A DNA stretch of 55,481 nucleotides from positions 1 to 55,481 of IMG/VR virus record IMGVR_UViG_3300050014_000090; one strand, given 5' to 3'. This document shows, piece after piece, positions 1 to 55,481 of this stretch. The position numbers and the translations under genes were made by a program. Below the pieces are notes generated by a model. It was not told the origin of the DNA. It saw nothing but the letters and a program-made list of their open reading frames with translations, and did not search any database. Origin of the DNA: a virus (taxonomy: Duplodnaviria > Caudoviricetes). Positions within the stretch are counted from its first letter, which is position 1, and each line of letters begins with the position of its first letter.

Positions 1-177
1 GCCCCTGTTGATTGAGATGCCGTCACTGCCTAGATTGAAAAGGCCATACAATGGATACGGTGCGCCGTTGGCGTTGGTCGCATTCCACAGGAGCCGACTC
101 GCCGTTCCATTGTACGCTGAGTATCCGACCTGATTCGTGATAGTCTTTGAATCCTGTGCAAATGTGAAGATGATTGT
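1..177. repeat. Terminal direct repeat, copy 1 (circular assembly overlap)
   Basis: Identical to 55305-55481 except A50 vs C55354. Confidence 0.95.
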
Positions 178-186
178 TTGCGCCAC
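1..186 (-). CDS. 5' part of a ~727-aa virion adhesin-like protein spanning the circular junction
   Basis: GTG at 186 after GGGAG; MAQTIIFTFAQDSKTITNQVGYSAYNG... reads in frame through the repeat into ORF 53307..55238. Confidence 0.8.
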   Translation of the reverse strand, partial: MAQTIIFTFAQDSKTITNQVGYSAYNGTASRLLWNATNANGAPYPLYGLFNLGSDGISINRG

Positions 187-233
187 GGCTTAGGTCTCCC
201 GCGATGTCCATCGGCATAGTGCGAACACGGTGA

Positions 234-710
234 TTAAACTACCTTCAGTCGGCAAATTCCCTTGGCATCAAATACAATCGTCAATGTCCCGGCCGTGACG
301 TCCTTCTCAACGCCGAAGTCGAGATAACAAATCAGCGGCTTGTTGGTCGCTGTGTTGTCATAGACCACGCCGCCCTCAGTCACGAACGTCGACGATGTCC
401 ACGGAGCCGGTGCGGTTCCGCCAAACTTTAGGTAACGCAGCGAGTCATCGGGATCGGTGATCATTGCGAGCGTTGGTGTTGCGATTGACTGACCGCCTGC
501 CGTGTAGCCCGCGCCCTCGCCGTTTGTCGTCTCCATCGCTGAGGCAATTGTGGTGTAACTGGTCTCAGTCTCGTTGTTCGGGATATAGGTCGGCGAGTTC
601 GTTTGTGATTTAGCGAGTGCGAGTTTGATCGTGTCCGTGAGCCAATTGATTCGCTCCGTCGCGTGACCGACCATTCTCAGCGGCCCGCCTTCATACATTG
701 TTCCAACCAT
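234..710 (-). CDS. Putative virion structural protein, paralog of 48602..49471
   Basis: INWLTDTIKLAL, GYTAGG and PLICYLDFG motifs shared with the paralog; GGAG RBS. Confidence 0.7.
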   Translation of the reverse strand: MVGTMYEGGPLRMVGHATERINWLTDTIKLALAKSQTNSPTYIPNNETETSYTTIASAMETTNGEGAGYTAGGQSIATPTLAMITDPDDSLRYLKFGGTAPAPWTSSTFVTEGGVVYDNTATNKPLICYLDFGVEKDVTAGTLTIVFDAKGICRLKVV

Positions 711-729
711 TATCGTGTCTCCTTATTGT

Positions 730-1008
730 TTAGATGTCAGCCCTCGGGATCTTCCGGGCGTGTGCAGGACAGCCGTTGTCAATCAGATCCTCGCGTTCCA
801 TTTTCCACTTCATTGTAAACCCGCACCACGATTGAATTCCTCGCGGTTGCTTTGTTGTCAAACTTGCACGCCTGCACGTTGAGCAATTGTGATATTCGTG
901 CGGGAGCGGGAAGACGTTGTTCTTGACAATCACCTTCGGATCGAATACTTCATACTCGTATCCAAGTCCGCCCCGTTCTTTGGGTTTGATGTATTGTGTC
1001 TCGGGCAT
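730..1008 (-). CDS. Small Cys-motif protein
   Basis: CSTC-x14-C-x17-CPAH pattern. Confidence 0.55.
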   Translation of the reverse strand: MPETQYIKPKERGGLGYEYEVFDPKVIVKNNVFPLPHEYHNCSTCRRASLTTKQPRGIQSWCGFTMKWKMEREDLIDNGCPAHARKIPRADI

Positions 1009-1023
1009 TTTGGTATCTATCGT

Positions 1024-1224
1024 TTATCTCATTGGATCAAAGGCCGCGACTCCGGGGACTGCGGCTGACACGGTCGTATTGCAGGCCGGATAAGTCCCGG
1101 GAACGGTCGTGTTGTATGTCGCGTTTCCTGCGAGATACTCCCGTATTGCCTCGTCTTCGTTCAGTAACACATAGTCGCCGACCTTGCGGCCTCGACTTGC
1201 GACCGTGAATAGCATTAGCTTCAT
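1024..1224 (-). CDS. Small head-associated protein, paralog of 1477..1728
   Basis: AGGAGG RBS; MKLMLFT...G.K.G...A...G.A similarity to paralog. Confidence 0.6.
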   Translation of the reverse strand: MKLMLFTVASRGRKVGDYVLLNEDEAIREYLAGNATYNTTVPGTYPACNTTVSAAVPGVAAFDPMR

Positions 1225-1233
1225 ATTAACCTC

Positions 1234-1470
1234 CTACAAGCAGCGTCCCGTTGCATCAGTCCACGCCGTCCCATTATACCAAACCGGCTGTAAGAGCGTG
1301 GTGTCATAGACCTGTTGCCCCGTTGCCGGAGTCAACGCTTGCCGTTGCGTTGTTGTTAAGACCAACGGCAAAACGCCCGACGCTAACTTTGAGGATGTCA
1401 CACAGCCGTCGATGATCTGCGGCGTGTCGATGCAGTTGACATTAAGGTCAGTTCGATATTGCATCGTCAT
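1234..1470 (-). CDS. Small fibre/decoration-type protein
   Basis: C-terminal YDTTLLQPVWYNGTAWTDATG motif shared with 49608..50777. Confidence 0.6.
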   Translation of the reverse strand: MTMQYRTDLNVNCIDTPQIIDGCVTSSKLASGVLPLVLTTTQRQALTPATGQQVYDTTLLQPVWYNGTAWTDATGRCL

Positions 1471-1476
1471 CGTGGA

Positions 1477-1728
1477 TCACTTCTTATGCTTTGGCTTGTG
1501 GATCATCTTGTCTTTTCTCGGAGTCTCCACTGCCTTTGCTTCGCGGTCTTTTAGTTCCTCGTCGCTCGGCGTGCCGTTGTGAATGTTCTCATGCATATCC
1601 GGTTCCTTTGTCTTGAATTCCTTGGCGTATCCGCCTTGAATCAAGTTGTCCGCAATAGTCTCGTCGAACAACTGACCCGCGCCCGCCTTATACCCGGCGT
1701 GGTTCTGTGTGAAGATAACCATCTTCAT
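1477..1728 (-). CDS. Small head-associated protein (83 aa; start revised to MKMVIF)
   Basis: GGAGGTGA RBS before ATG 1728; lies after capsid/decoration genes. Confidence 0.6.
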   Translation of the reverse strand: MKMVIFTQNHAGYKAGAGQLFDETIADNLIQGGYAKEFKTKEPDMHENIHNGTPSDEELKDREAKAVETPRKDKMIHKPKHKK

Positions 1729-1732
1729 TCGC

Positions 1733-1775
1733 TCACCTCCAAGGTGAAAATAGAGGGCGTGGATAAACACGCCCT
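1733..1775 (-). terminator. Hairpin followed by an RBS-occluding hairpin
   Basis: AGGGCGTG-TTTATC-CACGCCCT, then TCACCT-TGG-AGGTGA. Confidence 0.55.
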
Positions 1776-1787
1776 TCTTATGTTTTC

Positions 1788-2300
1788 TTACGCTGTGGTA
1801 AGCATTCCAGTGTTCGTTATCGGTTCGTCTCGAGAACCCTCAAAGACGAGGATTATCGGGCCGATAACTGTTGGCGTCGTTACCGCGCTGAAGTTCGCCG
1901 TTATCAATACCTTGAGATAGCGGTTCGCGTTAATCAGGTCACAATATGACGTAGCGACTGCGTTGCCCGTTGTGGCAACATAGCCGTGACCTGCATCAAC
2001 GCAGAGCGCGGCCGTCGTCGGATCGATGTTTGTCGTCGCTGGTAACTGAACGCCAACGTCAGCATACGTGCCGCCGCTCGATGTGCTCGATTGGATCTCC
2101 ATTTGAACCGTGACCGATCCATTTCCCGCTTTGACGAACGGGAAGATCGCTCGGACGGACGTATATTTCTTGTCAACGCCGAGATCGAACGCTGTGCTGA
2201 GTGCAGTGACCGCGATCGCCGATCCGGGCGACGTGATAGTCACCGGAGCATCGGTCATCTTGACCGCGACGTGCTTGAGCATCCCTCTTTTTATACCCAT
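1788..2300 (-). CDS. Putative capsid decoration/cement protein
   Basis: Directly downstream of MCP; beta-rich; EIQSS..SGGTYADV and RYLKV motifs. Confidence 0.6.
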   Translation of the reverse strand: MGIKRGMLKHVAVKMTDAPVTITSPGSAIAVTALSTAFDLGVDKKYTSVRAIFPFVKAGNGSVTVQMEIQSSTSSGGTYADVGVQLPATTNIDPTTAALCVDAGHGYVATTGNAVATSYCDLINANRYLKVLITANFSAVTTPTVIGPIILVFEGSRDEPITNTGMLTTA

Positions 2301-2324
2301 TTTGAATCAACTCCTATTCGAGGA

Positions 2325-3518
2325 TTAGTATCCCCATGTGCATCCGGTCAATGCCGCTGCGGAGGCGACGTGTCGCATTCCGAAGTCGTGCATGCTGATT
2401 GCTCTTATGACCGTCTCATCTCTCGAGAATGGAGACACAAGAGTTCCGCTCAGATCGTATGCGGCCTCACTCGAGGCGTCGATTCTCATGGTCATCGCAT
2501 CACCGATGATCAACTCAGGCGCTTCGACGAGGTATATGTAGTTCGACGTCCCGCTGTCGATCGTCATTTGGGTCGTAGTCACGACCGGATAACCCCACCA
2601 AACCGGGTTTGCTCCCTGAACCTCGGGGAACGCTAGAGCGCCCGTTGAAGTTCTTACGGTTGCGAGCCAGTTCTTTGTAGTGGGTCGCATAATCCACGAC
2701 CGTCGTGTGTCGGGAACGTTGGCGTTGTCGAGCAGCGTTTGAACACGGCCCGCGTCGAGAGTTGCCGTGATTGCGGTTGGCGTTGCAGTCATAGCGATTT
2801 GATTGCTCGTTTGCATAACGTTCCGCAGGCCGACCGGAGTGTTTGCTTCACCGTCGCCCTCCATAAACGCGAGGTCTTCTCTCAAGGCCATTCGCGTGAC
2901 CATATCCTGCCTGACAATCTGATCGGCATTCTGAACGGCGAAGTTGAGCAGATCATTCGAGATCGCAACTTCACATCCGAGTTTGCGTCCGACGAGGTTC
3001 AATTGTCCGAGCGTCTCCTGTGAGGTTTGAATGTTCGCACCTTCATAGAGATACGCGGCAGTTGCTCCGCCGGTGATTCGTGGAATGCTGAGTTGTCCGT
3101 TGACAAGTGGCATTATCGTCGCGCCGATCTTCCGCATGATTGCGGTTGGTATGAGCAGTTCGATGATCTCCGTTGATAGAACATCGGGGATTAAAAAGCC
3201 GCCTGCCGTGTCGGTGCTCGCTTGCATTGCCTTGAGTGCAGTCGTGATCTTTGACTTGTCGCCAAACTTCCGCTGTCCCCAAGAGAATGACTTATCGATG
3301 TCGCCTTTGCCCTGTGCAAGAGCGATCATAAGACCGCCGATCGGGTCGACCTTCTCCGCTTTATTTCTGTCCTGATAATCTCGCTCTGCGGCAAGCATTT
3401 GATAGAGACCCAAGGTTTGCCGGTCTTTGGCGTCCTTCACGGCATCCGTGAGGCGCTTGCCGATCGACTCCTCGATCATCTCCTTCAATTGCAGGCGAGT
3501 CGCTTTTATCTCTGCCAT
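2325..3518 (-). CDS. Major capsid protein, HK97 fold
   Basis: GGFLIPD..S.EIIELL, ISNDLL, D.AF.EGDG...P.G, GYPVV motifs; GGAGG RBS before ATG 3518. Confidence 0.95.
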   Translation of the reverse strand: MAEIKATRLQLKEMIEESIGKRLTDAVKDAKDRQTLGLYQMLAAERDYQDRNKAEKVDPIGGLMIALAQGKGDIDKSFSWGQRKFGDKSKITTALKAMQASTDTAGGFLIPDVLSTEIIELLIPTAIMRKIGATIMPLVNGQLSIPRITGGATAAYLYEGANIQTSQETLGQLNLVGRKLGCEVAISNDLLNFAVQNADQIVRQDMVTRMALREDLAFMEGDGEANTPVGLRNVMQTSNQIAMTATPTAITATLDAGRVQTLLDNANVPDTRRSWIMRPTTKNWLATVRTSTGALAFPEVQGANPVWWGYPVVTTTQMTIDSGTSNYIYLVEAPELIIGDAMTMRIDASSEAAYDLSGTLVSPFSRDETVIRAISMHDFGMRHVASAAALTGCTWGY

Positions 3519-3531
3519 CTTTTTTCCTCCA

Positions 3532-5193
3532 TTAACTCGCATTTGCCGCGAGTTCGTCGTCTAACCCTAATTCCTTTGCCTTCTCGTCATACGCTTCTTG
3601 AATGAGCGTATCGAGTTCTTCCTCTGAGATGATGATCATCTCCTCATCGGCGACCACTGGCTCGGGAACATCAGGAATCACGTCCTTTAGTTCCGCGACT
3701 TCGTGGCCGAGTGGATATGATACGTCAATGACCGGCTCGGTGACTGACTTGCCGTCGTCATCAGGCGGCGTATCAGGTTCCGGCCCTGCGGGTGCGGGTT
3801 TAGGCCCGGCCCCGGGTTTACCTGTCACTTGTGCCAAGACGCCATTCGTCAACTTGACGCCCGAATTATGCGATGTCACTGCGTCTCTAAGGTCGGACTC
3901 ATTCGCCGCACTCAGGACGCGCCCCGCTTTTAGTGTCTCATTAAGTTCGTTGATCTGCTTTTGCTGATCTTCGACCATCTTCTTGAGATCATCAATCTCT
4001 TTATTCACGTTCTCCTCCTCCTTTGTTGGCGAAGTTGTTGTCCATTCCCATGCCGCGCTTGTATCGCCGGTCGTTTCACCGACGGCCGCGCCCTGATAAT
4101 GACTGACATTGGCCGTTTGTCCGCCTGATGTAACATTTACTGCCACCATCTTCGGCGGCTTCTTGTCCGCGTTCTCCTCGCGCTCTCGTATGCGCTCTGT
4201 GACTTCTGTTATGTGAGAGCATTTCTCCACTAACTGATGATTAGTGGTAACGTCCTTTTTCCATTCGAGAGGACTTGGATCGGCGCACTTCGACGGTGGA
4301 TCGTCCTTCTTGTGCAAGTCACACATCGCTTTCTCTACCTGCGCGTGCAGCCAGTTCATGTCAGCCTGTGTGAAACCTGTCATTAGGTTCCCCTGCGCGG
4401 CGAACATGTGCAAGCGCCGGTGATATGCCGACAGATCCACAAGGTTCTCTTTACCGATCCCTGCCAACAGGTCGCTCTTATCGGTGTCAGTTATTGACTT
4501 TGATTCACTCTTGACTCGCTTCATCGCACATCCTTCCTCTGTGCAATAATCGGACATCTCCTTGAGGAACGCCTTGACCATCGCTTTGTCGTGACCGAAT
4601 GTTGCAGCACGATCAATGACCGCTTGCGGATTTGCGGGAACTGGAACGGCTGAGAACTCAAGTAAATCCCATTTGGTGAAGTGCGTGCCGTTGCCAAACA
4701 CGGAACTCATAGGCGATTCCTGTCTCTCCTCATCCTTTTCCTCGATCTCATTCCAATTATACGGATCGAACCCGATCGAGACAGCGTTGAGGAATCCTGT
4801 CAGATACATTCTCCTGACCATAGATCCTCGAAGTCCTGAGAATGATTCGTGATAGTTGTCGTCAGGTTGGAATTCGACGGCCGCCTTGACGCCTTGTTGC
4901 GTGACTTCCTTGCCCGCCTTTATGATCTTGATTGGTTGCGCCCACATCTCGACCGACTTGCCGACCGGAAGGTCATCATACTTGTGCGCCCACTGCATCA
5001 CGGCGTTGTTCGCATAGTTCTCGACCATTATACCGGCCGGGTCAACAATATCGCCGTCTCTATCGCGGACGTCCGTTGTGATCGTGAAGATTAACGGCGA
5101 TTTGTCGTCGTTTGGATCTTCCGCGACGGGTTTATCTACTTTAAAGAGTTTGCGAATGATCTCGCCTTGCTTCACGTCCTTTGCTAATGTCAT
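3532..5193 (-). CDS. HK97-family prohead protease with long acidic scaffold-like C-terminus
   Basis: DRDGDIV, WAH..LPVG, SIGF, LLEFSAVPVPANP; KAGRVLSAAN. Confidence 0.92.
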   Translation of the reverse strand: MTLAKDVKQGEIIRKLFKVDKPVAEDPNDDKSPLIFTITTDVRDRDGDIVDPAGIMVENYANNAVMQWAHKYDDLPVGKSVEMWAQPIKIIKAGKEVTQQGVKAAVEFQPDDNYHESFSGLRGSMVRRMYLTGFLNAVSIGFDPYNWNEIEEKDEERQESPMSSVFGNGTHFTKWDLLEFSAVPVPANPQAVIDRAATFGHDKAMVKAFLKEMSDYCTEEGCAMKRVKSESKSITDTDKSDLLAGIGKENLVDLSAYHRRLHMFAAQGNLMTGFTQADMNWLHAQVEKAMCDLHKKDDPPSKCADPSPLEWKKDVTTNHQLVEKCSHITEVTERIREREENADKKPPKMVAVNVTSGGQTANVSHYQGAAVGETTGDTSAAWEWTTTSPTKEEENVNKEIDDLKKMVEDQQKQINELNETLKAGRVLSAANESDLRDAVTSHNSGVKLTNGVLAQVTGKPGAGPKPAPAGPEPDTPPDDDGKSVTEPVIDVSYPLGHEVAELKDVIPDVPEPVVADEEMIIISEEELDTLIQEAYDEKAKELGLDDELAANAS

Positions 5194-5279
5194 TTGATCA
5201 CTCCGTAAATTTGGAATAAGACGAACAGGATCTCAAAGAAGATCAGCGTCACAATGAATTCTAAATAACTAAATTGCAT
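5190..5279 (-). CDS. 29-aa hydrophobic peptide MQFSYLEFIVTLIFFEILFVLFQIYGVIK
   Basis: GGAGGTG RBS; ATGA overlap with protease start. Confidence 0.55.
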   Translation of the reverse strand: MQFSYLEFIVTLIFFEILFVLFQIYGVIK

Positions 5280-5292
5280 TTGTCCACCTCCG

Positions 5293-6729
5293 TTATCGTC
5301 GCCTAAGTCTCACAACGTTCCCGCGTCCTGTGATCACCTTCCGGCCCTGTGTCCGAGGTTTGAATCCCATCAGCGGGATTGCCGGGGATGATGCCTCATC
5401 CGTTGATCCTTCCTCCTCCTCCTCGGGCGTGAGTTCACCATAAGGAGATTCCTCGGACGGTTCAGAGACGGCGTTGAGATTGATGTTCATCGGCAACGGG
5501 AAGCGTTCGCCCATTTGATCAGGCAACGGTTCCTCGCCTGCCTTCGCACGCACCTCGTCGATTAGAAAAGCGTATGGATGCGCCGACATCACGGAGAGTT
5601 GATAATCCTTATCTTCCGCGATCGGACTGACAAAGTCGATCTCTACCTGACCAGTGTCATCGAACATCGGGACGAGTTGCTTTTGGAACGCTTCTCTCAT
5701 TTGTGTGAGCAGCGGCGTGAGTGTGTATTTGGAAAAGAACATATCGGCCGCCTCGATCGTGGCACGGTTAGAAGATGAAAGTATGCCGACGATCTCAGGC
5801 GGCAGGCCGAAGACTTGAATGATTGTGTCACGTTCGTATTGGCGCAACTGTGTGAACTGCATCGATTGGAAGTCCTGCTTAAAGGTCGTGATGTCGACCG
5901 CCTCACTCATGAAGTGCGGCTTAAAGGCGTTCCCAAAACCGGCCTGCTTCTCGACCCATTCCTCTTGCATCCGCTTCGTCTTCTCGGGATTGAGGCCTTT
6001 GCCAGTGATCAGGATGTCAGGTCGTGCTTGATTCTCAAAGAAGTTCCGTATGGTCTTCGCTGCTTCCTCGTCGGTCGTGAGTTCATCATCCAATGCTTGA
6101 GCAATTCCCGATCCGCGTCCGTATGGTGAGGTAGGATCAGGATCGAGCAGCCATAGAACCTGATCGTATGGGATGGGGAATTGCCCGTTTGGAAGTGATA
6201 AGGTGAATGCCGGTTCGTCAGGCGTTGGCAACTTCGTTATCTTGTCAGGAGTGATCGGCCATATTTGCCAACCTTCGGGCGTCTTGTCCCAAATGCCAAA
6301 CGCTTCGCCGACCGTTTTAAGATGAACTGTCCACAAGAAGACGATGGTTTGCCAAGAAAAGTAAGGATGCGGCTGCGATAAGAAGATCTCGAGAGGATGC
6401 TTCTGTCCCTCGAGGAGATCATTGAGCGGAATCATTTGATTGGTCTCAGGATCTTCCGCCAATCCGAGCCATTCAACGCCCGCCGTGCTGCTTGCGATCT
6501 TGCTTACTGCCGCACGGAACCACGGCAGTTCGTTGTATGATTGTAAGAACTGCGGAACGCCTCGCTTCGTCCCGCCAACCTGTCTCGATTGGTTTAAGAA
6601 CGTTGTAAAAAAGCCTGCCGATCCGCTTGTGCCTGCGGCCATGCCGCCTAAGCGAGACCCGGCCTTGGTAAATGACTTGGAAAAGGTACGGGCGCGAGTG
6701 AGCAATGAGTCAGTACGTCGCGTAGGCAC
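5293..6729 (-). CDS. Portal protein, HK97 family
   Basis: GEAF, YGRGS, FFENQARP, FGLPPEIVG, DEVRAK.G..PL motifs. Confidence 0.93.
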   Translation of the reverse strand: MPTRRTDSLLTRARTFSKSFTKAGSRLGGMAAGTSGSAGFFTTFLNQSRQVGGTKRGVPQFLQSYNELPWFRAAVSKIASSTAGVEWLGLAEDPETNQMIPLNDLLEGQKHPLEIFLSQPHPYFSWQTIVFLWTVHLKTVGEAFGIWDKTPEGWQIWPITPDKITKLPTPDEPAFTLSLPNGQFPIPYDQVLWLLDPDPTSPYGRGSGIAQALDDELTTDEEAAKTIRNFFENQARPDILITGKGLNPEKTKRMQEEWVEKQAGFGNAFKPHFMSEAVDITTFKQDFQSMQFTQLRQYERDTIIQVFGLPPEIVGILSSSNRATIEAADMFFSKYTLTPLLTQMREAFQKQLVPMFDDTGQVEIDFVSPIAEDKDYQLSVMSAHPYAFLIDEVRAKAGEEPLPDQMGERFPLPMNINLNAVSEPSEESPYGELTPEEEEEGSTDEASSPAIPLMGFKPRTQGRKVITGRGNVVRLRRR

Positions 6730-6789
6730 GCCTTATATTTGATCGTTATAGCAATTAAAGACAAATGCGGCCTCCGTAAGGAGATTGAT

Positions 6790-6808
6790 TAAAAAAAAGA
6801 GAGAGGAA
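6790..6808 (-). terminator. Oligo-T terminator-like tract
   Basis: TTCCTCTCTCTTTTTTTT immediately after stop of 6809..6946. Confidence 0.45.
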
Positions 6809-6946
6809 TCATTCCATCTCTTTGAATCCGCTGCATGGATCATGACTAAACAAACATAGGTGTTTATCGCACGTCACTAGGATCTTGCATACTGTGTAGC
6901 CATCAAACGTGATGCTTTCACAGTTTAAACATTCTGTATCTGTCAT
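6809..6946 (-). CDS. 45-aa Cys-rich protein MTDTECLNC...
   Basis: Manual translation; ATGA coupling to upstream ORF; 6 Cys. Confidence 0.55.
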   Translation of the reverse strand: MTDTECLNCESITFDGYTVCKILVTCDKHLCLFSHDPCSGFKEME

Positions 6947-7122
6947 GCCGTTCCCTTCGTTGTCGGATCACAGAACTCAAAGATCTCGCATGTCTTGCAG
7001 AGATCCTCTTGTTTGCATACGTCACAACATTCGCGTCCTTCCAAACAGAAGATACACGTCATGCCCCCGGCTTTGTAACCGGGATGCAGGACGCACTTTG
7101 TCGTTCGTCGCTTCTTTGGCAT
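6943..7122 (-). CDS. 59-aa Cys-rich protein MPKKRRTTKC...CIFC..ECCDVC..LCKTC..FC
   Basis: AGGAGG RBS; 9 Cys; manual translation. Confidence 0.6.
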   Translation of the reverse strand: MPKKRRTTKCVLHPGYKAGGMTCIFCLEGRECCDVCKQEDLCKTCEIFEFCDPTTKGTA

Positions 7123-7418
7123 TCTTTGTTCCTCCTATCCCTGCGTGAGTCCTCGGCCTCGCACAGTTCACATGATAACATGCGACGTTTGAGCATAAAT
7201 AGTTAAATTGCTCCGTTTGCCAAATAGAGGTCGTGCCGTTGTTGTCGTGCTAAAAAGGGTTCAAAACGGACGACGTCAAGAAGCAGCGATCCGAATTACT
7301 CAAAGGACAAAGGAAAAAAGTCGCGGGATTAACCCGGGCGGACGATCACTCTTGATCTTGGCGTCCCTTTGTTTTCTTCCGTCCCCGATTGAATACGGGT
7401 CGAGTCAATCCCTGCATT

Positions 7419-7463
7419 AAAGAGAGGTGAGGCCCGGGAGAACGAAAGCAAAGACCCGGGCCT
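7419..7463 (-). ncRNA. Candidate hairpin small RNA or terminator with anti-SD tail
   Basis: 9-bp stem AGGCCCGGG/CCCGGGCCT followed by CACCTCTCTTT; ATAATTAAG about 25 nt upstream. Confidence 0.35.
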
Positions 7464-7491
7464 ATTGGCCAGTACTGAAGACGATCCTTAA

Positions 7492-7677
7492 TTATCTTCT
7501 TGCCTTAAAGACCTTGTGAATCTCTTGCAGTAAGTCGTCGATTGCCAACACGACCAATAAGATCGTGAAGATAATCAGGCCGACAATTACCTGATCCGGC
7601 CTTGACTTCGCTGCTCGAATATTGTGACCCTCGCATTCACACGTTCCCTCAAGTTCGCACAGCGCACAGTTGCTCAT
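7492..7677 (-). CDS. Small membrane protein with N-terminal Cys motif
   Basis: ATGA overlap with protease stop; CALC..CECEGH and VIVGLIIFTILLVVLAI. Confidence 0.55.
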   Translation of the reverse strand: MSNCALCELEGTCECEGHNIRAAKSRPDQVIVGLIIFTILLVVLAIDDLLQEIHKVFKARR

Positions 7678-8597
7678 TTGCTCGTCACGATATTGAGGAT
7701 CTTCTTGAGCTTTTGTTCGCACGCTGTCGGCGCAGGCCCGGGCGTTGGTGTAGGCGTTGGCGGCACAGGCGTCGGAGTCGGATTGATCTCCGTCTCGCCT
7801 GCGATCACTCGAGAGTCACGCACAAGGCCCGCAGTTATGTATTGCTCAGGCAATAACCCGAGGCCGCCTTTGAATTTGCCGAATGCCTTGCCCCATCCTT
7901 CGCCCCAAGAGTTGAGTGTCCACAGATAACCCGGCTGATAACCAAAGAAGGCCATACAATGACCGCCGATCGATTCCTCATTCGCTCCGGGATAGGTTAT
8001 GATCCCATCGCTGCCGACGTTCTCTATCTGTGCATAGACGGGCGTGCCGTACACAACGGGCAATCCTGTCACGGCGAGACAAGTCTTGATGTTGGCTAAT
8101 GTTGCGACGTATCCTTGCGCTGAATCGAGGAGATATGTGTTGTTCGTCTCGTCCTTGACTGCATCGTCGACGACTTTCAAAGGCGGATTGGCATCCATCT
8201 CATTCGTGTCATAAGGCCAATCGGTCTCAGGTGCGACGCCATACTTGACGGTCGCTGTTACTCCATCGGCAATCGTTGATCCGTTATCGCCGGGGAAGTC
8301 TCCGCCAACGATCCTCGCCATTCGATACTCATAGTTGCGGCATCCCAAGACGGCCGAGCCTGATTGCTTCATCTGCAATCCCTCGAATGCCGAGGTGACG
8401 CCGTGAGCAACGCAAGATCCTTCGCTGCCTTGATCTTTGACTGTGCTGACAAGATTGGTGATGTCGCACGTTGTCGGCAATACTGCGGGCGGCGTTACGA
8501 ATCGCTCGTATCGCAACCTTCGCGGATCGGGAAGTTCCCGATGCCATCCCATACCATAGTTCTTTTTTGGTGTTCTTATTCTACTAACATTTACCAT
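7674..8597 (-). CDS. Papain-like (C1A-type) cysteine peptidase
   Basis: VKDQGSEGSC (Gln/Cys), GGHC (His), NSWG (Asn); Pro/Thr linker near C-terminus. Confidence 0.92.
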   Translation of the reverse strand: MVNVSRIRTPKKNYGMGWHRELPDPRRLRYERFVTPPAVLPTTCDITNLVSTVKDQGSEGSCVAHGVTSAFEGLQMKQSGSAVLGCRNYEYRMARIVGGDFPGDNGSTIADGVTATVKYGVAPETDWPYDTNEMDANPPLKVVDDAVKDETNNTYLLDSAQGYVATLANIKTCLAVTGLPVVYGTPVYAQIENVGSDGIITYPGANEESIGGHCMAFFGYQPGYLWTLNSWGEGWGKAFGKFKGGLGLLPEQYITAGLVRDSRVIAGETEINPTPTPVPPTPTPTPGPAPTACEQKLKKILNIVTSK

Positions 8598-8599
8598 CG

Positions 8600-8830
8600 T
8601 TAAACCTCCACGATCTTCGTCGTGTAGGATTCACATCCCTTGCCGAGGATGTAGTTCTCGACGCCGACTGCACAACTCCCGGGCCGCACGACGTCGGCCG
8701 GAATTTCAAGCGTTGGTTTGCACAGTCCGCAATGTTCACAGGTCTTGCACGGCAAGTTGTTCTTTACGTAATCGATCGACGCATCCATAAAGAACCCGCG
8801 TTCGTCGTGAGGCAGTCGTATTGCTGTCAT
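8600..8830 (-). CDS. Cys-rich hypothetical protein
   Basis: CKTCEHCGLC...C...GCESY; start revised to MTAIRL. Confidence 0.55.
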   Translation of the reverse strand: MTAIRLPHDERGFFMDASIDYVKNNLPCKTCEHCGLCKPTLEIPADVVRPGSCAVGVENYILGKGCESYTTKIVEV

Positions 8831-8832
8831 AT

Positions 8833-9018
8833 TCACTCTCCCATATCCTGCACCTCTATTCGAACCCGCTTGTCCGCTTGCATTCGTTGAACTGCCTTGA
8901 CCGCTGCTTGATTCATGAACGTGGTGATCCACGCCTCGAAGTCCGTCAGCGCCGCGTTGCTTACTTGCTTCGCTCCTGCGGCTATTAATGCATCGTGTAG
9001 TTGTTGCTTACTGATCAT
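8833..9018 (-). CDS. Histone-fold protein with truncated alpha3
   Basis: Gapless match to archaeal HMf pattern: AGAKQVS..A and R-x6-D clamp (RVRIEVQD); AGGAGGTGA RBS. Confidence 0.75.
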   Translation of the reverse strand: MISKQQLHDALIAAGAKQVSNAALTDFEAWITTFMNQAAVKAVQRMQADKRVRIEVQDMGE

Positions 9019-9032
9019 TGATTATCACCTCC

Positions 9033-9200
9033 TTAAACTTCCTTCCAACAATCATCGGCGTCTTCGCGTTTGACTGTAAGCATAACTCGATAACCTGCTT
9101 CCTTGAGCGTGTTGATTGCGTCCTTGGTCTTCGCCTGCCAAATGCTATCGTCGTGGAACATCTCGCGCACCTTCATATCCACGTCGATATACTTCACCAT
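9033..9200 (-). CDS. Hypothetical protein
   Basis: MVKYID start overlaps upstream stop. Confidence 0.45.
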   Translation of the reverse strand: MVKYIDVDMKVREMFHDDSIWQAKTKDAINTLKEAGYRVMLTVKREDADDCWKEV

Positions 9201-9358
9201 ATCAACGCGACTGTCAATGCGATCGCAAAGACCCACGCGATCAACGTTGCGACAAGTCCCATCGGATTGACAACGTTCTCCGTGCTCCTATACGTTGCGA
9301 TCCACGACGTTATCGCTGCCGCGCCTATTGCCACGGCCATTAGTTGAAACGCATCCAT
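9194..9358 (-). CDS. 54-aa two-helix membrane protein
   Basis: MDAFQLMAVAIGAAAITSWIA...LVATLIAWVFAIALTVALIW; fills intergenic gap. Confidence 0.55.
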   Translation of the reverse strand: MDAFQLMAVAIGAAAITSWIATYRSTENVVNPMGLVATLIAWVFAIALTVALIW

Positions 9359-9359
9359 C

Positions 9360-9617
9360 TTATCGCTCCGATGGATGTTCCATCATCTCGCCGCCTGTCG
9401 GTCTTGGAGTCGGAACGATCCCGTCGCCAATGACCTTACAGTTCACATCGTCACGCCATACAAGATCGGGATAAGTCCCGTCGTTGTTCATCTTACGTGG
9501 CCGAATCCCATACTGAATACAGCCATTGAAGTATTCAATCACGCCGACAACGATGCCCCGGAACCCGGTGACATTGTCCTCGACTTCCTTGCCTTGTATC
9601 TCATTCCATTTTAACAT
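9360..9617 (-). CDS. Conserved phage-type hypothetical protein
   Basis: G.EVED.VTGF.G.V.G...Y.NGC.QY motif; GGAGG RBS. Confidence 0.65.
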   Translation of the reverse strand: MLKWNEIQGKEVEDNVTGFRGIVVGVIEYFNGCIQYGIRPRKMNNDGTYPDLVWRDDVNCKVIGDGIVPTPRPTGGEMMEHPSER

Positions 9618-9628
9618 TGCAACCTCCT

Positions 9629-9880
9629 TTATTCATCGTCGGGATCTTTGAATTTAAGATCCGACATATCGGTATATCCTTCGTTGATTAGATCTTGCCA
9701 ACCGCCCTGATGGTGCTTCTCATAGATCGTATGACCGTATGTTGTTGTGCCTGCGCTGACTTGTATGCGTATGAATTCGCTGTTCGCTATCTTGTCGAAC
9801 CCTTTGGTCAACGTGATCTTGTCGACCTTGATCTCATCCGCTATTGATATTATCATCTTATCAAACTCCGCAAGACTCAT
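9629..9880 (-). CDS. Hypothetical protein
   Basis: Coupled ORF. Confidence 0.5.
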   Translation of the reverse strand: MSLAEFDKMIISIADEIKVDKITLTKGFDKIANSEFIRIQVSAGTTTYGHTIYEKHHQGGWQDLINEGYTDMSDLKFKDPDDE

Positions 9881-10047
9881 CGCATCAGAACCGCCAACAC
9901 AATGATCGCCACGCCTGCCAATGCCCGCGCATATCGTTCACCATCAAACCATACGCTGTGATAGTTGCTTGCGATTAAGGCGCTGCCTATTCCATCGATA
10001 ACTATTGCGGCCCCGATTATGATCAGGAGCCAGTTGTATATGTTCAT
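9877..10047 (-). CDS. 56-aa two-helix membrane protein
   Basis: MNIYNWLLIIIGAAIVIDG...ALAGVAIIVLAVLMR; AGGTGA RBS. Confidence 0.55.
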   Translation of the reverse strand: MNIYNWLLIIIGAAIVIDGIGSALIASNYHSVWFDGERYARALAGVAIIVLAVLMR

Positions 10048-10058
10048 TGCTTCACCTA

Positions 10059-10343
10059 CTATCTATACGGCCATAGAAGATCGTCACGTCGTTTGATCAC
10101 GACTGCTCCGGGCCGTTCCTCATCGAGTTCCATAACCTCAATCGGGCCGTCCTTGTGTTGGATCTCGATCGTGTGCTTCGTTGGATGCGGATGATACTCC
10201 GGCTTAATCCCTGTGTCCCAATAGTTCATCAGGCGAATGACCATATCGTCCCAAGTCTCAGTCGGCAATCGATAATGTGTCAGTCGTTCCTTGGTCGTGT
10301 CATAGATCTTAATCGTCCGTGTCTTGCCGTTCATTGGAGCCAT
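10059..10343 (-). CDS. RHH-like DNA-binding protein
   Basis: TIKIYDTTKERL...ETWDDMVIRL pattern. Confidence 0.65.
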   Translation of the reverse strand: MAPMNGKTRTIKIYDTTKERLTHYRLPTETWDDMVIRLMNYWDTGIKPEYHPHPTKHTIEIQHKDGPIEVMELDEERPGAVVIKRRDDLLWPYR

Positions 10344-10468
10344 CGTCTCACCTTACCTTTGCGATCCAATAAGCGATTAATCACCGTGTCATAGTTCTCA
10401 TACCATCCGCTCTCGTCCCATAGTCGCTTAACTGTTGAATCATCAAGCGTGATCGTCGTGTCGGCCAT
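10331..10468 (-). CDS. RHH-like protein (45 aa)
   Basis: TTITLDDSTVKRL...ENYDTVINRLL; GGAGGTGA RBS. Confidence 0.6.
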   Translation of the reverse strand: MADTTITLDDSTVKRLWDESGWYENYDTVINRLLDRKGKVRRWLQ

Positions 10469-10616
10469 TCTCGATCACCTCCATAATGTCGATCCTTGTG
10501 CAGGTTCCGGGCGGTTGGAAGCTGTATATGCTGCCTTTGTCCAGTATCACCTCAAGATATGACGGCGATACGACGCCCGGTTCGATTGTGGTCATCGTTA
10601 TGCAAAGTCTTGTCAT
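10443..10616 (-). CDS. Hypothetical protein (57 aa)
   Basis: GAGGTGA RBS; manual translation. Confidence 0.45.
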   Translation of the reverse strand: MTRLCITMTTIEPGVVSPSYLEVILDKGSIYSFQPPGTCTRIDIMEVIENGRHDDHA

Positions 10617-10717
10617 TGTCTCACCTCTTGAGTTATCGAATATTAAGAAAAATCTTTCCGGTTTAGGATAATTTATCTTCGCGTTCTACCGTGTCCGCCT
10701 ATATCCTGCGTGTTTTT

Positions 10718-11218
10718 CTAAGAATACCTCGCAAGTTCTCCCCTGACTTTTATTCCACATCTTTCTAACCACAAATTCCACGCTTCGAGTCCTGTAATGC
10801 CCTCTCTTTTGGGTCGCCTCCACAAATTTTTGTACCTATAAACTCGCAGGATTGTATCGGCAAACTCAACGGGTGGTAAATCTTGAGGTTCTTGCGGTTG
10901 TGTGTGTGTCGTAAGCATCCAAATTGTTGGTTTTTTTGTTGTGAGATCATCAGTCACGGTCTCAAATGATTTTCTCTGCCCCCAGTTTTTACCGAATATG
11001 GATTTCGCTATATCGAACCCCCTCAATTCTTTAGAAATTTCTTCGTCGTAAAATTTCGTCTCTCCGAACCAGTAATATTTGTCATGGATCTCTGCAAATG
11101 CATCTATATCAGTGGGTGATATTTTTCCCATACCATTTTTCCCGGGGCATTCGAGCCCTTTAAATAGCACTATTTGTCGATATGGTTGCCTGTATTTATT
11201 GAAACCTAGTTTCTTCAT
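10718..11218 (-). CDS. Putative PD-(D/E)XK nuclease-fold protein
   Basis: PTDID...GETK motif; follows the methyltransferase. Confidence 0.5.
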   Translation of the reverse strand: MKKLGFNKYRQPYRQIVLFKGLECPGKNGMGKISPTDIDAFAEIHDKYYWFGETKFYDEEISKELRGFDIAKSIFGKNWGQRKSFETVTDDLTTKKPTIWMLTTHTQPQEPQDLPPVEFADTILRVYRYKNLWRRPKREGITGLEAWNLWLERCGIKVRGELARYS

Positions 11219-11285
11219 AAACTCCCCTGAGCAGTTCGCTATTCCAAATGTTGCGGGGACTAATGTATCCGCAAACCTTGTTACT

Positions 11286-12293
11286 TTACTCTTCTTTATC
11301 GTTGAACCACATCTCTTCTCGTTGTTCTACTGCGGCCATTTCGTCTCCCCAAGATGTCCACCCCGGGCGTTTGCCGCGAGCAAAGAGTTCTATCTTTCGT
11401 GCTTCGGGATACATATCTTCAATGATTCGATAGACAACACCGGGTTTACGACTGTGCCTTGCCGATTTCTCCCGAATAACTGAGCGAGGTAGTGACGCAT
11501 CGGGAGGAGACGCCATCTTGCCCTTTCGCCCGATCAATAGATATTCGTGCTGTATGCGAACGATGTGTCCAAGTCCCATGCGTTCTTTGTCCCATACCAT
11601 GCTTGTTCGATAGGTGAATCCCCAAGCATTCAAGACCGAAAGTCCTTCCTCCAATTTCGGCGACGTGACCCATAGGAATAGCATCGCATTCTCGGCCGAC
11701 GGAACGTCCATTGCTTTGATGTCCTCAAGTTCCATCGTTGGATATTGATGTTCGATCTGCCGTTCCGGGGTTGTCGTCCCTACGTCGTACTTCCACGGCG
11801 GATCGGCATATATTATGTCATATTCACCTTCAATGCTTGGGAGTGATTCGGGTTCTGTGCGATTGATATCACGGACTGCTTCGCGCAGTTCTTTGACTGA
11901 CCAATCATTCGCTTCCGCTTCATCCAATAGTTTGTCCCCATCCTCATCGGGGTGGACTCCTTGAACTGCTTGATGATGGCTCCACGAAAGATTTTCCCGA
12001 CGTCGGGAAAATTGAAACCTCCCTGCCATCGTCTTTTCATTTGCTACGGATTGATAATCATATCCCGTGTTTTTGATTGCTTCTTTGTACTTGTCCCCAT
12101 AACGCAGCTCGCCATAGTTGAGCCAATCTCCAATAAGCCATTGAATTGCTCCTTCAACTTGTCGTATCTTAGAACCAAAATCACCCCATTCCACAACGGT
12201 CGGATTGCCTGTCACGACAAGACCCACGCGCGTCGGAACAAACATGGCATCCGCCATTAAAGCCAGTTCGTTTTTGTCGACCATTTCAATCAT
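11286..12293 (-). CDS. MT-A70-family adenine methyltransferase with N-terminal LmbU-like domain
   Basis: ADPPW, LFLWVT, WGF.Y, HSRKP, ELFAR; WLIGDWL..G..RYG and LSWSHH. Confidence 0.92.
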   Translation of the reverse strand: MIEMVDKNELALMADAMFVPTRVGLVVTGNPTVVEWGDFGSKIRQVEGAIQWLIGDWLNYGELRYGDKYKEAIKNTGYDYQSVANEKTMAGRFQFSRRRENLSWSHHQAVQGVHPDEDGDKLLDEAEANDWSVKELREAVRDINRTEPESLPSIEGEYDIIYADPPWKYDVGTTTPERQIEHQYPTMELEDIKAMDVPSAENAMLFLWVTSPKLEEGLSVLNAWGFTYRTSMVWDKERMGLGHIVRIQHEYLLIGRKGKMASPPDASLPRSVIREKSARHSRKPGVVYRIIEDMYPEARKIELFARGKRPGWTSWGDEMAAVEQREEMWFNDKEE

Positions 12294-12510
12294 TCATCTC
12301 CCGCCCGATTAACGATCGACATGAGGACGTCCATGTCTTCTCTGACCTGCTCAATCTCTGCGCGGGCAATGCAAACCTCGTCAAAGAGGAGCTTTGTTCG
12401 CAGTAACGCACCTTTGCGCTTTGCGAGGTGCTTCATATTGCGATATATGTCCTCGATGCGGTCTTGAAGATGCGACGTGTTTATCCACATCTCCGACATT
12501 GTTCGTCCCA
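12290..12510 (-). CDS. Hypothetical coiled-coil protein
   Basis: Fills gap; exact start uncertain. Confidence 0.45.
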
Positions 12511-12512
12511 TC

Positions 12513-12695
12513 TTAAGACATCCCAATGGTTTTTCTGACTTCCAACGCCGCCTCATAGACTTGTAGGAGATGTTCTAAAAAATCAGCGTCGGTCGCTCTA
12601 CTGTCCCAATGCTTATAGTTGTCACGAAGTTGAGTCCATGCCTCGCGTGTGTGCGGATAGACTCTCAGGTTCAACGTGGCTTTATGGTTGGTCAT
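12513..12695 (-). CDS. RHH-like protein
   Basis: LNLRVYPHTREAW...TDADFLEHLL. Confidence 0.5.
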   Translation of the reverse strand: MTNHKATLNLRVYPHTREAWTQLRDNYKHWDSRATDADFLEHLLQVYEAALEVRKTIGMS

Positions 12696-13099
12696 AGAGT
12701 TGTAAGCCCGAGGATAATGTCGGTCTCCGTCTTGATGTCGCGTCGTTGTTCGTGAAGCCTGAGCAGTTTTGCCTTGCGTATCTCGATTTGCATCGTGAGG
12801 TCGCGCATTGCGTTCCGCCTGACGCGATACTTCTCACTCTTGTTGAGTGTGAGCAGAACGGCCGCAGCTTGTGCGTCTACATTCGGATAATACGGCTTGC
12901 CTGTTTGCGGGTTTATCTGACTCGCATCGACACGCGCCTCGGCTTCGTATGCTGCCATCTCGTCTTTGAATGCGTTGAATTCGCGGTTGTTTTCCGCGAG
13001 CGTTGTGCTTAGTTCTAATATATCATCGGCCGCTTCGTTTAGGTCAACTGAGACCTGCCTTGCGACCGTCTTGGCTGCTTCTATGTCCATAATTCTCAC
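12692..13099 (-). CDS. Coiled-coil hypothetical protein
   Basis: Helical ORF coupled to neighbours. Confidence 0.55.
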   Translation of the reverse strand: MRIMDIEAAKTVARQVSVDLNEAADDILELSTTLAENNREFNAFKDEMAAYEAEARVDASQINPQTGKPYYPNVDAQAAAVLLTLNKSEKYRVRRNAMRDLTMQIEIRKAKLLRLHEQRRDIKTETDIILGLTTL

Positions 13100-13376
13100 C
13101 TCTTAAATCATCGATAACGGCGTCGTAAAGGTTAATCCGTTGCATAAGTGCATTCCGCGTCGCCGCATCCCAATCGTTTGTTAATTTATCCACGTATCCG
13201 GCACGTTTGCGCTCGAGGACGTTAAGAGCAATGTTTTTCATAGCTTCGGATATTGCGGCCTCGACGGCTTGACCAAAATTAAGAATGTTTGCTTTGAACT
13301 GCTCGACGCCTTCAATTACTAATTCAAATTCCTCCCCGGCTTTTGGAGCGCCATACCAATAATTCTCGTCAGTCAT
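13044..13376 (-). CDS. Hypothetical protein
   Basis: GAGGTGA RBS. Confidence 0.55.
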   Translation of the reverse strand: MTDENYWYGAPKAGEEFELVIEGVEQFKANILNFGQAVEAAISEAMKNIALNVLERKRAGYVDKLTNDWDAATRNALMQRINLYDAVIDDLRGENYGHRSSQDGRKAGLS

Positions 13377-13379
13377 TTT

Positions 13380-13484
13380 TCACCTCTCGACATACAGCTT
13401 TCGCCCGAGGTATTGAATCACTAAGCTGAAAATAAGCCCGATGCTTATCCCATCGAGCAGATAGATTAACTCCACTTCACTCAT
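13380..13484 (-). CDS. 34-aa membrane peptide
   Basis: MSEVELIYLLDGISIGLIFSLVIQYLGRKLYVER; GGAGG RBS. Confidence 0.5.
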   Translation of the reverse strand: MSEVELIYLLDGISIGLIFSLVIQYLGRKLYVER

Positions 13485-13956
13485 TTTTAGCCTCCAAAAA
13501 TTCGTCATCCGTTTTTGTGAACTTGCTCAGATTGCAGTCGCTACAAGAGAGAACAATATTTTCGATTAGGTTACGGCCCCCCCTCGAAAGCGGAATCCTG
13601 TGCTCAACGTGAACCTCCCGATCGAACGACGCATAAAGCAGTTCGCCGCAGTAAAAACAGAAGCCTTCTTGCTGTTCAAATAATGTATTTAATTCGCTTA
13701 TGGTGTACCCGCCGGAGTTATCACTATATTCTCGCGCTCTGCGATTGTGATCGTACATCCTGAGCTTGTCGGGATTTGCTTTTTTCCATTGTCGCAATGC
13801 TTCGTTTCTTTTTTCTTTGTTAACCTCGCGGTATTTGCGATGATACTCGAGCATTTTGTCTCGATTCTTTTGGTAATACTCGCGCTGGTATCCCGGATGC
13901 GCCTCATTAAACTTGCGCTTTGATTCCCTCGCTTTTTCTTTTTGGCGATCATTCAT
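13477..13956 (-). CDS. HNH endonuclease
   Basis: CFYC...EHRIPLSRGG.N...N....C..CN..K. Confidence 0.9.
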   Translation of the reverse strand: MNDRQKEKARESKRKFNEAHPGYQREYYQKNRDKMLEYHRKYREVNKEKRNEALRQWKKANPDKLRMYDHNRRAREYSDNSGGYTISELNTLFEQQEGFCFYCGELLYASFDREVHVEHRIPLSRGGRNLIENIVLSCSDCNLSKFTKTDDEFLEAKNE

Positions 13957-14140
13957 GTGCGGCCTCCGGGTGCGAACACTGCAAATGCTCATGATGGCGG
14001 ATTGAATAGTCGCACGCCACGCACTCAATGTATGGGATAAACGTCTCCTGATGCAAACCCAAACACTCAACGTAGAGCGTGACGTTTACCGGCTCGGGGA
14101 CGTCATAGATGTCTTTGCGACGCATTCTAATACATCCCAT
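13949..14140 (-). CDS. Small Cys/His protein
   Basis: C...CVAC...C.HP. Confidence 0.45.
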   Translation of the reverse strand: MGCIRMRRKDIYDVPEPVNVTLYVECLGLHQETFIPYIECVACDYSIRHHEHLQCSHPEAAHE

Positions 14141-14318
14141 AGGTCAAATCAAAGATAACGTCATCCATCGTGACCTTCCGGGGTTCTCCGCTTGCGCATG
14201 CATTTTGATCTACTCCGATCTGCGTATCCTCGCGGATCTTGTTGAGTTTTTTCCAGTTGTCTATCGAAATTTCAATTAAGACGGTCTCAGCGGCATCGGT
14301 TGGCATTGGATGTGTCAT
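14127..14318 (-). CDS. RHH-like protein
   Basis: LIEISIDNWKKL...VTMDDVIFDL; GGAGG RBS; start approximate. Confidence 0.45.
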   Translation of the reverse strand: MTHPMPTDAAETVLIEISIDNWKKLNKIREDTQIGVDQNACASGEPRKVTMDDVIFDLTYGMY

Positions 14319-14595
14319 GTATGCTAACCTCCCTGCCTTGTGCCTCAAGTCTCGCTTTAAGCAGGTCGATCTCATCGAGGACGTATTGAAGATCGACTTC
14401 GTGTAGAACTTCGTTGCTCATGCTTTCGCACCTCCGTTCGACCAAATGCCCTTGACAAAAGAGTATTTCAGCACGGTCTCCGTGGCGGAGAAGTCGATAT
14501 TCCTGCCCGGATTCTCGTCTTTAAAAAGTTCGATCACTTCACACGCGATTATCTCGCGTTGATATGCTGCCAATGCGGTCATTTTATCTCACCTC

Positions 14596-14627
14596 AAAAA
14601 GAAAATAGCCGGGAGTTCTCCCGACTA
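14596..14627 (-). terminator. Intrinsic terminator-like hairpin
   Basis: TAGTCGGGAG-AA-CTCCCGGCTA followed by TTTTCTTTTT after the lipoprotein stop. Confidence 0.65.
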
Positions 14628-14630
14628 AAT

Positions 14631-15263
14631 TCACGCTATTATGTAGTATCCCATTGTTCCCCACGACGAGGCATATTGCGACGTTCCGGCGTATGTTCCG
14701 CCGATTGTGATGTCCCCGGGTAGGAGAGGCACAAGTCCGGCGGTCGAGAACGTGAAAGTCCCATATCCGTTGCTTCCGGTCGTTGCCGACCCGAGTTGCT
14801 TGCCTGATGCGTCAAACGAGACAGTTTGTCCCGGAATCGGAACAGTCTTTGCGCTGACTGTGAACGTGAAAGTGATGTCCGTTCCGCTCTTTATCGGGTT
14901 CGTGTTGCCTGAGATAGAGACTTGCGTCGGGATCTTGGTGACTGTCGGCGTTGCAGTCGGAACCCACGTGCTCTGATCCTCGCCGTGCAAATTGCGAATA
15001 GTCGGCTCGGCGGTTGGCGTTGTTGTTGGCGTACCCTTTGGCATATTACTATTAGGTACGGGTGTTGCGACTGCCGCCGGTGCAACTGTCGCTGTAGGTT
15101 TGACAACGGCCTTCGTTGTCTTGACCGCTGTCTTTGTTGTATTATTGTGTGCCGTCGACGTTACTGTTGGGACTGCATTGTTGCTCGGACTTGTACATCC
15201 GCACATTGCGACGACGACGCCCGCGAGGACGCACAACGTCAGAAATTTTTCGGCACTTTTCAT
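14631..15263 (-). CDS. Lipoprotein with Pro/Thr linker and C-terminal Ig-like domain
   Basis: Hydrophobic signal plus AMCGC lipobox; V.F...G..LG.ATT...G...F...Y.G...Y pattern. Confidence 0.75.
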   Translation of the reverse strand: MKSAEKFLTLCVLAGVVVAMCGCTSPSNNAVPTVTSTAHNNTTKTAVKTTKAVVKPTATVAPAAVATPVPNSNMPKGTPTTTPTAEPTIRNLHGEDQSTWVPTATPTVTKIPTQVSISGNTNPIKSGTDITFTFTVSAKTVPIPGQTVSFDASGKQLGSATTGSNGYGTFTFSTAGLVPLLPGDITIGGTYAGTSQYASSWGTMGYYIIA

Positions 15264-15273
15264 AATGTCGCCT

Positions 15274-15492
15274 CTAAAAATTCCCGACCTGCCGAACTCC
15301 GCTTGCGAGTTGATCCGCAATGCGCTTCAACTGCCACGCAATCTCTGCTTGTATATCTATACTTAGCGCCTGTCCTGTATCTGCGCCGCTACCGAATATC
15401 AGATTATGAATGTATTGTTCCCTGTTCTCAACGGTGTTTGACATTTTTTTAGCCCTCTCTTTGTTGTTTCCTATTAGGAAACGATTGAACAT
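15274..15492 (-). CDS. Hypothetical protein
   Basis: Fills gap; start uncertain. Confidence 0.45.
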   Translation of the reverse strand: MFNRFLIGNNKERAKKMSNTVENREQYIHNLIFGSGADTGQALSIDIQAEIAWQLKRIADQLASGVRQVGNF

Positions 15493-15493
15493 A

Positions 15494-15640
15494 TTAGAAC
15501 TGACCGTGCTTTTCGAGTAAAACGTCGATTGATTCGCTCATAGTCAATCGCTTGGCTTTTCGTGCTGATTCCTTCAATTGGAAGCGCTTTAACTGCTCCC
15601 GCGTCTTTTTCTCTATTTGGATTGTGGCCAGTTCTTTCAT
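15494..15640 (-). CDS. RHH-like protein (48 aa), probably leaderless
   Basis: ATIQIEKKTREQLK...TMSESIDVLL; TATATA about 25 nt upstream. Confidence 0.6.
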   Translation of the reverse strand: MKELATIQIEKKTREQLKRFQLKESARKAKRLTMSESIDVLLEKHGQF

Positions 15641-15663
15641 GTAATCTCGTATAGGTCGCTCTG

Positions 15664-15684
15664 TGTATATATGTGTTGCTATAT
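15664..15684 (-). promoter_or_regulatory. Archaeal-type TATA promoter with ATAGCAACA motif
   Basis: ATAGCAACACATATATAC; 9-mer shared with 24238-24246. Confidence 0.5.
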
Positions 15685-15695
15685 GCTTATTAAAA

Positions 15696-16187
15696 CTACC
15701 TTAGATCTGAGAGACATTTCTCAAGATTAAGCAAACCATTGGCGTCTTTTTTGAGTTGCGGATATTTGCCGGGTAAGTCCTTCGGATCAATAGCAACCTC
15801 GCCCTCGAGGAATGCGCCGCATACGTGACTCCATGGGAGCAGATAAAACTCGTTCTGCTTCGGGCCTCGTCCCTGCTTAATCTCAGCGGCGAGGATTCCA
15901 AACCGGCCAGTGTCCTCAATGAATTCGGTGATTGTGGTGATTTGGTGCTTGCCTTTGCTGCGCTTCCAAGAGCTAAAATAGAACTTTGATGTCTTGGTCG
16001 GATTGATAGATTTGACTTCTATCGCGAGATAATGATCAGGATTCCTCGAGTCGACAAGGACGTCAATGTATTGAGTATAAAACCGTGACTGCTTCAAGCG
16101 ATACGCGAGGCCCGGCTGCTCCGTGGCTGATAAGTATTCATTGATCAATTTGACAATGCGATTCTCGCTCGGAGATGTGCCTGACAT
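15696..16187 (-). CDS. Holliday junction resolvase (archaeal Hjc/RecU-like PD-(D/E)XK)
   Basis: E..IV, YRLKQSRF..Q.IDVLVDS, YLAIEVKS, GR.G.LA.E. Confidence 0.75.
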   Translation of the reverse strand: MSGTSPSENRIVKLINEYLSATEQPGLAYRLKQSRFYTQYIDVLVDSRNPDHYLAIEVKSINPTKTSKFYFSSWKRSKGKHQITTITEFIEDTGRFGILAAEIKQGRGPKQNEFYLLPWSHVCGAFLEGEVAIDPKDLPGKYPQLKKDANGLLNLEKCLSDLR

Positions 16188-16189
16188 CG

Positions 16190-16459
16190 TTATTTATCTG
16201 CGTGATGGATCACAAATAGAAGTCTATTGAGCCGTGCAACATCGAGATCGAGTTGCTTCCATAGTTTGATCCCGGCTTCCATTTGAACCTCGAGCTTGCT
16301 GATCCGTTTTTTGAGATCCGCCGAATAATCCGTGTCTTCTTCGAGATCTTGAAGTCGCGCTTCGTGATCCGCAAGTCCCTCTTGAATCGTCTTATGTAAC
16401 GTGGTCGCTAATTCAACTGCTCGGACTTCCAAGCCGTGCAGATCTTCCTCGCGCATCAA
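16190..16459 (-). CDS. Coiled-coil hypothetical protein
   Basis: Heptad pattern; coupled. Confidence 0.55.
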   Translation of the reverse strand: MMREEDLHGLEVRAVELATTLHKTIQEGLADHEARLQDLEEDTDYSADLKKRISKLEVQMEAGIKLWKQLDLDVARLNRLLFVIHHADK

Positions 16460-16650
16460 ATCTCATCCTCTTTGATCTCGCCGTCCCGAATCCTGCGGCC
16501 TAACTCTTGCAGGCATTTGTCGCAATAGAATCTACCTCGGTATAGGTGAATTCCATCCATCGCTTTATCTCTGACGCCCTTGCACTCCTTTAAAGGCGTG
16601 TTGCATTCCTCACAGCCTCGTTTATCGAATTCTCCTCTTGGTTCTATCAT
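16456..16650 (-). CDS. Small zinc-finger protein
   Basis: CEEC...YCDKC. Confidence 0.55.
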   Translation of the reverse strand: MIEPRGEFDKRGCEECNTPLKECKGVRDKAMDGIHLYRGRFYCDKCLQELGRRIRDGEIKEDEI

Positions 16651-17486
16651 TCGGTCGCCTCCTCAGTTTCTTCTCCTGATGCCGCTTCGCACAAGATGGT
16701 GCAAGCGCAGTTGATGATATTCCAATCACTGCCTGACGGATCGCCCGGATGGTCTAAGTCTTCGCCTCCGACGTCAAACGTGTCGTCCATGGGTACAGAT
16801 TGACCGTCCGCGTCGGCGTGTGCTTCTCTCACGTTGTCGAGTCCCGTTGTGCTCCACGTCTTGTTTAAATCGGGAACTGTTGCTTTCATGGTTTGTAAAG
16901 AGGCCGCGTTCATCGCCGAATTCGCTTCCGTCCGCGAGATTGTTTGACCTCTACCATCCCATGAATCTCCGAGCATCGAATCGACCGCTTGACCTATCTC
17001 AAAGTGTGAGTCACCGTTCTTGATGCCGTCGGCGATTATGGAGCGTATGCTGTCTTGTGTTGTGTCATCGATGCCGACTATCTTGTCTTTGAATGCGCTG
17101 CCTTGAATCAGGTTGTTGACGGTTTGCTCCCAATCGGGAACAATGTCTTCAACGTCCTCAACGTCTTGTTTGGTGATCGGTTTGCTGACGTCTTTACCCG
17201 TTAGGAACGCATGGATATACCCAATAGTAGCCCGTCCCGTCTCTACCCATAGACTTTTAAGTGCAAGCTTCCAACCAAGGCCTGCTTGGTGAGTATAATA
17301 AGATTTGATGTGTTCTATGGCGGTCTCAGGAGAGCTAGTTGCCCGGAAGATAGAACGGATTGCCTTGCGATCCTTCTCCCATACTGGCGTAAGTCGTGCC
17401 ATGCCGAATTTGTCCCATTCCTGACGGTGAGCATCCATCATTCGGGCGAATTCGTGCCGCTTCTTGTCCTTCTTTGACTCAGCCAT
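16647..17486 (-). CDS. Minor head morphogenesis protein (Mu gpF/SPP1 gp7 family)
   Basis: RTEANSA.N, K.W, VREAH..ADGQ, HPGDP, NC.C. Confidence 0.88.
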   Translation of the reverse strand: MAESKKDKKRHEFARMMDAHRQEWDKFGMARLTPVWEKDRKAIRSIFRATSSPETAIEHIKSYYTHQAGLGWKLALKSLWVETGRATIGYIHAFLTGKDVSKPITKQDVEDVEDIVPDWEQTVNNLIQGSAFKDKIVGIDDTTQDSIRSIIADGIKNGDSHFEIGQAVDSMLGDSWDGRGQTISRTEANSAMNAASLQTMKATVPDLNKTWSTTGLDNVREAHADADGQSVPMDDTFDVGGEDLDHPGDPSGSDWNIINCACTILCEAASGEETEEATE

Positions 17487-17619
17487 GGAGAATCCTCTCT
17501 ATCAATTGGTTGCGGAACTTGCCGCAACAGCCATAATCGTCAAGCATCAATCCCGCCTTGCAGGTCAAACCATTGAAAAAACCACAATAGCGGCAATCGT
17601 GTTTATTTGGTTGTTTCAT
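17479..17619 (-). CDS. 46-aa Cys-motif protein
   Basis: CRYC-x7-C-x10-CCGKF; manual translation. Confidence 0.5.
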   Translation of the reverse strand: MKQPNKHDCRYCGFFNGLTCKAGLMLDDYGCCGKFRNQLIERILHG

Positions 17620-17828
17620 TTATCGGAATATGCAAATGAGAACAATTGTTGCCACGAACGCCGCGACCACAAATGGATCGATCGAACAGTGGCATATTGC
17701 TAATTGCAGCGACTCACCTCCCGTTTAAGTTCTTGCGTCGTATGTATTCCTTCTCAAAGTCTCGCTTTTCCTTCATCTCTTGGTCAAACAGTCGTAAATA
17801 TTTCTCATTGTCTTCGTCGATCATTCTC

Positions 17829-18587
17829 TCACCAAAACAACGGCACAGCGCCGCCTCCTGAGTCTTCCGCGACCCACGCCGCGATTCCTATCGCTGACAC
17901 AGTATCATCGTGAATTCCGGTCTTCATTGCGCCAAACTGGTCATAACCTGCGTCGGTTATCTTCCGTTCGTAATTGTTCAGTTCCTCTCTCAGTTCCTCC
18001 AATTGACCTTTCATCTTCGCATCCGCCCATAAGCGATGTGTCTCAAAGAGTGAGATCAACGTCGACGCCATTTGCGGCTTTGGCAAGTTGACACTCCTCG
18101 GGTCGTTCCACTTTGGCCGGATTCCTCCGGTGAGTGTGACACGATAGAGTTCCGCATTCGGGATCAACTCGACGACCGTGTCCGTTACTGCCGCGCCAAC
18201 GCCGCCCTCATCAACGACGACATAGACATAGTCAAAGTCAGGACTCTCAATCAGTTGAGTCCACGTCTTGCGGAGCAAGCGGGAGACCTTCGGATATGGC
18301 GTCTCGAGCGGGAGTCGCCTAATTCGGGAGACGTGATAGACGAACCGATCCTCCTGTTCCTCGTCGAGTTCGATCGGGAGGAACGGCTCGAGGAAGATGA
18401 TCGAGGTATAGTCGGCCTTTTTTCCAAGGTCAACGCCCACGTAGACCGTGCGATTGTAATTGCCGTATTCGGTCGTGCGGAACTTCTCGGACTTCTCACG
18501 CTGCTCGCTTTTCTTTGTCTCGCTGAGTGCTTCCATCCTGCGGCGGTTGCGTGCTGCGAATTGTGAGTTGACCCACGAATCGCTCAC
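17829..18587 (-). CDS. Terminase large subunit nuclease domain, stand-alone gene
   Basis: GVDLGKKADYT, VVDEGGVG, HDDTVSA RNase H-like acidic residues; GGAGG RBS. Confidence 0.85.
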   Translation of the reverse strand: MSDSWVNSQFAARNRRRMEALSETKKSEQREKSEKFRTTEYGNYNRTVYVGVDLGKKADYTSIIFLEPFLPIELDEEQEDRFVYHVSRIRRLPLETPYPKVSRLLRKTWTQLIESPDFDYVYVVVDEGGVGAAVTDTVVELIPNAELYRVTLTGGIRPKWNDPRSVNLPKPQMASTLISLFETHRLWADAKMKGQLEELREELNNYERKITDAGYDQFGAMKTGIHDDTVSAIGIAAWVAEDSGGGAVPLFW

Positions 18588-18685
18588 TTAAACCGCCTCC
18601 GTTCATCCAACCATAGCACAAACACACAATACGCAATAGCAACAACGATCGCAAGGGCGAGAAATAATGCTTCTGAATCAGTCAT
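18584..18685 (-). CDS. 33-aa membrane peptide
   Basis: MTDSEALFLALAIVVAIAYCVFVLWLDERRRFK; coupled at both ends. Confidence 0.55.
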   Translation of the reverse strand: MTDSEALFLALAIVVAIAYCVFVLWLDERRRFK

Positions 18686-18828
18686 CTCGCAGGCCTCCAT
18701 CCGGGACAGTCCTTGATTCCTTGCTCCTGCATCTCGCGGATCTCACAGTTGAAATACCGATGGCACGTAAATGATCCGGCTTCCATCTTGAGCGATAGAT
18801 TCGCACAGGTGAAACATTCAAAACTCAT
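18682..18828 (-). CDS. Small Cys-motif protein
   Basis: CFTC...C...C...CPGW; ATGA coupling. Confidence 0.5.
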   Translation of the reverse strand: MSFECFTCANLSLKMEAGSFTCHRYFNCEIREMQEQGIKDCPGWRPAR

Positions 18829-19016
18829 GATGCACTCGGTTTGTATGCGACCCACGATAAGCATGTGAACGCGAGACTTTGTGGTGTGCTGCCGTCAACG
18901 TCGCAATAGTAACAATCGACGTCTCGCTTGAGATTGTCGCAGGTGACGCAGATATGCACGTTCTCGACGGTCATGATCACGTCGTCACTCGGGGAGTTTT
19001 GCGTTGAGTTTACCAT
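18825..19016 (-). CDS. Small Cys-motif protein
   Basis: CVTC...CYYC...CLSW; GGAGG RBS. Confidence 0.5.
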   Translation of the reverse strand: MVNSTQNSPSDDVIMTVENVHICVTCDNLKRDVDCYYCDVDGSTPQSLAFTCLSWVAYKPSAS

Positions 19017-19030
19017 TCAAGACGCCTCCG

Positions 19031-19609
19031 TTAATCGCTCGCCCATTCAACATCAACATAGCCGTTCCACTGAGCCAAAAGAGTATGACCGTAATAATCA
19101 ACGTCGAAGTCATCCATCGTGACGCTGCCATTCGGCTCGAGATAATAAACGACCCATTCGGTCGTATTGGCAAGAGGAAAAACCGCCGAGACCGCGACGA
19201 GCGTTGTGTTCTTGTCGTGGCTTTTGAACTTTATGCGTGTCCTGCCATCATTCGAGATCTCAGTTCGTTGAAAGTCTGACCATTGACCAAACTTTGCCAG
19301 TGTCTTCTCGGCCACAGTTTGCGGCGTCGTTGGATAGTCCACGAAGCGCTTTGGAACCCGGGCCTGTGGCTCAGGATCAGGACGATGCTCCCATGGTTGT
19401 GTATAATCGTCTTCGCACCGAGACTTTTGGTCAACGATGTGATATGCCCGCGCTCTCTCGGCCCGCTCTTGCCAATCGTCTTTTCCACTGATCTCGCCCT
19501 TCATATAGGCGCAATAGATGTCGCAGGGAACGCGGCCTTCCAACACAGCCGCCGCTGCTTTTGGTTTTTGCCTTTTAAGATTGGCAAGCCCGCCCGAGCA
19601 ACCACTCAT
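19031..19609 (-). CDS. Hypothetical protein
   Basis: 192-aa ORF with ATGA coupling. Confidence 0.6.
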   Translation of the reverse strand: MSGCSGGLANLKRQKPKAAAAVLEGRVPCDIYCAYMKGEISGKDDWQERAERARAYHIVDQKSRCEDDYTQPWEHRPDPEPQARVPKRFVDYPTTPQTVAEKTLAKFGQWSDFQRTEISNDGRTRIKFKSHDKNTTLVAVSAVFPLANTTEWVVYYLEPNGSVTMDDFDVDYYGHTLLAQWNGYVDVEWASD

Positions 19610-19809
19610 GCCTTCGCCTCCACGCCCAAAAACTCGCGGAGCATATACTCCACGGCCACGGACTTCGGAATCATCTCGTTAAACGCCTTCCGTTCGACGT
19701 GATATGCAATCTCGGGCGGGAGCCACATATTGATTTGTAAACTGCCTTCCCGTTTCATCTTCTTGCGATACGTTTGCCGGTGATCGTGCGCCGCTTGTCC
19801 TCCCATCAT
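19606..19809 (-). CDS. RHH/CopG-like protein
   Basis: QINMWLPPE...KSVAVEYMLREFL; GGAGG RBS. Confidence 0.55.
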   Translation of the reverse strand: MMGGQAAHDHRQTYRKKMKREGSLQINMWLPPEIAYHVERKAFNEMIPKSVAVEYMLREFLGVEAKA

Positions 19810-19824
19810 TTGTGACCTCCTCTC

Positions 19825-20640
19825 TCATTCTAGATCCATATTTATCTCGTCCCTTGTGTATAGCTCAGGATGATTGAACGCTGCCTCGATGTCCTCGGCC
19901 CGGAATACACTGTCTATGGCCTCTGCGAAAAAACAATAATATTCCTGTTTGAATTCCCAATCGAGCATCCGCGCCTTTTCCTCCATGATGAACGCCTTTT
20001 TAAATCGCGGACACTGGTCGGCGTTGATCTCTATCTTGAGCCATTCCGTCTCATTCTCCCACGCCTGCCAAAAAAAGCCTCGCTTGCCGTGCGGCGTGGA
20101 GAGTAGGACGATCTTGCCGTCGCTTATGTTGAGCATTGGTCGGGCGTTTGTGTATGCCTTCTCATGCACCTGCGCCGCTTCATCGATGATAAGCAGTGTG
20201 ACGTCGGAATAGCCTCGAATGCTATCCGGTGCTTGTCCTGTGAGTGCAATGATTCGTGACTTGTTTTGCAGCTCGAGCCGGTGAACGCTCTCGGTTATTG
20301 AGAGGACGGGACGGCCGATCTGCTTATAGTAGTCGGTGATCTTGCGAAAAGACTCTTTAGCCTGCTCGAGCGTGTGCGAGATTACGATCACCATAGCTCC
20401 GGGTGTGTAGAGTGCATGGTGAAGCGCCATCACTGCGACGATCGAGGACTTGCCGGTTTGCCGGGCGCAGTTAAGGAGGATGCGCTTTGAGTCCGACTCA
20501 AGAACCTCGTATTGCCACTCATCGGGATCGAGACCGAGTGCTTCCGCAAACAGTCCCGGATACTTCTCGAGTGCGAGATAGTCCGAGATCTGCGGGTGCT
20601 CAGTTTTGGCTCGTACTTGCCTCGTTATCGCCATTTGCAT
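19825..20640 (-). CDS. Terminase large subunit ATPase domain, stand-alone gene
   Basis: PDEWQ, Walker A RQTGKS, IRG, Walker B LLIIDEAA, STP.G..G.F, QEY.C.F. Confidence 0.92.
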   Translation of the reverse strand: MQMAITRQVRAKTEHPQISDYLALEKYPGLFAEALGLDPDEWQYEVLESDSKRILLNCARQTGKSSIVAVMALHHALYTPGAMVIVISHTLEQAKESFRKITDYYKQIGRPVLSITESVHRLELQNKSRIIALTGQAPDSIRGYSDVTLLIIDEAAQVHEKAYTNARPMLNISDGKIVLLSTPHGKRGFFWQAWENETEWLKIEINADQCPRFKKAFIMEEKARMLDWEFKQEYYCFFAEAIDSVFRAEDIEAAFNHPELYTRDEINMDLE

Positions 20641-21130
20641 GCTGATACTTCATCATTGCCCTGACAATATTCTTTTGCGTCTTGAGGTCTTGCCCGGCGG
20701 CCGCTTTGATCACCTCGAATAGCTTGTCGACTTCCTCTTTAACGGTGATCTGCATTGGCTCCAAGTGAACGCGACCGAGCGACTGATTCATCTCGAGCGC
20801 CTTAAACTTCATATTGCCAAGTTGCGAGAGCGCCGCGACGCGATCTTTGGCCGGTGTTATTGGATCAAGAGCGATCTCCCATAGATGTCGCTCGACTTCC
20901 TCGAGTCCGTTGAGGTAGTCCTGCACGACAAAGTCGTCGTTTATCTCGGGGATCACAAAGTCTCCCCACGTATGTCGTTTTCTCCAATCCGACCACATTG
21001 CTTGATCGGTGACGCCATACTTGCCCGCCATCTCGCGGATTATAACATTGTGCGGTTCACCGTGGAGATGTCTCGTATACATTTCTATGCGTCGGTTTAG
21101 CAACCTCTTTTGAGGCCCCACTTGTCCCAT
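20600..21130 (-). CDS. Putative terminase small subunit
   Basis: N-terminal HTH-like segment; directly upstream of the ATPase. Confidence 0.6.
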   Translation of the reverse strand: MGQVGPQKRLLNRRIEMYTRHLHGEPHNVIIREMAGKYGVTDQAMWSDWRKRHTWGDFVIPEINDDFVVQDYLNGLEEVERHLWEIALDPITPAKDRVAALSQLGNMKFKALEMNQSLGRVHLEPMQITVKEEVDKLFEVIKAAAGQDLKTQKNIVRAMMKYQHANGDNEASTSQN

Positions 21131-21328
21131 TTAATGCCTCCCGTTTAATTTATACGCATATAAACGATGTTGGCCGGTCTCTATGCGTTCAACGCATCCT
21201 TGCTTAAACATCCGGCGACACTGGTCTTGCGACGTCATAGTGTCGACGCCAAGGATTGCGCTGATCTCCTTGGCAGTCATCGCTCGGCCCGCCTTCTTGA
21301 GGACTGCATAAACCTCAGCTTGACTCAT
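21131..21328 (-). CDS. Winged-HTH protein
   Basis: VY.VL.....MTAKEISAILG...G.VER; start revised to MSQAEV. Confidence 0.6.
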   Translation of the reverse strand: MSQAEVYAVLKKAGRAMTAKEISAILGVDTMTSQDQCRRMFKQGCVERIETGQHRLYAYKLNGRH

Positions 21329-21452
21329 TCCACTCGCGCAAATGCGGATTGCTCTGCGGCCGTTCGCCATTGCTCTGTTTGGTGATACAAAAGGGACAGA
21401 GAGCCGCTCCCTCTTGGATCGGCTTCCCGCAACGACAACAAGGTCGCGGCAT
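21315..21452 (-). CDS. Zinc-ribbon protein (45 aa)
   Basis: CCRCG...LCPFC; manual translation. Confidence 0.5.
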   Translation of the reverse strand: MPRPCCRCGKPIQEGAALCPFCITKQSNGERPQSNPHLREWNESS

Positions 21453-21464
21453 TGCTCACAGTTC

Positions 21465-22640
21465 TCACGCCGATTCGTTGATCCACGCCGACCAGTTCAC
21501 GCCGTCATTCGACGTCTTGAAGTATATGACGTCGTCGGTTCCCATCACTGAGAGGATGATGCACGAATTCATGATGATTGCCGTCGGGTTTGTCCCGGCC
21601 TTGATTCCACCTCCGAGAGTGTTCCACGTTGACCATGCTTTGCCATCATACCGCTTATGCCACATCGCTGAGTCACTTCCGCGAACAAATGTGTCGATTG
21701 TTCCGGGCGTCAGTGACACAGCCGCCGGGGAAGACGTGCAGATCCCGCCGAGCGAGTCCCATGCTGGTAACGGTGTAACGCCAAGGTGACGATGCCATAG
21801 CGCCTCATCATTCTTGACGGCGAAGACGTCGATCGTTTTGTTGTCCCGCGAGCAGAGCGCCGCATCACCGACGATCTTTAATGTTGCAGGTGGAGGAGGT
21901 GGAGGCGGTGTTGGGGTCATCCGGTTCTTTAAAGTGATGTTCGTTGCAGGCCATACATCCATCCATGCCTGATACCAGCTCTGAAACTGATTAAACACGT
22001 TGTTCATATTGGAACCATATCCACCCCAAACGCCTATTCCTGCAAAGGTTATGCCGTTTGCTTCCATCTGTTGAGCAATGTTGATATAGTCCTGTGCGCT
22101 TGAGTGGTTCATCATCCACGTTCCTACACATAGCCCTATTTCTTTAACTCCATGTGCCTTTGCGTGCTGCATGCCCGGCCCCATGACATTCCATCCCCAA
22201 AGATTTGTGTTTGAATCATAGGTTTCCATGTAGCTTACTGCGCCGTATTTTCCTACAGGCCCGGGGTGCGTGACATTCCAAATATCGTCATCAGTGCCAC
22301 CGCCGGTACCCTCGCCGCCATAATCTAAAAACGTCAGGTGACTCATTATCGAGTCTATCTCTGCTGCTTGCTCGGATTCGCCGCCGACGGCGTGCCATCC
22401 TGCCGCGGCTAGGTTTGCGTTGTAGCTGTCTAAACCATTCCATCCTGCTTGACCGTCGTTCCCGTTATTCAAAACAGGTGAAAGTTTAGCGGCTAGGATG
22501 TCATTTACAACGTTTGAAGGTGGAGAACTACCTCCACCGTGAACGATGTAGTGCGCATCAATGATGCCCCCACTTCTAAGTTGTCCTAAGTCATTGTATG
22601 AGTCGCCTGCGACCCAATACACTACGCTATGATTTACCAT
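21465..22640 (-). CDS. Putative hydrolase-like domain + Pro linker + PLL-type lectin repeats (candidate lysin)
   Basis: W.SLGG...S.PA.....ID.FVRG.D..WH repeats; N-domain paralogous to 34779..35522. Confidence 0.65.
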   Translation of the reverse strand: MVNHSVVYWVAGDSYNDLGQLRSGGIIDAHYIVHGGGSSPPSNVVNDILAAKLSPVLNNGNDGQAGWNGLDSYNANLAAAGWHAVGGESEQAAEIDSIMSHLTFLDYGGEGTGGGTDDDIWNVTHPGPVGKYGAVSYMETYDSNTNLWGWNVMGPGMQHAKAHGVKEIGLCVGTWMMNHSSAQDYINIAQQMEANGITFAGIGVWGGYGSNMNNVFNQFQSWYQAWMDVWPATNITLKNRMTPTPPPPPPPATLKIVGDAALCSRDNKTIDVFAVKNDEALWHRHLGVTPLPAWDSLGGICTSSPAAVSLTPGTIDTFVRGSDSAMWHKRYDGKAWSTWNTLGGGIKAGTNPTAIIMNSCIILSVMGTDDVIYFKTSNDGVNWSAWINESA

Positions 22641-22673
22641 TAGATAGCCTCCGGCTTTGTTTTTAAATCGATG

Positions 22674-22760
22674 AAAAAAGAAGAGGGAAGGTGAGACATC
22701 GACGAGGTGGAGATAGGCTCATGAAGATAAGCCAAACTTAGAAACCTCGCCGACGTGACC
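22674..22760 (-). ncRNA. Candidate ~85-nt small RNA with anti-SD 3' tail
   Basis: TATTTAAG about 25 nt upstream; nested 13-bp and 7-bp stems whose G.U pairs work only on the minus strand; CTCACCTTCC then T6. Confidence 0.5.
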
Positions 22761-22896
22761 GTAAAAGAGTTGTCTTGTGGTCTTAAATACCTTATCACTG
22801 TCTCACCTTCTCGTTTGGGGTCGCCTTCAATTTCGGTTCCTGTCACTTATAGTTTCTGATTCCTGTTTGGTCAATTTGCTATGATTGACAATCCCT

Positions 22897-23019
22897 TTAG
22901 TGTCCTGTAAACAACAGGATCGTGAGCCTAATGCTGAGGGCGACGACCCAATACAGTAGGAAGAAATGAAATGCCGTCGATTTCAATACGCTGACGGTCA
23001 AAGATTTATTGTTGGCCAT
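22897..23019 (-). CDS. 40-aa hydrophobic peptide MANNKSLTVSVLKSTAFHFFLLYWVVALSIRLTILLFTGH
   Basis: AAGGTGA RBS; manual translation. Confidence 0.55.
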   Translation of the reverse strand: MANNKSLTVSVLKSTAFHFFLLYWVVALSIRLTILLFTGH

Positions 23020-23038
23020 GTTGTCTCACCTTTTCTCC

Positions 23039-23242
23039 TTAATTCGCTGCGAGTGTTGGAACCGGACTCACCAATTGCGGGTCGGTTGCTCCAAGTTGAT
23101 AGACCGGGATCGTAGTCGGCCGGATCGCCGGGTTCTGCGAGGTCACTGCCGTCGCAGGAGGATAGAATATTACCAATCCCACGACGATAAGCGACGCCAC
23201 GACGACGGCGACGAGTGCGAGCTTTGAGTCTTTGTCGATCAT
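23039..23242 (-). CDS. Small membrane-anchored protein
   Basis: N-terminal hydrophobic helix; ATGA coupling. Confidence 0.6.
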   Translation of the reverse strand: MIDKDSKLALVAVVVASLIVVGLVIFYPPATAVTSQNPAIRPTTIPVYQLGATDPQLVSPVPTLAAN

Positions 23243-23640
23243 AGTTCCCGGTTCTGCGCGTCGTCCTCAAGCGTCGGCTTCGGCTTGTGCTTTGCCACTT
23301 TTATTATGTTTTCCCATTCGTCGCCAGCGTCGGTCGTGTTGATCTCGATAAGAAGTCTGCACTTCTCACCGACCAGTTCCGCGACGTCAAATTCCATCGG
23401 GGTCTCGTTGGGTCGCAGAGACGATACGAGACCAAATAGTGCGCTGCTCGGCATAAACGACTTGTTGTATCGCTTCTTTAGTTCTGTGCCGTCAATATCG
23501 AACGTGACATAGATCACGTCTTTGACGCCAAAAGCTGTTTGTACTCCGTCTTCCGCTGTGACGTCCTTGATAACGGCGTCATATACGCCTTCCTCAAGTC
23601 GCGCCTTGCGCGGTTCACGTTTAACAACTGTGCTGCTCAT
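23239..23640 (-). CDS. Putative OB-fold ssDNA-binding protein (DUF669-like)
   Basis: EG.Y.A.I.DV...F....D..ELVG..C.L.I...W.NI pattern; GGAGG RBS. Confidence 0.6.
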   Translation of the reverse strand: MSSTVVKREPRKARLEEGVYDAVIKDVTAEDGVQTAFGVKDVIYVTFDIDGTELKKRYNKSFMPSSALFGLVSSLRPNETPMEFDVAELVGEKCRLLIEINTTDAGDEWENIIKVAKHKPKPTLEDDAQNREL

Positions 23641-23653
23641 AGTTCATTCCTCC

Positions 23654-23839
23654 TTAAAATTGTGGCTGCTCGGTCTTCCGAGCATCGCGTTCCTTTGTGG
23701 CCTGTTCCTCGGCCCGATCCAACAACTGATCCAATAGATCGACTGATTTAGTGATCGCGTCCTCAACGCTTGTAAATACCGATTCCTCATCGTCCGCGAT
23801 CCTCAGCGTCACCATGCCGATCTGCAAAGCTATCTCCAT
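23654..23839 (-). CDS. Hypothetical protein
   Basis: GAGGTGA RBS. Confidence 0.5.
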   Translation of the reverse strand: MEIALQIGMVTLRIADDEESVFTSVEDAITKSVDLLDQLLDRAEEQATKERDARKTEQPQF

Positions 23840-23844
23840 TTATT

Positions 23845-23976
23845 TCACCTCACCTCAAATTTATTACAGGTATCTGTTCCAAGATGGTTTGCTCTGTCCT
23901 TTTTACACCAAAGATACGGTGCTGACGGATTGCGACTATGCTTGCAGTTTGAGCACACTTCTTTGACCTTTACCAT
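23845..23976 (-). CDS. 43-aa Cys-motif protein
   Basis: CSNC-x12-C-x12-CNKF; manual translation. Confidence 0.5.
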   Translation of the reverse strand: MVKVKEVCSNCKHSRNPSAPYLWCKKDRANHLGTDTCNKFEVR

Positions 23977-23991
23977 GGGTTTTTTTCTCAT

Positions 23992-24177
23992 TTAAAAGAC
24001 AGGATTATTAATGCCGTCGATTTCTCGAATGACATCTAAAAGGACGTCGCCCATTGAAACGCGAGTCCCTGTCTCATGTTGTATCTCACCGGCTCGCTTT
24101 AGGAGCCACGCATGCACCTCATCCGGGACATAGATTCCCTTGTGGGACTCCATAAATGCTTTGCTGTGTTTTTTCAT
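23992..24177 (-). CDS. RHH-like protein, paralog of 26843..27067
   Basis: HKGIYV..EVHA.L...AGEIQ.E.G..VSM.D. Confidence 0.6.
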   Translation of the reverse strand: MKKHSKAFMESHKGIYVPDEVHAWLLKRAGEIQHETGTRVSMGDVLLDVIREIDGINNPVF

Positions 24178-24222
24178 TGACTTTAATCTTCACCTCTTTT
24201 AAGTAAGCTACTATATCCTTTT

Positions 24223-24246
24223 AATGCTATATATGCTTGTTGCTAT
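24223..24246 (-). promoter_or_regulatory. TATA promoter with shared motifs
   Basis: ATAGCAACA-AGC-ATATATAGCATT; 11-mer identical to 25901-25911. Confidence 0.5.
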
Positions 24247-24262
24247 TTGAATTATCAAACAT

Positions 24263-24688
24263 TCAAAAGTCAAGTAGTGCATATTCTTCAGAAGGAAGTC
24301 CGCCGTCGTGTGCATATACCATCGTTCCTTGTCTATTCTCATTATGTCCTAAAAGCTGTCGGATTACGTTGATAGGCATACCTCTTGATTCCGCATAAAC
24401 GACGAAACTGTGTCGAAACGTATGAGGGTGTAAATTATTAACTCCTGCAAACTTCCCGTATTTCTTGACGATGTTGTAAACCTGTGTTCGACGGATAGCG
24501 AAAACAGGTTCCCCCTGTTCGACGTTGTGCTGCAAGATATAGATTTTAAGCGCCTTTTCTGTTGTTTCATCAACAAACACGTCTCGGCGGCCCTTGTGTT
24601 TTAGATTAGGAACGCTTATGCTTGTCCTTGCCAATGTTTGCGTGATGTAGATAGGACAAATTGCTAAAAGTTCGCTTACACGCTTGTT
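24263..24688 (-). pseudogene. Tyrosine recombinase catalytic domain with no start codon before box I
   Basis: RVSELL, HTFRHS, LLGH, TMVY in one frame; in-frame TGA at 24689-24691. Confidence 0.7.
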
Positions 24689-25115
24689 TCAAGCGTTCCG
24701 TTTCTTGTTTCTTTTCTTTTCTTTTTGCTAATCTCTGTTTCTTCTCTGCCTCTGTCCTCGCTTTATCTGCAAGATTTTCTATCTTAATCAACCGTTCCAT
24801 ATACGGATCGATAAACGCGCGAGTCATATGATCCTCGATAAGTTTGTGAGTCTTTGTTCCGTGTGTTCCCTTCTTATCTCGATATGCGTCGGGCGCTTTC
24901 ATTGCTTCCTTCTTAATCTCGTCCCAATCAAGGAGCCGCTCTCCCCTATGTGCGGCCTCGACCTGCTCTCGCTGATAGTCGAGTGAAGTCCTCATTTTCC
25001 ATTTATCGAGTCCTTTGTCTATTACATCAAGGATGGTTGTGACGCCGGGATATTCGTTCCCTTCGGTGTCTTGATATGCCCTCCCATATTTTCTATATAC
25101 TCGTTTTAAGCCCAT
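24606..25115 (-). CDS. Protein resembling the N-terminal part of phage PD-(D/E)XK exonucleases; catalytic domain not visible
   Basis: YPGVTTIL....K.L.KW...GT.TH.LIE then coiled coil. Confidence 0.55.
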   Translation of the reverse strand: MGLKRVYRKYGRAYQDTEGNEYPGVTTILDVIDKGLDKWKMRTSLDYQREQVEAAHRGERLLDWDEIKKEAMKAPDAYRDKKGTHGTKTHKLIEDHMTRAFIDPYMERLIKIENLADKARTEAEKKQRLAKRKEKKQETERLKQACKRTFSNLSYLHHANIGKDKHKRS

Positions 25116-25118
25116 TTT

Positions 25119-25475
25119 TCACCTTTTATCGACTGCTCTGAATGCGAATGCTGCGACCTGCCGCTTCCTGTCCTCGACGACCTCCGGGACGGTCGGGTCG
25201 TGCTTCATCGGAAGTGCTCGCCCTGCTTTAATCTCCTCGTTGATGTTCACCGGATGAACGCAGAACCCGACCCGGTCAGTATAGTCGCAATCAAAACAAG
25301 CGTCAGGAATGCGGTGATTGCCAATCGGACAGCCGTCAGTCAAGTCCTCGGTGCGTGTGTGTGTGTATTCCCGTTTCGCTGCGGCTATCTCGTCGGCCCT
25401 GCGCGTGTCGACTTGCATCTCTTTGACGATTTGCTCGCCCGTTTTAACCAATTTATTTAAATCGTCTTTGTCCAT
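25119..25475 (-). CDS. Hypothetical protein with Cys motif
   Basis: CP...CFDC...CVHP. Confidence 0.55.
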   Translation of the reverse strand: MDKDDLNKLVKTGEQIVKEMQVDTRRADEIAAAKREYTHTRTEDLTDGCPIGNHRIPDACFDCDYTDRVGFCVHPVNINEEIKAGRALPMKHDPTVPEVVEDRKRQVAAFAFRAVDKR

Positions 25476-25481
25476 GATTTT

Positions 25482-25883
25482 TTACCCCCAATGATACCAT
25501 TCATGCGCTTGCTCCTTTGTGAGCCAATTTAATTCGACCATCTTTGAGACCTCCTGCGATGTGATAGGCCAATCTCTGACCTTTGCGTGTGCCGGATTCT
25601 GACATCGTTCGGTGTCGCATCGAGTGTTCACCTGACGCCGGTCGGGAACCTCATCGAATGCAAGCAAAAAAAGAAGCCGTCGAATCTGAACATATCGACC
25701 TCGGCCCCCGGCGTTCAAACTCTTGTCGACATATATGCGTCCCGTATCCGCATCGCTTTTGAGAGTCCAACAACGAGGTTCAAAACAGCCCTCAACGCGC
25801 CGCGATATTTCTTTTCGTATCCTGACTAGGTGCGCGGCAACCGTTGGATTCTTAGGATTCCGTATGTTGAATGTGTTTGCCAT
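25482..25883 (-). CDS. His-Cys/HNH-like zinc-loop protein, possibly degenerate homing endonuclease
   Basis: CW, RR..F, RCDTERCQNPAH. Confidence 0.6.
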   Translation of the reverse strand: MANTFNIRNPKNPTVAAHLVRIRKEISRRVEGCFEPRCWTLKSDADTGRIYVDKSLNAGGRGRYVQIRRLLFLLAFDEVPDRRQVNTRCDTERCQNPAHAKVRDWPITSQEVSKMVELNWLTKEQAHEWYHWG

Positions 25884-26122
25884 TGAGGATAGAACGCCTC
25901 AATGCTATATAACAATAACCAAATAACTAAATATCTCGCTATTCTGAGGGACGGCCCCCACCCTAAAAAATTGAGCACAACATTAATATATACAGAACAG
26001 AAACAGATACACGAACCTATTTTAGCGGCAATTCTTATAGGCGGCTATTTAGCCGTCAATTTGTGGTCACTTGAGGACAATCTTTTTTCATGGGGTCATC
26101 CTCGGAGAAGTGAGATATTTGG

Positions 26123-26524
26123 TTATTTTTTCAAGTGATACGCTATCGCGTCGGGATGATCGCACATCGCGTTCTTGAGATCATAATACCACTGTCTTAA
26201 AAGAAGCTTGACATCGACAGTAGTGACGTCCTCAATCATAATCGTGATCCGCCCCAAGTCGTCAACGATGGCGATGATTAGCTGATACAAATGATATTCA
26301 TTCGTTTTATATAGCGCCTTCTCTACCTGCTCGGCCTTCTCTTTTCTCTTGCGCTCCTCCTCGGGAGTTAGGTATTGAGGGTCAGCTTCGCATTCTTGGA
26401 GCGTCCGAATTAGGTTTGCTCCGGTCATGGACTCCTCGATCGTTGCCATGCGCATGGCGATCCGGTTGCATCGGATCGCATCGCGGGGATCGTCGCAGAT
26501 CCTCCCTATATTCGGAATTATCAT
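26123..26524 (-). CDS. Hypothetical protein
   Basis: GAGG RBS; 133 aa. Confidence 0.55.
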   Translation of the reverse strand: MIIPNIGRICDDPRDAIRCNRIAMRMATIEESMTGANLIRTLQECEADPQYLTPEEERKRKEKAEQVEKALYKTNEYHLYQLIIAIVDDLGRITIMIEDVTTVDVKLLLRQWYYDLKNAMCDHPDAIAYHLKK

Positions 26525-26542
26525 CGTCCTCTTGATAAGAAT

Positions 26543-26570
26543 AAAAAATAGGCTACGAATAGCCTATTAA
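26543..26570 (-). terminator. Intrinsic terminator-like hairpin
   Basis: AATAGGCTA-TTCG-TAGCCTATT followed by T run. Confidence 0.65.
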
Positions 26571-26574
26571 TAGA

Positions 26575-26874
26575 CTACTTTTTCATCTCAAGCATGAGCT
26601 GTTGCGTCCTCTTGACAGTGTCGTTTATCACGATGCCCATGCCGATCACGTATCCCGCGATCACGGAACCCGCTGCAATCGGGACGACAATGTTGCCACT
26701 CGCTGCAAGCGTCGCAATGCCGCCGATGATGGCTATCACGATAATGACGATCTTGTGCGATGCCGCACTCAGATCGGCCACATCCTCAGCCAGTGTATGC
26801 AACACGACGCCGATCACAAGACCCGCGACGAGACACACAAAATCAACCGTGCTCGGATCGACTACTATTGCCAT
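26575..26874 (-). CDS. Multi-pass membrane protein (holin candidate)
   Basis: About three hydrophobic segments; GGAGGTGA RBS. Confidence 0.55.
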   Translation of the reverse strand: MAIVVDPSTVDFVCLVAGLVIGVVLHTLAEDVADLSAASHKIVIIVIAIIGGIATLAASGNIVVPIAAGSVIAGYVIGMGIVINDTVKRTQQLMLEMKK

Positions 26875-27067
26875 TGTTCTCACCTCCCTCTGTTTTCTCG
26901 ATTCGCTTTGCCATATTCTCTATTGCGTCGGAAACGCTAACCTCCTTACCCCATTCGATTTGAAGCTTCCCCGCGAATCGTATGATCGCCGCATGTGCAG
27001 CGTTCGTTATATGGATTGTCTTATGTTCTCTGAACCAACGACTCTGACTTTGTGGAATGCCCCTCAT
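26843..27067 (-). CDS. RHH-like protein
   Basis: HKTIHIT..AHA.I...AG.LQ.E.G..VSVSDAI. Confidence 0.55.
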   Translation of the reverse strand: MRGIPQSQSRWFREHKTIHITNAAHAAIIRFAGKLQIEWGKEVSVSDAIENMAKRIEKTEGGENNGNSSRSEHG

Positions 27068-27085
27068 ATCTCAACTCTAAATGTG

Positions 27086-29035
27086 TCAAATCGGCCCGTA
27101 GGCCACGGTGCTGTCTCCGATTATAGTCACTGCATTCAACCCTTCGAGTTGCGCGTATGCCATGCCCTCGGCGTCAACGTTCTGAACTAATACTCGGGCA
27201 TTATACATCTTTGTGACGTCAGGAGTGAAGGTGAGGGAGAGCATGCGCCAGTGATCCATCTCGTCGGGAAGTGTTACCTCTACAAGCGCCGAGTCGCCGA
27301 ATCCATAGAGCGGGTCGGCCGACGGGTCGATGATTTGGAACTTGGCCGTGCCGCCGAGAAATTCCTTTTTCATGACGATTGATATGTTGAACGTGTCCCC
27401 GAGTTTGCCGAGGAATGTTGTGTCCCAATAGATCGGGAGGTTGGCTTGTTGGATCACAAATTGCCACGTTGGAACTCCTGCATAGGTCTCGAGCGTTTGC
27501 ATAAAAGAGTAGCCGCCGACGCACCATGTCCGATGCATGCCGAGGTTCCCGTTGTGGTCGTATGAGTCGTTTGAATACCACTGCTTTGTCGCGGCCATCA
27601 ACGGAACGCCGAGCGTCAGCGGGTTCCCAAGGGTCAGGCCGTAACATACGGCTTCATATTCGTTTATGAAGTCGACGACGTTGTTGTTGAACGCGCAGTT
27701 GATATAGGTATTTGACCCCCCGCCTGACGCCCCGAGGCTTGCTCCTTGGAACATACAATTATTGAACAGAGACGTGTCAATCCCGTTTATGCATGTGACT
27801 TCCATGTTCGCTATCGTGACGTTCTTGCCTTGAACTCCGGTGATATTTGAGATCCCTACATTCGCACCCACTATGACACAGTCTTGCATGAAGATTGAGC
27901 CGATCATGCTGTCGAGGAATGCGCCGTGCGTCGGGTCGGTTTGTGCGTTGACCGCCGTGCTCTTTGTGATAATAACGCCGCCGGGGTTGCTATAAAGCGC
28001 CGGGGAGCTGTTTCCTTGGATCGTGAAGGCGTTGATCACATACGAATCGGGGAGGCCGTGCGCGAGGTGCGCCCCACCTGCAAGCCATAAGCCACTAAGC
28101 GAATCAAACGTGCTCACCTCTGTCGCAAATAACGGGGCCGGGACTCCTGCCGCGACGGGAGCGTTGATATAGATCGGTCGGGAGACGTGCGCGACAATCT
28201 CGCCGATAATTCGATTCTCTCCGAGAGCTTCGGTGAGTGTGATCGTTTGCGTGGCTGAATTATACGAATAGACTTCATAGATCCCGGATTGTGCTTCGTC
28301 AAACATTCCCTGATCGATTGAACTGCCAATGATTATCATGTCTCCACTGTTGATCATCAGGTCGTCCGCGACGGTGACGGTCGTGTCGCCGACTACCTGC
28401 GGAAGTGTGAGCGTCGTCTCGTTGGTTAGGTCATACCAACCGAATATCGAGCAGTTTGCGACCTTGATCAGGCCGCCCGGCGGCGTGTTGCCAAGGACGA
28501 GGATCGCGGCCCTGTGCGCCATGCCGATGGGAGTCGCGGCGATCGGATCGCTTGCTGAGTTTCCGATAAAGAGTGCTCCCTCGCCGGTGATCTGTGTCGA
28601 GTCCTGTATCGCCAGTGTTGGCGTCAGTGTGAACGGAGTGAGCGCCGTGCCGGTGATCGGTGAGGCCGTGGCAAAACATAGCGTGCCGTGGATCACGATC
28701 CCTTTGTGGCCGATGTTAAATGCTGACTCATCGAGATCAAAGTGAACGATGTCTCCGGCTGCGATCGATACGCCGTTGCCGTCCCCGGGAACCACGCCTC
28801 CGGCCCACGTTGCCGAGTCGCTCCATAGCATATCCCCACCACGCCCGCTCGAGGCGACCCCCGCGTCAGCGATGGCGGTTGCTACTCCTGCTTTCATCTC
28901 GGCCGTCACCACGTCGGGATAACAGCCCGGGTCGTATTGAACCGTCGGGTCGCGGACTGCAAGGACTTCCGAGCAATCAGCGTCGCCGTATTGCGTCGCT
29001 CCGACGCAGGTCGTGATTATAGTGACATCGGTCAT
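27086..29035 (-). CDS. Large beta-helix/adhesin-like virion protein
   Basis: WSDSATW.GGVVP..G.V.I.AG..V.FD start; pectin-lyase-like repeats; start revised to MTDVT. Confidence 0.65.
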   Translation of the reverse strand: MTDVTIITTCVGATQYGDADCSEVLAVRDPTVQYDPGCYPDVVTAEMKAGVATAIADAGVASSGRGGDMLWSDSATWAGGVVPGDGNGVSIAAGDIVHFDLDESAFNIGHKGIVIHGTLCFATASPITGTALTPFTLTPTLAIQDSTQITGEGALFIGNSASDPIAATPIGMAHRAAILVLGNTPPGGLIKVANCSIFGWYDLTNETTLTLPQVVGDTTVTVADDLMINSGDMIIIGSSIDQGMFDEAQSGIYEVYSYNSATQTITLTEALGENRIIGEIVAHVSRPIYINAPVAAGVPAPLFATEVSTFDSLSGLWLAGGAHLAHGLPDSYVINAFTIQGNSSPALYSNPGGVIITKSTAVNAQTDPTHGAFLDSMIGSIFMQDCVIVGANVGISNITGVQGKNVTIANMEVTCINGIDTSLFNNCMFQGASLGASGGGSNTYINCAFNNNVVDFINEYEAVCYGLTLGNPLTLGVPLMAATKQWYSNDSYDHNGNLGMHRTWCVGGYSFMQTLETYAGVPTWQFVIQQANLPIYWDTTFLGKLGDTFNISIVMKKEFLGGTAKFQIIDPSADPLYGFGDSALVEVTLPDEMDHWRMLSLTFTPDVTKMYNARVLVQNVDAEGMAYAQLEGLNAVTIIGDSTVAYGPI

Positions 29036-29045
29036 TTTTGATCCC

Positions 29046-29309
29046 CTACCATAAACGTGATATTGCGACGAACGCGACTGAGCCAACGATCGCAACGATC
29101 ACGCCGACCAGTGTCGTGATAATGAGTGATCGCTGTGCGTTCATCTTGTCAAACATTGAGTCCTTAAATTGCTCTTGCCCTTCGTCCTGTTTGTCAAGGT
29201 GATCCTTTAACTCTTTGTTGCCCGCCTGTAAGTCGTCAATACGCTCGTCATATCGGGCGCATTGATCCTCAAGTTTCATGACTCGCTGTTCAATGTCTTT
29301 TAAGCTCAT
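29046..29309 (-). CDS. Coiled-coil protein with C-terminal membrane helix (XhlA-like lysis accessory candidate)
   Basis: EQRVMKLE coiled coil; LIITTLVGVIVAIVG. Confidence 0.55.
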   Translation of the reverse strand: MSLKDIEQRVMKLEDQCARYDERIDDLQAGNKELKDHLDKQDEGQEQFKDSMFDKMNAQRSLIITTLVGVIVAIVGSVAFVAISRLW

Positions 29310-29803
29310 ATTGATACCCCCAATGCTAACCGAAGACCATACGCAAGCAAAAACGCAATCGCGGCGATGCCAAATGATAAGGTGATGCGTCGCGGAAACT
29401 CACTCCAAAAATACCGGTCTTCCGGCTTTGTTATATATTTTGTAAATCCAACGACCACGATAAACGCAAGGATAAGCGTTCCGATAAGTGCGTGTGCGTA
29501 TCCCGACAGGAGTAGGAACGGCAGGATAAGGATTATAGCGATTCCAAAATACATACCGCCAGTTCGCAGCGATGCACTTATGGGACTTCGCACATTTGTA
29601 TCGAAGCACTTTTCTGTATCCTTCTCGAGGTATTCGCTTGATGCCATGCTGAACGTTCCGGCGAGAGCGGTGATTAGCGCGGCCAAGGCGATCAGTCGCG
29701 TGTTCTGTAACGCGATGGTGAAGCCTGCGATCGCTGCGGTGATCTCAACGATTGAGTCATTAGTTCCCATCGTCATAGCGCCGAGATAACCCGGGTCAGT
29801 CAT
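29306..29803 (-). CDS. VIT1/CCC1-family Fe/Mn transporter membrane domain
   Basis: G.ND.IVE...IAG and AGTFSMASSEYL; five hydrophobic helices. Confidence 0.85.
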   Translation of the reverse strand: MTDPGYLGAMTMGTNDSIVEITAAIAGFTIALQNTRLIALAALITALAGTFSMASSEYLEKDTEKCFDTNVRSPISASLRTGGMYFGIAIILILPFLLLSGYAHALIGTLILAFIVVVGFTKYITKPEDRYFWSEFPRRITLSFGIAAIAFLLAYGLRLALGVSI

Positions 29804-30230
29804 GTTTTACCAGCTCGAGCAATAATCTCGTTTGTTTAAGTAACTCCTCATCTTGTGCCGATAGGTGCTTGCCAACCTCGCCCAAATCATGATAACTCTT
29901 TTGCGTGGTGTTGAACTGTTCCTCTGCTTGCATCTCTGACTTTTTACCAAGGATGTTTTGCCCTACCATGATGATCGGCAGGATGGTTAGCGACAGGAAC
30001 GAAGATGTGAGCCACATTATGATCCAATACAAAGTATTCGGGAGCCATCCAAGTATCGCGCCTAAACCGATAAAGCAAATTATCGTAAATAGGTAAGCTG
30101 TCCACATTGAGCCTACGTGTTGAGTGAGGATAACCGCTAACCGTGCGTTAAACCCTGTTTGCTCTAGCTTGTAACGCTCATTTGTATTAACCGGCTTATG
30201 CGAGTGAGGTATGTGTTCGTAAAGTTTCAT
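29796..30230 (-). CDS. DUF1003-like membrane protein
   Basis: RLAV.LT..VGSMW.AY.F...LPIIMVGQN; ATGA coupling. Confidence 0.75.
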   Translation of the reverse strand: MKLYEHIPHSHKPVNTNERYKLEQTGFNARLAVILTQHVGSMWTAYLFTIICFIGLGAILGWLPNTLYWIIMWLTSSFLSLTILPIIMVGQNILGKKSEMQAEEQFNTTQKSYHDLGEVGKHLSAQDEELLKQTRLLLELVKHD

Positions 30231-30952
30231 GGCAGTGTCGGGAGACCTCCAAATGTATGAGTCATTAAGGTGATAATGACGATGAACAGGAAAAAGGCGA
30301 CCGTCAAGGATGCGGTGATAATCTTCCATTGTAAATTACTTGTCGACTCCGCTTGCTTCTTAATAAAATCTACTCTAAGTGCTGCAATCTCCTGACCCGA
30401 TTCTCGTCTTGCTTCGGCAAGTCTATCAATGGCACGCTGCACACTTTCCAACGCAACACGTTCGACCTCAGCCATGCGAGCGGCTCCTGCTTGCTTCATC
30501 TCGGACATTCTTCTCTCTAATTCCGCGATCTCCGCTCGTATGTGAACCTCCCGGTTATCCGCCCGTTCTCTCACGGCCGTATCGCTTTCGACGTCACGTC
30601 CGATCCCATTGCGTTCTATCTGATTTTCCCGGTTTGCTATACTGATGTCCATCGCATCAACTTTTTTAACGAGTTCGTTTATTCCATGAGCTACATCATC
30701 GAGCATTCCGTTTTGTCGCTTGCTGTTCGTTTCATACGCCCTGAGCCGTTCGTCGTGCTGTCCGATAGCGATCTGACAGGTATTCACTCCGGTATTTATC
30801 TCATTGAGTTCTGTGCGGTGTATGTCGAGACGCTTGATTATCTCATCGTCCACTGTTCTCCCTCCCCATCGTTTTTGTTCCGTCGGGCCTTCTTTTTGCG
30901 TCGCCGTCGCCTCCCATCGTGCTTTTTGTCGCTTCCGGCCATGATCAGGCAT
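30227..30952 (-). CDS. Coiled-coil protein with C-terminal membrane helix
   Basis: Heptads then WKIITASLTVAFFLFIVIITL; start uncertain. Confidence 0.55.
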   Translation of the reverse strand: MPDHGRKRQKARWEATATQKEGPTEQKRWGGRTVDDEIIKRLDIHRTELNEINTGVNTCQIAIGQHDERLRAYETNSKRQNGMLDDVAHGINELVKKVDAMDISIANRENQIERNGIGRDVESDTAVRERADNREVHIRAEIAELERRMSEMKQAGAARMAEVERVALESVQRAIDRLAEARRESGQEIAALRVDFIKKQAESTSNLQWKIITASLTVAFFLFIVIITLMTHTFGGLPTLP

Positions 30953-32564
30953 CGTAACTTGAGCCGTTTGGTGCTGTGCATTGGCTCCGGTTAAATCGTA
31001 TCCAATTCGGATTTATGTTTGATCCGCCCGCGTATGTGCATTTGATATTGTTCGCGGTCGTGTAGGCGGCATACCATGCCTCGTTGTTGGTGACTATGTT
31101 GGCGTTGACGAGGTTGTCCATGTAGATTCCATAGGCCGGTTTATAGCTCGAATAGCCGTTCTCAGTCCAAAAGTTATTTCCTGTGATAAAGTTGCCCTGC
31201 GTGAGCTGACCCCACATGGCGATATGCGAGTGAGCGTTGTTGGCGTCGAGGCTGTTCGTGTTGAAGTGATTGTTCTCGATATTGTTGCGATAAACGGTCA
31301 GGCTTCCCGTCGAGGAGCTGCTCAGTTGCATTCCATCATACCAATTATACCCGATCGTGTTGTTGTTGATGATGTTAGCCGACGCCCCGATCGATCCCGT
31401 TGCTCCGATGAGTTGCATCCCGATCCTGTTGTATTTGATCTGATTGTTAGTGATGATTCCTTGCGACCCAGTTGTCACGATCCCGGCGTTGCATGAGTTC
31501 CCGACATAACATCCCTCGATTCGATGCCCATATGAGTTGTCGCCGGAACTTACTGAGTTAATAAAGATCCCTGTATCCTTGCAGTGGCTGATATAAAGGT
31601 TGCGGAACGTGTCAAGGATTCCATCGTTGACGGTGATCGCATTTGAGCCGCTAACAATTGTCGGGAATGCGCCACGATTCGGAGGCGTGCCGCCGCCATC
31701 GAGGAACATCTCAGTCACAGTACACCAGCTCGCATTATCGAGCAGTATTATCGGGTTTGCGCCTCCGGCTGAATAGATACGTGTTCCCCATCCGAGACCT
31801 CTAAGTGTCGTTGATCCGGGCATGGTGATCGCGCCGTCCGTGAAAAAGTTTCCCTCGGACAAAAGCACCGTCCCGTTCCCGCGACCGAGGCCGCCATACG
31901 AGCCGCCCGGTGAGACTGCAATAAGGCCCGCGTTTATGATGTCCTCGGCGTGTGTATAACCGGCCGGTATAACTGCGTCGGCATTCGCACGGATCAGTGG
32001 AGATGCCGTGTCCGCCGCGATAACGTAGGTTGCTGACTTGGCTGCGCCGCCGTTGACAAAGTTCCGCATGTCGCGTATGTTCGCCGACGAGAGCGTGGAG
32101 GCATTATATGGAATCGTGACACACGCGAGCGGGATTTGCCACTTTTGTTGATATTCTTGAATCAATGTCGGCGGCTGCGGCGTCCCGCTGAGTGAACCGT
32201 TGCCTGCGGGATAGGTCGCGCCCGCAGTTCCCGGCATAACTTTCACGGTGATTCCCGCGCCGGTTCCCCATTTTAGCTCAAGGACGATCAGGTCGGCCCT
32301 CGAGCCGCTCTGACTTGTATTCACTCCCGGATTGAGCGCGAGTTGTGGGTTCCCGTCGTTAAGATAAAAGACCCCTTGAATCCACGCCGAGCCGCTGTCG
32401 ATTAAGACCTGTCGGTTCGCGCCGCCGGTCGTCGTGACCGCGAGTTGATTGACTACGTCCTGTGGGATAGCCATGACGCCGGTCGGCATCCAATATCGCG
32501 CCATTTGCGCCCACATATCCTCATTCATGGCCGTTGTATCAAACGGAAAACTTGTTTCAGTCAT
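30945..32564 (-). CDS. Tail fibre/spike with right-handed beta-helix
   Basis: N-terminal SFPFD...G.AWIQG...R.D.IVL...PTL.Q...WQIPLA adaptor; I.NN.I..N...G repeats. Confidence 0.8.
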   Translation of the reverse strand: MTETSFPFDTTAMNEDMWAQMARYWMPTGVMAIPQDVVNQLAVTTTGGANRQVLIDSGSAWIQGVFYLNDGNPQLALNPGVNTSQSGSRADLIVLELKWGTGAGITVKVMPGTAGATYPAGNGSLSGTPQPPTLIQEYQQKWQIPLACVTIPYNASTLSSANIRDMRNFVNGGAAKSATYVIAADTASPLIRANADAVIPAGYTHAEDIINAGLIAVSPGGSYGGLGRGNGTVLLSEGNFFTDGAITMPGSTTLRGLGWGTRIYSAGGANPIILLDNASWCTVTEMFLDGGGTPPNRGAFPTIVSGSNAITVNDGILDTFRNLYISHCKDTGIFINSVSSGDNSYGHRIEGCYVGNSCNAGIVTTGSQGIITNNQIKYNRIGMQLIGATGSIGASANIINNNTIGYNWYDGMQLSSSSTGSLTVYRNNIENNHFNTNSLDANNAHSHIAMWGQLTQGNFITGNNFWTENGYSSYKPAYGIYMDNLVNANIVTNNEAWYAAYTTANNIKCTYAGGSNINPNWIRFNRSQCTAPNGSSYDA

Positions 32565-32566
32565 TA

Positions 32567-34777
32567 TTATGTACCTCCTGTTGGCGGTGCTCGCTTATGG
32601 TCGCGAAGTACGACGCTAATCCCGGCGGGCATTGCCGACGGAACCGGATTAACGGGCACAAGTGTCAGGTCTTGCGGTGATGGCGGTGTCGTTGTCGGGC
32701 CTCCCGGCGTCGTGGTTCCTCCCGGTGCTGCGGGGATCACGCCGCCCGGCTGTGCCGCTGGCTCCGTCGTGGAGATAGACGCAAGGCCGCCGAGGTTCTC
32801 CCATGCATACCATGAGTCCCCGTTGCCATACGTGTGATAAATCTGACCGTCGGTTCCCGCGACAAAGACGTGATAGTTTGTCGCGTCCGCACAAACTCCC
32901 GGCCCGGTTCCTGTTGCGAGCGTCCCGCCTAACTCGAGCCATGCTGCGTCCCATGCGCCATCATTCCACTCGAGCATGTAAAGATGGCCGTTGTCCTTGC
33001 CCTGTGCAAAGACGGCGAGTTGCGTTCTTGATGGGATAGCGCCTACTCCGGGAGATGCGGTCGTTTGGAATCCTCCTTGTGAGAGGTTCTCCCAAGCCGA
33101 CGACCAACTGCCGCCGCTGCTCAATCTGTATTTGTGATAGACTGCGCCGTCTGTCCCGGTCACAAAGACGTCAAGCCGTCCCGTCGCAAATGAACACGCA
33201 CACGGCCCCGTCTCTGCGAGAAGCACTCCGCCGAGGCTTGTCCATGATCCCCAGGTGCTGCCGTTCCATTCTTTATACCAACAAGCGCCGTCGCCGCCTC
33301 GGCAAAAGACTGTCACCTCATTGGTCGCGTCGGAAGTCGCCCCGACCGCCGACGTGCTGACCCCCGCCAAGTTTTGCCACGCCCATCCGTTCGCGTTGCT
33401 CGCGTGATACACATTGTTCGTCGTGCCGGTGACAAATGCGTCTATCCGATCGCCGCCCCATGAAGCAGCGCCGACGCCTGCTCCCGAGTATGCGACTCCG
33501 CCGATGCTTTTCCAAACGCCCCATGTGCCGTTCTGTTGCTGTTTGACATAGACTTGATTATCGGTTCCTCGCACCAAGACGGCGAGTTCGTTGGTGTTAG
33601 GAGTGCAGGCCGCCGGAGTTGAACCTTCGTATCCTCCCGAAGTGAGGCTCACGACGCCGCCCCACGTTATCGTCAGGTCGTTGCCCCAATTGCCCGAGGC
33701 TCCCTTTGCATTATAATGATACACGCCCGTCTTTTTGGGACTCGGGATCACGCCGCTGAAATTGCCTTTGGCATCCGGCTGGATCGTCCCGATAGTTGTG
33801 AGGCCGCCGCTCGGATCTTTTTGCACAATCGACACGGCCGTCGCATCCGGTTTGTTTGCGATCCATCCTCCGGCATTCGTGACCCATCCCTGCACGCCGC
33901 TGATGCCGCTTGATTTGTTCACGTCGACCGTCGCCTTGTAGAGTGAAGTCGTCGGAGCGCCTGTGATTCCGCACCATATATGTTTACATGGACAGTTTGC
34001 GATGGGCGTTGTGCCGCCTCCGCCGTTAGGGACAACACCACCCGCCCATAGCGGAACATCATCAGCCCAATTGCCGCCGTTCGCAAGGTCTAGGACGGCG
34101 TTGTCCTCGCGCCACGAATAAAGGTAACAGCCACATGGGAACCCGCCACAGTTTGAAGCGTCGTTACATCCTGAGCCGACTTGTATGCAGTTGCCGATTC
34201 CATAACTATTCGCCACAGGCCCGTCGGAAGACACGGAGACTTGAAAATAATAGTTAGTATTCAACTGTAAATTATAGTTAAAATCAACATATAATGCGCC
34301 TTCACTCCCGGGACTCGGTGATATTTGAACGGGCCGACTGCTCCCTACTCCGAGGTAGAACTTCGCATCAAGATAACTCGCTCCGGCTATTTCGACGGAG
34401 AAGTGCCAAATCCCATGCTGAGTCAAGACTCCGTTGGTATAATCACACTCCTCATGGAGATAACCATAAAACGTGTCTGCTCCGGCCGACCACAGTTTGC
34501 CATCGTTGCCGACAAGATAGCCGTCGATAACACCGTTGACGGGCCACCATCGGGCGGTTCTAAGTCCGATTTGCCATGTGTGCTGAGTCGGATTGCTGAC
34601 GCCGGGAACTATTATCCCATCTTTTGCTCCCGTCAGCGGCCCCCACATCGGATGTCCCAATGAGTTAGTTCCATATTGATTTCGAGCCGCTTGGCCGTTG
34701 TAAGCAGATCCTCCAGTACCATAGTTTGTGATGGTCGGCGAGTTCTTGTCAAATTTATACCAAATGTACTGCGACAT
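32567..34777 (-). CDS. Tail-associated protein with PLL-type lectin propeller
   Basis: About six W..LGG/GR.D.FVTG.D repeats; N-domain paralogous to junction-spanning gene. Confidence 0.75.
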   Translation of the reverse strand: MSQYIWYKFDKNSPTITNYGTGGSAYNGQAARNQYGTNSLGHPMWGPLTGAKDGIIVPGVSNPTQHTWQIGLRTARWWPVNGVIDGYLVGNDGKLWSAGADTFYGYLHEECDYTNGVLTQHGIWHFSVEIAGASYLDAKFYLGVGSSRPVQISPSPGSEGALYVDFNYNLQLNTNYYFQVSVSSDGPVANSYGIGNCIQVGSGCNDASNCGGFPCGCYLYSWREDNAVLDLANGGNWADDVPLWAGGVVPNGGGGTTPIANCPCKHIWCGITGAPTTSLYKATVDVNKSSGISGVQGWVTNAGGWIANKPDATAVSIVQKDPSGGLTTIGTIQPDAKGNFSGVIPSPKKTGVYHYNAKGASGNWGNDLTITWGGVVSLTSGGYEGSTPAACTPNTNELAVLVRGTDNQVYVKQQQNGTWGVWKSIGGVAYSGAGVGAASWGGDRIDAFVTGTTNNVYHASNANGWAWQNLAGVSTSAVGATSDATNEVTVFCRGGDGACWYKEWNGSTWGSWTSLGGVLLAETGPCACSFATGRLDVFVTGTDGAVYHKYRLSSGGSWSSAWENLSQGGFQTTASPGVGAIPSRTQLAVFAQGKDNGHLYMLEWNDGAWDAAWLELGGTLATGTGPGVCADATNYHVFVAGTDGQIYHTYGNGDSWYAWENLGGLASISTTEPAAQPGGVIPAAPGGTTTPGGPTTTPPSPQDLTLVPVNPVPSAMPAGISVVLRDHKRAPPTGGT

Positions 34778-34778
34778 C

Positions 34779-35522
34779 TTATGTGCCTCTCATCCCTTTT
34801 CTGACGCCAAAGCGGTCGATAAGTCCTTGGAACGTTCCGTTAAAACTGCCTTTGACAAAAGAGCAAATATCATAGCCAATCCCGCAATAGAATAGGACGT
34901 TATCGCATAGAAGACCATACGCTCTCGCCTTGTTGATCAAATCGATATACCAGTTGACGCCGACGTTCATGCAGTCTGACATGCCGATACAAATCCCGAC
35001 TTCCTGAGCGCCCGCGCTATATGCGCTGCTCATTTGCATTATCGCTGAATTTGGTGACGGGGAGCAACCATCATCGCCGACAAATGTCCTGATATAATCG
35101 ACGTGCTTGTCGTTCATTGGATGGTTCCACGGATCGGCATACGCATTGATCTGACCGTCGTCAATGCCGTCATAATCCTGACCGCCCGGGCCGCCGAGGT
35201 TACAATATCGTAAGTAATTATTGACAACGCGAATAACGTCTCCACCACATCCCGCTCCTGCGATCATGTCCCATCCCAAGTTTTTAGCGGCATTGATAGC
35301 GCCGCCAAATTGCTCTCCTTGCGTCCCGGGCCCGTTCCCGGGATCATTAAAAGGATTCCACGTTGCATACGTGATTCCGGCATCGTGGATGAACCCGGGA
35401 TTCGGGATCGTCGACGTGTCTTGTGTGACAATGCCCGCCTCGTCAACGCCGCAATCTGCGAGCCAGCCTATATCGCTGATGCTTCCGCCTTGGCAAATGA
35501 TTCGTAGTCCGAGTTCTGTCAA
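34779..35522 (-). CDS. Tail-module paralog of the 21465..22640 N-terminal domain
   Basis: Colinear motifs ND.G, GW, GG.G, HP, EVGICIG, YI. Confidence 0.65.
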   Translation of the reverse strand: MTELGLRIICQGGSISDIGWLADCGVDEAGIVTQDTSTIPNPGFIHDAGITYATWNPFNDPGNGPGTQGEQFGGAINAAKNLGWDMIAGAGCGGDVIRVVNNYLRYCNLGGPGGQDYDGIDDGQINAYADPWNHPMNDKHVDYIRTFVGDDGCSPSPNSAIMQMSSAYSAGAQEVGICIGMSDCMNVGVNWYIDLINKARAYGLLCDNVLFYCGIGYDICSFVKGSFNGTFQGLIDRFGVRKGMRGT

Positions 35523-35528
35523 TTACTT

Positions 35529-37025
35529 TCACCTCGCGTTGAGCATAAGTTGTCGGATTAAGTCGCCCTGCGCCCCGAGTTTTTGCATGACGCGGGTTTG
35601 CTGCTTCTTGCTGAATGCCAATGCTGCCGATCCGCCCGCGCTACCACTCCCGGCCGGGACGGAATAATTGATATTCGTCACGACCTGATCGATCGGTTCG
35701 TCCCCGATCATGCATCGCACCTTGTCGCCGACGTAGAAGTCTCGCGGGAATCTGATCTGATCGGTCTCCTGTATGGTGAGTGTGAGCTGTGCATTATACG
35801 CATCCGACAGGAGTGCGAGTTGATTCGTTCCGGCCATATTCGAGTTGATCTCTGCGGCCGTGTCGCTTGCCTGTCCCGTCGTGGCGCTCTCCCATCCTTC
35901 AAACCGACCGTATTGCGCGATCGAAGTCGTGTCGGCCGATGGGAGCATAATCTTCTCAACGCCCGGATTCGGCCCGACGCCGATCACCATGTTTGCGACC
36001 GGAAGTCCGAAAGTGAATTCATATTCTTTAAGTGTGCCGGAATCGACCGAGAATACCAAATCGCCGTCGGTGAGATCGTTCCCGGTGTAAACCTCAAATT
36101 CGAGATCTGTGCCGTTCTGTGTAACGTAGAAATAAACGCCGCCCGCGATCGCCGTGGCCTGTATCTGCGAGAGTAGGTTCTCTCCCCGCGAATTGACGAC
36201 CACATTGCCGCCGCGCCCGTAATTTGTCTTGATGGCAAGGTGCGGAATCGCTCGAGGCCCGTACATATCAACGCACGCGCCCGCCCCGGCGTTGTAATAA
36301 ACAAGTTCCTTCATGACGGTCTCCGCGTTGCCGGATCGAGTATCAAAGCCGAGATATGTCGGATTGTCGACGATTGCACCTTTCGTGTTGGTTTGCGTGA
36401 CTACTGTCCCGGCCGGATGCGCCCGGCCGAAGTTCGTGGCCGCTATTAATGTGTTCTGTGGATAGTCAATCGCGGCGATCACGGCCGTCGTGCCGGTGAC
36501 TGTGCCTGCGGTTGCGATAGTCATTGTCGCTCCGGGCAAGAAGGCGCTCGCGTCAGCGACGATAACGTTTGGCTGTCCGACGACGACGGTCGTGGCAATC
36601 GTTGTCGTCATCCCTTCCGCGACTATCTTGTCAGTGAACCGATAGCATCCGTCGGCATCGATGGTCAGCCCCTCAACGCGGGGATAACAGATTCTCGCGG
36701 CGAGATATGCGTTGTCGCACCCGCCGAATATCGAGGTCGTCCGTAGGCCCGCGATATAGTGCGTCTTTGTGAGCATCACCGGCCCGGTCATTATCTGCAC
36801 ATTTTCACGCAGGAACATTATGCCGTCGCCGAGCGAGAACGTGTGACCGCCTGAGTTGAGGTTCATAAAGTCCTCCGTGTGCATGTCGATTTGCCAGCTC
36901 GAGACGTCGTTGAGTGTGAGCGTGCAGTTGAAGTCAACAAGGTCGCGGATCTCGCCGTTGTCCTCGAGGTTTGTATCCCTCATTATCACCTCGCATTCCG
37001 CATCGACGAGTTCAGAGATCCCCAT
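35529..37025 (-). CDS. Baseplate hub/minor tail protein (ReqiPepy6 Gp37-like)
   Basis: LNDVSSW, GPV, G.AETVM..LV..NAG, GR.E, F..DF.VGD.V; follows Dit. Confidence 0.8.
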   Translation of the reverse strand: MGISELVDAECEVIMRDTNLEDNGEIRDLVDFNCTLTLNDVSSWQIDMHTEDFMNLNSGGHTFSLGDGIMFLRENVQIMTGPVMLTKTHYIAGLRTTSIFGGCDNAYLAARICYPRVEGLTIDADGCYRFTDKIVAEGMTTTIATTVVVGQPNVIVADASAFLPGATMTIATAGTVTGTTAVIAAIDYPQNTLIAATNFGRAHPAGTVVTQTNTKGAIVDNPTYLGFDTRSGNAETVMKELVYYNAGAGACVDMYGPRAIPHLAIKTNYGRGGNVVVNSRGENLLSQIQATAIAGGVYFYVTQNGTDLEFEVYTGNDLTDGDLVFSVDSGTLKEYEFTFGLPVANMVIGVGPNPGVEKIMLPSADTTSIAQYGRFEGWESATTGQASDTAAEINSNMAGTNQLALLSDAYNAQLTLTIQETDQIRFPRDFYVGDKVRCMIGDEPIDQVVTNINYSVPAGSGSAGGSAALAFSKKQQTRVMQKLGAQGDLIRQLMLNAR

Positions 37026-37963
37026 TATACGCCCTCAAATCGCTGCAAGAATGAGAAGGTGACAAGTGCTTCGCCGCTGCTCCCTTCCATCTCATGAGAG
37101 AGTTCATTCGGCCCCGGGACAAGCGCCCAAAACTTCCGCTGCGTTGCATCCATATACTTTCGCAGGTTGGTCGTCGTGCCATCGGGCATGACTGACGTGA
37201 CCGTGTGCGACGTCGCGCCGCTGTCGCGCATGTCGATCGTGACCACTTCATCAGTGACAAGCGTATAATTCAAGAGGAACGAATCTCCGGTCGTGAGGTT
37301 CACAAGCCTCGGGGCAACGCCCGGGCCTGCGATTGTCCAAACCGGATATGCGTCGGCATCGCCATCGTTGAAGACGACCCAATCCCTCGCAACCGACGAC
37401 GATCCGAGCCGCCACGGATTGCAGAACCACGGATTCGCATCAAAGAATAGGTCGGTCGGAGCCTCGTATGCGGTCACATGCACGATCGCGTTCCCGGCGA
37501 TGTCGTAAAAGTAAGGATCATACGCCGTCAGCTTTAACGGAATATTCATCGATTGGAAGCTGCGGTTTGCATCATCAGGAGCGACCTCGAAGCCGCCTGC
37601 ATACTTGCAGAAGCAGCTCCGTGTCTCACCGAGTTCGTTGGTGATCTGCAATTCGATGATACTCTGTGCATAGGTGAGTGATCGTCGGAGAACCTGCTTG
37701 TTAAGTTCCCGCTCGGCCGCCGTGTATCCTTGAATCCGTATCGGCATGTAGAGTTCCCGCTTCCCGAGCAGTTCCTCGCGGAGTTCCTCGCCCGCGATGT
37801 TTGGGATCACGTCGGACGTGTATGTCCGAGGCATTCCGTGATGCCCGTACCCACCTTTTAATAGATGGTATCTCGCGTCGTATGACCAATCGCCCGGCGT
37901 GTTGAGCGTGTTGAACATATACTCCTGTTCATCCCATGCCGTCTTGAGTGTCCATCGCTCCAT
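37025..37963 (-). CDS. Distal tail protein (Dit)
   Basis: L.AYDPYFY, N.GD..AYP.W.I.GP, L.PG.N; follows tape measure. Confidence 0.85.
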   Translation of the reverse strand: MERWTLKTAWDEQEYMFNTLNTPGDWSYDARYHLLKGGYGHHGMPRTYTSDVIPNIAGEELREELLGKRELYMPIRIQGYTAAERELNKQVLRRSLTYAQSIIELQITNELGETRSCFCKYAGGFEVAPDDANRSFQSMNIPLKLTAYDPYFYDIAGNAIVHVTAYEAPTDLFFDANPWFCNPWRLGSSSVARDWVVFNDGDADAYPVWTIAGPGVAPRLVNLTTGDSFLLNYTLVTDEVVTIDMRDSGATSHTVTSVMPDGTTTNLRKYMDATQRKFWALVPGPNELSHEMEGSSGEALVTFSFLQRFEGV

Positions 37964-37972
37964 TTGAGTCTC

Positions 37973-40900
37973 CTATTGTAAAAGGTGGTGGTAGTCCTCG
38001 AGGTCTTGGAAAGCTTTAAAGACCTTGCGCGTGATGTTCTCCGAATCAACAATAACCTGTGTGTGATAATGTGTCTCGTTCGTCGTGCCGCTCTTTGCCA
38101 TCGGAACCGCCGCAGTGGTCGGCTGTCGCATCGACGTCGGGACGCCAAACATTGCCAAGATCGACGGGTCGATGCCGCCGAAGTATTTTCTCGGCAAGAC
38201 TATTTCGTCGCCCGCCTCGCCGACATTTACGGTATAGCCGCCAGTCTTTCCCGGGAAGTAACCGCCTTCGGCGAAATCAAAACCATTAGGCAATATGACA
38301 GGAATAGCGGGAACATGCCCATGAAGTTGTATTCCGCTGAACGCGCTTCCTATCGCACCTGCAATATTACCAACCGCACTTTGAGCAGAGCTGACCAATG
38401 CGCCCGCCAGTGAGTTCGCACCTGTGGCGACTGCGTTGCCGATTGCACTCGCCATTCCTCCCAATGCGCCGCCCCAATTAAACCCTGATATGTCGGAGCC
38501 AAGTGTGCTCATGAACTGACCCGGAACGCCCTGTATCCACCCCCATATCGAGGAGCCAATACTACTCAGTCCGTTAATAAACTGACCCGGGATTCCTTGC
38601 AGCCATCCCCAAATCCGACTTCCGATGCTGCTCAATCCATTGATGAATTGTCCGGGAACGCCTTGCAGCCATCCCCATATCTGTGACCCAATCGTGGAGA
38701 GCCCCCCGATGAACTGACCGGGAACGCCTGAGAGCCAGCCCCATATCTGTGACCCAATCGTGGAGAGGCCACTGATAAACTGACCGGGAAGTCCTTGAAT
38801 GTGCGACCAAATGAACGTCCCAATCGATACGAGGCCATTGATAAACTGCATCGGAAGCGGCGAGAGCTTTGTCCAAATGAAGTTTCCAATATTTGCGAAC
38901 CCTTGGATCTCCCGCTCGGGCAATCCTGAGATCCAGCCCCAAATCTTGTTTCCTATATCCTTTAGGCCGTCGATGAACTTGCCCGGGACTGAGGTGAGCC
39001 ACCCCCAAACCTTCGTTCCAATGTCCTTCATCCCGTCGACGATATTGCCGCCGAGCGTTGTTAATACGGCTCCTAATTTGGAGAATGCACTCCCCCAATC
39101 GATCGCCTTAAACGCATTGATGATCGCCTGACCAAACGCCTTTAATGTGACAAATATCGTCGTGAATATTTGGAGCCAGTTGACGGCCTTGAGTGCGTTT
39201 AACAATGCCGTTCCGAGGGCGACAGCGGAGCCTCCAATCGCTTTAAGCATCCCACCGATCACACTTCCCCAATCTATTTTTCCGAGAGCACTCATTAAAG
39301 CGCCGCCGATCTTGCCGAATACTGCGCCCCAATCGACCTTTTCAAGAGCATTAAATAACGCTATGGCGATCTTGGCAAAGATAGTCGGGACAAGCTCGAG
39401 CAGTTTGATAAACACATCGCCAAGTTTGCCAAGAATATCAGGCCCGGCTTTTGCCATTCCTGTCGAGAGGCCGCCCGACAGTCCTGCCGCTGCTTTGGTT
39501 CCGGCGGTTCCACCTGTGCCTCCACCTCCGCCACCCCCAAATAATGAATCGAATGCCGCGCCGACAGCATTTATCAAGTTGTTGATCATTGCCGTCGGGT
39601 CGAAGTTGAGCAGCCCAGTCAGGACGTTGTCGACTGCCGTGAGCAAGCCGTTCACCATGCCGCCCCAATCGATATTTTTAATCGACGTGAACGCACCCAT
39701 AATCATGCCGCCGATCTTGTCCGCGATTCCGCCGATCGTTGTGACTGACTCCCCAATGGCCGTGATCATCATTCCCGGGAAGCCCATTATATCGTTCTTT
39801 ATAGTATCAAAGCCGCCTTTAAACCCACTGATAAGGTCGCCGCCAAGTTTACCGAAGTTAAGACTCGTCAAATCGCCGACGAGTTCTCCGACCCATCCGA
39901 GAAGCGATTGGAATTGACCAACAAGAGCGCCGACCGCAGTCCTAAACGTTTGCGAGGTCGCATAGAGGACTCCAAAGAATGCGGCGATCGCTGCCACGAT
40001 TGCCACGACCGGCAATAATGCCGGGCCTATCAATGCTACCGCTGCCGCCATTAATCCGCCACTCTCCGCGCCCGCGCCCGCGCCTGCGGCAACGCCTTCC
40101 GCTGCCGTGCCTGCCTCGCCAAGACCTGCGCCTATTCCCGGGATTATCCCGGCGATTGACGATAAAGGCCCGGGCAAGTTGTCAAAGATGCCGCCCAAGA
40201 TCCCGGCATGTGACCCGACGTCCTCGACCGCCGTGCCTGTGTCCTCGACTACCGGCGTGATGTCTCCGGCCGCGCCCTTGACGTCGTTGAGCGCGCCTTC
40301 CTCGGACTTTGTCTTCTGTAAAAGATTGTCAAAACAACTTGAATCAGGACAAGAGACCGCGCCCATCGATGGGACTTTTGCCTTTGTCGTCGTTTGTCCC
40401 GGGATTGTGAGGCCTGTCAACTTCTGAACCAACGGCCCGACCATATTCGCCATGTCGCCAAGCGTCTTTTTCATCGTGTCGAACGCGGTCAGGACTTTGC
40501 TCGAGATCATCAACAGCGGCCCGATCGTCGCGACTACCAATCCGACTACTAAGAGGACGTCCTTTAACGGCCCCGGCAAGTCGCCAAACTTCGCGGCGAG
40601 GTTGCCGACCATTGTGAGGATAGGCATAAAGAGAGTGAGCAGTTGCGTCGCCATCCCGATAAGCGCCTCGCCGATCGGAGCGAATGCGAGGATTGCCTTT
40701 TGCTTTAATAACTCGAATTTCTCGCTCAAGGTTTGCATAGCCTCGGCCGACTTCTGTGTCGCGCCTTGGCTATCCGTGATCGCCTTCGTAAGTTGATCGT
40801 TGCTCAGTTTACCGGCCACGCCTGCGGCGGTGAACATATCGGCGTTCTTGCCGAGGAGTGTTGTCTCGGCAGCGGTGTATTTTCCACCCTCTTGAGCATC

Positions 40901-41692
40901 CTTGACCATGTGCTGCCAAAATGCTGATGAACTCTCGCCCGCCTTGGCCGCCGCCGGGCCTATCGCGGTGAGGATTGGCGTGATTTGTTTTGCCTTTAGT
41001 CCCGCCTGAGTCATCCCGTCTAGTAGTGCGATCTGCGCCGGAACGCTCAGTCCCATTTTAGACATTGCCGCCGTGCCTTTGTCAAACGCCGGGGCGATTT
41101 GGTCAATGGAGACGCCGGTCTTTTGGAACCCGACGGTCATCATGTCCGTCAGTTGTGGGATTGTGAGGAGAGGCGCGTGGATCGCGGTGAGGCCCATGTT
41201 CGCGCCCGTTAATGCCTTTGTGAACGTATCAGTGTCGGCGGCGGCATCCGTCCCCGTTACCTTGGCATAGTTGACCATCGAGGTCGCAGCCTCAGTCATT
41301 GCCGTGCCTTGGAGATGCAGTGAGTTGTTGAGTTTGTCGATCACTGAGGTTAATGTATCAGCGGCGACGGGGACATTTGAATAAACAGTTTTCCAGCTAT
41401 TTTGTAGCGCCGTGAGTTGTGACCCTTGGAGGCCTGTCGACTTCGCCATCGTGGAGAATGCTGAATCGACGGTCATTGCGGCCTTGACCGAGAATGCGCC
41501 GATAGCAATGAGAGGCGCAGTGACTCCGGCGGTCATTGCGGTTCCTGCGGAGCTGAGTGTCGCGGAGTGACTTTTGACGTTGCTCTCGAATCCGCTGACG
41601 TCACTCTCGGCTTGTTTAAAGCCGTTGCTCAGGCCGGTCAGATCTGCGCCGAATTTTACGATTATGTCGCTAGTAGCGCCTCCGAGAACCAT
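37973..41692 (-). CDS. Tape measure protein
   Basis: 1239 aa, Ala/Gly-rich, VKFGAD start, periodic Trp/Phe repeats. Confidence 0.93.
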   Translation of the reverse strand: MVLGGATSDIIVKFGADLTGLSNGFKQAESDVSGFESNVKSHSATLSSAGTAMTAGVTAPLIAIGAFSVKAAMTVDSAFSTMAKSTGLQGSQLTALQNSWKTVYSNVPVAADTLTSVIDKLNNSLHLQGTAMTEAATSMVNYAKVTGTDAAADTDTFTKALTGANMGLTAIHAPLLTIPQLTDMMTVGFQKTGVSIDQIAPAFDKGTAAMSKMGLSVPAQIALLDGMTQAGLKAKQITPILTAIGPAAAKAGESSSAFWQHMVKDAQEGGKYTAAETTLLGKNADMFTAAGVAGKLSNDQLTKAITDSQGATQKSAEAMQTLSEKFELLKQKAILAFAPIGEALIGMATQLLTLFMPILTMVGNLAAKFGDLPGPLKDVLLVVGLVVATIGPLLMISSKVLTAFDTMKKTLGDMANMVGPLVQKLTGLTIPGQTTTKAKVPSMGAVSCPDSSCFDNLLQKTKSEEGALNDVKGAAGDITPVVEDTGTAVEDVGSHAGILGGIFDNLPGPLSSIAGIIPGIGAGLGEAGTAAEGVAAGAGAGAESGGLMAAAVALIGPALLPVVAIVAAIAAFFGVLYATSQTFRTAVGALVGQFQSLLGWVGELVGDLTSLNFGKLGGDLISGFKGGFDTIKNDIMGFPGMMITAIGESVTTIGGIADKIGGMIMGAFTSIKNIDWGGMVNGLLTAVDNVLTGLLNFDPTAMINNLINAVGAAFDSLFGGGGGGGTGGTAGTKAAAGLSGGLSTGMAKAGPDILGKLGDVFIKLLELVPTIFAKIAIALFNALEKVDWGAVFGKIGGALMSALGKIDWGSVIGGMLKAIGGSAVALGTALLNALKAVNWLQIFTTIFVTLKAFGQAIINAFKAIDWGSAFSKLGAVLTTLGGNIVDGMKDIGTKVWGWLTSVPGKFIDGLKDIGNKIWGWISGLPEREIQGFANIGNFIWTKLSPLPMQFINGLVSIGTFIWSHIQGLPGQFISGLSTIGSQIWGWLSGVPGQFIGGLSTIGSQIWGWLQGVPGQFINGLSSIGSRIWGWLQGIPGQFINGLSSIGSSIWGWIQGVPGQFMSTLGSDISGFNWGGALGGMASAIGNAVATGANSLAGALVSSAQSAVGNIAGAIGSAFSGIQLHGHVPAIPVILPNGFDFAEGGYFPGKTGGYTVNVGEAGDEIVLPRKYFGGIDPSILAMFGVPTSMRQPTTAAVPMAKSGTTNETHYHTQVIVDSENITRKVFKAFQDLEDYHHLLQ
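38470..39020 (-). repeat. 22-aa (66-bp) tandem repeats in tape measure
   Basis: IGSQIWGWLQGVPGQFINGLSS-type units, about eight copies; coordinates approximate. Confidence 0.85.
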
Positions 41693-42279
41693 TTATGCCT
41701 TCTCCTTCTTGCGATCGTCTTCGATCTCCCATGGTGGTTTTCCTTCCGGCCCCCAAACCGACGGGTCGGCCTTGTAAATCACGACTCCGTCACCAACCAC
41801 CATTCCGCCCTCTTTGTCGAGGTTAAATCCGCAACAGTCCCGAGCAACGAGTTCAGCATTTCTCCACTCGTCGGAATCGTGCGGGACTGTGTCGGGATTA
41901 TGCCCCCATTGCTCGAGGAGTGATCGTGTTGTTTGAAGTAGTAACTCCTCGGGGTCGATGTCGATTGATACTGGCTGCGGAACATACGCTTCCCGGCGCT
42001 GTGCATAGTATTCAGCGCCTCCGTGTCCTTCGACATAGTCGTTATACCATGGAAGTAAGTCCTCTATTGTGACTAATTCCTGCTCTTTGTCCCATCGATT
42101 GACATTGTGCAGTGTAGAGATGATTTGGGCGCGTTTGATAGCATCGAGTTTCTCCCGCTCCTGCCATCCTCGGAACAATTGCTTAAACTGGAAGTGCGTC
42201 AGCGCGAACAGCTCATCATACGAGAGATGCAGCACGCCGAGGCCGACCAGTAAGATCTCGTCCCAATTAAACAGGTTCA
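41693..42279 (-). CDS. Tail assembly chaperone GT extension (-1 frameshift frame)
   Basis: Frame open from the slippery site: LNLFNWDEILLVGLGVLHLSYDELFALT. Confidence 0.8.
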
Positions 42280-42744
42280 GTTTTTTTCGTCGCCTGCCTC
42301 CTCACCTTCACCGACTCCGACTTGCTCCCCGGCTTCCGTTGCTCCCGCAATGAACTCGTCATTCTCTGACGACGGCGTGCCGGTTATCGTGCCTTCAAAC
42401 GCGAGGCCGATCGCTTCGCCGATCTTCTCGATCACATAACCAAAGTCCTCAACTCCGAGGATCTTCCCCGCGAGGTCTTTGGTCATTCCCGGGAACTGTT
42501 GCTTCAAGGCTGCGGCCAAGAGGACACGCATGTCGTGGAAGCTGATATTCTCAGGATGTTCGCTCCCGCTCTTGTTGAGAACTTGGAGCAGCGATTCGCT
42601 TCCACGGAACTCGAGTTCCGCATCAGCCATCGCATTATAATCGAGTTTTAGGTGAACCGACCGATGATCTTTTGGCCGGATATATTTCTTTGCTATCGAT
42701 TTTTTAAAGTCGACTTCGACTTCGCCCTTATGTGGATTCGCCAT
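42277..42744 (-). CDS. Tail assembly chaperone G
   Basis: ANPHKGEV, LKLDYNAMA..E; position before tape measure. Confidence 0.8.
   Translation of the reverse strand: MANPHKGEVEVDFKKSIAKKYIRPKDHRSVHLKLDYNAMADAELEFRGSESLLQVLNKSGSEHPENISFHDMRVLLAAALKQQFPGMTKDLAGKILGVEDFGYVIEKIGEAIGLAFEGTITGTPSSENDEFIAGATEAGEQVGVGEGEEAGDEKN
42280..42286 (-). promoter_or_regulatory. Programmed -1 frameshift heptamer A AAA AAC
   Basis: GAA AAA AAC TGA at end of chaperone G. Confidence 0.85.
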
Positions 42745-42764
42745 TGATATACGGTTTAACTCCT

Positions 42765-43214
42765 TTATTGCCCGGTCGTTGGTTTAGAGACGACCATAAT
42801 ACTCAGGCCTGCACTCCCCGATATGGAGAACGTGACCTTGCATCGATTCGGAAGATTCGCTCCGCTCGGATCGATCGTTTGATTGAACCGACTTGGCGCA
42901 AAGCCGCCGAGGATCTTGACCTTTGCCGTCACGTTACCGGCGGCAATCGTCGCGGGGACGTTGTGCTCGGCGGTATAGCCTTGATCGCACGCGGAAGCTT
43001 CGAGAACGGTGATCGTCCCAATGTTCGCCGACGTGTTGAGGACGTGTAGCACTTGCGTCCCGTCATTGAGGAAGACGATTCCGTTTGTATAGTCGGCCGC
43101 TTGCAGAGCATACCATTGAGCGTTTGCTCCGGTCGTCGCCTGTGCGGGCGGCGTGGTGTTCGTCGAGTCGGTGATGGTCGCCACGTATGGCGTTACATCA
43201 ATTGGATTTACCAT
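42765..43214 (-). CDS. Putative tail decoration protein, paralog of 43236..43604
   Basis: F.N.G...LHV.N...T...C..G..H...AG.....G.F pattern. Confidence 0.6.
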   Translation of the reverse strand: MVNPIDVTPYVATITDSTNTTPPAQATTGANAQWYALQAADYTNGIVFLNDGTQVLHVLNTSANIGTITVLEASACDQGYTAEHNVPATIAAGNVTAKVKILGGFAPSRFNQTIDPSGANLPNRCKVTFSISGSAGLSIMVVSKPTTGQ

Positions 43215-43235
43215 GTTTGTTCACTCCTTTACGAC

Positions 43236-43604
43236 TTAACCGACGATCGGAGATTGCAGGACGACGATCGTGACCTTGCCGCTCGAGATCGTTGTCCCAT
43301 CGTAGGCAACGGCGATCGTGTTCCCAAACTTTGAGGTCGGAAACGGCCCGTATGGGACGGCTTTGCCTGCGAGAGTCGTCTCGGTCTTGTCGTGTTCGAT
43401 GCCGAGACTGCATTTGTTCTCGGTGAACGTGACCGTGTGCGAGCTTGAGTCAGCGTTGATATGCACGAATATCTCCTTGCCCGTATTCGGGAACGTGTCG
43501 AGCGCCAAGTCCGTCGGAGCCGCTGCGATCCCTGCCAAGTTGTTAAGATCTATGCCGCCGCCTGTTAAAGAAAAGGCGACCGGCACGTATGCTGATCCTG
43601 CCAT
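43236..43604 (-). CDS. Putative tail decoration protein
   Basis: Same pattern; directly follows tail tube gene. Confidence 0.6.
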   Translation of the reverse strand: MAGSAYVPVAFSLTGGGIDLNNLAGIAAAPTDLALDTFPNTGKEIFVHINADSSSHTVTFTENKCSLGIEHDKTETTLAGKAVPYGPFPTSKFGNTIAVAYDGTTISSGKVTIVVLQSPIVG

Positions 43605-43620
43605 TGTTCAACGCCTCCGT

Positions 43621-44064
43621 TTAAGCGTATTGCAGCACGCCGCAGCCGGTGACGGTCAGCGTCAGTTTGGTCACGGCCCTGTTGGTCGCGTCGCTGTCCC
43701 ATCCCATCACAGCGTATCCAAAGTAGCCGGTCGTTGCGCCGTTAGGCTTCCACGCGACGCGCCTCATCTCGAGACCCATTGGCATGTTCCGGGCGAGCAT
43801 TTGGCCGGGATCGGTAAGGTTCCACTGACAATCAAGGGTCAATGACCAATCGTAACCGACGGCAATCGCCAATCCTGCGGCGCTGTCTTTGTTCGTGGCG
43901 TCCGCAGTAACAGTTTTAACACTCATCTTTGAGGTCGTTTCACCGCCAATCCCGACCCACGTCGGAGCGCCTTGTGTAACTCCGGCAAGGGCGGTCGAGT
44001 CGACGTAAAACCTCGTCACCATTCCGTTCTCAAAAGAGGGCGGATAGCAGCTAATGTTTACCAT
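43621..44064 (-). CDS. Major tail (tube) protein, TP901-1-like
   Basis: IGG.T...S.....DATNKDS...W.L..D...G.G.L. Confidence 0.8.
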   Translation of the reverse strand: MVNISCYPPSFENGMVTRFYVDSTALAGVTQGAPTWVGIGGETTSKMSVKTVTADATNKDSAAGLAIAVGYDWSLTLDCQWNLTDPGQMLARNMPMGLEMRRVAWKPNGATTGYFGYAVMGWDSDATNRAVTKLTLTVTGCGVLQYA

Positions 44065-44077
44065 CTCATATCACTCC

Positions 44078-44563
44078 TTATTTTAATTCGGCTTTCATTT
44101 GCACGGTGAGCACGGACTTCCGCACTCCGACCAGCCTCGAGTCGTCCTCTCGCGTCACGATTGACCGGATTGCGTAACTCCGCAACCTGAGAGGTTCGTT
44201 CATCAATGCTCGTCTCACCGAGTCCTTAAAGAGGATCAGCCGCGTCTCCGTGTCATAGCCTTTCGCAATGACACAGGTCACTCGCACCTTTAAGATTCCT
44301 CCATTTGGCGGGATCATCGCCGTGCAATCGTCAACAAAGTCTTGTTTAATCTCAACGGTCGGAAGGGCATCGGTGTTGACCCTGAGTCCCTCCGCCTTGA
44401 GCCGCTTCCTCACTACATCGGAGAGCATCTCCATATCAGTCATTGGAACTGGCTCAGGCTCGGGCTGTTGTTTCCTATTAGGAAACTCCTTTTTAATCTC
44501 GCCTGCCTCGACCGACATCTCTATCTCTTCGGGTTTAACCACAACGTCTTTTTTCTTTGGCAT
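44078..44563 (-). CDS. Hypothetical neck/tail protein
   Basis: GGAGG RBS; between terminator and tube genes. Confidence 0.55.
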   Translation of the reverse strand: MPKKKDVVVKPEEIEMSVEAGEIKKEFPNRKQQPEPEPVPMTDMEMLSDVVRKRLKAEGLRVNTDALPTVEIKQDFVDDCTAMIPPNGGILKVRVTCVIAKGYDTETRLILFKDSVRRALMNEPLRLRSYAIRSIVTREDDSRLVGVRKSVLTVQMKAELK

Positions 44564-44577
44564 ATCGTCCCTCCCGG

Positions 44578-45039
44578 CTAATTATTCTGTTTAATCGTGA
44601 ATACAAGCTCTTGCAGCGATCGCTCGAGTTCCTCTCTGACCCTCTTGGCAAGACCTTCCTCCGCGAGCAGGCTGGTCGATCCGTTCCCAAACGTGAACAA
44701 CTGAATACAGAAGTTGCTTGTATCTGCGAATTGCATCGTGCCATTGATCGCCGCGTCAGAGAGCGCCTCGAATACGACGCCAAGGATTGCGATGTTATCC
44801 ATCGTGCCGCCATATCCGGTGAAGACGTATAACTCGAGCGTATAATCATCCTCGAAAAAGTCTTTGGTCGCTTGATTGTTCCAAGTGCAATCGCCAAGGC
44901 ACACATATGGGAGCGGCATTCCCTTCGGGATCGTCTCGAAGACCGGCACGATTGCGCCCTTGTATGAGATCGCGCCTTGGAGGATGGAACTGATTAATAC
45001 ACGGAGTTCAAACTGCGGACTCTTTTTTGCGAAGGTCAT
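44578..45039 (-). CDS. Tail terminator/completion protein
   Basis: VF..IP....PYV.LG......TK...D..L...VF. Confidence 0.75.
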   Translation of the reverse strand: MTFAKKSPQFELRVLISSILQGAISYKGAIVPVFETIPKGMPLPYVCLGDCTWNNQATKDFFEDDYTLELYVFTGYGGTMDNIAILGVVFEALSDAAINGTMQFADTSNFCIQLFTFGNGSTSLLAEEGLAKRVREELERSLQELVFTIKQNN

Positions 45040-45536
45040 AGTTTTAATACCTCGAGAGAGGCCGTCATTATCCTGACTGCCTCGGCCTTGGCCGGTTCAA
45101 TGATTGGAGTGATAAAGTCATTCGCCTTTGTTCCCTTCTTGCGTATGCTCGCAATGATCGGATAGACCGCTTCCTTCGGGATTCCCTTGCGCTTCGCCCA
45201 CTGCGCGATCGCCGCTTGCCCCTCCTCACTTACCGGATGCGGCTTTGTTCCTTCTCTGACCCATCCGGTATATTTGGCCGTCGAGACAATCGTCGTCGTC
45301 GGGTTCCCCACGGTTCCCGGGACTGCGTGAATCCCGTTGACGAGTCCTGACGTCCCTCCGCGTGGCGCTTTAGCCTTGAGCCGGGACGCGGTCAACATTG
45401 TGAAGGCGTTGAGATCCTTGACGATCCGCGTCTTGAGCGTTGTCTCAGCGGCCCTCCACTTCCCCAATAATTGATCGGCCCCCATAACTGAGGCGCTGAG
45501 AACAGGCGAGCGGGTCGGAGCAGGCGGCGCAGCCAT
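45036..45536 (-). CDS. HK97 gp10-like neck protein
   Basis: AP..T..L...I...Y..WV.EGT.PH...GTKA..F..P. Confidence 0.8.
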   Translation of the reverse strand: MAAPPAPTRSPVLSASVMGADQLLGKWRAAETTLKTRIVKDLNAFTMLTASRLKAKAPRGGTSGLVNGIHAVPGTVGNPTTTIVSTAKYTGWVREGTKPHPVSEEGQAAIAQWAKRKGIPKEAVYPIIASIRKKGTKANDFITPIIEPAKAEAVRIMTASLEVLKL

Positions 45537-45967
45537 TAGAGATACTCCTCCGCTTGTGTCGTGCCTTCGACAATGTTGAGGTTCATATAGTGATAATCTC
45601 CCGCGATGTTTGTGATCATGTGAATCCTGCCAATGTGATAATCCCCTTCATACCACCATCGGACTTGCATATTCTCTTTGATCCTCGTGTCACGGCGAAC
45701 CTTGAAGGCGAAGGTTATCCGCACGCCCTGAGCGAATGCCTGTATCGTGTCCTCGGGGACGGGTTCGCTGATCTGCGCTGAGATCCCTTGTCCATCCGGC
45801 CCGCTGAGGTATGGCTCCCAATCCGGCGGCGTTGCGCGTGCCGCGTCGATCGTTCCCTTCGGCCGGTCGACAAAGATCTTTTGCCATTGCTCATACCATT
45901 CGTTATCGAGGCCGGTGTTTTTCATCAGCCATCCGTATTTCTGTGTGAGCGAAGGTTGTGCGGTCAT
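45536..45967 (-). CDS. Head closure (stopper) protein
   Basis: Position; F.VR....I...M.V.W pattern. Confidence 0.65.
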   Translation of the reverse strand: MTAQPSLTQKYGWLMKNTGLDNEWYEQWQKIFVDRPKGTIDAARATPPDWEPYLSGPDGQGISAQISEPVPEDTIQAFAQGVRITFAFKVRRDTRIKENMQVRWWYEGDYHIGRIHMITNIAGDYHYMNLNIVEGTTQAEEYL

Positions 45968-46596
45968 ATCAGATCATTCGCTTCTATTGCATAGTTGTCG
46001 AGCAGGTCGACGGCCTGCGTCGGCACGGTATAATCGAAGTTCTCTCGGGACGCCCACCATTGCGCCACTGTGATTCGGATAGCGTGACGGATCGGTGCGG
46101 GAACATCGGTGAGTTTATCCCCGTATCCCGCGACGTATTGTATCTTATACCACCCGCGAATGTAGAACGGCCACCACGCATTGAAGTTGAGTCGGATCAT
46201 CGCGGGTTCCTGATCTATGTCGGCGTTGTAGATCGTCGGAGAGATCGTGTGAACACTGAGATCCTGCGCCGTCGCTGTGATCCCGGTGATCGTTTGGCAC
46301 GGCGGCCGCCATATCTTGATCGTCTCGGGGAGTTGCTCGTATGCGTATGTCGTGATCCCCGAGGTGACTTTTGGGATTATGACCGGCGTCAGTGTCAGCT
46401 CGAGCGTTTGTGTGATAAACGCCCGGCCGGTGAGTTGCTCGCACTTGCTCGTTGCCGCTGCGATCAGATCTTCAAGGAGCATTTGATCGCGGGCATTGTT
46501 TGGATTGTCGGGGTCGAGGTGAACCATGTTCATAGCGTCGGCCCTCTCGACCGGCCATCGTTCCGGCGGCGTGATAACCTTGAGTGTGTACTTCAT
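45964..46596 (-). CDS. Head-tail adaptor (phiE125 gp8-like)
   Basis: TPP..PV, LI.AA...E..TGRA.ITQT, Y.AGYG...VP..I..AI...A.W..RE. Confidence 0.85.
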   Translation of the reverse strand: MKYTLKVITPPERWPVERADAMNMVHLDPDNPNNARDQMLLEDLIAAATSKCEQLTGRAFITQTLELTLTPVIIPKVTSGITTYAYEQLPETIKIWRPPCQTITGITATAQDLSVHTISPTIYNADIDQEPAMIRLNFNAWWPFYIRGWYKIQYVAGYGDKLTDVPAPIRHAIRITVAQWWASRENFDYTVPTQAVDLLDNYAIEANDLI

Positions 46597-46955
46597 GGCG
46601 TGACCTCCTCGAGAATCCGCCCGGGTTCGACCTGCAAGTATCCCCACGCCTCGAGCGTTGTTGTCGTGACGGCCGCGACGGTGATCGTCATTTCTAATTG
46701 ATATGTGTAGGTGAGTGGCGGAATCGTCATCTCGTCGGCAGTGAACAGAACAGCTACTTGTCCATCTTCATCGCCTAATGCAAGACCGTCACCGATTGTT
46801 TTAGTAAGAACATCCCCTGTTACATTGTGATATGCAGTCCATTCAAATGACGCGGTTGTAATATCGCGGGGTGCGCCAGTTGTATCCGTTATCACGAACG
46901 GTATCGCGTCGTCAACGCCTTGATAAACTGTTTTGTTGATTGTCGCGAGCGTCAT
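46593..46955 (-). CDS. BppU-N-like small beta-sandwich protein
   Basis: QG.D....TD..G...DIT...Y.YQL. Confidence 0.6.
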   Translation of the reverse strand: MTLATINKTVYQGVDDAIPFVITDTTGAPRDITTASFEWTAYHNVTGDVLTKTIGDGLALGDEDGQVAVLFTADEMTIPPLTYTYQLEMTITVAAVTTTTLEAWGYLQVEPGRILEEVTP

Positions 46956-47461
46956 ACCTTACCCCACAATGCAGCAGGTGCTTTGAGTGTGGGTCGTTCA
47001 ACTCGAGGTAGGTTCGTCGTCGCGTTCCACGTCTCTGAGGGGTTTACCGTAAGCGATGCAGTGTTCCCGATAAGCGGATAGACCACCTTTTGCACCCCAT
47101 TAAGAATCACGCGCACTTCGTAGGTGTACGAACCAGCAACGAGTGTAGAGGCGTCAGCAGTGGTAATCGCGATAAGCGCCGCGCATTTAGTCGTTGTAAT
47201 AGACGCAATCGGGTTTGCGGCGATAGTGATGTCAGAAGCCAATAACGGAGTTGTACCGCCGGTGTCTTTCGTGAGTATTGGATTCGCACCAGAATACACA
47301 GTAAAAATAACCCTTGCCGTTCCGCTTGAAAGGCCCGCAGTTGCTGATGCGTATGTCTTCCCCCCATTCGTAAGGTCAACAGGTGCTCCGGCGTGCCGGT
47401 CGGTGACAATAATGCAATGCGTATAAGTCTCTCCTTGTCTAAAACTAAAATCGTTCGCCAT
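46952..47461 (-). CDS. BppU-N-like protein
   Basis: QGET...D...VDLT...L..G.Y.YEV. Confidence 0.6.
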   Translation of the reverse strand: MANDFSFRQGETYTHCIIVTDRHAGAPVDLTNGGKTYASATAGLSSGTARVIFTVYSGANPILTKDTGGTTPLLASDITIAANPIASITTTKCAALIAITTADASTLVAGSYTYEVRVILNGVQKVVYPLIGNTASLTVNPSETWNATTNLPRVERPTLKAPAALWGKV

Positions 47462-47881
47462 CTAAAACACTCCCTGCGCGATTGAATCAACGAGAGTGGT
47501 CGCTTCAGTCCCACACGATGTACTCGGATTAACGATAAGCGCCGCGCCATTGATAACAAGCTCCTGTGTGTTGTCGCTAAAGTACACCCGCAGTTCGTAG
47601 GGATATGTATTGGTTGTAGTCGTAGACCCGATACCGAAAGCAGTAGACGTATCATCGCTGGTGATGGTCATTAGAAGTTGCCCTGCTGCGGCGTTGGTAA
47701 TAACAATAGAATTATCCGTGAGGTGCTTCCGTAATATCACCCTGCCACTTGATGTTGCTACCCACACAATATTTGTTGCATCAGTCAAGTTAATGGGACT
47801 TGGTGGTGTTGCATCATCAGTAATCGTGATTGATTCGTACCGCGTATCTCCGGCGTTTATACTAATATCATCTGCGGCCAT
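47462..47881 (-). CDS. BppU-N-like protein
   Basis: GDT...ITD...INLT...A..G.....DT...Y.YEL. Confidence 0.6.
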   Translation of the reverse strand: MAADDISINAGDTRYESITITDDATPPSPINLTDATNIVWVATSSGRVILRKHLTDNSIVITNAAAGQLLMTITSDDTSTAFGIGSTTTTNTYPYELRVYFSDNTQELVINGAALIVNPSTSCGTEATTLVDSIAQGVF

Positions 47882-47882
47882 T

Positions 47883-48584
47883 TTAACTACTCCTTCTTTT
47901 TAACATTCTAGCGGCGGTGATTGTGTCCGTTTTTTTCATAGTTGCTTCAATCTGGGCCGTTGTATCCTTCTTTGCGGCTTGTATCGCACCTGTGAGGACT
48001 TCCGTCGCGGTTAATGGCTGTGTGTACAAATGGTGAACTACGTCGTACAACCAGATTACGTTCGCGCAGCCCTCTTGTTGCGTCGAGACAATCGCGTTCG
48101 TCCAAAGTTGTAACGGTGGAAATCCAAGAATCTGTGAACAGCCTACTGTTGAAACTGACTGAATTGAACTCGTTGCTAGTAGCCACAGTGCCGCTATAAT
48201 CTCCAGTTGTGAGCATCCAACAAGCGAAACTACCTGAGCAGGATTCGAGTCCAGAATCCATAATGCCGCTATTATCTCCAGCAACGAACAACCTGCGAAT
48301 GAAGCTGATGCGATTGGATTTGAGTTTAGGGTATGAAGAATTGATAAAACGTCTATCGAAGCATAATTCGCTTCCGACTCCCACGCCTGTGTGTATGCGT
48401 TCGCTGTCGTAAAGTCCCATGTCGTTAGGTGAGTTAGTTGATACGTTGGACTGCAACACGCTAACCCAGCGCTCATCGCAGGTTTGCTGTTGGTTGTCCA
48501 CAGCATCGTTAGCATCCGTGGGGATGAGCATACGCATGTTGATGCACTCTTCGCCGGGGGTGCCGTTACTGTCCACGTTGTCAT
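47883..48584 (-). CDS. Repeat-containing putative virion protein
   Basis: 25-aa GCS.LEIIAALW.L.S repeats. Confidence 0.55.
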   Translation of the reverse strand: MTTWTVTAPPAKSASTCVCSSPRMLTMLWTTNSKPAMSAGLACCSPTYQLTHLTTWDFTTANAYTQAWESEANYASIDVLSILHTLNSNPIASASFAGCSLLEIIAALWILDSNPAQVVSLVGCSQLEIIAALWLLATSSIQSVSTVGCSQILGFPPLQLWTNAIVSTQQEGCANVIWLYDVVHHLYTQPLTATEVLTGAIQAAKKDTTAQIEATMKKTDTITAARMLKRRSS

Positions 48585-48601
48585 TCATTTCTGCCTTACG
48601 C

Positions 48602-49471
48602 TTAAGCTAGTAACCGCATAAACATTCCAACAGCCGTTCCAAGGTTAACCTGCACCTTATCGCCGCTTGCGTTGTTTGCCTGTAGTATCTTTGTGCCACT
48701 TGCATATGCGTGAGCTGTTGCGTTGGTAAGGGTGATTGATACGCCTGCGCTGATTGAACTGATAGTGTTTGCTTCCCAGTTCGAACCGTCACCGACATAA
48801 ACCTGCCCGCCAATGTTTCCAGCGCCCGCCCCCGCTGCGTAGGTGACGAATCCTGTGGTGCTTGCGACGGCTATTGCGGTAGTTTGCCCGTTTGAGATTG
48901 TCCCGGATGAAGTAGTGTTTATCGAACCGCCGCACAGGTCGAGATACCCAAGTAGAGGCCAATATTTAGGACTGGTTATTCCTGCGGTTTTCTTGTAGAT
49001 AACCACACCTTGCAGACCAGTGTATGTCATGTTCGTAGCGTAGAAGCCGTTTGTAGTTGCACCTGCTAGTGGGGGGTTTTCCATTCCGGTTGTGTTGGTG
49101 CTTGCGAACAGCTCTGAATACGCTGCTGGTGAATACGTGGTGGTGTCAAGATACGGGGCGATTGTCGTGAGTGCCACCCCGTCTGCGGCGTATCCTGTGC
49201 CGGTAAAGTTTGTTTGGCTTGCTATATCGAACTGACTTATCTGACTCCAGTATTTACCCATTGAGCTGGTGTTTGCTTTATCCTGCGTGAAAAACGTTGG
49301 GAGTGTTGTGCCAAGCGGTGAATATGGGCCAACCAACGCGGCGTATATTGGGTCGTTCAACCAGTCTATCTTTGCGTCTGACGTTCCTGCAACTGTGGGT
49401 TGGGCAGATGCGCCGTCGAGTAGTGTGCCACCGTAGTAATACAGGTGGCCTTGAATCGGTGTTAAGGTCAT
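48602..49471 (-). CDS. Putative virion protein, paralog of 234..710 with an inserted module
   Basis: IDWLND, GTGY..G, PLLGYLD. Confidence 0.65.
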   Translation of the reverse strand: MTLTPIQGHLYYYGGTLLDGASAQPTVAGTSDAKIDWLNDPIYAALVGPYSPLGTTLPTFFTQDKANTSSMGKYWSQISQFDIASQTNFTGTGYAADGVALTTIAPYLDTTTYSPAAYSELFASTNTTGMENPPLAGATTNGFYATNMTYTGLQGVVIYKKTAGITSPKYWPLLGYLDLCGGSINTTSSGTISNGQTTAIAVASTTGFVTYAAGAGAGNIGGQVYVGDGSNWEANTISSISAGVSITLTNATAHAYASGTKILQANNASGDKVQVNLGTAVGMFMRLLA

Positions 49472-49607
49472 TTTTCTTAAACTCCTTCTTAAACGTTCCA
49501 GCCTATTGGCACGGTTATTGATTGGTTTGTTTCGAGGGTTGCAGTTAAGTATTCAGTCTCACCTGCTGGCGGTTCCCAACACGGATTTATGTTCAATAAC
49601 TCCCACG

Positions 49608-50777
49608 TCATACGCTCGTCCCCGTAGCATCAACCCAATTAGTGCCGTTCCACCAAATCGGTTTGTTGAGTGTTGTATCGTAGAATTGCTGTAACATCCC
49701 CGGATTCACTGGTCGGTTTGACGTGATTCCCGTGCGCGACGCAAGTCCTTCATACGTAGTGAACTTGTGGCCATAACCGGGTGCCCAGAATGGAAGTTCC
49801 GTAAGCCCTACACCCGCTTTTACTGCTGAATAGGTTATAGTCCCCCCCATGTAACCGGGATTGGTTTCAGTCGCACCAGCGACACGTGAGTACCAACCGG
49901 CTAATTTAAATTCTATATCATAACCTATAAGGTCAATCAACGCGCCGTTATCCCCTGCGAATACGGGGCCATTCGGACACCACTGCTCACCACAGTTAAG
50001 AATCGAGTTGGTGTGCATGCCGTTCCCAGCATTAAAAATATAGGGGTATGTACATTCGATGCCAAAACAACCAATCCCGATGAAGTGTTCCCCTTGCAGC
50101 GCCATCCCATACTGAAACCCATATGCCACACAGTTTAGTAAAACGATTGGCCCTATTTTGCCACCCCACGGTAACTTAATCCCATATGTACCTAAAGGTG
50201 GGGCACCTGCATTACCGTCATACATAGCACGCACGCTATCAAGCTGCGCCCCAGTAACATATTCCAAATCAATCGCAGATTTATTAATCGTTTGACTCGG
50301 GACTGTCACGTATAGATTTTTAAGTTGTACACTCTGGCCCGGAAAACTAGCCATAGGCATCTCTCCGTACGGTGTTCCGATAGTGTTGCACACATCGGTT
50401 GCGTGACCTGTGTATGCGCTAGGGTTTGTTTTAAACCATACACCCCCCGACGGTGCATATGCTGAATAAGCGGTAGACCATGGGAGGTTTTCACCCTCTA
50501 ACGTAATACTACAATAGTCTGCGTAACGATTGATGTAAATCCCGTTGTACTGCGTGCCTACGTCGTTCACCGTCAATGTGTCGATATTGTATGTGCCGTC
50601 AAGGAAAAGAATCCGACCCCCCGTTGATGGGAGGTCAACTATAACGTCGTTAATTAAGTACTGGTCATCGGTTCCGGTGCATATCAAATCAGCGGCGTTG
50701 TTGCGTACAGTGTTTTCGGCGGCGATTATCGTTGTACTGCTGTTTCTACAACTGGTTCTCCACGGGATTGTTGTCAT
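49608..50777 (-). CDS. Pectin-lyase-like fibre/spike protein
   Basis: C.GTDDQ..IN..I..L...GG.I.F..GTY; C-terminal FYDTTLNKPIWWNG.NWVDATG. Confidence 0.75.
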   Translation of the reverse strand: MTTIPWRTSCRNSSTTIIAAENTVRNNAADLICTGTDDQYLINDVIVDLPSTGGRILFLDGTYNIDTLTVNDVGTQYNGIYINRYADYCSITLEGENLPWSTAYSAYAPSGGVWFKTNPSAYTGHATDVCNTIGTPYGEMPMASFPGQSVQLKNLYVTVPSQTINKSAIDLEYVTGAQLDSVRAMYDGNAGAPPLGTYGIKLPWGGKIGPIVLLNCVAYGFQYGMALQGEHFIGIGCFGIECTYPYIFNAGNGMHTNSILNCGEQWCPNGPVFAGDNGALIDLIGYDIEFKLAGWYSRVAGATETNPGYMGGTITYSAVKAGVGLTELPFWAPGYGHKFTTYEGLASRTGITSNRPVNPGMLQQFYDTTLNKPIWWNGTNWVDATGTSV

Positions 50778-50786
50778 CTTATCCTC

Positions 50787-52175
50787 TTACTGTGGGAAGT
50801 ACTGGAGCCTTGCACCAATAGGGTAGTACGCCGAGTAGTAAGTCGCAGTGGATGCCACGTTCCCTATAGCAAAGAGTCCACAGCCTGTCCCCAACGCCGG
50901 TGCGTTCCCTACAATAAAAATTTCGTTTGTACCTATAGCAGCTAAATCTGAGGCATCTGGGAAGTAGGTGGAGACAGAACCTCCTTCTGCGCTTGGAAGA
51001 AACGCCCAAGAAAGTGCGCCTGTTGTATACACGTTTGTTGGAAGACTGGCGCCCGCAGGAAGTATAGAGCCTGTGTTTATATATGGTGTGCTAGGGGCGC
51101 CAGAATCAGAATATGTCAGTGCGTTCGTCTGCGGTGCGATCCAGTAGTTACCGCTCGTGTCGCACCGCAGACCTTCGACAAACTTCCAGATGTTCGCATA
51201 TACGTTTTCAACACCCCTGTAGCTCATCGCTGCCGTGGTGACGCTTGTTGAACCGTAAGAAGCATTGCCGCTTGGTGCCGTTCCTGCGGTTGCGGTGTAC
51301 CCCGTGTTTATTAATGAACCTGTTGAGACTCCGTTTCCTAATGTGGTCTGTGAGTTTAAGCTTGCGTATTCTATAGTTTCAAGGGACTGAAGCGCAGCGT
51401 ACATTTGGATAGTCATAAGTTCCCATCCTGCGCCTCGTAATTCCGCAGCAGTCCTGTGTGTTGCCTTTGTTTGTACTGTTGTTGGGGTGACGCCCGCTAT
51501 TGATTGAAGTTTACTACTGCTTATGTACCCTTCATAAGCACCGACTAACGCATACGGTTTAGCAACACCATCTACTATGAACGCGGGGTGTAGGTCTGCG
51601 GCTGTGATTGTGTGAGTGTTTGGATTTAAGTTTGTATTTTGAAGCGGTATTGAATCACCTAAAGCGTTGCTAATCCACCGTGCGGTTGTGTATTCGGTTA
51701 CGGTGGCGCCGGAAGCGTACGTATGCGCTAGGTTTGCACCTAATGTAATAGATGCGGGGCTGCTTCCTACTGAACTGATGATACCATAGTCGATGTTCGT
51801 TCCGTCAGTGATAAAAACCACGGGATGCGCTGTCGCCGTAAATCCAGTCGTGCTGGTAAGGTCAATAACTGCCTGACCACTACTCGCCTGTGCGTTTGAG
51901 GTGGCAGTTGCGGTGTACCCGGTCGTATCGGTGTATTGATAAAATGCGGGAACCCGCACCATAACTTGCCCGTTCGAGCCGTAGTCATCATAACCACAGC
52001 CCCCCGCGCTAGAGGTACACCACGCAACCGGAATACCCTGGTCATTGACGTTGCACCGCTGCATACCACCCCACGGTTGAACTGTCGTGCCTACCGTTAG
52101 ATTAGAACCGCCGGTATTAAGCCGCGTGAGTGTTGGCGATGATGTGCCAGTCCATAGTGCGCCGTATGCTGTCAT
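50787..52175 (-). CDS. C-type-lectin-like (FGE/Mtd-like) receptor-binding protein
   Basis: GQVMV.VP.FY, HPAF, GAYEG, YRG.EN.Y.N.W..V.G, GARL. Confidence 0.7.
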   Translation of the reverse strand: MTAYGALWTGTSSPTLTRLNTGGSNLTVGTTVQPWGGMQRCNVNDQGIPVAWCTSSAGGCGYDDYGSNGQVMVRVPAFYQYTDTTGYTATATSNAQASSGQAVIDLTSTTGFTATAHPVVFITDGTNIDYGIISSVGSSPASITLGANLAHTYASGATVTEYTTARWISNALGDSIPLQNTNLNPNTHTITAADLHPAFIVDGVAKPYALVGAYEGYISSSKLQSIAGVTPTTVQTKATHRTAAELRGAGWELMTIQMYAALQSLETIEYASLNSQTTLGNGVSTGSLINTGYTATAGTAPSGNASYGSTSVTTAAMSYRGVENVYANIWKFVEGLRCDTSGNYWIAPQTNALTYSDSGAPSTPYINTGSILPAGASLPTNVYTTGALSWAFLPSAEGGSVSTYFPDASDLAAIGTNEIFIVGNAPALGTGCGLFAIGNVASTATYYSAYYPIGARLQYFPQ

Positions 52176-52183
52176 TTATTCTC

Positions 52184-52924
52184 CTAAGCCGATTGAATAT
52201 AATATAGCTTGTCGCCTGCGTAGCCAAATTGGTAATAGAGGTTGTGCAGGTCATTTATTGCGACGTCTGTTGACTGACCGGGGTACAGTGGGAACGCAGG
52301 GGTAGAACCACCTATACGGACGCCTGCTGCATTGTTGCCTGTATCGGCTACGATTTTCACGCGAGACCCACAGGGTGTTGCGCTGGCTGCGAAACGGTGT
52401 GCATTTGTGTCGGCTTCGGTGATTGATCCTGATACTGGTGCTGTGGGTGCTATCGTTTGAACCGATACTACGTTGCTTGTGATACATCCGCCAAGAACGG
52501 AGTCTCTGACTGCTAGGTAATGAACGGCTTGGTCTTCAACTGCGGTGAGGACTGCGTTTGTAACCGCTCCGTTGAATTGCGTCTGTGGCAGGTTGCCGAT
52601 TGCCGTTACGACGTCAGAGAATGTCTTTGAGTTCGTCCCGATTAATGCGGTTGCGAGCGTTGAATCCGTTGGAACTGATGATACTGAGATTGACCCTTGT
52701 ATCTTAAACCCTGATCCCGACGTTGCGAGCGTGTAAAGGTCTGCGATTGTATGTGCCGACGCGACCGGCCCGACAATTCCCGCGAGTAGTGCGACGAGGC
52801 CCGGATCTGCAGCCCCAAGTGCGACCTCTCCGATGGCGACCTGCAAACTGCCGCCGATTAAATTGACCGGGACTCCTTGAACGTTTGGATCATAGCCGTC
52901 CTGTCCCGGCGTTGGTGTTGGCAT
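52184..52924 (-). CDS. Putative virion protein
   Basis: C-terminal beta domain I.A...N...V.IG...L.PG; GGAG RBS. Confidence 0.6.
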   Translation of the reverse strand: MPTPTPGQDGYDPNVQGVPVNLIGGSLQVAIGEVALGAADPGLVALLAGIVGPVASAHTIADLYTLATSGSGFKIQGSISVSSVPTDSTLATALIGTNSKTFSDVVTAIGNLPQTQFNGAVTNAVLTAVEDQAVHYLAVRDSVLGGCITSNVVSVQTIAPTAPVSGSITEADTNAHRFAASATPCGSRVKIVADTGNNAAGVRIGGSTPAFPLYPGQSTDVAINDLHNLYYQFGYAGDKLYYIQSA

Positions 52925-52944
52925 ATTATTTTTCCTCCTAAGTC

Positions 52945-53310
52945 TCAGGTTTGTGACGGCATTATGAACATCCGCCCTCGAATTCCGATGTATTGATTGC
53001 TCGACAGTGTGAGCCGCGCTTCGTGATCATAGATTATTGCCACGCCGTATGTCTTCGTATCCGGTAACGGCGTATCGGTCGGTAAGAATGCAATCGTGAA
53101 GTAACTGATCACGTCGTCGAGATCGGGCGTTCCGAGTGTGATCCCGGCCCCGACAGTCTTCGGCCCGATCAGGACGTCGCCGTTGAATGTAGCGTTCCAT
53201 GTTATGCTGCATCCGGTGATGTCCCGTTTAACTCCGGTCGGCGTGATCAAATTCACGTTGACCAATAGCGAGGCCCGTTCGTCGATGTTAATATCCACAG
53301 TGTTCGTCAT
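52945..53310 (-). CDS. BppU-N-like protein
   Basis: DITG..I.W...K....GIT...P.DT. Confidence 0.55.
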   Translation of the reverse strand: MTNTVDINIDERASLLVNVNLITPTGVKRDITGCSITWNATFNGDVLIGPKTVGAGITLGTPDLDDVISYFTIAFLPTDTPLPDTKTYGVAIIYDHEARLTLSSNQYIGIRGRMFIMPSQT

Positions 53311-55481
53311 TCAGTAACGACCTCCAATTCAAGATCGATCTCGTCAGTCACCACGGCGACAAGGTCGATCGTATCGGTGAGTGTCGACGTGACATCGAGT
53401 TCCTCGTCAAGCGTTACCGTGTAATAATCAATCTCTTGGAACGCGATCTTGGCATACGGATCAATCGCTGCGATCTCCATCGCCGGAACGACGTCCGTTG
53501 TCACGGTCTCAGATTCCTCAATACCTGTATAGTTCTGCGTCTCGATAATGCAGTCTCCGACGACCTCAGTGGTGACTTGTGTGCTGAGTTGACTGACGAT
53601 CAGCGGTCGCGCCCTGAGTTCGCTGCCTGTCGCAACGGCCGGGAAGCAGAACTCCCACATGTGCTCAACGTCGGGATAGACAATGACCGTCGCAATCTCC
53701 ATTCCAACGACTGTCGTCGTAATCGTATAACCGATTTGTATCGTCGGGTTTAGCCCTGCCGTGGCTATCATCGCAGGCACGACCGGCGGATTCGCATAAA
53801 TATACTGTAAGAATGTTGGCGTCGGCACATCCGTCACCATCGCGGGGACGACCGTTGTCGTGACGACGATTATTGCCACGATAGTCACCGTCGGACTTGA
53901 GCAGGCCGCTTGCGTGGTTGTTCCTGCATACGTCGTATAATACGTGAGCGTCCCTGCGAGCGCCGTAACAGAGAACGAATAGTTCCCGTTGCTGTCCGAC
54001 GTAGTTGTCGGCCCCGTTGACAGTGTGACCGTCGCGGAGAACCCTGCGCTTGTCGTCGTGTCTTCGAGCACGCCTGACAAGGTGAAGATGTCCCCGACGT
54101 TTGGCGTTGTTGTCGATGCGATGCAAGTGAGCGATGACGTATCCTGATCTTCCTCGCCGGTGACCATTATCTCATCATCGCAGCCGAGATAGTTCCCGGT
54201 CGCGGTGAAACTCACGTCGTAATAGGTATCGCCTGCGACTGCTGACTGGATGATGAAGGAATAAACGCCATTCGAATCGGTCGTCGCCGTGTCAACGTAT
54301 GATCCGTTGGCCGATAAGTCGATCGACTTGCCTGTGAGTTTGCTGCTGCCGGATGTTAGCGTGCCATAAATATTGAACGACGCCCCGACCGTCGGATTGG
54401 TCGTACTCGCATATTCAGTGATCGCCGTTGAGACTGCCTGTCCTACTGCGTGCCAAACGGAGCCGGAACTGTCGCATGAATGATGCCCTGAGTCACCTTC
54501 AAATGCAACATACTCCCATTCGCCCGGCGCGGCCTCGCCGGTTTGTGTGTAAGAATAATTGCCGTTGCTGTCGGTCGTGCAATAACCATACGCGACGTGC
54601 CCTGTCGCAAAGCCATCATTTGACCACCAAACGTCGATCGACTTGCCTGCGAGTTTAACGCCGCCAGTTGTTTGAAGCGTTCCGGTCACTGTGTAGTTCT
54701 GTCCGATATTCGGCGTCGTCGTGCTCGGCGTGCAAGAGATCGTTGTCGCAACGGCAGGATTCCAACGGGCGGAGTCCGTTGACCAATCCGAATACGTCGC
54801 CCAATTCGGAGCCTCATTATAAAACTCGCGGTATATGATCACGCCCATGTTGCAGTTGTAGTTAGAACATCCTGAGCTGCAATTTGCGATAACGGAATTC
54901 GCCCCGGTCGCATCGTTATACCACGATGTATCAGAACTTGTATGCGTCACCGTGACGTTTGTTTTAGTCGGAGCGACCGGAGTACCTTTGTTCGGTGTCT
55001 GCCCGACGTAGATACTCACGTTATTGGCAGCGACCGATCGTGGATTTGCCGGGATGTTGACGGCTACTTGAACATATAGCGTCGTGCCTGGCGAGACTGT
55101 CCGGTCCGATGTCCACATAACATAGTTTCCCGACGTCGCAGATGCACGCATAAAACTGATCTGGTTGTTTTGGATCTGAATCGAAAAGCCACCCCACGCC
55201 TTGTCGAAGATCTTGGAGATTGAGCCGTTGACACCCATCCCCTGATACCAAAAACCGATCTCCCACGCATGCAGGAACGCGCCAGTTCCTGCGTCGGTGT
55301 AGGTGCCCCTGTTGATTGAGATGCCGTCACTGCCTAGATTGAAAAGGCCATACCATGGATACGGTGCGCCGTTGGCGTTGGTCGCATTCCACAGGAGCCG
55401 ACTCGCCGTTCCATTGTACGCTGAGTATCCGACCTGATTCGTGATAGTCTTTGAATCCTGTGCAAATGTGAAGATGATTGT
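53307..55481 (-). CDS. 3' part of junction-spanning adhesin: LamG-like domain, three Ig-like repeats, Thr/Val-rich acidic tail
   Basis: Three ST..P.VG..F...G.L...TTDSNG.YS repeats; frame open to window end. Confidence 0.8.
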   Translation of the reverse strand, partial: TIIFTFAQDSKTITNQVGYSAYNGTASRLLWNATNANGAPYPWYGLFNLGSDGISINRGTYTDAGTGAFLHAWEIGFWYQGMGVNGSISKIFDKAWGGFSIQIQNNQISFMRASATSGNYVMWTSDRTVSPGTTLYVQVAVNIPANPRSVAANNVSIYVGQTPNKGTPVAPTKTNVTVTHTSSDTSWYNDATGANSVIANCSSGCSNYNCNMGVIIYREFYNEAPNWATYSDWSTDSARWNPAVATTISCTPSTTTPNIGQNYTVTGTLQTTGGVKLAGKSIDVWWSNDGFATGHVAYGYCTTDSNGNYSYTQTGEAAPGEWEYVAFEGDSGHHSCDSSGSVWHAVGQAVSTAITEYASTTNPTVGASFNIYGTLTSGSSKLTGKSIDLSANGSYVDTATTDSNGVYSFIIQSAVAGDTYYDVSFTATGNYLGCDDEIMVTGEEDQDTSSLTCIASTTTPNVGDIFTLSGVLEDTTTSAGFSATVTLSTGPTTTSDSNGNYSFSVTALAGTLTYYTTYAGTTTQAACSSPTVTIVAIIVVTTTVVPAMVTDVPTPTFLQYIYANPPVVPAMIATAGLNPTIQIGYTITTTVVGMEIATVIVYPDVEHMWEFCFPAVATGSELRARPLIVSQLSTQVTTEVVGDCIIETQNYTGIEESETVTTDVVPAMEIAAIDPYAKIAFQEIDYYTVTLDEELDVTSTLTDTIDLVAVVTDEIDLELEVVTE
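55305..55481. repeat. Terminal direct repeat, copy 2
   Basis: Matches 1-177 with one mismatch; implies a 55,304-bp circle. Confidence 0.95.

Follow-up and report, generated by a model that had tools for sequence, protein, structure and literature searches.

The window, by which we mean the whole stretch of DNA analysed here, comprises the 55,481 bases of an IMG/VR virus record that derives from a tailed virus. Nearly all of its genes are carried on the minus strand. Besides the genes for the portal and the HK97-type capsid protein, the Pfam matches include a prohead protease/scaffold, tape measure, Dit and siphovirus tail proteins, a terminase, a MuF-like protein and an integrase. A tightly packed string of small genes lies with the terminase/MuF genes on one side and the portal gene on the other, and one of its members encodes a protein of 61 amino acids that we term the mini-histone. 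The features discussed in the following are:

2325-3542, HK97-type capsid protein gene (Pfam)
5293-6729, portal protein gene (Pfam)
7492..10616, minus strand, packed string of 12 small genes of the same strand, including the mini-histone gene (ORF list and gaps)
7674..8597, minus strand, papain-family (C1) peptidase gene (Pfam Peptidase_C1, E 6e-9)
8600..8830, minus strand, downstream Cys-rich gene of 76 aa (ORF list; no Pfam match)
8833..9018, minus strand, mini-histone gene, 61 codons plus TGA (ORF list and translation)
9026..9034, minus strand, Shine-Dalgarno site AAGGAGGTG upstream of the mini-histone ATG (read from the sequence)
9033..9236, minus strand, upstream small gene of at most 67 aa (no Pfam match)

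The string of 12 genes is flanked by gaps of 101 nt (10617-10717) and 369 nt (7123-7491), and we infer that it constitutes an operon. A sequence-only reading of this DNA had proposed a 61-residue ORF with a strong ribosome-binding site. Both elements are in place. The ORF appears in the ORF list as the longest reading of its frame, its translation matches, and a GGAGG at 9032-9028 lies 9 nt ahead of the ATG at 9018-9016 on the minus strand. The TAA of the upstream gene (9035-9033) overlaps the Shine-Dalgarno site, and only 2 nt separate the TGA of the mini-histone gene from the ATG of the next gene (8830-8828).

The related record G003 runs collinear with the window for most of its length. In G003, homologues of the two ends of the window adjoin (4840-5373 beside 5389-7320), which suggests that the window probably covers almost the whole of a circularly permuted genome. 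For the same reason, we rejected the CheckV estimate, according to which the window would be a 74% fragment. G002 and G003 have a 69%-identical portal protein in common. Each of the three related IMG/VR records carries one histone copy, and a second histone gene in the window virus or its relatives was ruled out, as each record gave a single match.

The papain-family peptidase gene recurs in the vicinity of the histone gene. In five of the six informative loci, the histone gene is followed downstream on the same strand, within at most 0.8 kb, by a peptidase homologue (L015 was excluded from this count, because its contig ends too early). The distance between the two genes amounts to 236 nt in the window, 3 nt in L014, 349 nt in L016, about 0.5 kb in G003 and about 0.8 kb in G002; in G001, it is 9 kb. 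Since their histone proteins are identical, G002 and G003 represent one lineage. The peptidases of these loci are 25-45% identical to each other and the intervening genes differ. The Cys-rich 76-aa gene of the window, for example, has no homologue in G003, L014 or L016. The block between the MuF and portal genes is otherwise variable, and the histone gene and the C1 peptidase gene persist in it.

A family of short proteins homologous to archaeal histones

Searches with the single mini-histone sequence returned no PF00808 match in Pfam (the best match being NNH6, E 0.048) and no match in PHROGs; in the PDB, the best match was CENP-X at E 0.67. There was no meaningful match among the BFVD viral structures (0 of 36 rows below E 3.6), and 50,697 phage records gave no match, either by the DNA of the 5-kb neighbourhood or by protein.

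A word-indexed search identified 5 relatives of the mini-histone, and HMMER, run in full against 1.84 billion representatives of any length, identified 9 relatives of 56-62 aa. In the latter search, a repeat protein of 523 aa with coiled coils (P0016, E 6.6e-4) was considered as a fused or longer histone form and taken as spurious; otherwise, no fused or longer forms were found among the 1.84 billion representatives. A profile search then delimited the family, retrieving 35 clusters (90% identity) at E 2.3e-18 or better. Beyond these 35 clusters lies a gap, after which ordinary PF00808 histones follow at E 3e-4 to 2.9. Thirteen of the 35 clusters had been named 'histone H3/H4' by the JGI pipeline. 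In a language-model search, the mini-histone adjoins clusters carrying PF00808. DUF1931 occurs in one neighbouring Atlas cluster, of which it makes up 15%.

Two family profiles were used, A2 with 14 rows and A4 with 36 rows. A4 matches HMfA (E 3.2e-8), HPhA (E 7.8e-8), 'Archaeal histone A' (E 1.2e-7) and HMfB (E 8.4e-7), and A2 matches HMfA at E 4.1e-8 and HMfB at E 7e-7. With both profiles, the alignments to archaeal histones are free of gaps over positions 11/12-60. The ungapped match to HMfB that had been seen by eye is thus reproduced by the family profile, in which residues 11-60 of the mini-histone fall on residues 12-61 of HMfB, including the stretches AGAERVSDDA and RKTIKAED. In the PDB search with the small profile, all seven matches were histone-fold proteins. 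The bacterial histone HBb matched A2 at E 0.1, with an alignment restricted to residues 31-59, and was absent from the A4 matches at E up to 1.

The sequence-only reading had also pointed to the Pfam families CBFD_NFYB_HMF (PF00808) and DUF1931 (PF09123). The first of these was touched below threshold by 6 of the 14 members (E up to 1, best 0.0088), none of which is shown above the cut-off; the second does not occur among the 15 Pfam families that any of the 14 members match at E up to 1. At the level of sequence profiles, homology to archaeal histones is supported by the family as a whole, with the Pfam matches remaining sub-threshold.

The ORF at 8833-9018 is a real gene and goes beyond chance, as judged from the significant family profile and from a pS near saturation combined with a low pN. 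Comparison of the histone gene of the window with that of three related loci gives a pS of 0.67-0.91, which is near saturation, against a pN of 0.15-0.35. A variant from a pond metagenome has 2 differences in the 186-nt histone gene, compared with 9 listed in 286 nt upstream. One of the 2 is synonymous; the other results in Ala10Ser and yields the P0002 sequence. Protein length and ends are nearly fixed, with a MIS start in 31 of 36 rows. The end three residues after the clamp aspartate (D58), described earlier for the window copy, is true of this copy and of 33 of the 36 family members in total. With a net charge of 0 and a pI of 6.55, the window copy lies at the low end of the family, the net charge of which has a median of +2 and ranges from -1 to +6 (36 rows).

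The histone family is known from metagenomic and viral contigs only. Its sources are JGI, ENA and Logan metagenomes and never NCBI genomes. Pattern scans covering 185,579 species with one genome per species, which would detect close relatives only, revealed no relative of the histone and, with patterns of the capsid protein, no relative of that protein either. After exclusion of the possible sources of the record, a 3-kb stretch was found at a level of at least half its words in 11 runs from 9 studies, which were labelled peat, freshwater or not labelled. All four runs examined in detail (three peat, one pond) carried the stretch.

Predicted fold, homodimer and signature residues

Using 36 rows, AlphaFold predicts a histone fold for the mini-histone with a pLDDT of 93.8. 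The model comprises alpha1 (4-13), L1 (14-20), alpha2 (21-48) and L2 (49-55), followed by an alpha3 that is reduced to one turn (56-58). The predicted order of segments supports the histone fold that had been expected from the letters of the DNA, as well as the near absence of alpha3. All 50 of the Foldseek matches listed for the PDB are histone-fold chains (H4, CENP-X/MHF2), with TM-scores of 0.65-0.82, an rmsd of 1.6-2.9 Å and E-values of 0.019-0.07, which for this short query never reach 0.001. A previous AlphaFold run with 6 rows had given a pLDDT of 79.8 and Foldseek E-values of 0.9 or higher; it is superseded by the 36-row model.

Homodimer prediction, for which a custom alignment was used, resulted in a score of 0.44, compared with 0.10 for the best of 3 controls. 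This mark is reached by 20 of 30 proteins that were solved as one-chain pairs and by 1 of 23 that were solved as single chains. At least 93% of the contacts agree between runs, and the partner pLDDT is at least 83. In the modelled dimer, residues 52-55 contact residues 16-20 of the other chain, and further contacts run along alpha2, which corresponds to the handshake geometry. The contact with the lowest predicted error is formed by residue 53 and residue 18 of the other chain. The model thus supports a handshake homodimer in which L1 is paired to L2. Since the structures of many histone dimers have been solved, this result is to be read as likeness and not as proof.

In the register defined by the alignment, residue n of the mini-histone corresponds to residue n+1 of HMfB. 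The Arg-Asp clamp of HMfB (R52-D59) is equivalent to R51-D58, and its retention, already noted for the window copy, extends to 36 of 36 rows. Likewise, HMfB G16, a small residue at the stacking position, corresponds to G15, which is invariant in all 36 rows. The full set of invariant residues consists of G15, A16, F27, R51 and D58. F27 is part of an aromatic core that also includes W30 (31 of 36 rows) and F34 (24 of 36). Position 59 is Met in the window copy and Ile in 32 of 36 rows. The best-conserved columns of the family are those of the L1 and L2 loops, which form the DNA sites in histones.

According to the available text of Henneman 2018, R10 and R19 of HMfB are minor-groove anchors. In the mini-histone, R19 is replaced by Q18, K53 by V52 and T54 by R53, and R10 corresponds to D9 if the alignment is extended without gaps by two residues outside the HMM-aligned stretch. 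The substitutions of the literal HMfB contact positions by D, Q and V/R, as previously described, are therefore correct in this register. Throughout the family (36 of 36 rows), the equivalent of K53 is Val, Ile or Thr. In place of position 9, the R10 equivalent, it is the adjoining position 8 that tends to be basic, with Arg, Lys or His in 31 of the 36.

The same source names R52-D59 as the clamp and L46, H49, D59 and L62 as residues required for the HMfB tetramer. The equivalent positions in the mini-histone read R45, A48, D58 and E61, so that one of the four is kept. Position 45 is Arg or Lys in 29 of 36 family rows, and position 61 is Glu in 31 of 36. Given Arg, Ala and Glu at the tetramer positions, polymerisation of the mini-histone into HMfB-type hypernucleosomes appears unlikely. 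Such behaviour would be compatible with a DNA-binding dimer as well as with a cap.

From the changed contact positions, the sequence-only reading had gone on to describe a protein lacking the usual DNA contacts. This part of the claim holds for the literal positions only, because every one of the 36 rows has exactly one Arg or Lys at either position 18 or position 53. The combinations of residues 18 and 53 are QR in 20 rows, QK in 2, RT in 12 and KT in 2. In other words, Q18 is accompanied by R/K53 in 22 rows, and R/K18 by T53, which is the HMfB-like state, in 14. On a tree calculated without columns 18 and 53, each of the two columns has changed at least 4 times, always in opposite directions. 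On well-supported branches, these switches amount to 2 independent pairs (sign test p 0.5, on a weak 59-column tree), and for this reason the covariation is suggestive and not statistically established.

The pattern suggests that the groove arginine has moved from L1 to L2. As each 18/53 pair has one basic residue, and residues 18 and 53 are in contact in the modelled dimer, one basic side chain would be present at each L1-L2 site. The window copy probably keeps one such side chain at each of these sites. Neither the 18/53 swap nor the fixed pairing with a peptidase gene was found described in the literature searched. We also found no description of the 61-aa family itself, which may well figure in the supplementary lists of PMC13681535 or PMC11390915.

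Host hints and candidate functions

Several features of the window touch on the identity of the host. Weak hints of an archaeal host are the ancestry of the histone itself, a TrmB-type regulator and two DUF7557 genes; in control genomes, DUF7557 gave matches in Haloferax, Sulfolobus, Methanosarcina and E. coli alike. Hints in the same direction are that sigma-70-like sites show no excess (22 vs 21.1 +/- 4.9) and that no murein hydrolase is recognisable. Contrary or neutral hints are the capsid protein, which is about 40% identical to the capsid proteins of Burkholderia phages, the siphovirus tail families and a mild enrichment of terminator-like sites consisting of a hairpin plus T (34 vs 21.5 +/- 5). 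The window contains no tRNA genes. Among the proteins of the window, G003 and L014/L016, Pfam identified no replication or lysis gene that would decide between an archaeal and a bacterial host. A search of the Atlas with a 241-aa membrane protein returned viral DUF7201 clusters only.

On balance, we lean towards the explanation that the mini-histone is a dimeric, non-wrapping DNA binder like HBb, derived from an alpha3-truncated HMf-type histone. This explanation draws on the dimer model and on the analogy with HBb. Here, a minimal histone would have descended from an archaeal HMf-type histone and would have lost all but one turn of alpha3. The dimer may bind DNA irrespective of sequence, using both of its L1-L2 sites and the beginning of alpha1, with Arg53 of L2 presumably taking the place of Arg19 of L1, which anchors HMfB in the groove. 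With Arg45, Ala48 and Glu61 at the positions from which HMfB builds its four-helix-bundle tetramer, and alpha3 nearly gone, hypernucleosomes would not be polymerised. Instead, separate dimers would bend or coat the DNA without wrapping it, as the accessible part of the HBb literature describes for that protein. The position of the gene between the terminase/MuF and portal genes and beside the peptidase gene suggests that the protein is co-produced with late genes. Going by this gene order, it may be made together with them and act at a late stage of infection on the DNA of the virus or the host.

In an alternative scenario, which we regard as possible but unlikely, the host is an archaeon with histones of its own, and the viral protein heterodimerises with these or binds beside them. 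The growth of hypernucleosomes would then be ended or prevented, and host chromatin would be loosened or viral DNA spared silencing. The nearest relatives of the family are indeed archaeal nucleosomal histones (E 3e-8, compared with 0.1 for HBb with A2), and a protein that keeps the dimer core and the clamp while reading R45, A48 and E61 at the tetramer positions is what such a cap might look like. A precedent for the idea exists in cellular 'capstone' variants (PMC11894787, in its accessible text, citing Stevens 2020), and the archaeal-host hints, although weak, point the same way (two DUF7557 genes, the TrmB-type regulator, no excess of sigma-70-like sites). However, the pattern scans for close relatives found neither the histone nor the capsid protein in 185,579 species, each covered by one genome. 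The Burkholderia-like capsid (about 40%) and the mildly enriched terminator hairpins also speak against this scenario, with neither of them deciding the host, and the aromatic core that is specific to the family (F27, W30, F34) could favour homodimers. A more elaborate version, in which the mini-histone caps or joins host hypernucleosomes and forms with the peptidase a two-gene module that reprogrammes archaeal host chromatin late in infection, is in our view quite improbable. If it were true, archaeal viruses would thereby gain their first example of a takeover system directed at chromatin.

The neighbouring peptidase could also mean that the histone fold binds protein and has no role on DNA, in which case the mini-histone would serve as a partner, inhibitor or chaperone of the peptidase, or as an assembly factor. 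We consider this rather improbable. It would account for the peptidase homologue within 0.8 kb downstream in five of six loci (G002 and G003 being one lineage) and for the electrical neutrality of the window copy. Moreover, histone folds such as CENP-X, the best PDB match of the single sequence (E 0.67), and those of TAFs are often protein-protein modules. On the other hand, it is the L1 and L2 loops of the histone DNA sites that are best conserved, and the rule of one basic residue at positions 18/53 is not readily explained by the binding of a peptidase. In addition, the two genes are 9 kb apart in G001, and their order may reflect merely a conserved module. That the ORF arose by chance, or is the decaying and functionless remnant of a captured histone gene, is exceedingly improbable: it is short, and as a single sequence it matches neither Pfam nor PHROGs, but its family comprises 35 clusters in which length and ends hardly vary, pN lies far below pS, and the gene is preceded by a strong ribosome-binding site, is closely coupled to the genes on either side and occurs once per related record.

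Histone-fold genes of prokaryotic tailed viruses are known from sequence mining only, and to our knowledge none has been tested so far. With 61 residues, the members of this family are small, simple and soluble-looking. They also provide a natural experiment, in which the single arginine of the L1-L2 site belongs to L1 in some members, as it does in HMfB, and to L2 in others. Should the mini-histone cap or poison host histone polymers, this would be the first case of a prokaryotic virus targeting histone chromatin.

Comparison with known histones

Compared with HMfA and HMfB of Methanothermus fervidus and with HPhA (PDB 1b67, 1a7w, 1ku5), the mini-histone is homologous from the end of alpha1 through L2. 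It shares with them the AGA-x-x-VS motif of the L1 loop, the spacing from L1 to L2, the Arg-Asp clamp, the glycine equivalent to G16 and, in the model, the handshake dimer. It differs from HMfB in its alpha3, which consists of one turn, and in its C-terminus, which lies 3 residues past the clamp Asp. Further differences are the equivalents of R10, R19, K53 and T54, which read D, Q, V and R, those of L46, H49 and L62, which read R, A and E, and the net charge of 0.

The 'phage histones' of Schwab 2024 (for example A0A2E7QIQ9) come from metagenome contigs of tailed viruses and are alpha3-truncated, as far as described in the available text of PMC11390915. According to that text, they carry a C-terminal helical tetramerisation domain and are without the R-x-T...D motif. 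The viral family presented here, in contrast, has no such extension, and it has R51...D58 in 36 of 36 rows and T53 in 14 of 36. Assignment of the mini-histone to these 'phage histones' was therefore rejected, because the tetramerisation helix is missing and the clamp motif is present.

More recently, Liu et al. (hLife 2025, PMC13681535) searched IMG/VR 4 and found histone-fold proteins of both archaeal-like and bacterial-like type in Caudoviricetes; in the accessible portion of the article, all of this work is computational. The clusters named there are MFVHFP, BBVHFP, VHHHFP, VFFHFP, VTTHFP and VKHFP. Going by the features given in this portion, the mini-histone does not fit VTTHFP and BBVHFP, which have a C-terminal helix, nor VFFHFP, with a Lys-rich N-tail and tetramers, VKHFP, with a KOW domain, or VHHHFP, with conserved K8, K9, K47 and R48. 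Its likeliest home is MFVHFP, the Hmf-like cluster, which the same portion of the text names without description. The mini-histone family thus adds to the virus histone-fold genes that were already catalogued in 2025 and is not a new kind.

Cellular 'capstone' variants are paralogues that end hypernucleosomes (Stevens 2020, as cited in the accessible text of PMC11894787). Like the reading of the mini-histone as a cap, they dimerise and disfavour growth of the polymer. Unlike the viral protein, which is devoid of a proper alpha3, they are cellular and possess a full alpha3.

A parallel in architecture, and the model for how the viral protein may work, is HBb (Bd0055) of Bdellovibrio bacteriovorus, which PMC11317129 and PMC11390915, in their available parts, classify as a 'bacterial dimer' among the alpha3-truncated histones. 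With 61 aa, the viral protein is similar in size to HBb, whose chains in PDB 8fvx and 8cmp have 64-66 residues. The former source describes for HBb an RD clamp (R51-D58), D49, I59 and a single-turn alpha3, and reports that the protein bends DNA. Correspondingly, the viral protein has R51, D58, D49 and M59 and a one-turn alpha3. HBb is described there as a dimer and not a polymer, and the model of the viral protein is read in the same way. The likeness in sequence, however, is weak, and K52/T53 of the KT motif of HBb are V52/R53 in the viral protein. Of the ten top DNA-contact residues given for HBb in this source, none is kept, if the numbering carries over without gaps, and among these ten positions only position 53 is polar or basic in the viral protein.

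The alpha3-truncated histones of Schwab 2024 are defined, in the text available from PMC11390915, by an alpha3 of 3-4 residues together with an alpha2 that is 4-5 residues shorter. The alpha3 of the mini-histone model, a turn of 3 residues, falls within the first of these ranges. Its alpha2 sets it apart from them, as the spacing from L1 to L2 equals that of HMfB instead. Together with the gap-free alignment to HMfB, this equal spacing suggests that the mini-histone is an independent truncation of an HMf-type histone. If it is indeed a DNA-binding dimer that does not polymerise, behaviour like that of HBb can arise from an archaeal nucleosomal histone through the loss of alpha3.

Genome ends and the split large terminase

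The two ends of the window (1-710 and 53307-55481) find a single counterpart in the related IMG/VR virus record G003, at 4840-7320 (locus L011). Here, homologues of the genes that open the window (234-710; 90% identity) adjoin the homologue of the gene that closes it (53307-55238; 48% identity). Because the homologues of both ends meet in this way, the window probably represents an almost entire genome in circularly permuted form and not the 74% fragment suggested by the CheckV completeness estimate.

The large terminase is encoded by two ORFs, one for the ATPase and one for the nuclease, in the window, in G003 and in L015, another related locus with a histone gene.

Terminase ATPase and nuclease ORFs
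17829-18587 and 19825-20640, window: separated by 1.24 kb
38385-39989, G003: separated by 12 nt
66-2113, L015: separated by about 430 nt

As judged from these sequences, the split is inherited rather than caused by faulty assembly of a single record, since it is present in all three.

Gene content around the histone gene

The block between the MuF-like and portal genes is highly variable among the related viruses. Window 9000-16600 and G003 41400-49800 have only four genes in common, namely homologues of 15696-16187, of 12692-13099, of the histone gene and of the papain-family peptidase gene. The window also carries two small, adjacent DUF7557 genes, a domain that likewise matches in the control genomes of Haloferax, Sulfolobus, Methanosarcina and E. 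coli.

DUF7557 gene pair, window
10059-10343: E 5.8e-8
10331-10468: E 2.4e-4

In L014, a more distant relative with a GC content of 44%, the histone gene directly abuts the peptidase gene. L014 also encodes, at 5690-7333, a protein of 547 aa that contains an NrS-1 primase-polymerase helix-bundle domain (E 2.8e-11). No replication gene is recognisable in the window.

The histone family profile matched P0016, a long coiled-coil-type repeat protein (523 aa), four times (E 6.6e-4) through an 'AAG..L..K' stretch. We regard this as a coincidental match due to low complexity.

The peptidase gene and a possible lysis cassette

The histone gene has the papain-family peptidase gene as its constant neighbour. 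The exception is the related record G001, in which, unlike in the other relatives, a distance of 9 kb separates the peptidase homologue (12647-13477; 51% identical, with one in-frame TGA) from the histone gene. In the window, no murein hydrolase was recognised elsewhere in the genome, and the peptidase gene stands in a string (7492-10616) together with three genes for small membrane proteins.

Peptidase and small membrane-protein genes, window
7492-7722: small membrane protein
7674-8597 (-): papain-family (C1) peptidase
9194-9358: small membrane protein
9877-10047: small membrane protein

Together, these genes may form a protease-based lysis cassette.

Follow-up and report, generated by a model that had tools for sequence, protein, structure and literature searches.

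A predicted anti-Shine-Dalgarno RNA tail beside a putative lysin gene may mask the ribosome-binding site of a small membrane peptide in a probable archaeal tailed virus

The window (the whole 55,481-nt stretch of viral DNA analysed here) comes from an uncultivated virus from peat whose nearest relatives are found within methanogen-type archaeal genomes. Relatives of its TerL-ATPase with 60-67% identity all lie in archaeal MAGs, including a 2.31-Mb chromosome, and from these we infer an archaeal host, probably of a lineage related to that of the methanoarchaeal RBS-masking sRNAs discussed below. Bacterial TerL relatives reach at most 48% identity, and a bacterial host was rejected on this comparison. 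A capsid protein search of the ESM Atlas gave no pointer to the host, a portal search in phage records returned only distant bacterial-phage matches (≤33% identity), and blastn of positions 21400-23700 against the phage collection found no match. The window contains no tRNA genes, and a sigma-70 promoter scan yielded 1 site against 4.6 expected, none near the locus described here.

The element under study occupies a 256-nt spacer between the gene of a 40-aa peptide and that of a putative lysin, and lies on the minus strand, which is the coding (sense) strand. Lysin, TerS and TerL genes follow downstream, a 67-aa gene precedes the peptide gene in the operon, and a TrmB/MarR-like winged-helix protein is encoded nearby (21131-21370). 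Intergenic DNA makes up 5.2% of the window. The features are as follows.

26878..26891, minus: RBS of a 99-aa, three-segment membrane protein (26575-26874), the strongest predicted trans partner of the tail
23022..23038, minus: RBS of the peptide gene (copy 1), AAGGTGAGACA with AAGGAGA just upstream, the predicted partner of the tail
22897..23019, minus: gene of the 40-aa single-pass membrane peptide, a holin-like candidate, from the ORF list and the L014 homologue
22799..22812, minus: copy 2 of the same RBS motif, GAGAAGGTGAGACA, an exact motif match, then GTG at 22798-22796
22782..22789, minus: TATA-like box TATTTAAG, about 25-30 nt ahead of the hairpin base, a possible promoter
22696..22756, minus: nested hairpin found by folding, with a 13-bp outer stem, a 7-bp inner stem (22716-22733) and a CUUC loop
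22680..22699, minus: pyrimidine-rich anti-RBS tail ATGTCTCACCTTCCCTCTTC, recognised by complementarity
22674..22679, minus: T6 run, a likely transcript end given the enrichment of T-runs in gaps
22660..22667, minus: second TATA-like box TTTAAAAA, 27 nt ahead of the lysin ATG, of presumed function
22640..22846, minus: 68-aa ORF (52 aa from GTG 22798) spanning the element, its stop overlapping the lysin ATG (TAATG)
21465..22640, minus: putative lysin, 391 aa, with an N-terminal alpha/beta-barrel-like domain and C-terminal PLL-type lectin blades
10617..10627, minus: RBS of a 57-aa gene, GAGGTGAGACA, a further predicted tail partner (-18.6 kcal/mol)
10344..10354, minus: RBS of a 94-aa gene, AAGGTGAGACG, a further predicted tail partner (-21.5 kcal/mol)

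The preliminary description, made from the sequence alone, had placed a small anti-RBS RNA beside a 40-aa membrane peptide. The peptide is real and a conserved small membrane protein, with a hydrophobic stretch of ~23 residues at its C-terminus and homologues in lineage L014 and among protein representatives. The L014 homologue has 38 aa and the common C-terminus YWxVALSIRLTIxLFTGH, and the family comprises 4 representatives among 1.84 billion proteins, the window's peptide being P0074 and P0076 and P0077 being relatives of it. Peptide alignments against viral contigs returned the L014 contig again and nothing else, and searches of Pfam and PHROG gave no match, nor any to a holin family. Because small membrane ORFs also lie directly before lysin homologues in other lineages (L019, 48 aa; L022, 37 aa; L039, 75 aa), the peptide looks holin-like by synteny rather than like a type I toxin, and control of a lysis peptide becomes plausible. 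As in holin-endolysin cassettes, a small membrane-protein gene stands beside that of a (here putative) envelope- or wall-degrading enzyme, a likeness of synteny only, whereas the peptide lacks a holin family match and the lysin matches are to PLL lectins and TIM barrels. In a 2024 review (PMC10791045), holins of archaeal viruses are said to remain elusive.

The element directly adjoins the candidate lysin, as had been noted. This protein has 73 homologues, and the related lysin P0001 stands at 95%. Its structure model (pLDDT 88.4) matches PLL lectins (E 1e-10) and hevamine and other TIM barrels (E ~5e-4) in Foldseek, and a PDB profile search returned PLL lectins only, over residues 254-387. 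No relative of the lysin was found when it was searched as a single protein in viral contigs or aligned with genome contigs, and at 80 TerL loci taken from genomes the peptide, the lysin and the element are all absent; the 133-aa neighbour gene occurs at one of these loci (L055) only.

Each part of the structure proposed earlier was recovered on the minus strand: TATTTAAG at 22789-22782; a 13-bp outer stem (22756-22744 with 22708-22696) around a 7-bp inner stem (22733-22727 with 22722-22716); G.U pairs that exist on this strand only (G22754.U22698 and G22750.U22702 in the outer stem, one U.G in the inner); and an end formed by ATGTCTCACCTTCCCTCTTC (22699-22680) and T6 (22679-22674). The minus strand folds with an MFE of -32.1 kcal/mol against -13.96 ± 2.66 for shuffles (z -6.82; 0 of 200 as good). 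The plus-strand fold is weaker (-21.0 kcal/mol, matched by 5 of 200 shuffles; z -2.08), which fits the restriction of the G.U pairs to the minus strand. By GC-adjusted MFE the hairpin ranks 21st of 4616 overlapping 96-nt windows (top 0.5%), strong and not unique, and the sense strand of the window carries 16 contiguous stems of ≥12 bp. Across the whole window no Rfam covariance model reached its gathering score, and none matched at E up to 5 over 22550-23100, and a search of viral contigs for the two stem arms with a variable gap returned at least 118 chance loci, none related.

Complementarity to RBSs, the core of the earlier claim, was confirmed and exceeds chance. The 11-mer TGTCTCACCTT, which lies within the tail at 22688-22698, exactly complements AAGGTGAGACA at 23022-23032(-), copy 1, and at 22799-22809(-), copy 2; the matches reported at distant RBSs are one-mismatch copies of AAGGTGAGACA (10617-10627(-) and 10344-10354(-)). 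Matches to this motif in the window number 5 against 0.72 expected, and none of 100 shuffles reached 5. Between the tail and the peptide RBS, 11 nt pair exactly, extendable to ~17 bp, which 0 of 300 shuffles matched. The best duplex with the peptide's translation initiation region (TIR) has -28.8 kcal/mol against -14.7 ± 2.1, and the one genome segment among 216 that reached this value is the element itself. An inverted-repeat scan likewise picked out 16 nt at copy 1 that are 88% complementary to 22683-22698. The tail-copy 1 duplex (~17 bp) is predicted at -24 to -29 kcal/mol and the tail-copy 2 duplex at -21.5 kcal/mol.

When the tail was paired with viral leaders, a check the preliminary description had proposed, ≤-20 kcal/mol was reached in 4 of 88 TIRs versus 1 of 2219 background windows; genome-wide, its best partners are translation initiation regions. 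Rank 1 of 88 goes to the TIR of the 99-aa membrane protein (26874) at -25.2 kcal/mol, or -27.3 kcal/mol by another estimate. Pyrimidine tracts (≥19 of 22) number 4 on the sense strand, the tail included, and 28 on the other strand, and a pyrimidine tail is not generic at T-runs of relatives (4 of 26). Enrichment of anti-SD hexamers in intergenic DNA is unconvincing (CACCT[CT][CT], 2 of 8), and the 16-nt tail found 11 loci in viral contigs, none window-like beyond one unrelated tblastx match.

The proposal of an RBS-blocking RNA beside the peptide is partly supported, in its complementarity above chance and its place against the lysin among other points; the type I toxin-antitoxin label fits less well. 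The 40-aa ORF does have the size and nature of a type I toxin, a small hydrophobic membrane peptide below ~60 aa, but the candidate RNA is neither antisense nor divergent. It lies on the same strand, 140-220 nt past the peptide stop, the plus strand folds weakly, and a holin-like peptide fits better. According to a 2026 preprint (10.64898/2026.06.17.732947), Archaea have no known type I system.

All four sense copies of the RBS motif lie 4-6 nt ahead of start codons. Copy 2 might serve a protein or translated leader that starts at GTG 22798 and runs 52 codons through the hairpin and T-run to the lysin ATG, its own translation coupled to lysin translation or to terminator read-through, in an attenuation like that of pyrBI. 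The same 11-mer at the 4-nt spacing of the real genes 10616 and 10343, the TAATG stop/start overlap and a frame open for 52 to 68 codons argue for this reading, but the lysin is served by its own RBS (GGAGG) and the ORF itself, 22640..22846, is probably not a conserved protein gene; we regard a leader as improbable. Conservation of that ORF as a protein would, by the terms of the preliminary description, have refuted its claim of an RNA; neither a homologue nor more than a weak coding signal emerged. No protein among 5.8 billion has three 5-residue words in common with it (its own ORF is also absent there; the 40-aa peptide was found as P0074 in the separate search of 1.84 billion representatives), tblastx gave no match in relatives, and L014 has a frame of 6 codons only at this place. 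Its coding score of 0.042 falls at the 5th percentile of real windows (real genes 0.359 ± 0.167); another frame over the same DNA scores 0.183, and there is no frame preference.

The motif could also act as DNA. Three 11-bp copies within 345 bp in mixed orientation would, on this account, be operator sites, for example for the winged-helix protein encoded nearby, and the RNA complementarity would be incidental. Each TATA-like box has one of them upstream, copy 2 ending 9 nt before the first box and the inverted copy 20 nt before the second, and the TrmB/MarR-like gene is close at hand. Operators are nonetheless very improbable to us, as the sense copies all sit before start codons like RBSs, the structure is strand-specific through its G.U pairs, and the arrangement is neither palindromic nor regularly spaced.

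Archaeal transcription terminates at oligo-T runs of ≥5 T on the sense strand, and the T6 at 22679-22674 provides such a signal at the end of the unit; sense-strand T6+ runs are concentrated in intergenic DNA (6 of 11). Between the peptide stop and the element there is no T-run or terminator, so the peptide mRNA is expected to carry the anti-RBS tail as its 3' end. In ensemble folding of transcripts from 23050, 23250 and 23650 to 22674, the tail is paired to the RBS of the peptide gene at P 0.91, 0.91 and 0.86; a transcript reaching 22600 gives P 0.91, and the 421-nt MFE structure has the same pairing. The fraction of RBS-to-module pairing is 0.91 against 0.34 ± 0.27 with a shuffled module, a value reached by 0 of 60; with copy 1 absent, copy 2 pairs with the tail (P 0.91). 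With the tail expected on the peptide mRNA and pairing predicted at P 0.86-0.91, we favour, tentatively and at somewhat short of even chances, a cis fold-back in which the 256-nt spacer would be a non-coding module that ends the transcription unit at a T-run terminator and masks the peptide RBS.

Transcripts of the peptide gene, meeting no T-run before 22679, would pass copy 2 and the hairpin and stop at T6. Their last ~20 nt (UGUCUCACCUUCCCUCUUC) would fold back on the peptide's Shine-Dalgarno region (AAGGAGAAAAGGUGAGACA) and hide the RBS from ribosomes, and the holin-like peptide would be made sparingly until the pairing opens. It might be opened by a ribosome that starts at the identical copy 2 and reads through the tail, by competition from copy 2, by 3' trimming or by read-through into the lysin-terminase block, and the hairpin may act as a 3' stabiliser or terminator element. 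It is from sequence features and predicted pairing that we infer the transcript ends, the repression and its release.

Equilibrium folding takes no account of ribosomes or co-transcriptional order; copy 2 would pair with the tail first because it is nearer to it than copy 1. Copy 2 and its GTG have the geometry of a real start site, which counts against cis masking. As the peptide RBS lies inside an operon, ribosomes ending on the upstream 67-aa gene could open the pairing anyway.

The T-run may alternatively mark a transcription-unit boundary and nothing more, at the junction of the small-gene block and the lysin-terminase block. The site would then be a compound terminator/leader, comparable to the lambda late leader discussed below, with the copy 2-tail helix at its base, a U-rich run and a new promoter, and the match to the peptide RBS would be a by-product of copy 2 as an RBS-like duplicate. 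In a 201-nt fold the copy 2-tail helix indeed closes the domain (P 0.91) and the U-rich run CCUCUUCUUUUUU follows it; T-runs concentrate in gaps, and other ends made of a hairpin and a T-run are seen in the virus (26548 and 14600) and in relatives (L016, L039, L055). A second TATA-like box starts 6 nt past T6, with lysin, TerS and TerL downstream, and L014 has a comparable upstream-tail helix right before U7. However, with 4 of 71 background segments doing as well, that helix is not significant, and the tail's better match to the distant peptide RBS than to copy 2 is left unexplained. A terminator scan of 21000-25000 also made no call at the site, owing to the 17 nt between the 13-bp stem and T6; intrinsic terminators have a G+C-rich stem with a T-run 0-2 nt after it, which the site resembles loosely if the copy 2-tail helix is counted as the stem. 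We consider a mere boundary unlikely.

A separate sRNA acting in trans is the leading rival, though we hold it to be doubtful. It would start 25-30 nt or so past the TATA-like box and run from ~22756-22760 to T6, a length of ~85 nt deduced from the TATA-like box and the T-run, and its free 3' tail would block several viral RBSs, those of the 40-aa peptide, the 99-aa membrane protein (26874), ORF 22798 and genes 10343 and 10616. The preferential complementarity of the tail to TIRs of several mRNAs is what such an RNA should display, but strong RBSs score well with any anti-SD-like sequence, and in a model of the isolated 87-nt RNA the tail is 46% unpaired. The TATA-like box lies ~30 nt ahead of the first stem base, and the closest terminase relatives are in archaeal genomes, which fits TATA-type promoters. 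Of the 10 sense-strand occurrences of TTTAA[AG]A, 4 fall in intergenic DNA, although such counts are inflated by AT-rich spacers and the box poorly resembles the virus's other promoter-like motif, ATATAGCA.

RBS-masking sRNAs are also known in Methanosarcina: in PMC5867862, loop 2 of M. mazei sRNA154, and sRNA41, are anti-RBS RNAs proposed to block initiation, including at internal RBSs of polycistronic mRNAs. They resemble the element in carrying an anti-RBS sequence in a structured RNA and differ in being chromosomal and experimentally detected, whereas the element is viral and predicted, and follows immediately after its best target on the strand that encodes it. It has no sequence or Rfam similarity to them.

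L014 is the only related lineage, and its support for a trans-acting RNA, as for our reading, is marginal. It has a pyrimidine tail after the peptide gene and, as in the window, ~220 nt from the peptide stop to the U-run. TTTATGAC lies 30 nt ahead of its own structured domain, a TTTAnGAC motif at a spacing of 30-31 nt like that in the window. The domain folds better than 200 of 200 shuffles (z -3.5) and presents UAAUCCUCCC and UCACCUCC in hairpin loops, and the 42-kb record has only 4 occurrences of GGGAGGATT, of which 3 cluster within 460 nt, one of these three being inverted. Folded in full, the L014 spacer falls short of significance (z -1.86 and -0.74). The complement to its own peptide RBS spans 9 nt, reached by 8 of 300 shuffles, the best duplex is reached by 30 of 300, and RBS-to-module pairing gives no signal (0.58 vs 0.62 shuffled; 34 of 60 shuffles as high). 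Over the 623 nt compared, L014, L030, L031 and L041 show no differences; L046 departs from them at a few positions, including 3 substitutions in the structured domain (one G.U to A-U, one unpaired, one pair-breaking), too little for covariation.

Cis fold-back, the reading we lean towards, has counterparts in bacteria. Type I toxin mRNAs can be kept inactive by fold-back inhibition, as in the fbi/tac pairing of hok mRNA, where 3' processing brings activation, and Helicobacter aapA1 has a long-distance 5'-3' pairing in its toxin mRNA. The locus shares with them a small hydrophobic membrane peptide and, in silico only, a full-length mRNA locked by pairing of its 3' end with the TIR. It differs in that the peptide is encoded by the final cistron of a viral operon, next to the gene of a putative lysin; there is no evident antisense antitoxin RNA, and the pairing falls on an internal RBS, not a 5' end. 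C-rich anti-SD sRNAs of Firmicutes (RsaE, RNAIII) bind the SD sequences of several mRNAs through unpaired UCCC motifs. A pyrimidine-rich anti-SD motif is common to both, and the L014 element has CCUCC-type motifs in two hairpin loops; those RNAs, however, have bacterial hosts and no homology to the element, and in the window the motif forms a 3' tail instead of a loop. The late leader of lambda (pR'-6S RNA-tR') is a short terminated transcript ahead of the lysis genes that needs the Q antiterminator and is without anti-RBS function. Here too a short structured transcript would stop immediately upstream of lysis and terminase genes, but the holin-like gene comes before the terminator instead of after it, and there is no known antiterminator.

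Membrane breach and lysis timing in archaeal tailed viruses are largely unknown, and the locus offers a candidate trio in which an RNA element predicted to mask an RBS stands between a conserved 40-aa membrane peptide and a putative glycosidase-lectin lysin. It is conceivable, and to us rather questionable, that an archaeal tailed virus times or restrains lysis by its own RNA, a 3' UTR and/or an 85-nt sRNA whose 16S-like anti-Shine-Dalgarno tail masks the RBSs of the 40-aa and 99-aa membrane proteins. If so, it would be without a described precedent in Archaea or their viruses, both as an anti-RBS riboregulator encoded by a virus and as a translational lock like that of hok or of type I toxin-antitoxin systems. 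A search by terms in article full texts found no described anti-RBS RNA beside an archaeal viral gene for a holin or for lysis. Confirmation would establish that an archaeal virus controls a lysis-type peptide post-transcriptionally, and would supply a defined sequence pair for compensatory mutation; a terminator alone would make the site an ordinary operon boundary.

The stretch is present in 20 of 23 listed sequencing runs, none of the 20 being RNA; 2 metatranscriptome runs from one study contain almost none of its words, which is no evidence either way. Contigs from 4 DNA runs (X7, X13, X15, X19) were compared over 22300-23400, with the element covered by X7 and X15 only. The sole 6 differences (22332-22365) all come from one unrelated-looking contig, and within 22400-23300 the contigs show 0 differences from the window.

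The spacer between the gene of a 40-aa membrane peptide and the putative lysin gene carries every sequence feature assigned to it in a preliminary description, each at the reported position, and the underlying observation is confirmed at the sequence level:

22897..23019, minus strand: gene of the 40-aa membrane peptide
23022-23032, minus strand: AAGGTGAGACA, exact, at the ribosome-binding site (RBS) of the 40-aa ORF
22799-22809, minus strand: second exact copy of AAGGTGAGACA (copy 2)
22756-22744 with 22708-22696, minus strand: 13-bp stem of the nested hairpin, from folding
22733-22727 with 22722-22716, minus strand: 7-bp inner stem, from folding
22680-22699, minus strand: pyrimidine-rich tail, including the complement of AAGGTGAGACA (22688-22698)
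21465..22640, minus strand: putative lysin, 391 aa

The nested hairpin is stable (-32.1 kcal/mol vs. -14.0 +/- 2.7 for shuffles, z -6.8, 0/200 equal), and its strandedness also held: because three minus-strand pairs are G.U, the complementary strand folds to just -21.0 kcal/mol (z -2.1). Directly 3′ of the stem lie ATGTCTCACCTTCCCTCTTC and then T6, and no Rfam family matches the element. The hairpin is strong, not singular: it ranks 21st of 4616 windows genome-wide by GC-adjusted energy, and the sense strand has 16 contiguous stems of at least 12 bp. It may act as a 3′ stabiliser or terminator. Elsewhere, a second hairpin (GGCCCGGG...CCCGGGCC, 7410-7495, minus strand, fold not significant at z -1.3) lies in the 369-nt gap 7123-7491 and is followed by an anti-SD-like TCACCTCTCTTTAAT, with T6 (7319-7314) and T8 (6798-6791) nearby; GAGAGGTGAGG, the complement of TCACCTCTCTTTAAT, is similar to the RBSs of two genes, whose starts lie at 23839 and 13376.

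The proposed complementarity between the tail and the peptide's translation initiation region (TIR) is borne out, the longest exact match being 11 nt (0/300 dinucleotide shuffles of the spacer equal it), and it is far beyond chance: the best spacer-TIR duplex reaches -28.8 kcal/mol vs. -14.7 +/- 2.1, and the one segment of 216 equal-length genome segments to match the observed complementarity is the element itself. One-mismatch copies of AAGGTGAGACA are the RBSs of genes starting at 10616 and 10343, and the window holds five matches to the motif and its variants vs. 0.72 expected (0/100 shuffles reach five). Such recurrence could also mark DNA operator sites, which we regard as very improbable. 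Genome-wide, the strongest partners of the tail are TIRs:

26874: TIR of a 99-aa, three-segment membrane protein, -25.2 kcal/mol
Peptide TIR, -24.0 kcal/mol
Gene at 10343 and GTG at 22798, -21.5 kcal/mol each
Gene at 10616, -18.6 kcal/mol

Duplexes of -20 kcal/mol or lower form at 4/88 TIRs vs. 1/2219 background windows, and in a looser scan purine-rich coding stretches score well too. Since anti-SD-like sequences generally favour strong RBSs, a tail "regulon" is a prediction only. The 99-aa protein (26575-26874, minus strand), whose RBS AGAGGGAGGTGAGA is the tail's best predicted partner in the window, has three hydrophobic segments, a homologue ~80% identical in the related locus L022 and a weak, below-cut-off Pfam match to TM7S3/TM198-like families; its gene is followed by a textbook hairpin and T6 terminator (26543-26574).

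The stretch from the peptide stop (22897) to the element contains no T-run, so peptide transcripts are expected to enter it, carrying copy 2, hairpin and tail. In partition-function folding of transcripts running from 23050, 23250 and 23650 to 22674, the tail pairs with the peptide RBS with P 0.91, 0.91 and 0.86, and with P 0.91 in a transcript reaching 22600; the RBS-to-spacer pairing fraction is 0.91 vs. 0.34 +/- 0.27 with the spacer shuffled (0/60 equal). Where copy 2 is the sole RBS copy the tail pairs with it instead (P 0.91), and an 87-nt RNA folded on its own leaves the tail 46% unpaired. These are equilibrium predictions without ribosomes or order of synthesis, the latter of which would favour copy 2. 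Given the ensemble folding and the lack of a T-run, cis fold-back is the default expectation of the models. We tentatively favour a module that would terminate the transcript carrying the peptide gene and hide the peptide RBS in cis, with copy 2 or the 52-codon frame as a possible release device. Hok-type toxin mRNAs are held by a fold-back lock, which the proposed masking resembles.

The preliminary description instead envisaged a separate, trans-acting sRNA, which we consider possible but doubtful. A TATA-like box lies ~30 nt ahead of the first stem base, a TTTAnGAC motif has the same spacing ahead of a structured domain in the related virus lineage L014, and the gaps are enriched in TATA-like words, but none of this is proof of a promoter. 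The nearest precedent would be the RBS-masking RNAs of Methanosarcina, as portrayed in PMC5867862. The mechanism we propose would be a variation on RBS-masking by RNA as already known, in the unusual setting of a putative archaeal virus lysis region; archaeal-virus holins are termed elusive in PMC10791045, and type I systems are said, in a 2026 preprint (10.64898/2026.06.17.732947), not to be known in Archaea.

A further reading makes the spacer a translated leader. The 68-aa ORF 22640..22846 overlaps the lysin ATG with its stop and has an in-frame GTG (22798) 4 nt past copy 2, a spacing shared with the real genes at 10616 and 10343. Conservation of this ORF as protein had been named as grounds against an RNA, and homologue, tblastx, L014 and codon-usage checks speak against such conservation. 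In a set of 5.8 billion proteins, from which the window's own ORF is likewise absent, none has three 5-residue words in common with this ORF, whereas a separate profile search of 1.84 billion representatives did return the 40-aa peptide (P0074). In tblastx against relatives the peptide gene was matched and nothing in 22640-22846; L014 has just a 6-codon frame at this place; and codon usage scores 0.042 vs. 0.359 +/- 0.167 for real 52-codon windows, with another frame higher (0.183). We judge a translated leader quite improbable; a translation start at 22798 could be part of the mechanism.

The 40-aa ORF is a genuine gene. In L014, where the lysin is 68% identical, the same position is occupied by a 38-aa homologue whose C-terminal motif is identical, and the profile search of the 1.84 billion representatives gives a family of four clusters (38-47 aa). 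The peptide has a basic N-terminus, a single hydrophobic segment and no Pfam or PHROG family. Small membrane ORFs directly precede lysin homologues in other lineages (L019, 48 aa; L022, 37 aa; L039, 75 aa), one line of support for a lysis cassette, and on this ground the peptide resembles a holin-type partner more than a type I toxin acting alone. The 391-aa protein has 73 homologues and a confident model (pLDDT 88.4) in which the C-terminal part is predicted to form PLL-type lectin blades (E ~1e-10); for the N-terminal 240 residues the matches are weak and of alpha/beta-barrel type (hevamine, tryptophan synthase alpha; E ~5e-4), so "lysin" is a candidate label.

Directly 5′ of the peptide, 23039-23242 (minus strand) encodes a 67-aa protein whose N-terminus carries a hydrophobic segment, placing two small membrane proteins ahead of the putative lysin; its start overlaps the stop of a 133-aa gene and its stop falls within the peptide RBS region. 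Two direct repeats were also seen, one between the first 15 nt of the lysin gene (22626-22640) and the 15 nt after the peptide stop (22878-22892; 13/15), the other between 15-mers of the lysin N-terminus (22610-22624) and peptide gene (22944-22958; 14/15), both encoding YWV. They may be relics of spacer insertion between once-adjacent genes, or chance.

Comparative support for the element comes from a single lineage, L014, a partial parallel whose statistics are marginal or null. The apparently non-coding peptide-lysin gap is 256 nt in the window and 453 nt in L014, and in both the pyrimidine-rich stretch and U-run follow the peptide stop by ~220 nt. The 101-nt L014 domain is structured (z -3.5, 0/200 shuffles), two hairpin loops showing UAAUCCUCCC and UCACCUCC, followed by ACCCUUCUUUGC and U7. 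Its 42-kb record holds four copies of the 9-mer GGGAGGATT, three inside 460 nt, of which two are the RBSs belonging to the peptide gene and the preceding gene and the third is an inverted copy in the spacer. The 9-nt complement is equalled by 8/300 shuffles and the best duplex by 30/300, ensemble RBS-to-spacer pairing is 0.58 vs. 0.62 shuffled (34/60 as high), and the helix between tail and upstream segment is matched by 4/71 background segments. L014-like contigs are near-identical, and the element region is invariant across four DNA runs that contain the window's virus; hence neither gives covariation evidence. Pyrimidine tails occur at 4/26 runs of T6 or longer in relatives and are not a generic terminator feature, so that finding one after the peptide gene in both lineages is suggestive, but no more. 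As an account of the element, a simple compound terminator or late-leader boundary is unlikely.

The virus (55,481 bp, the entire IMG/VR record, estimated 74% complete) recurs in peat and freshwater metagenomes in a sequencing-run search. Its genes, essentially all minus-strand, include a portal, HK97-type capsid protein, Mu-F-like protein, siphovirus tail protein, winged-helix protein and split large-terminase ATPase (19825-20640), with weak matches for a prohead protease (sub-threshold) and a tape-measure protein (under the Pfam cut-off). As the nearest ATPase relatives (60-67% identity) sit in archaeal metagenome-assembled genomes, labelled Methanobacteriota, Euryarchaeota, Halobacteriota and Methanomicrobia and including one 2.31-Mb chromosome, and bacterial matches reach at most 48%, we infer a tailed virus of a methanogen-type archaeon, for which TATA-box promoters and oligo-T terminators are the signals to consider. 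Consistent with this, a sigma-70 scan found no such site near the element, and 6/11 sense-strand runs of T6 or longer fall in the intergenic 5.2% of the window. The motif ATATAGCA has four matches vs. 0.79 expected and occurs in three intergenic gaps (15677-15684, 24225-24232, 25903-25910, minus strand); the copy at 25903, ~29 nt ahead of an ATG (25883) without a Shine-Dalgarno sequence, resembles an archaeal TATA box serving a leaderless mRNA.

Several minor observations concern the remaining genes. In L055, a provirus-like region of a Methanomicrobia MAG, an 11-bp hairpin and T9 (4395-4432, plus strand) come after a homologue of the 133-aa gene, so this virus group shows hairpin-plus-T-run ends within an archaeal genome bin. 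The 203-nt gap 15493-15695 (minus strand) appears, by eye, to contain an unlisted short ORF starting MKELATIQIEKK, ~33 nt 3′ of a TATATAC box and without a Shine-Dalgarno sequence. The terminase ATPase domain is a separate ~270-aa ORF in the window virus and in L014, L017, L018 and L022; a second terminase-region ORF (19031-19609, minus strand), the putative nuclease part, has no Pfam match. A 123-aa ORF (24263-24634, minus strand) matches the C-terminal part, and that part alone, of the phage-integrase family (E 6e-13) and is overlapped by an upstream 169-aa ORF without a family (24606-25115, minus strand); the two may be a split or frameshifted integrase. The 94-aa protein at 10059-10343 (minus strand), whose RBS is a motif copy, matches DUF7557 with 28.7 bits vs. 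a Pfam cut-off of 25.
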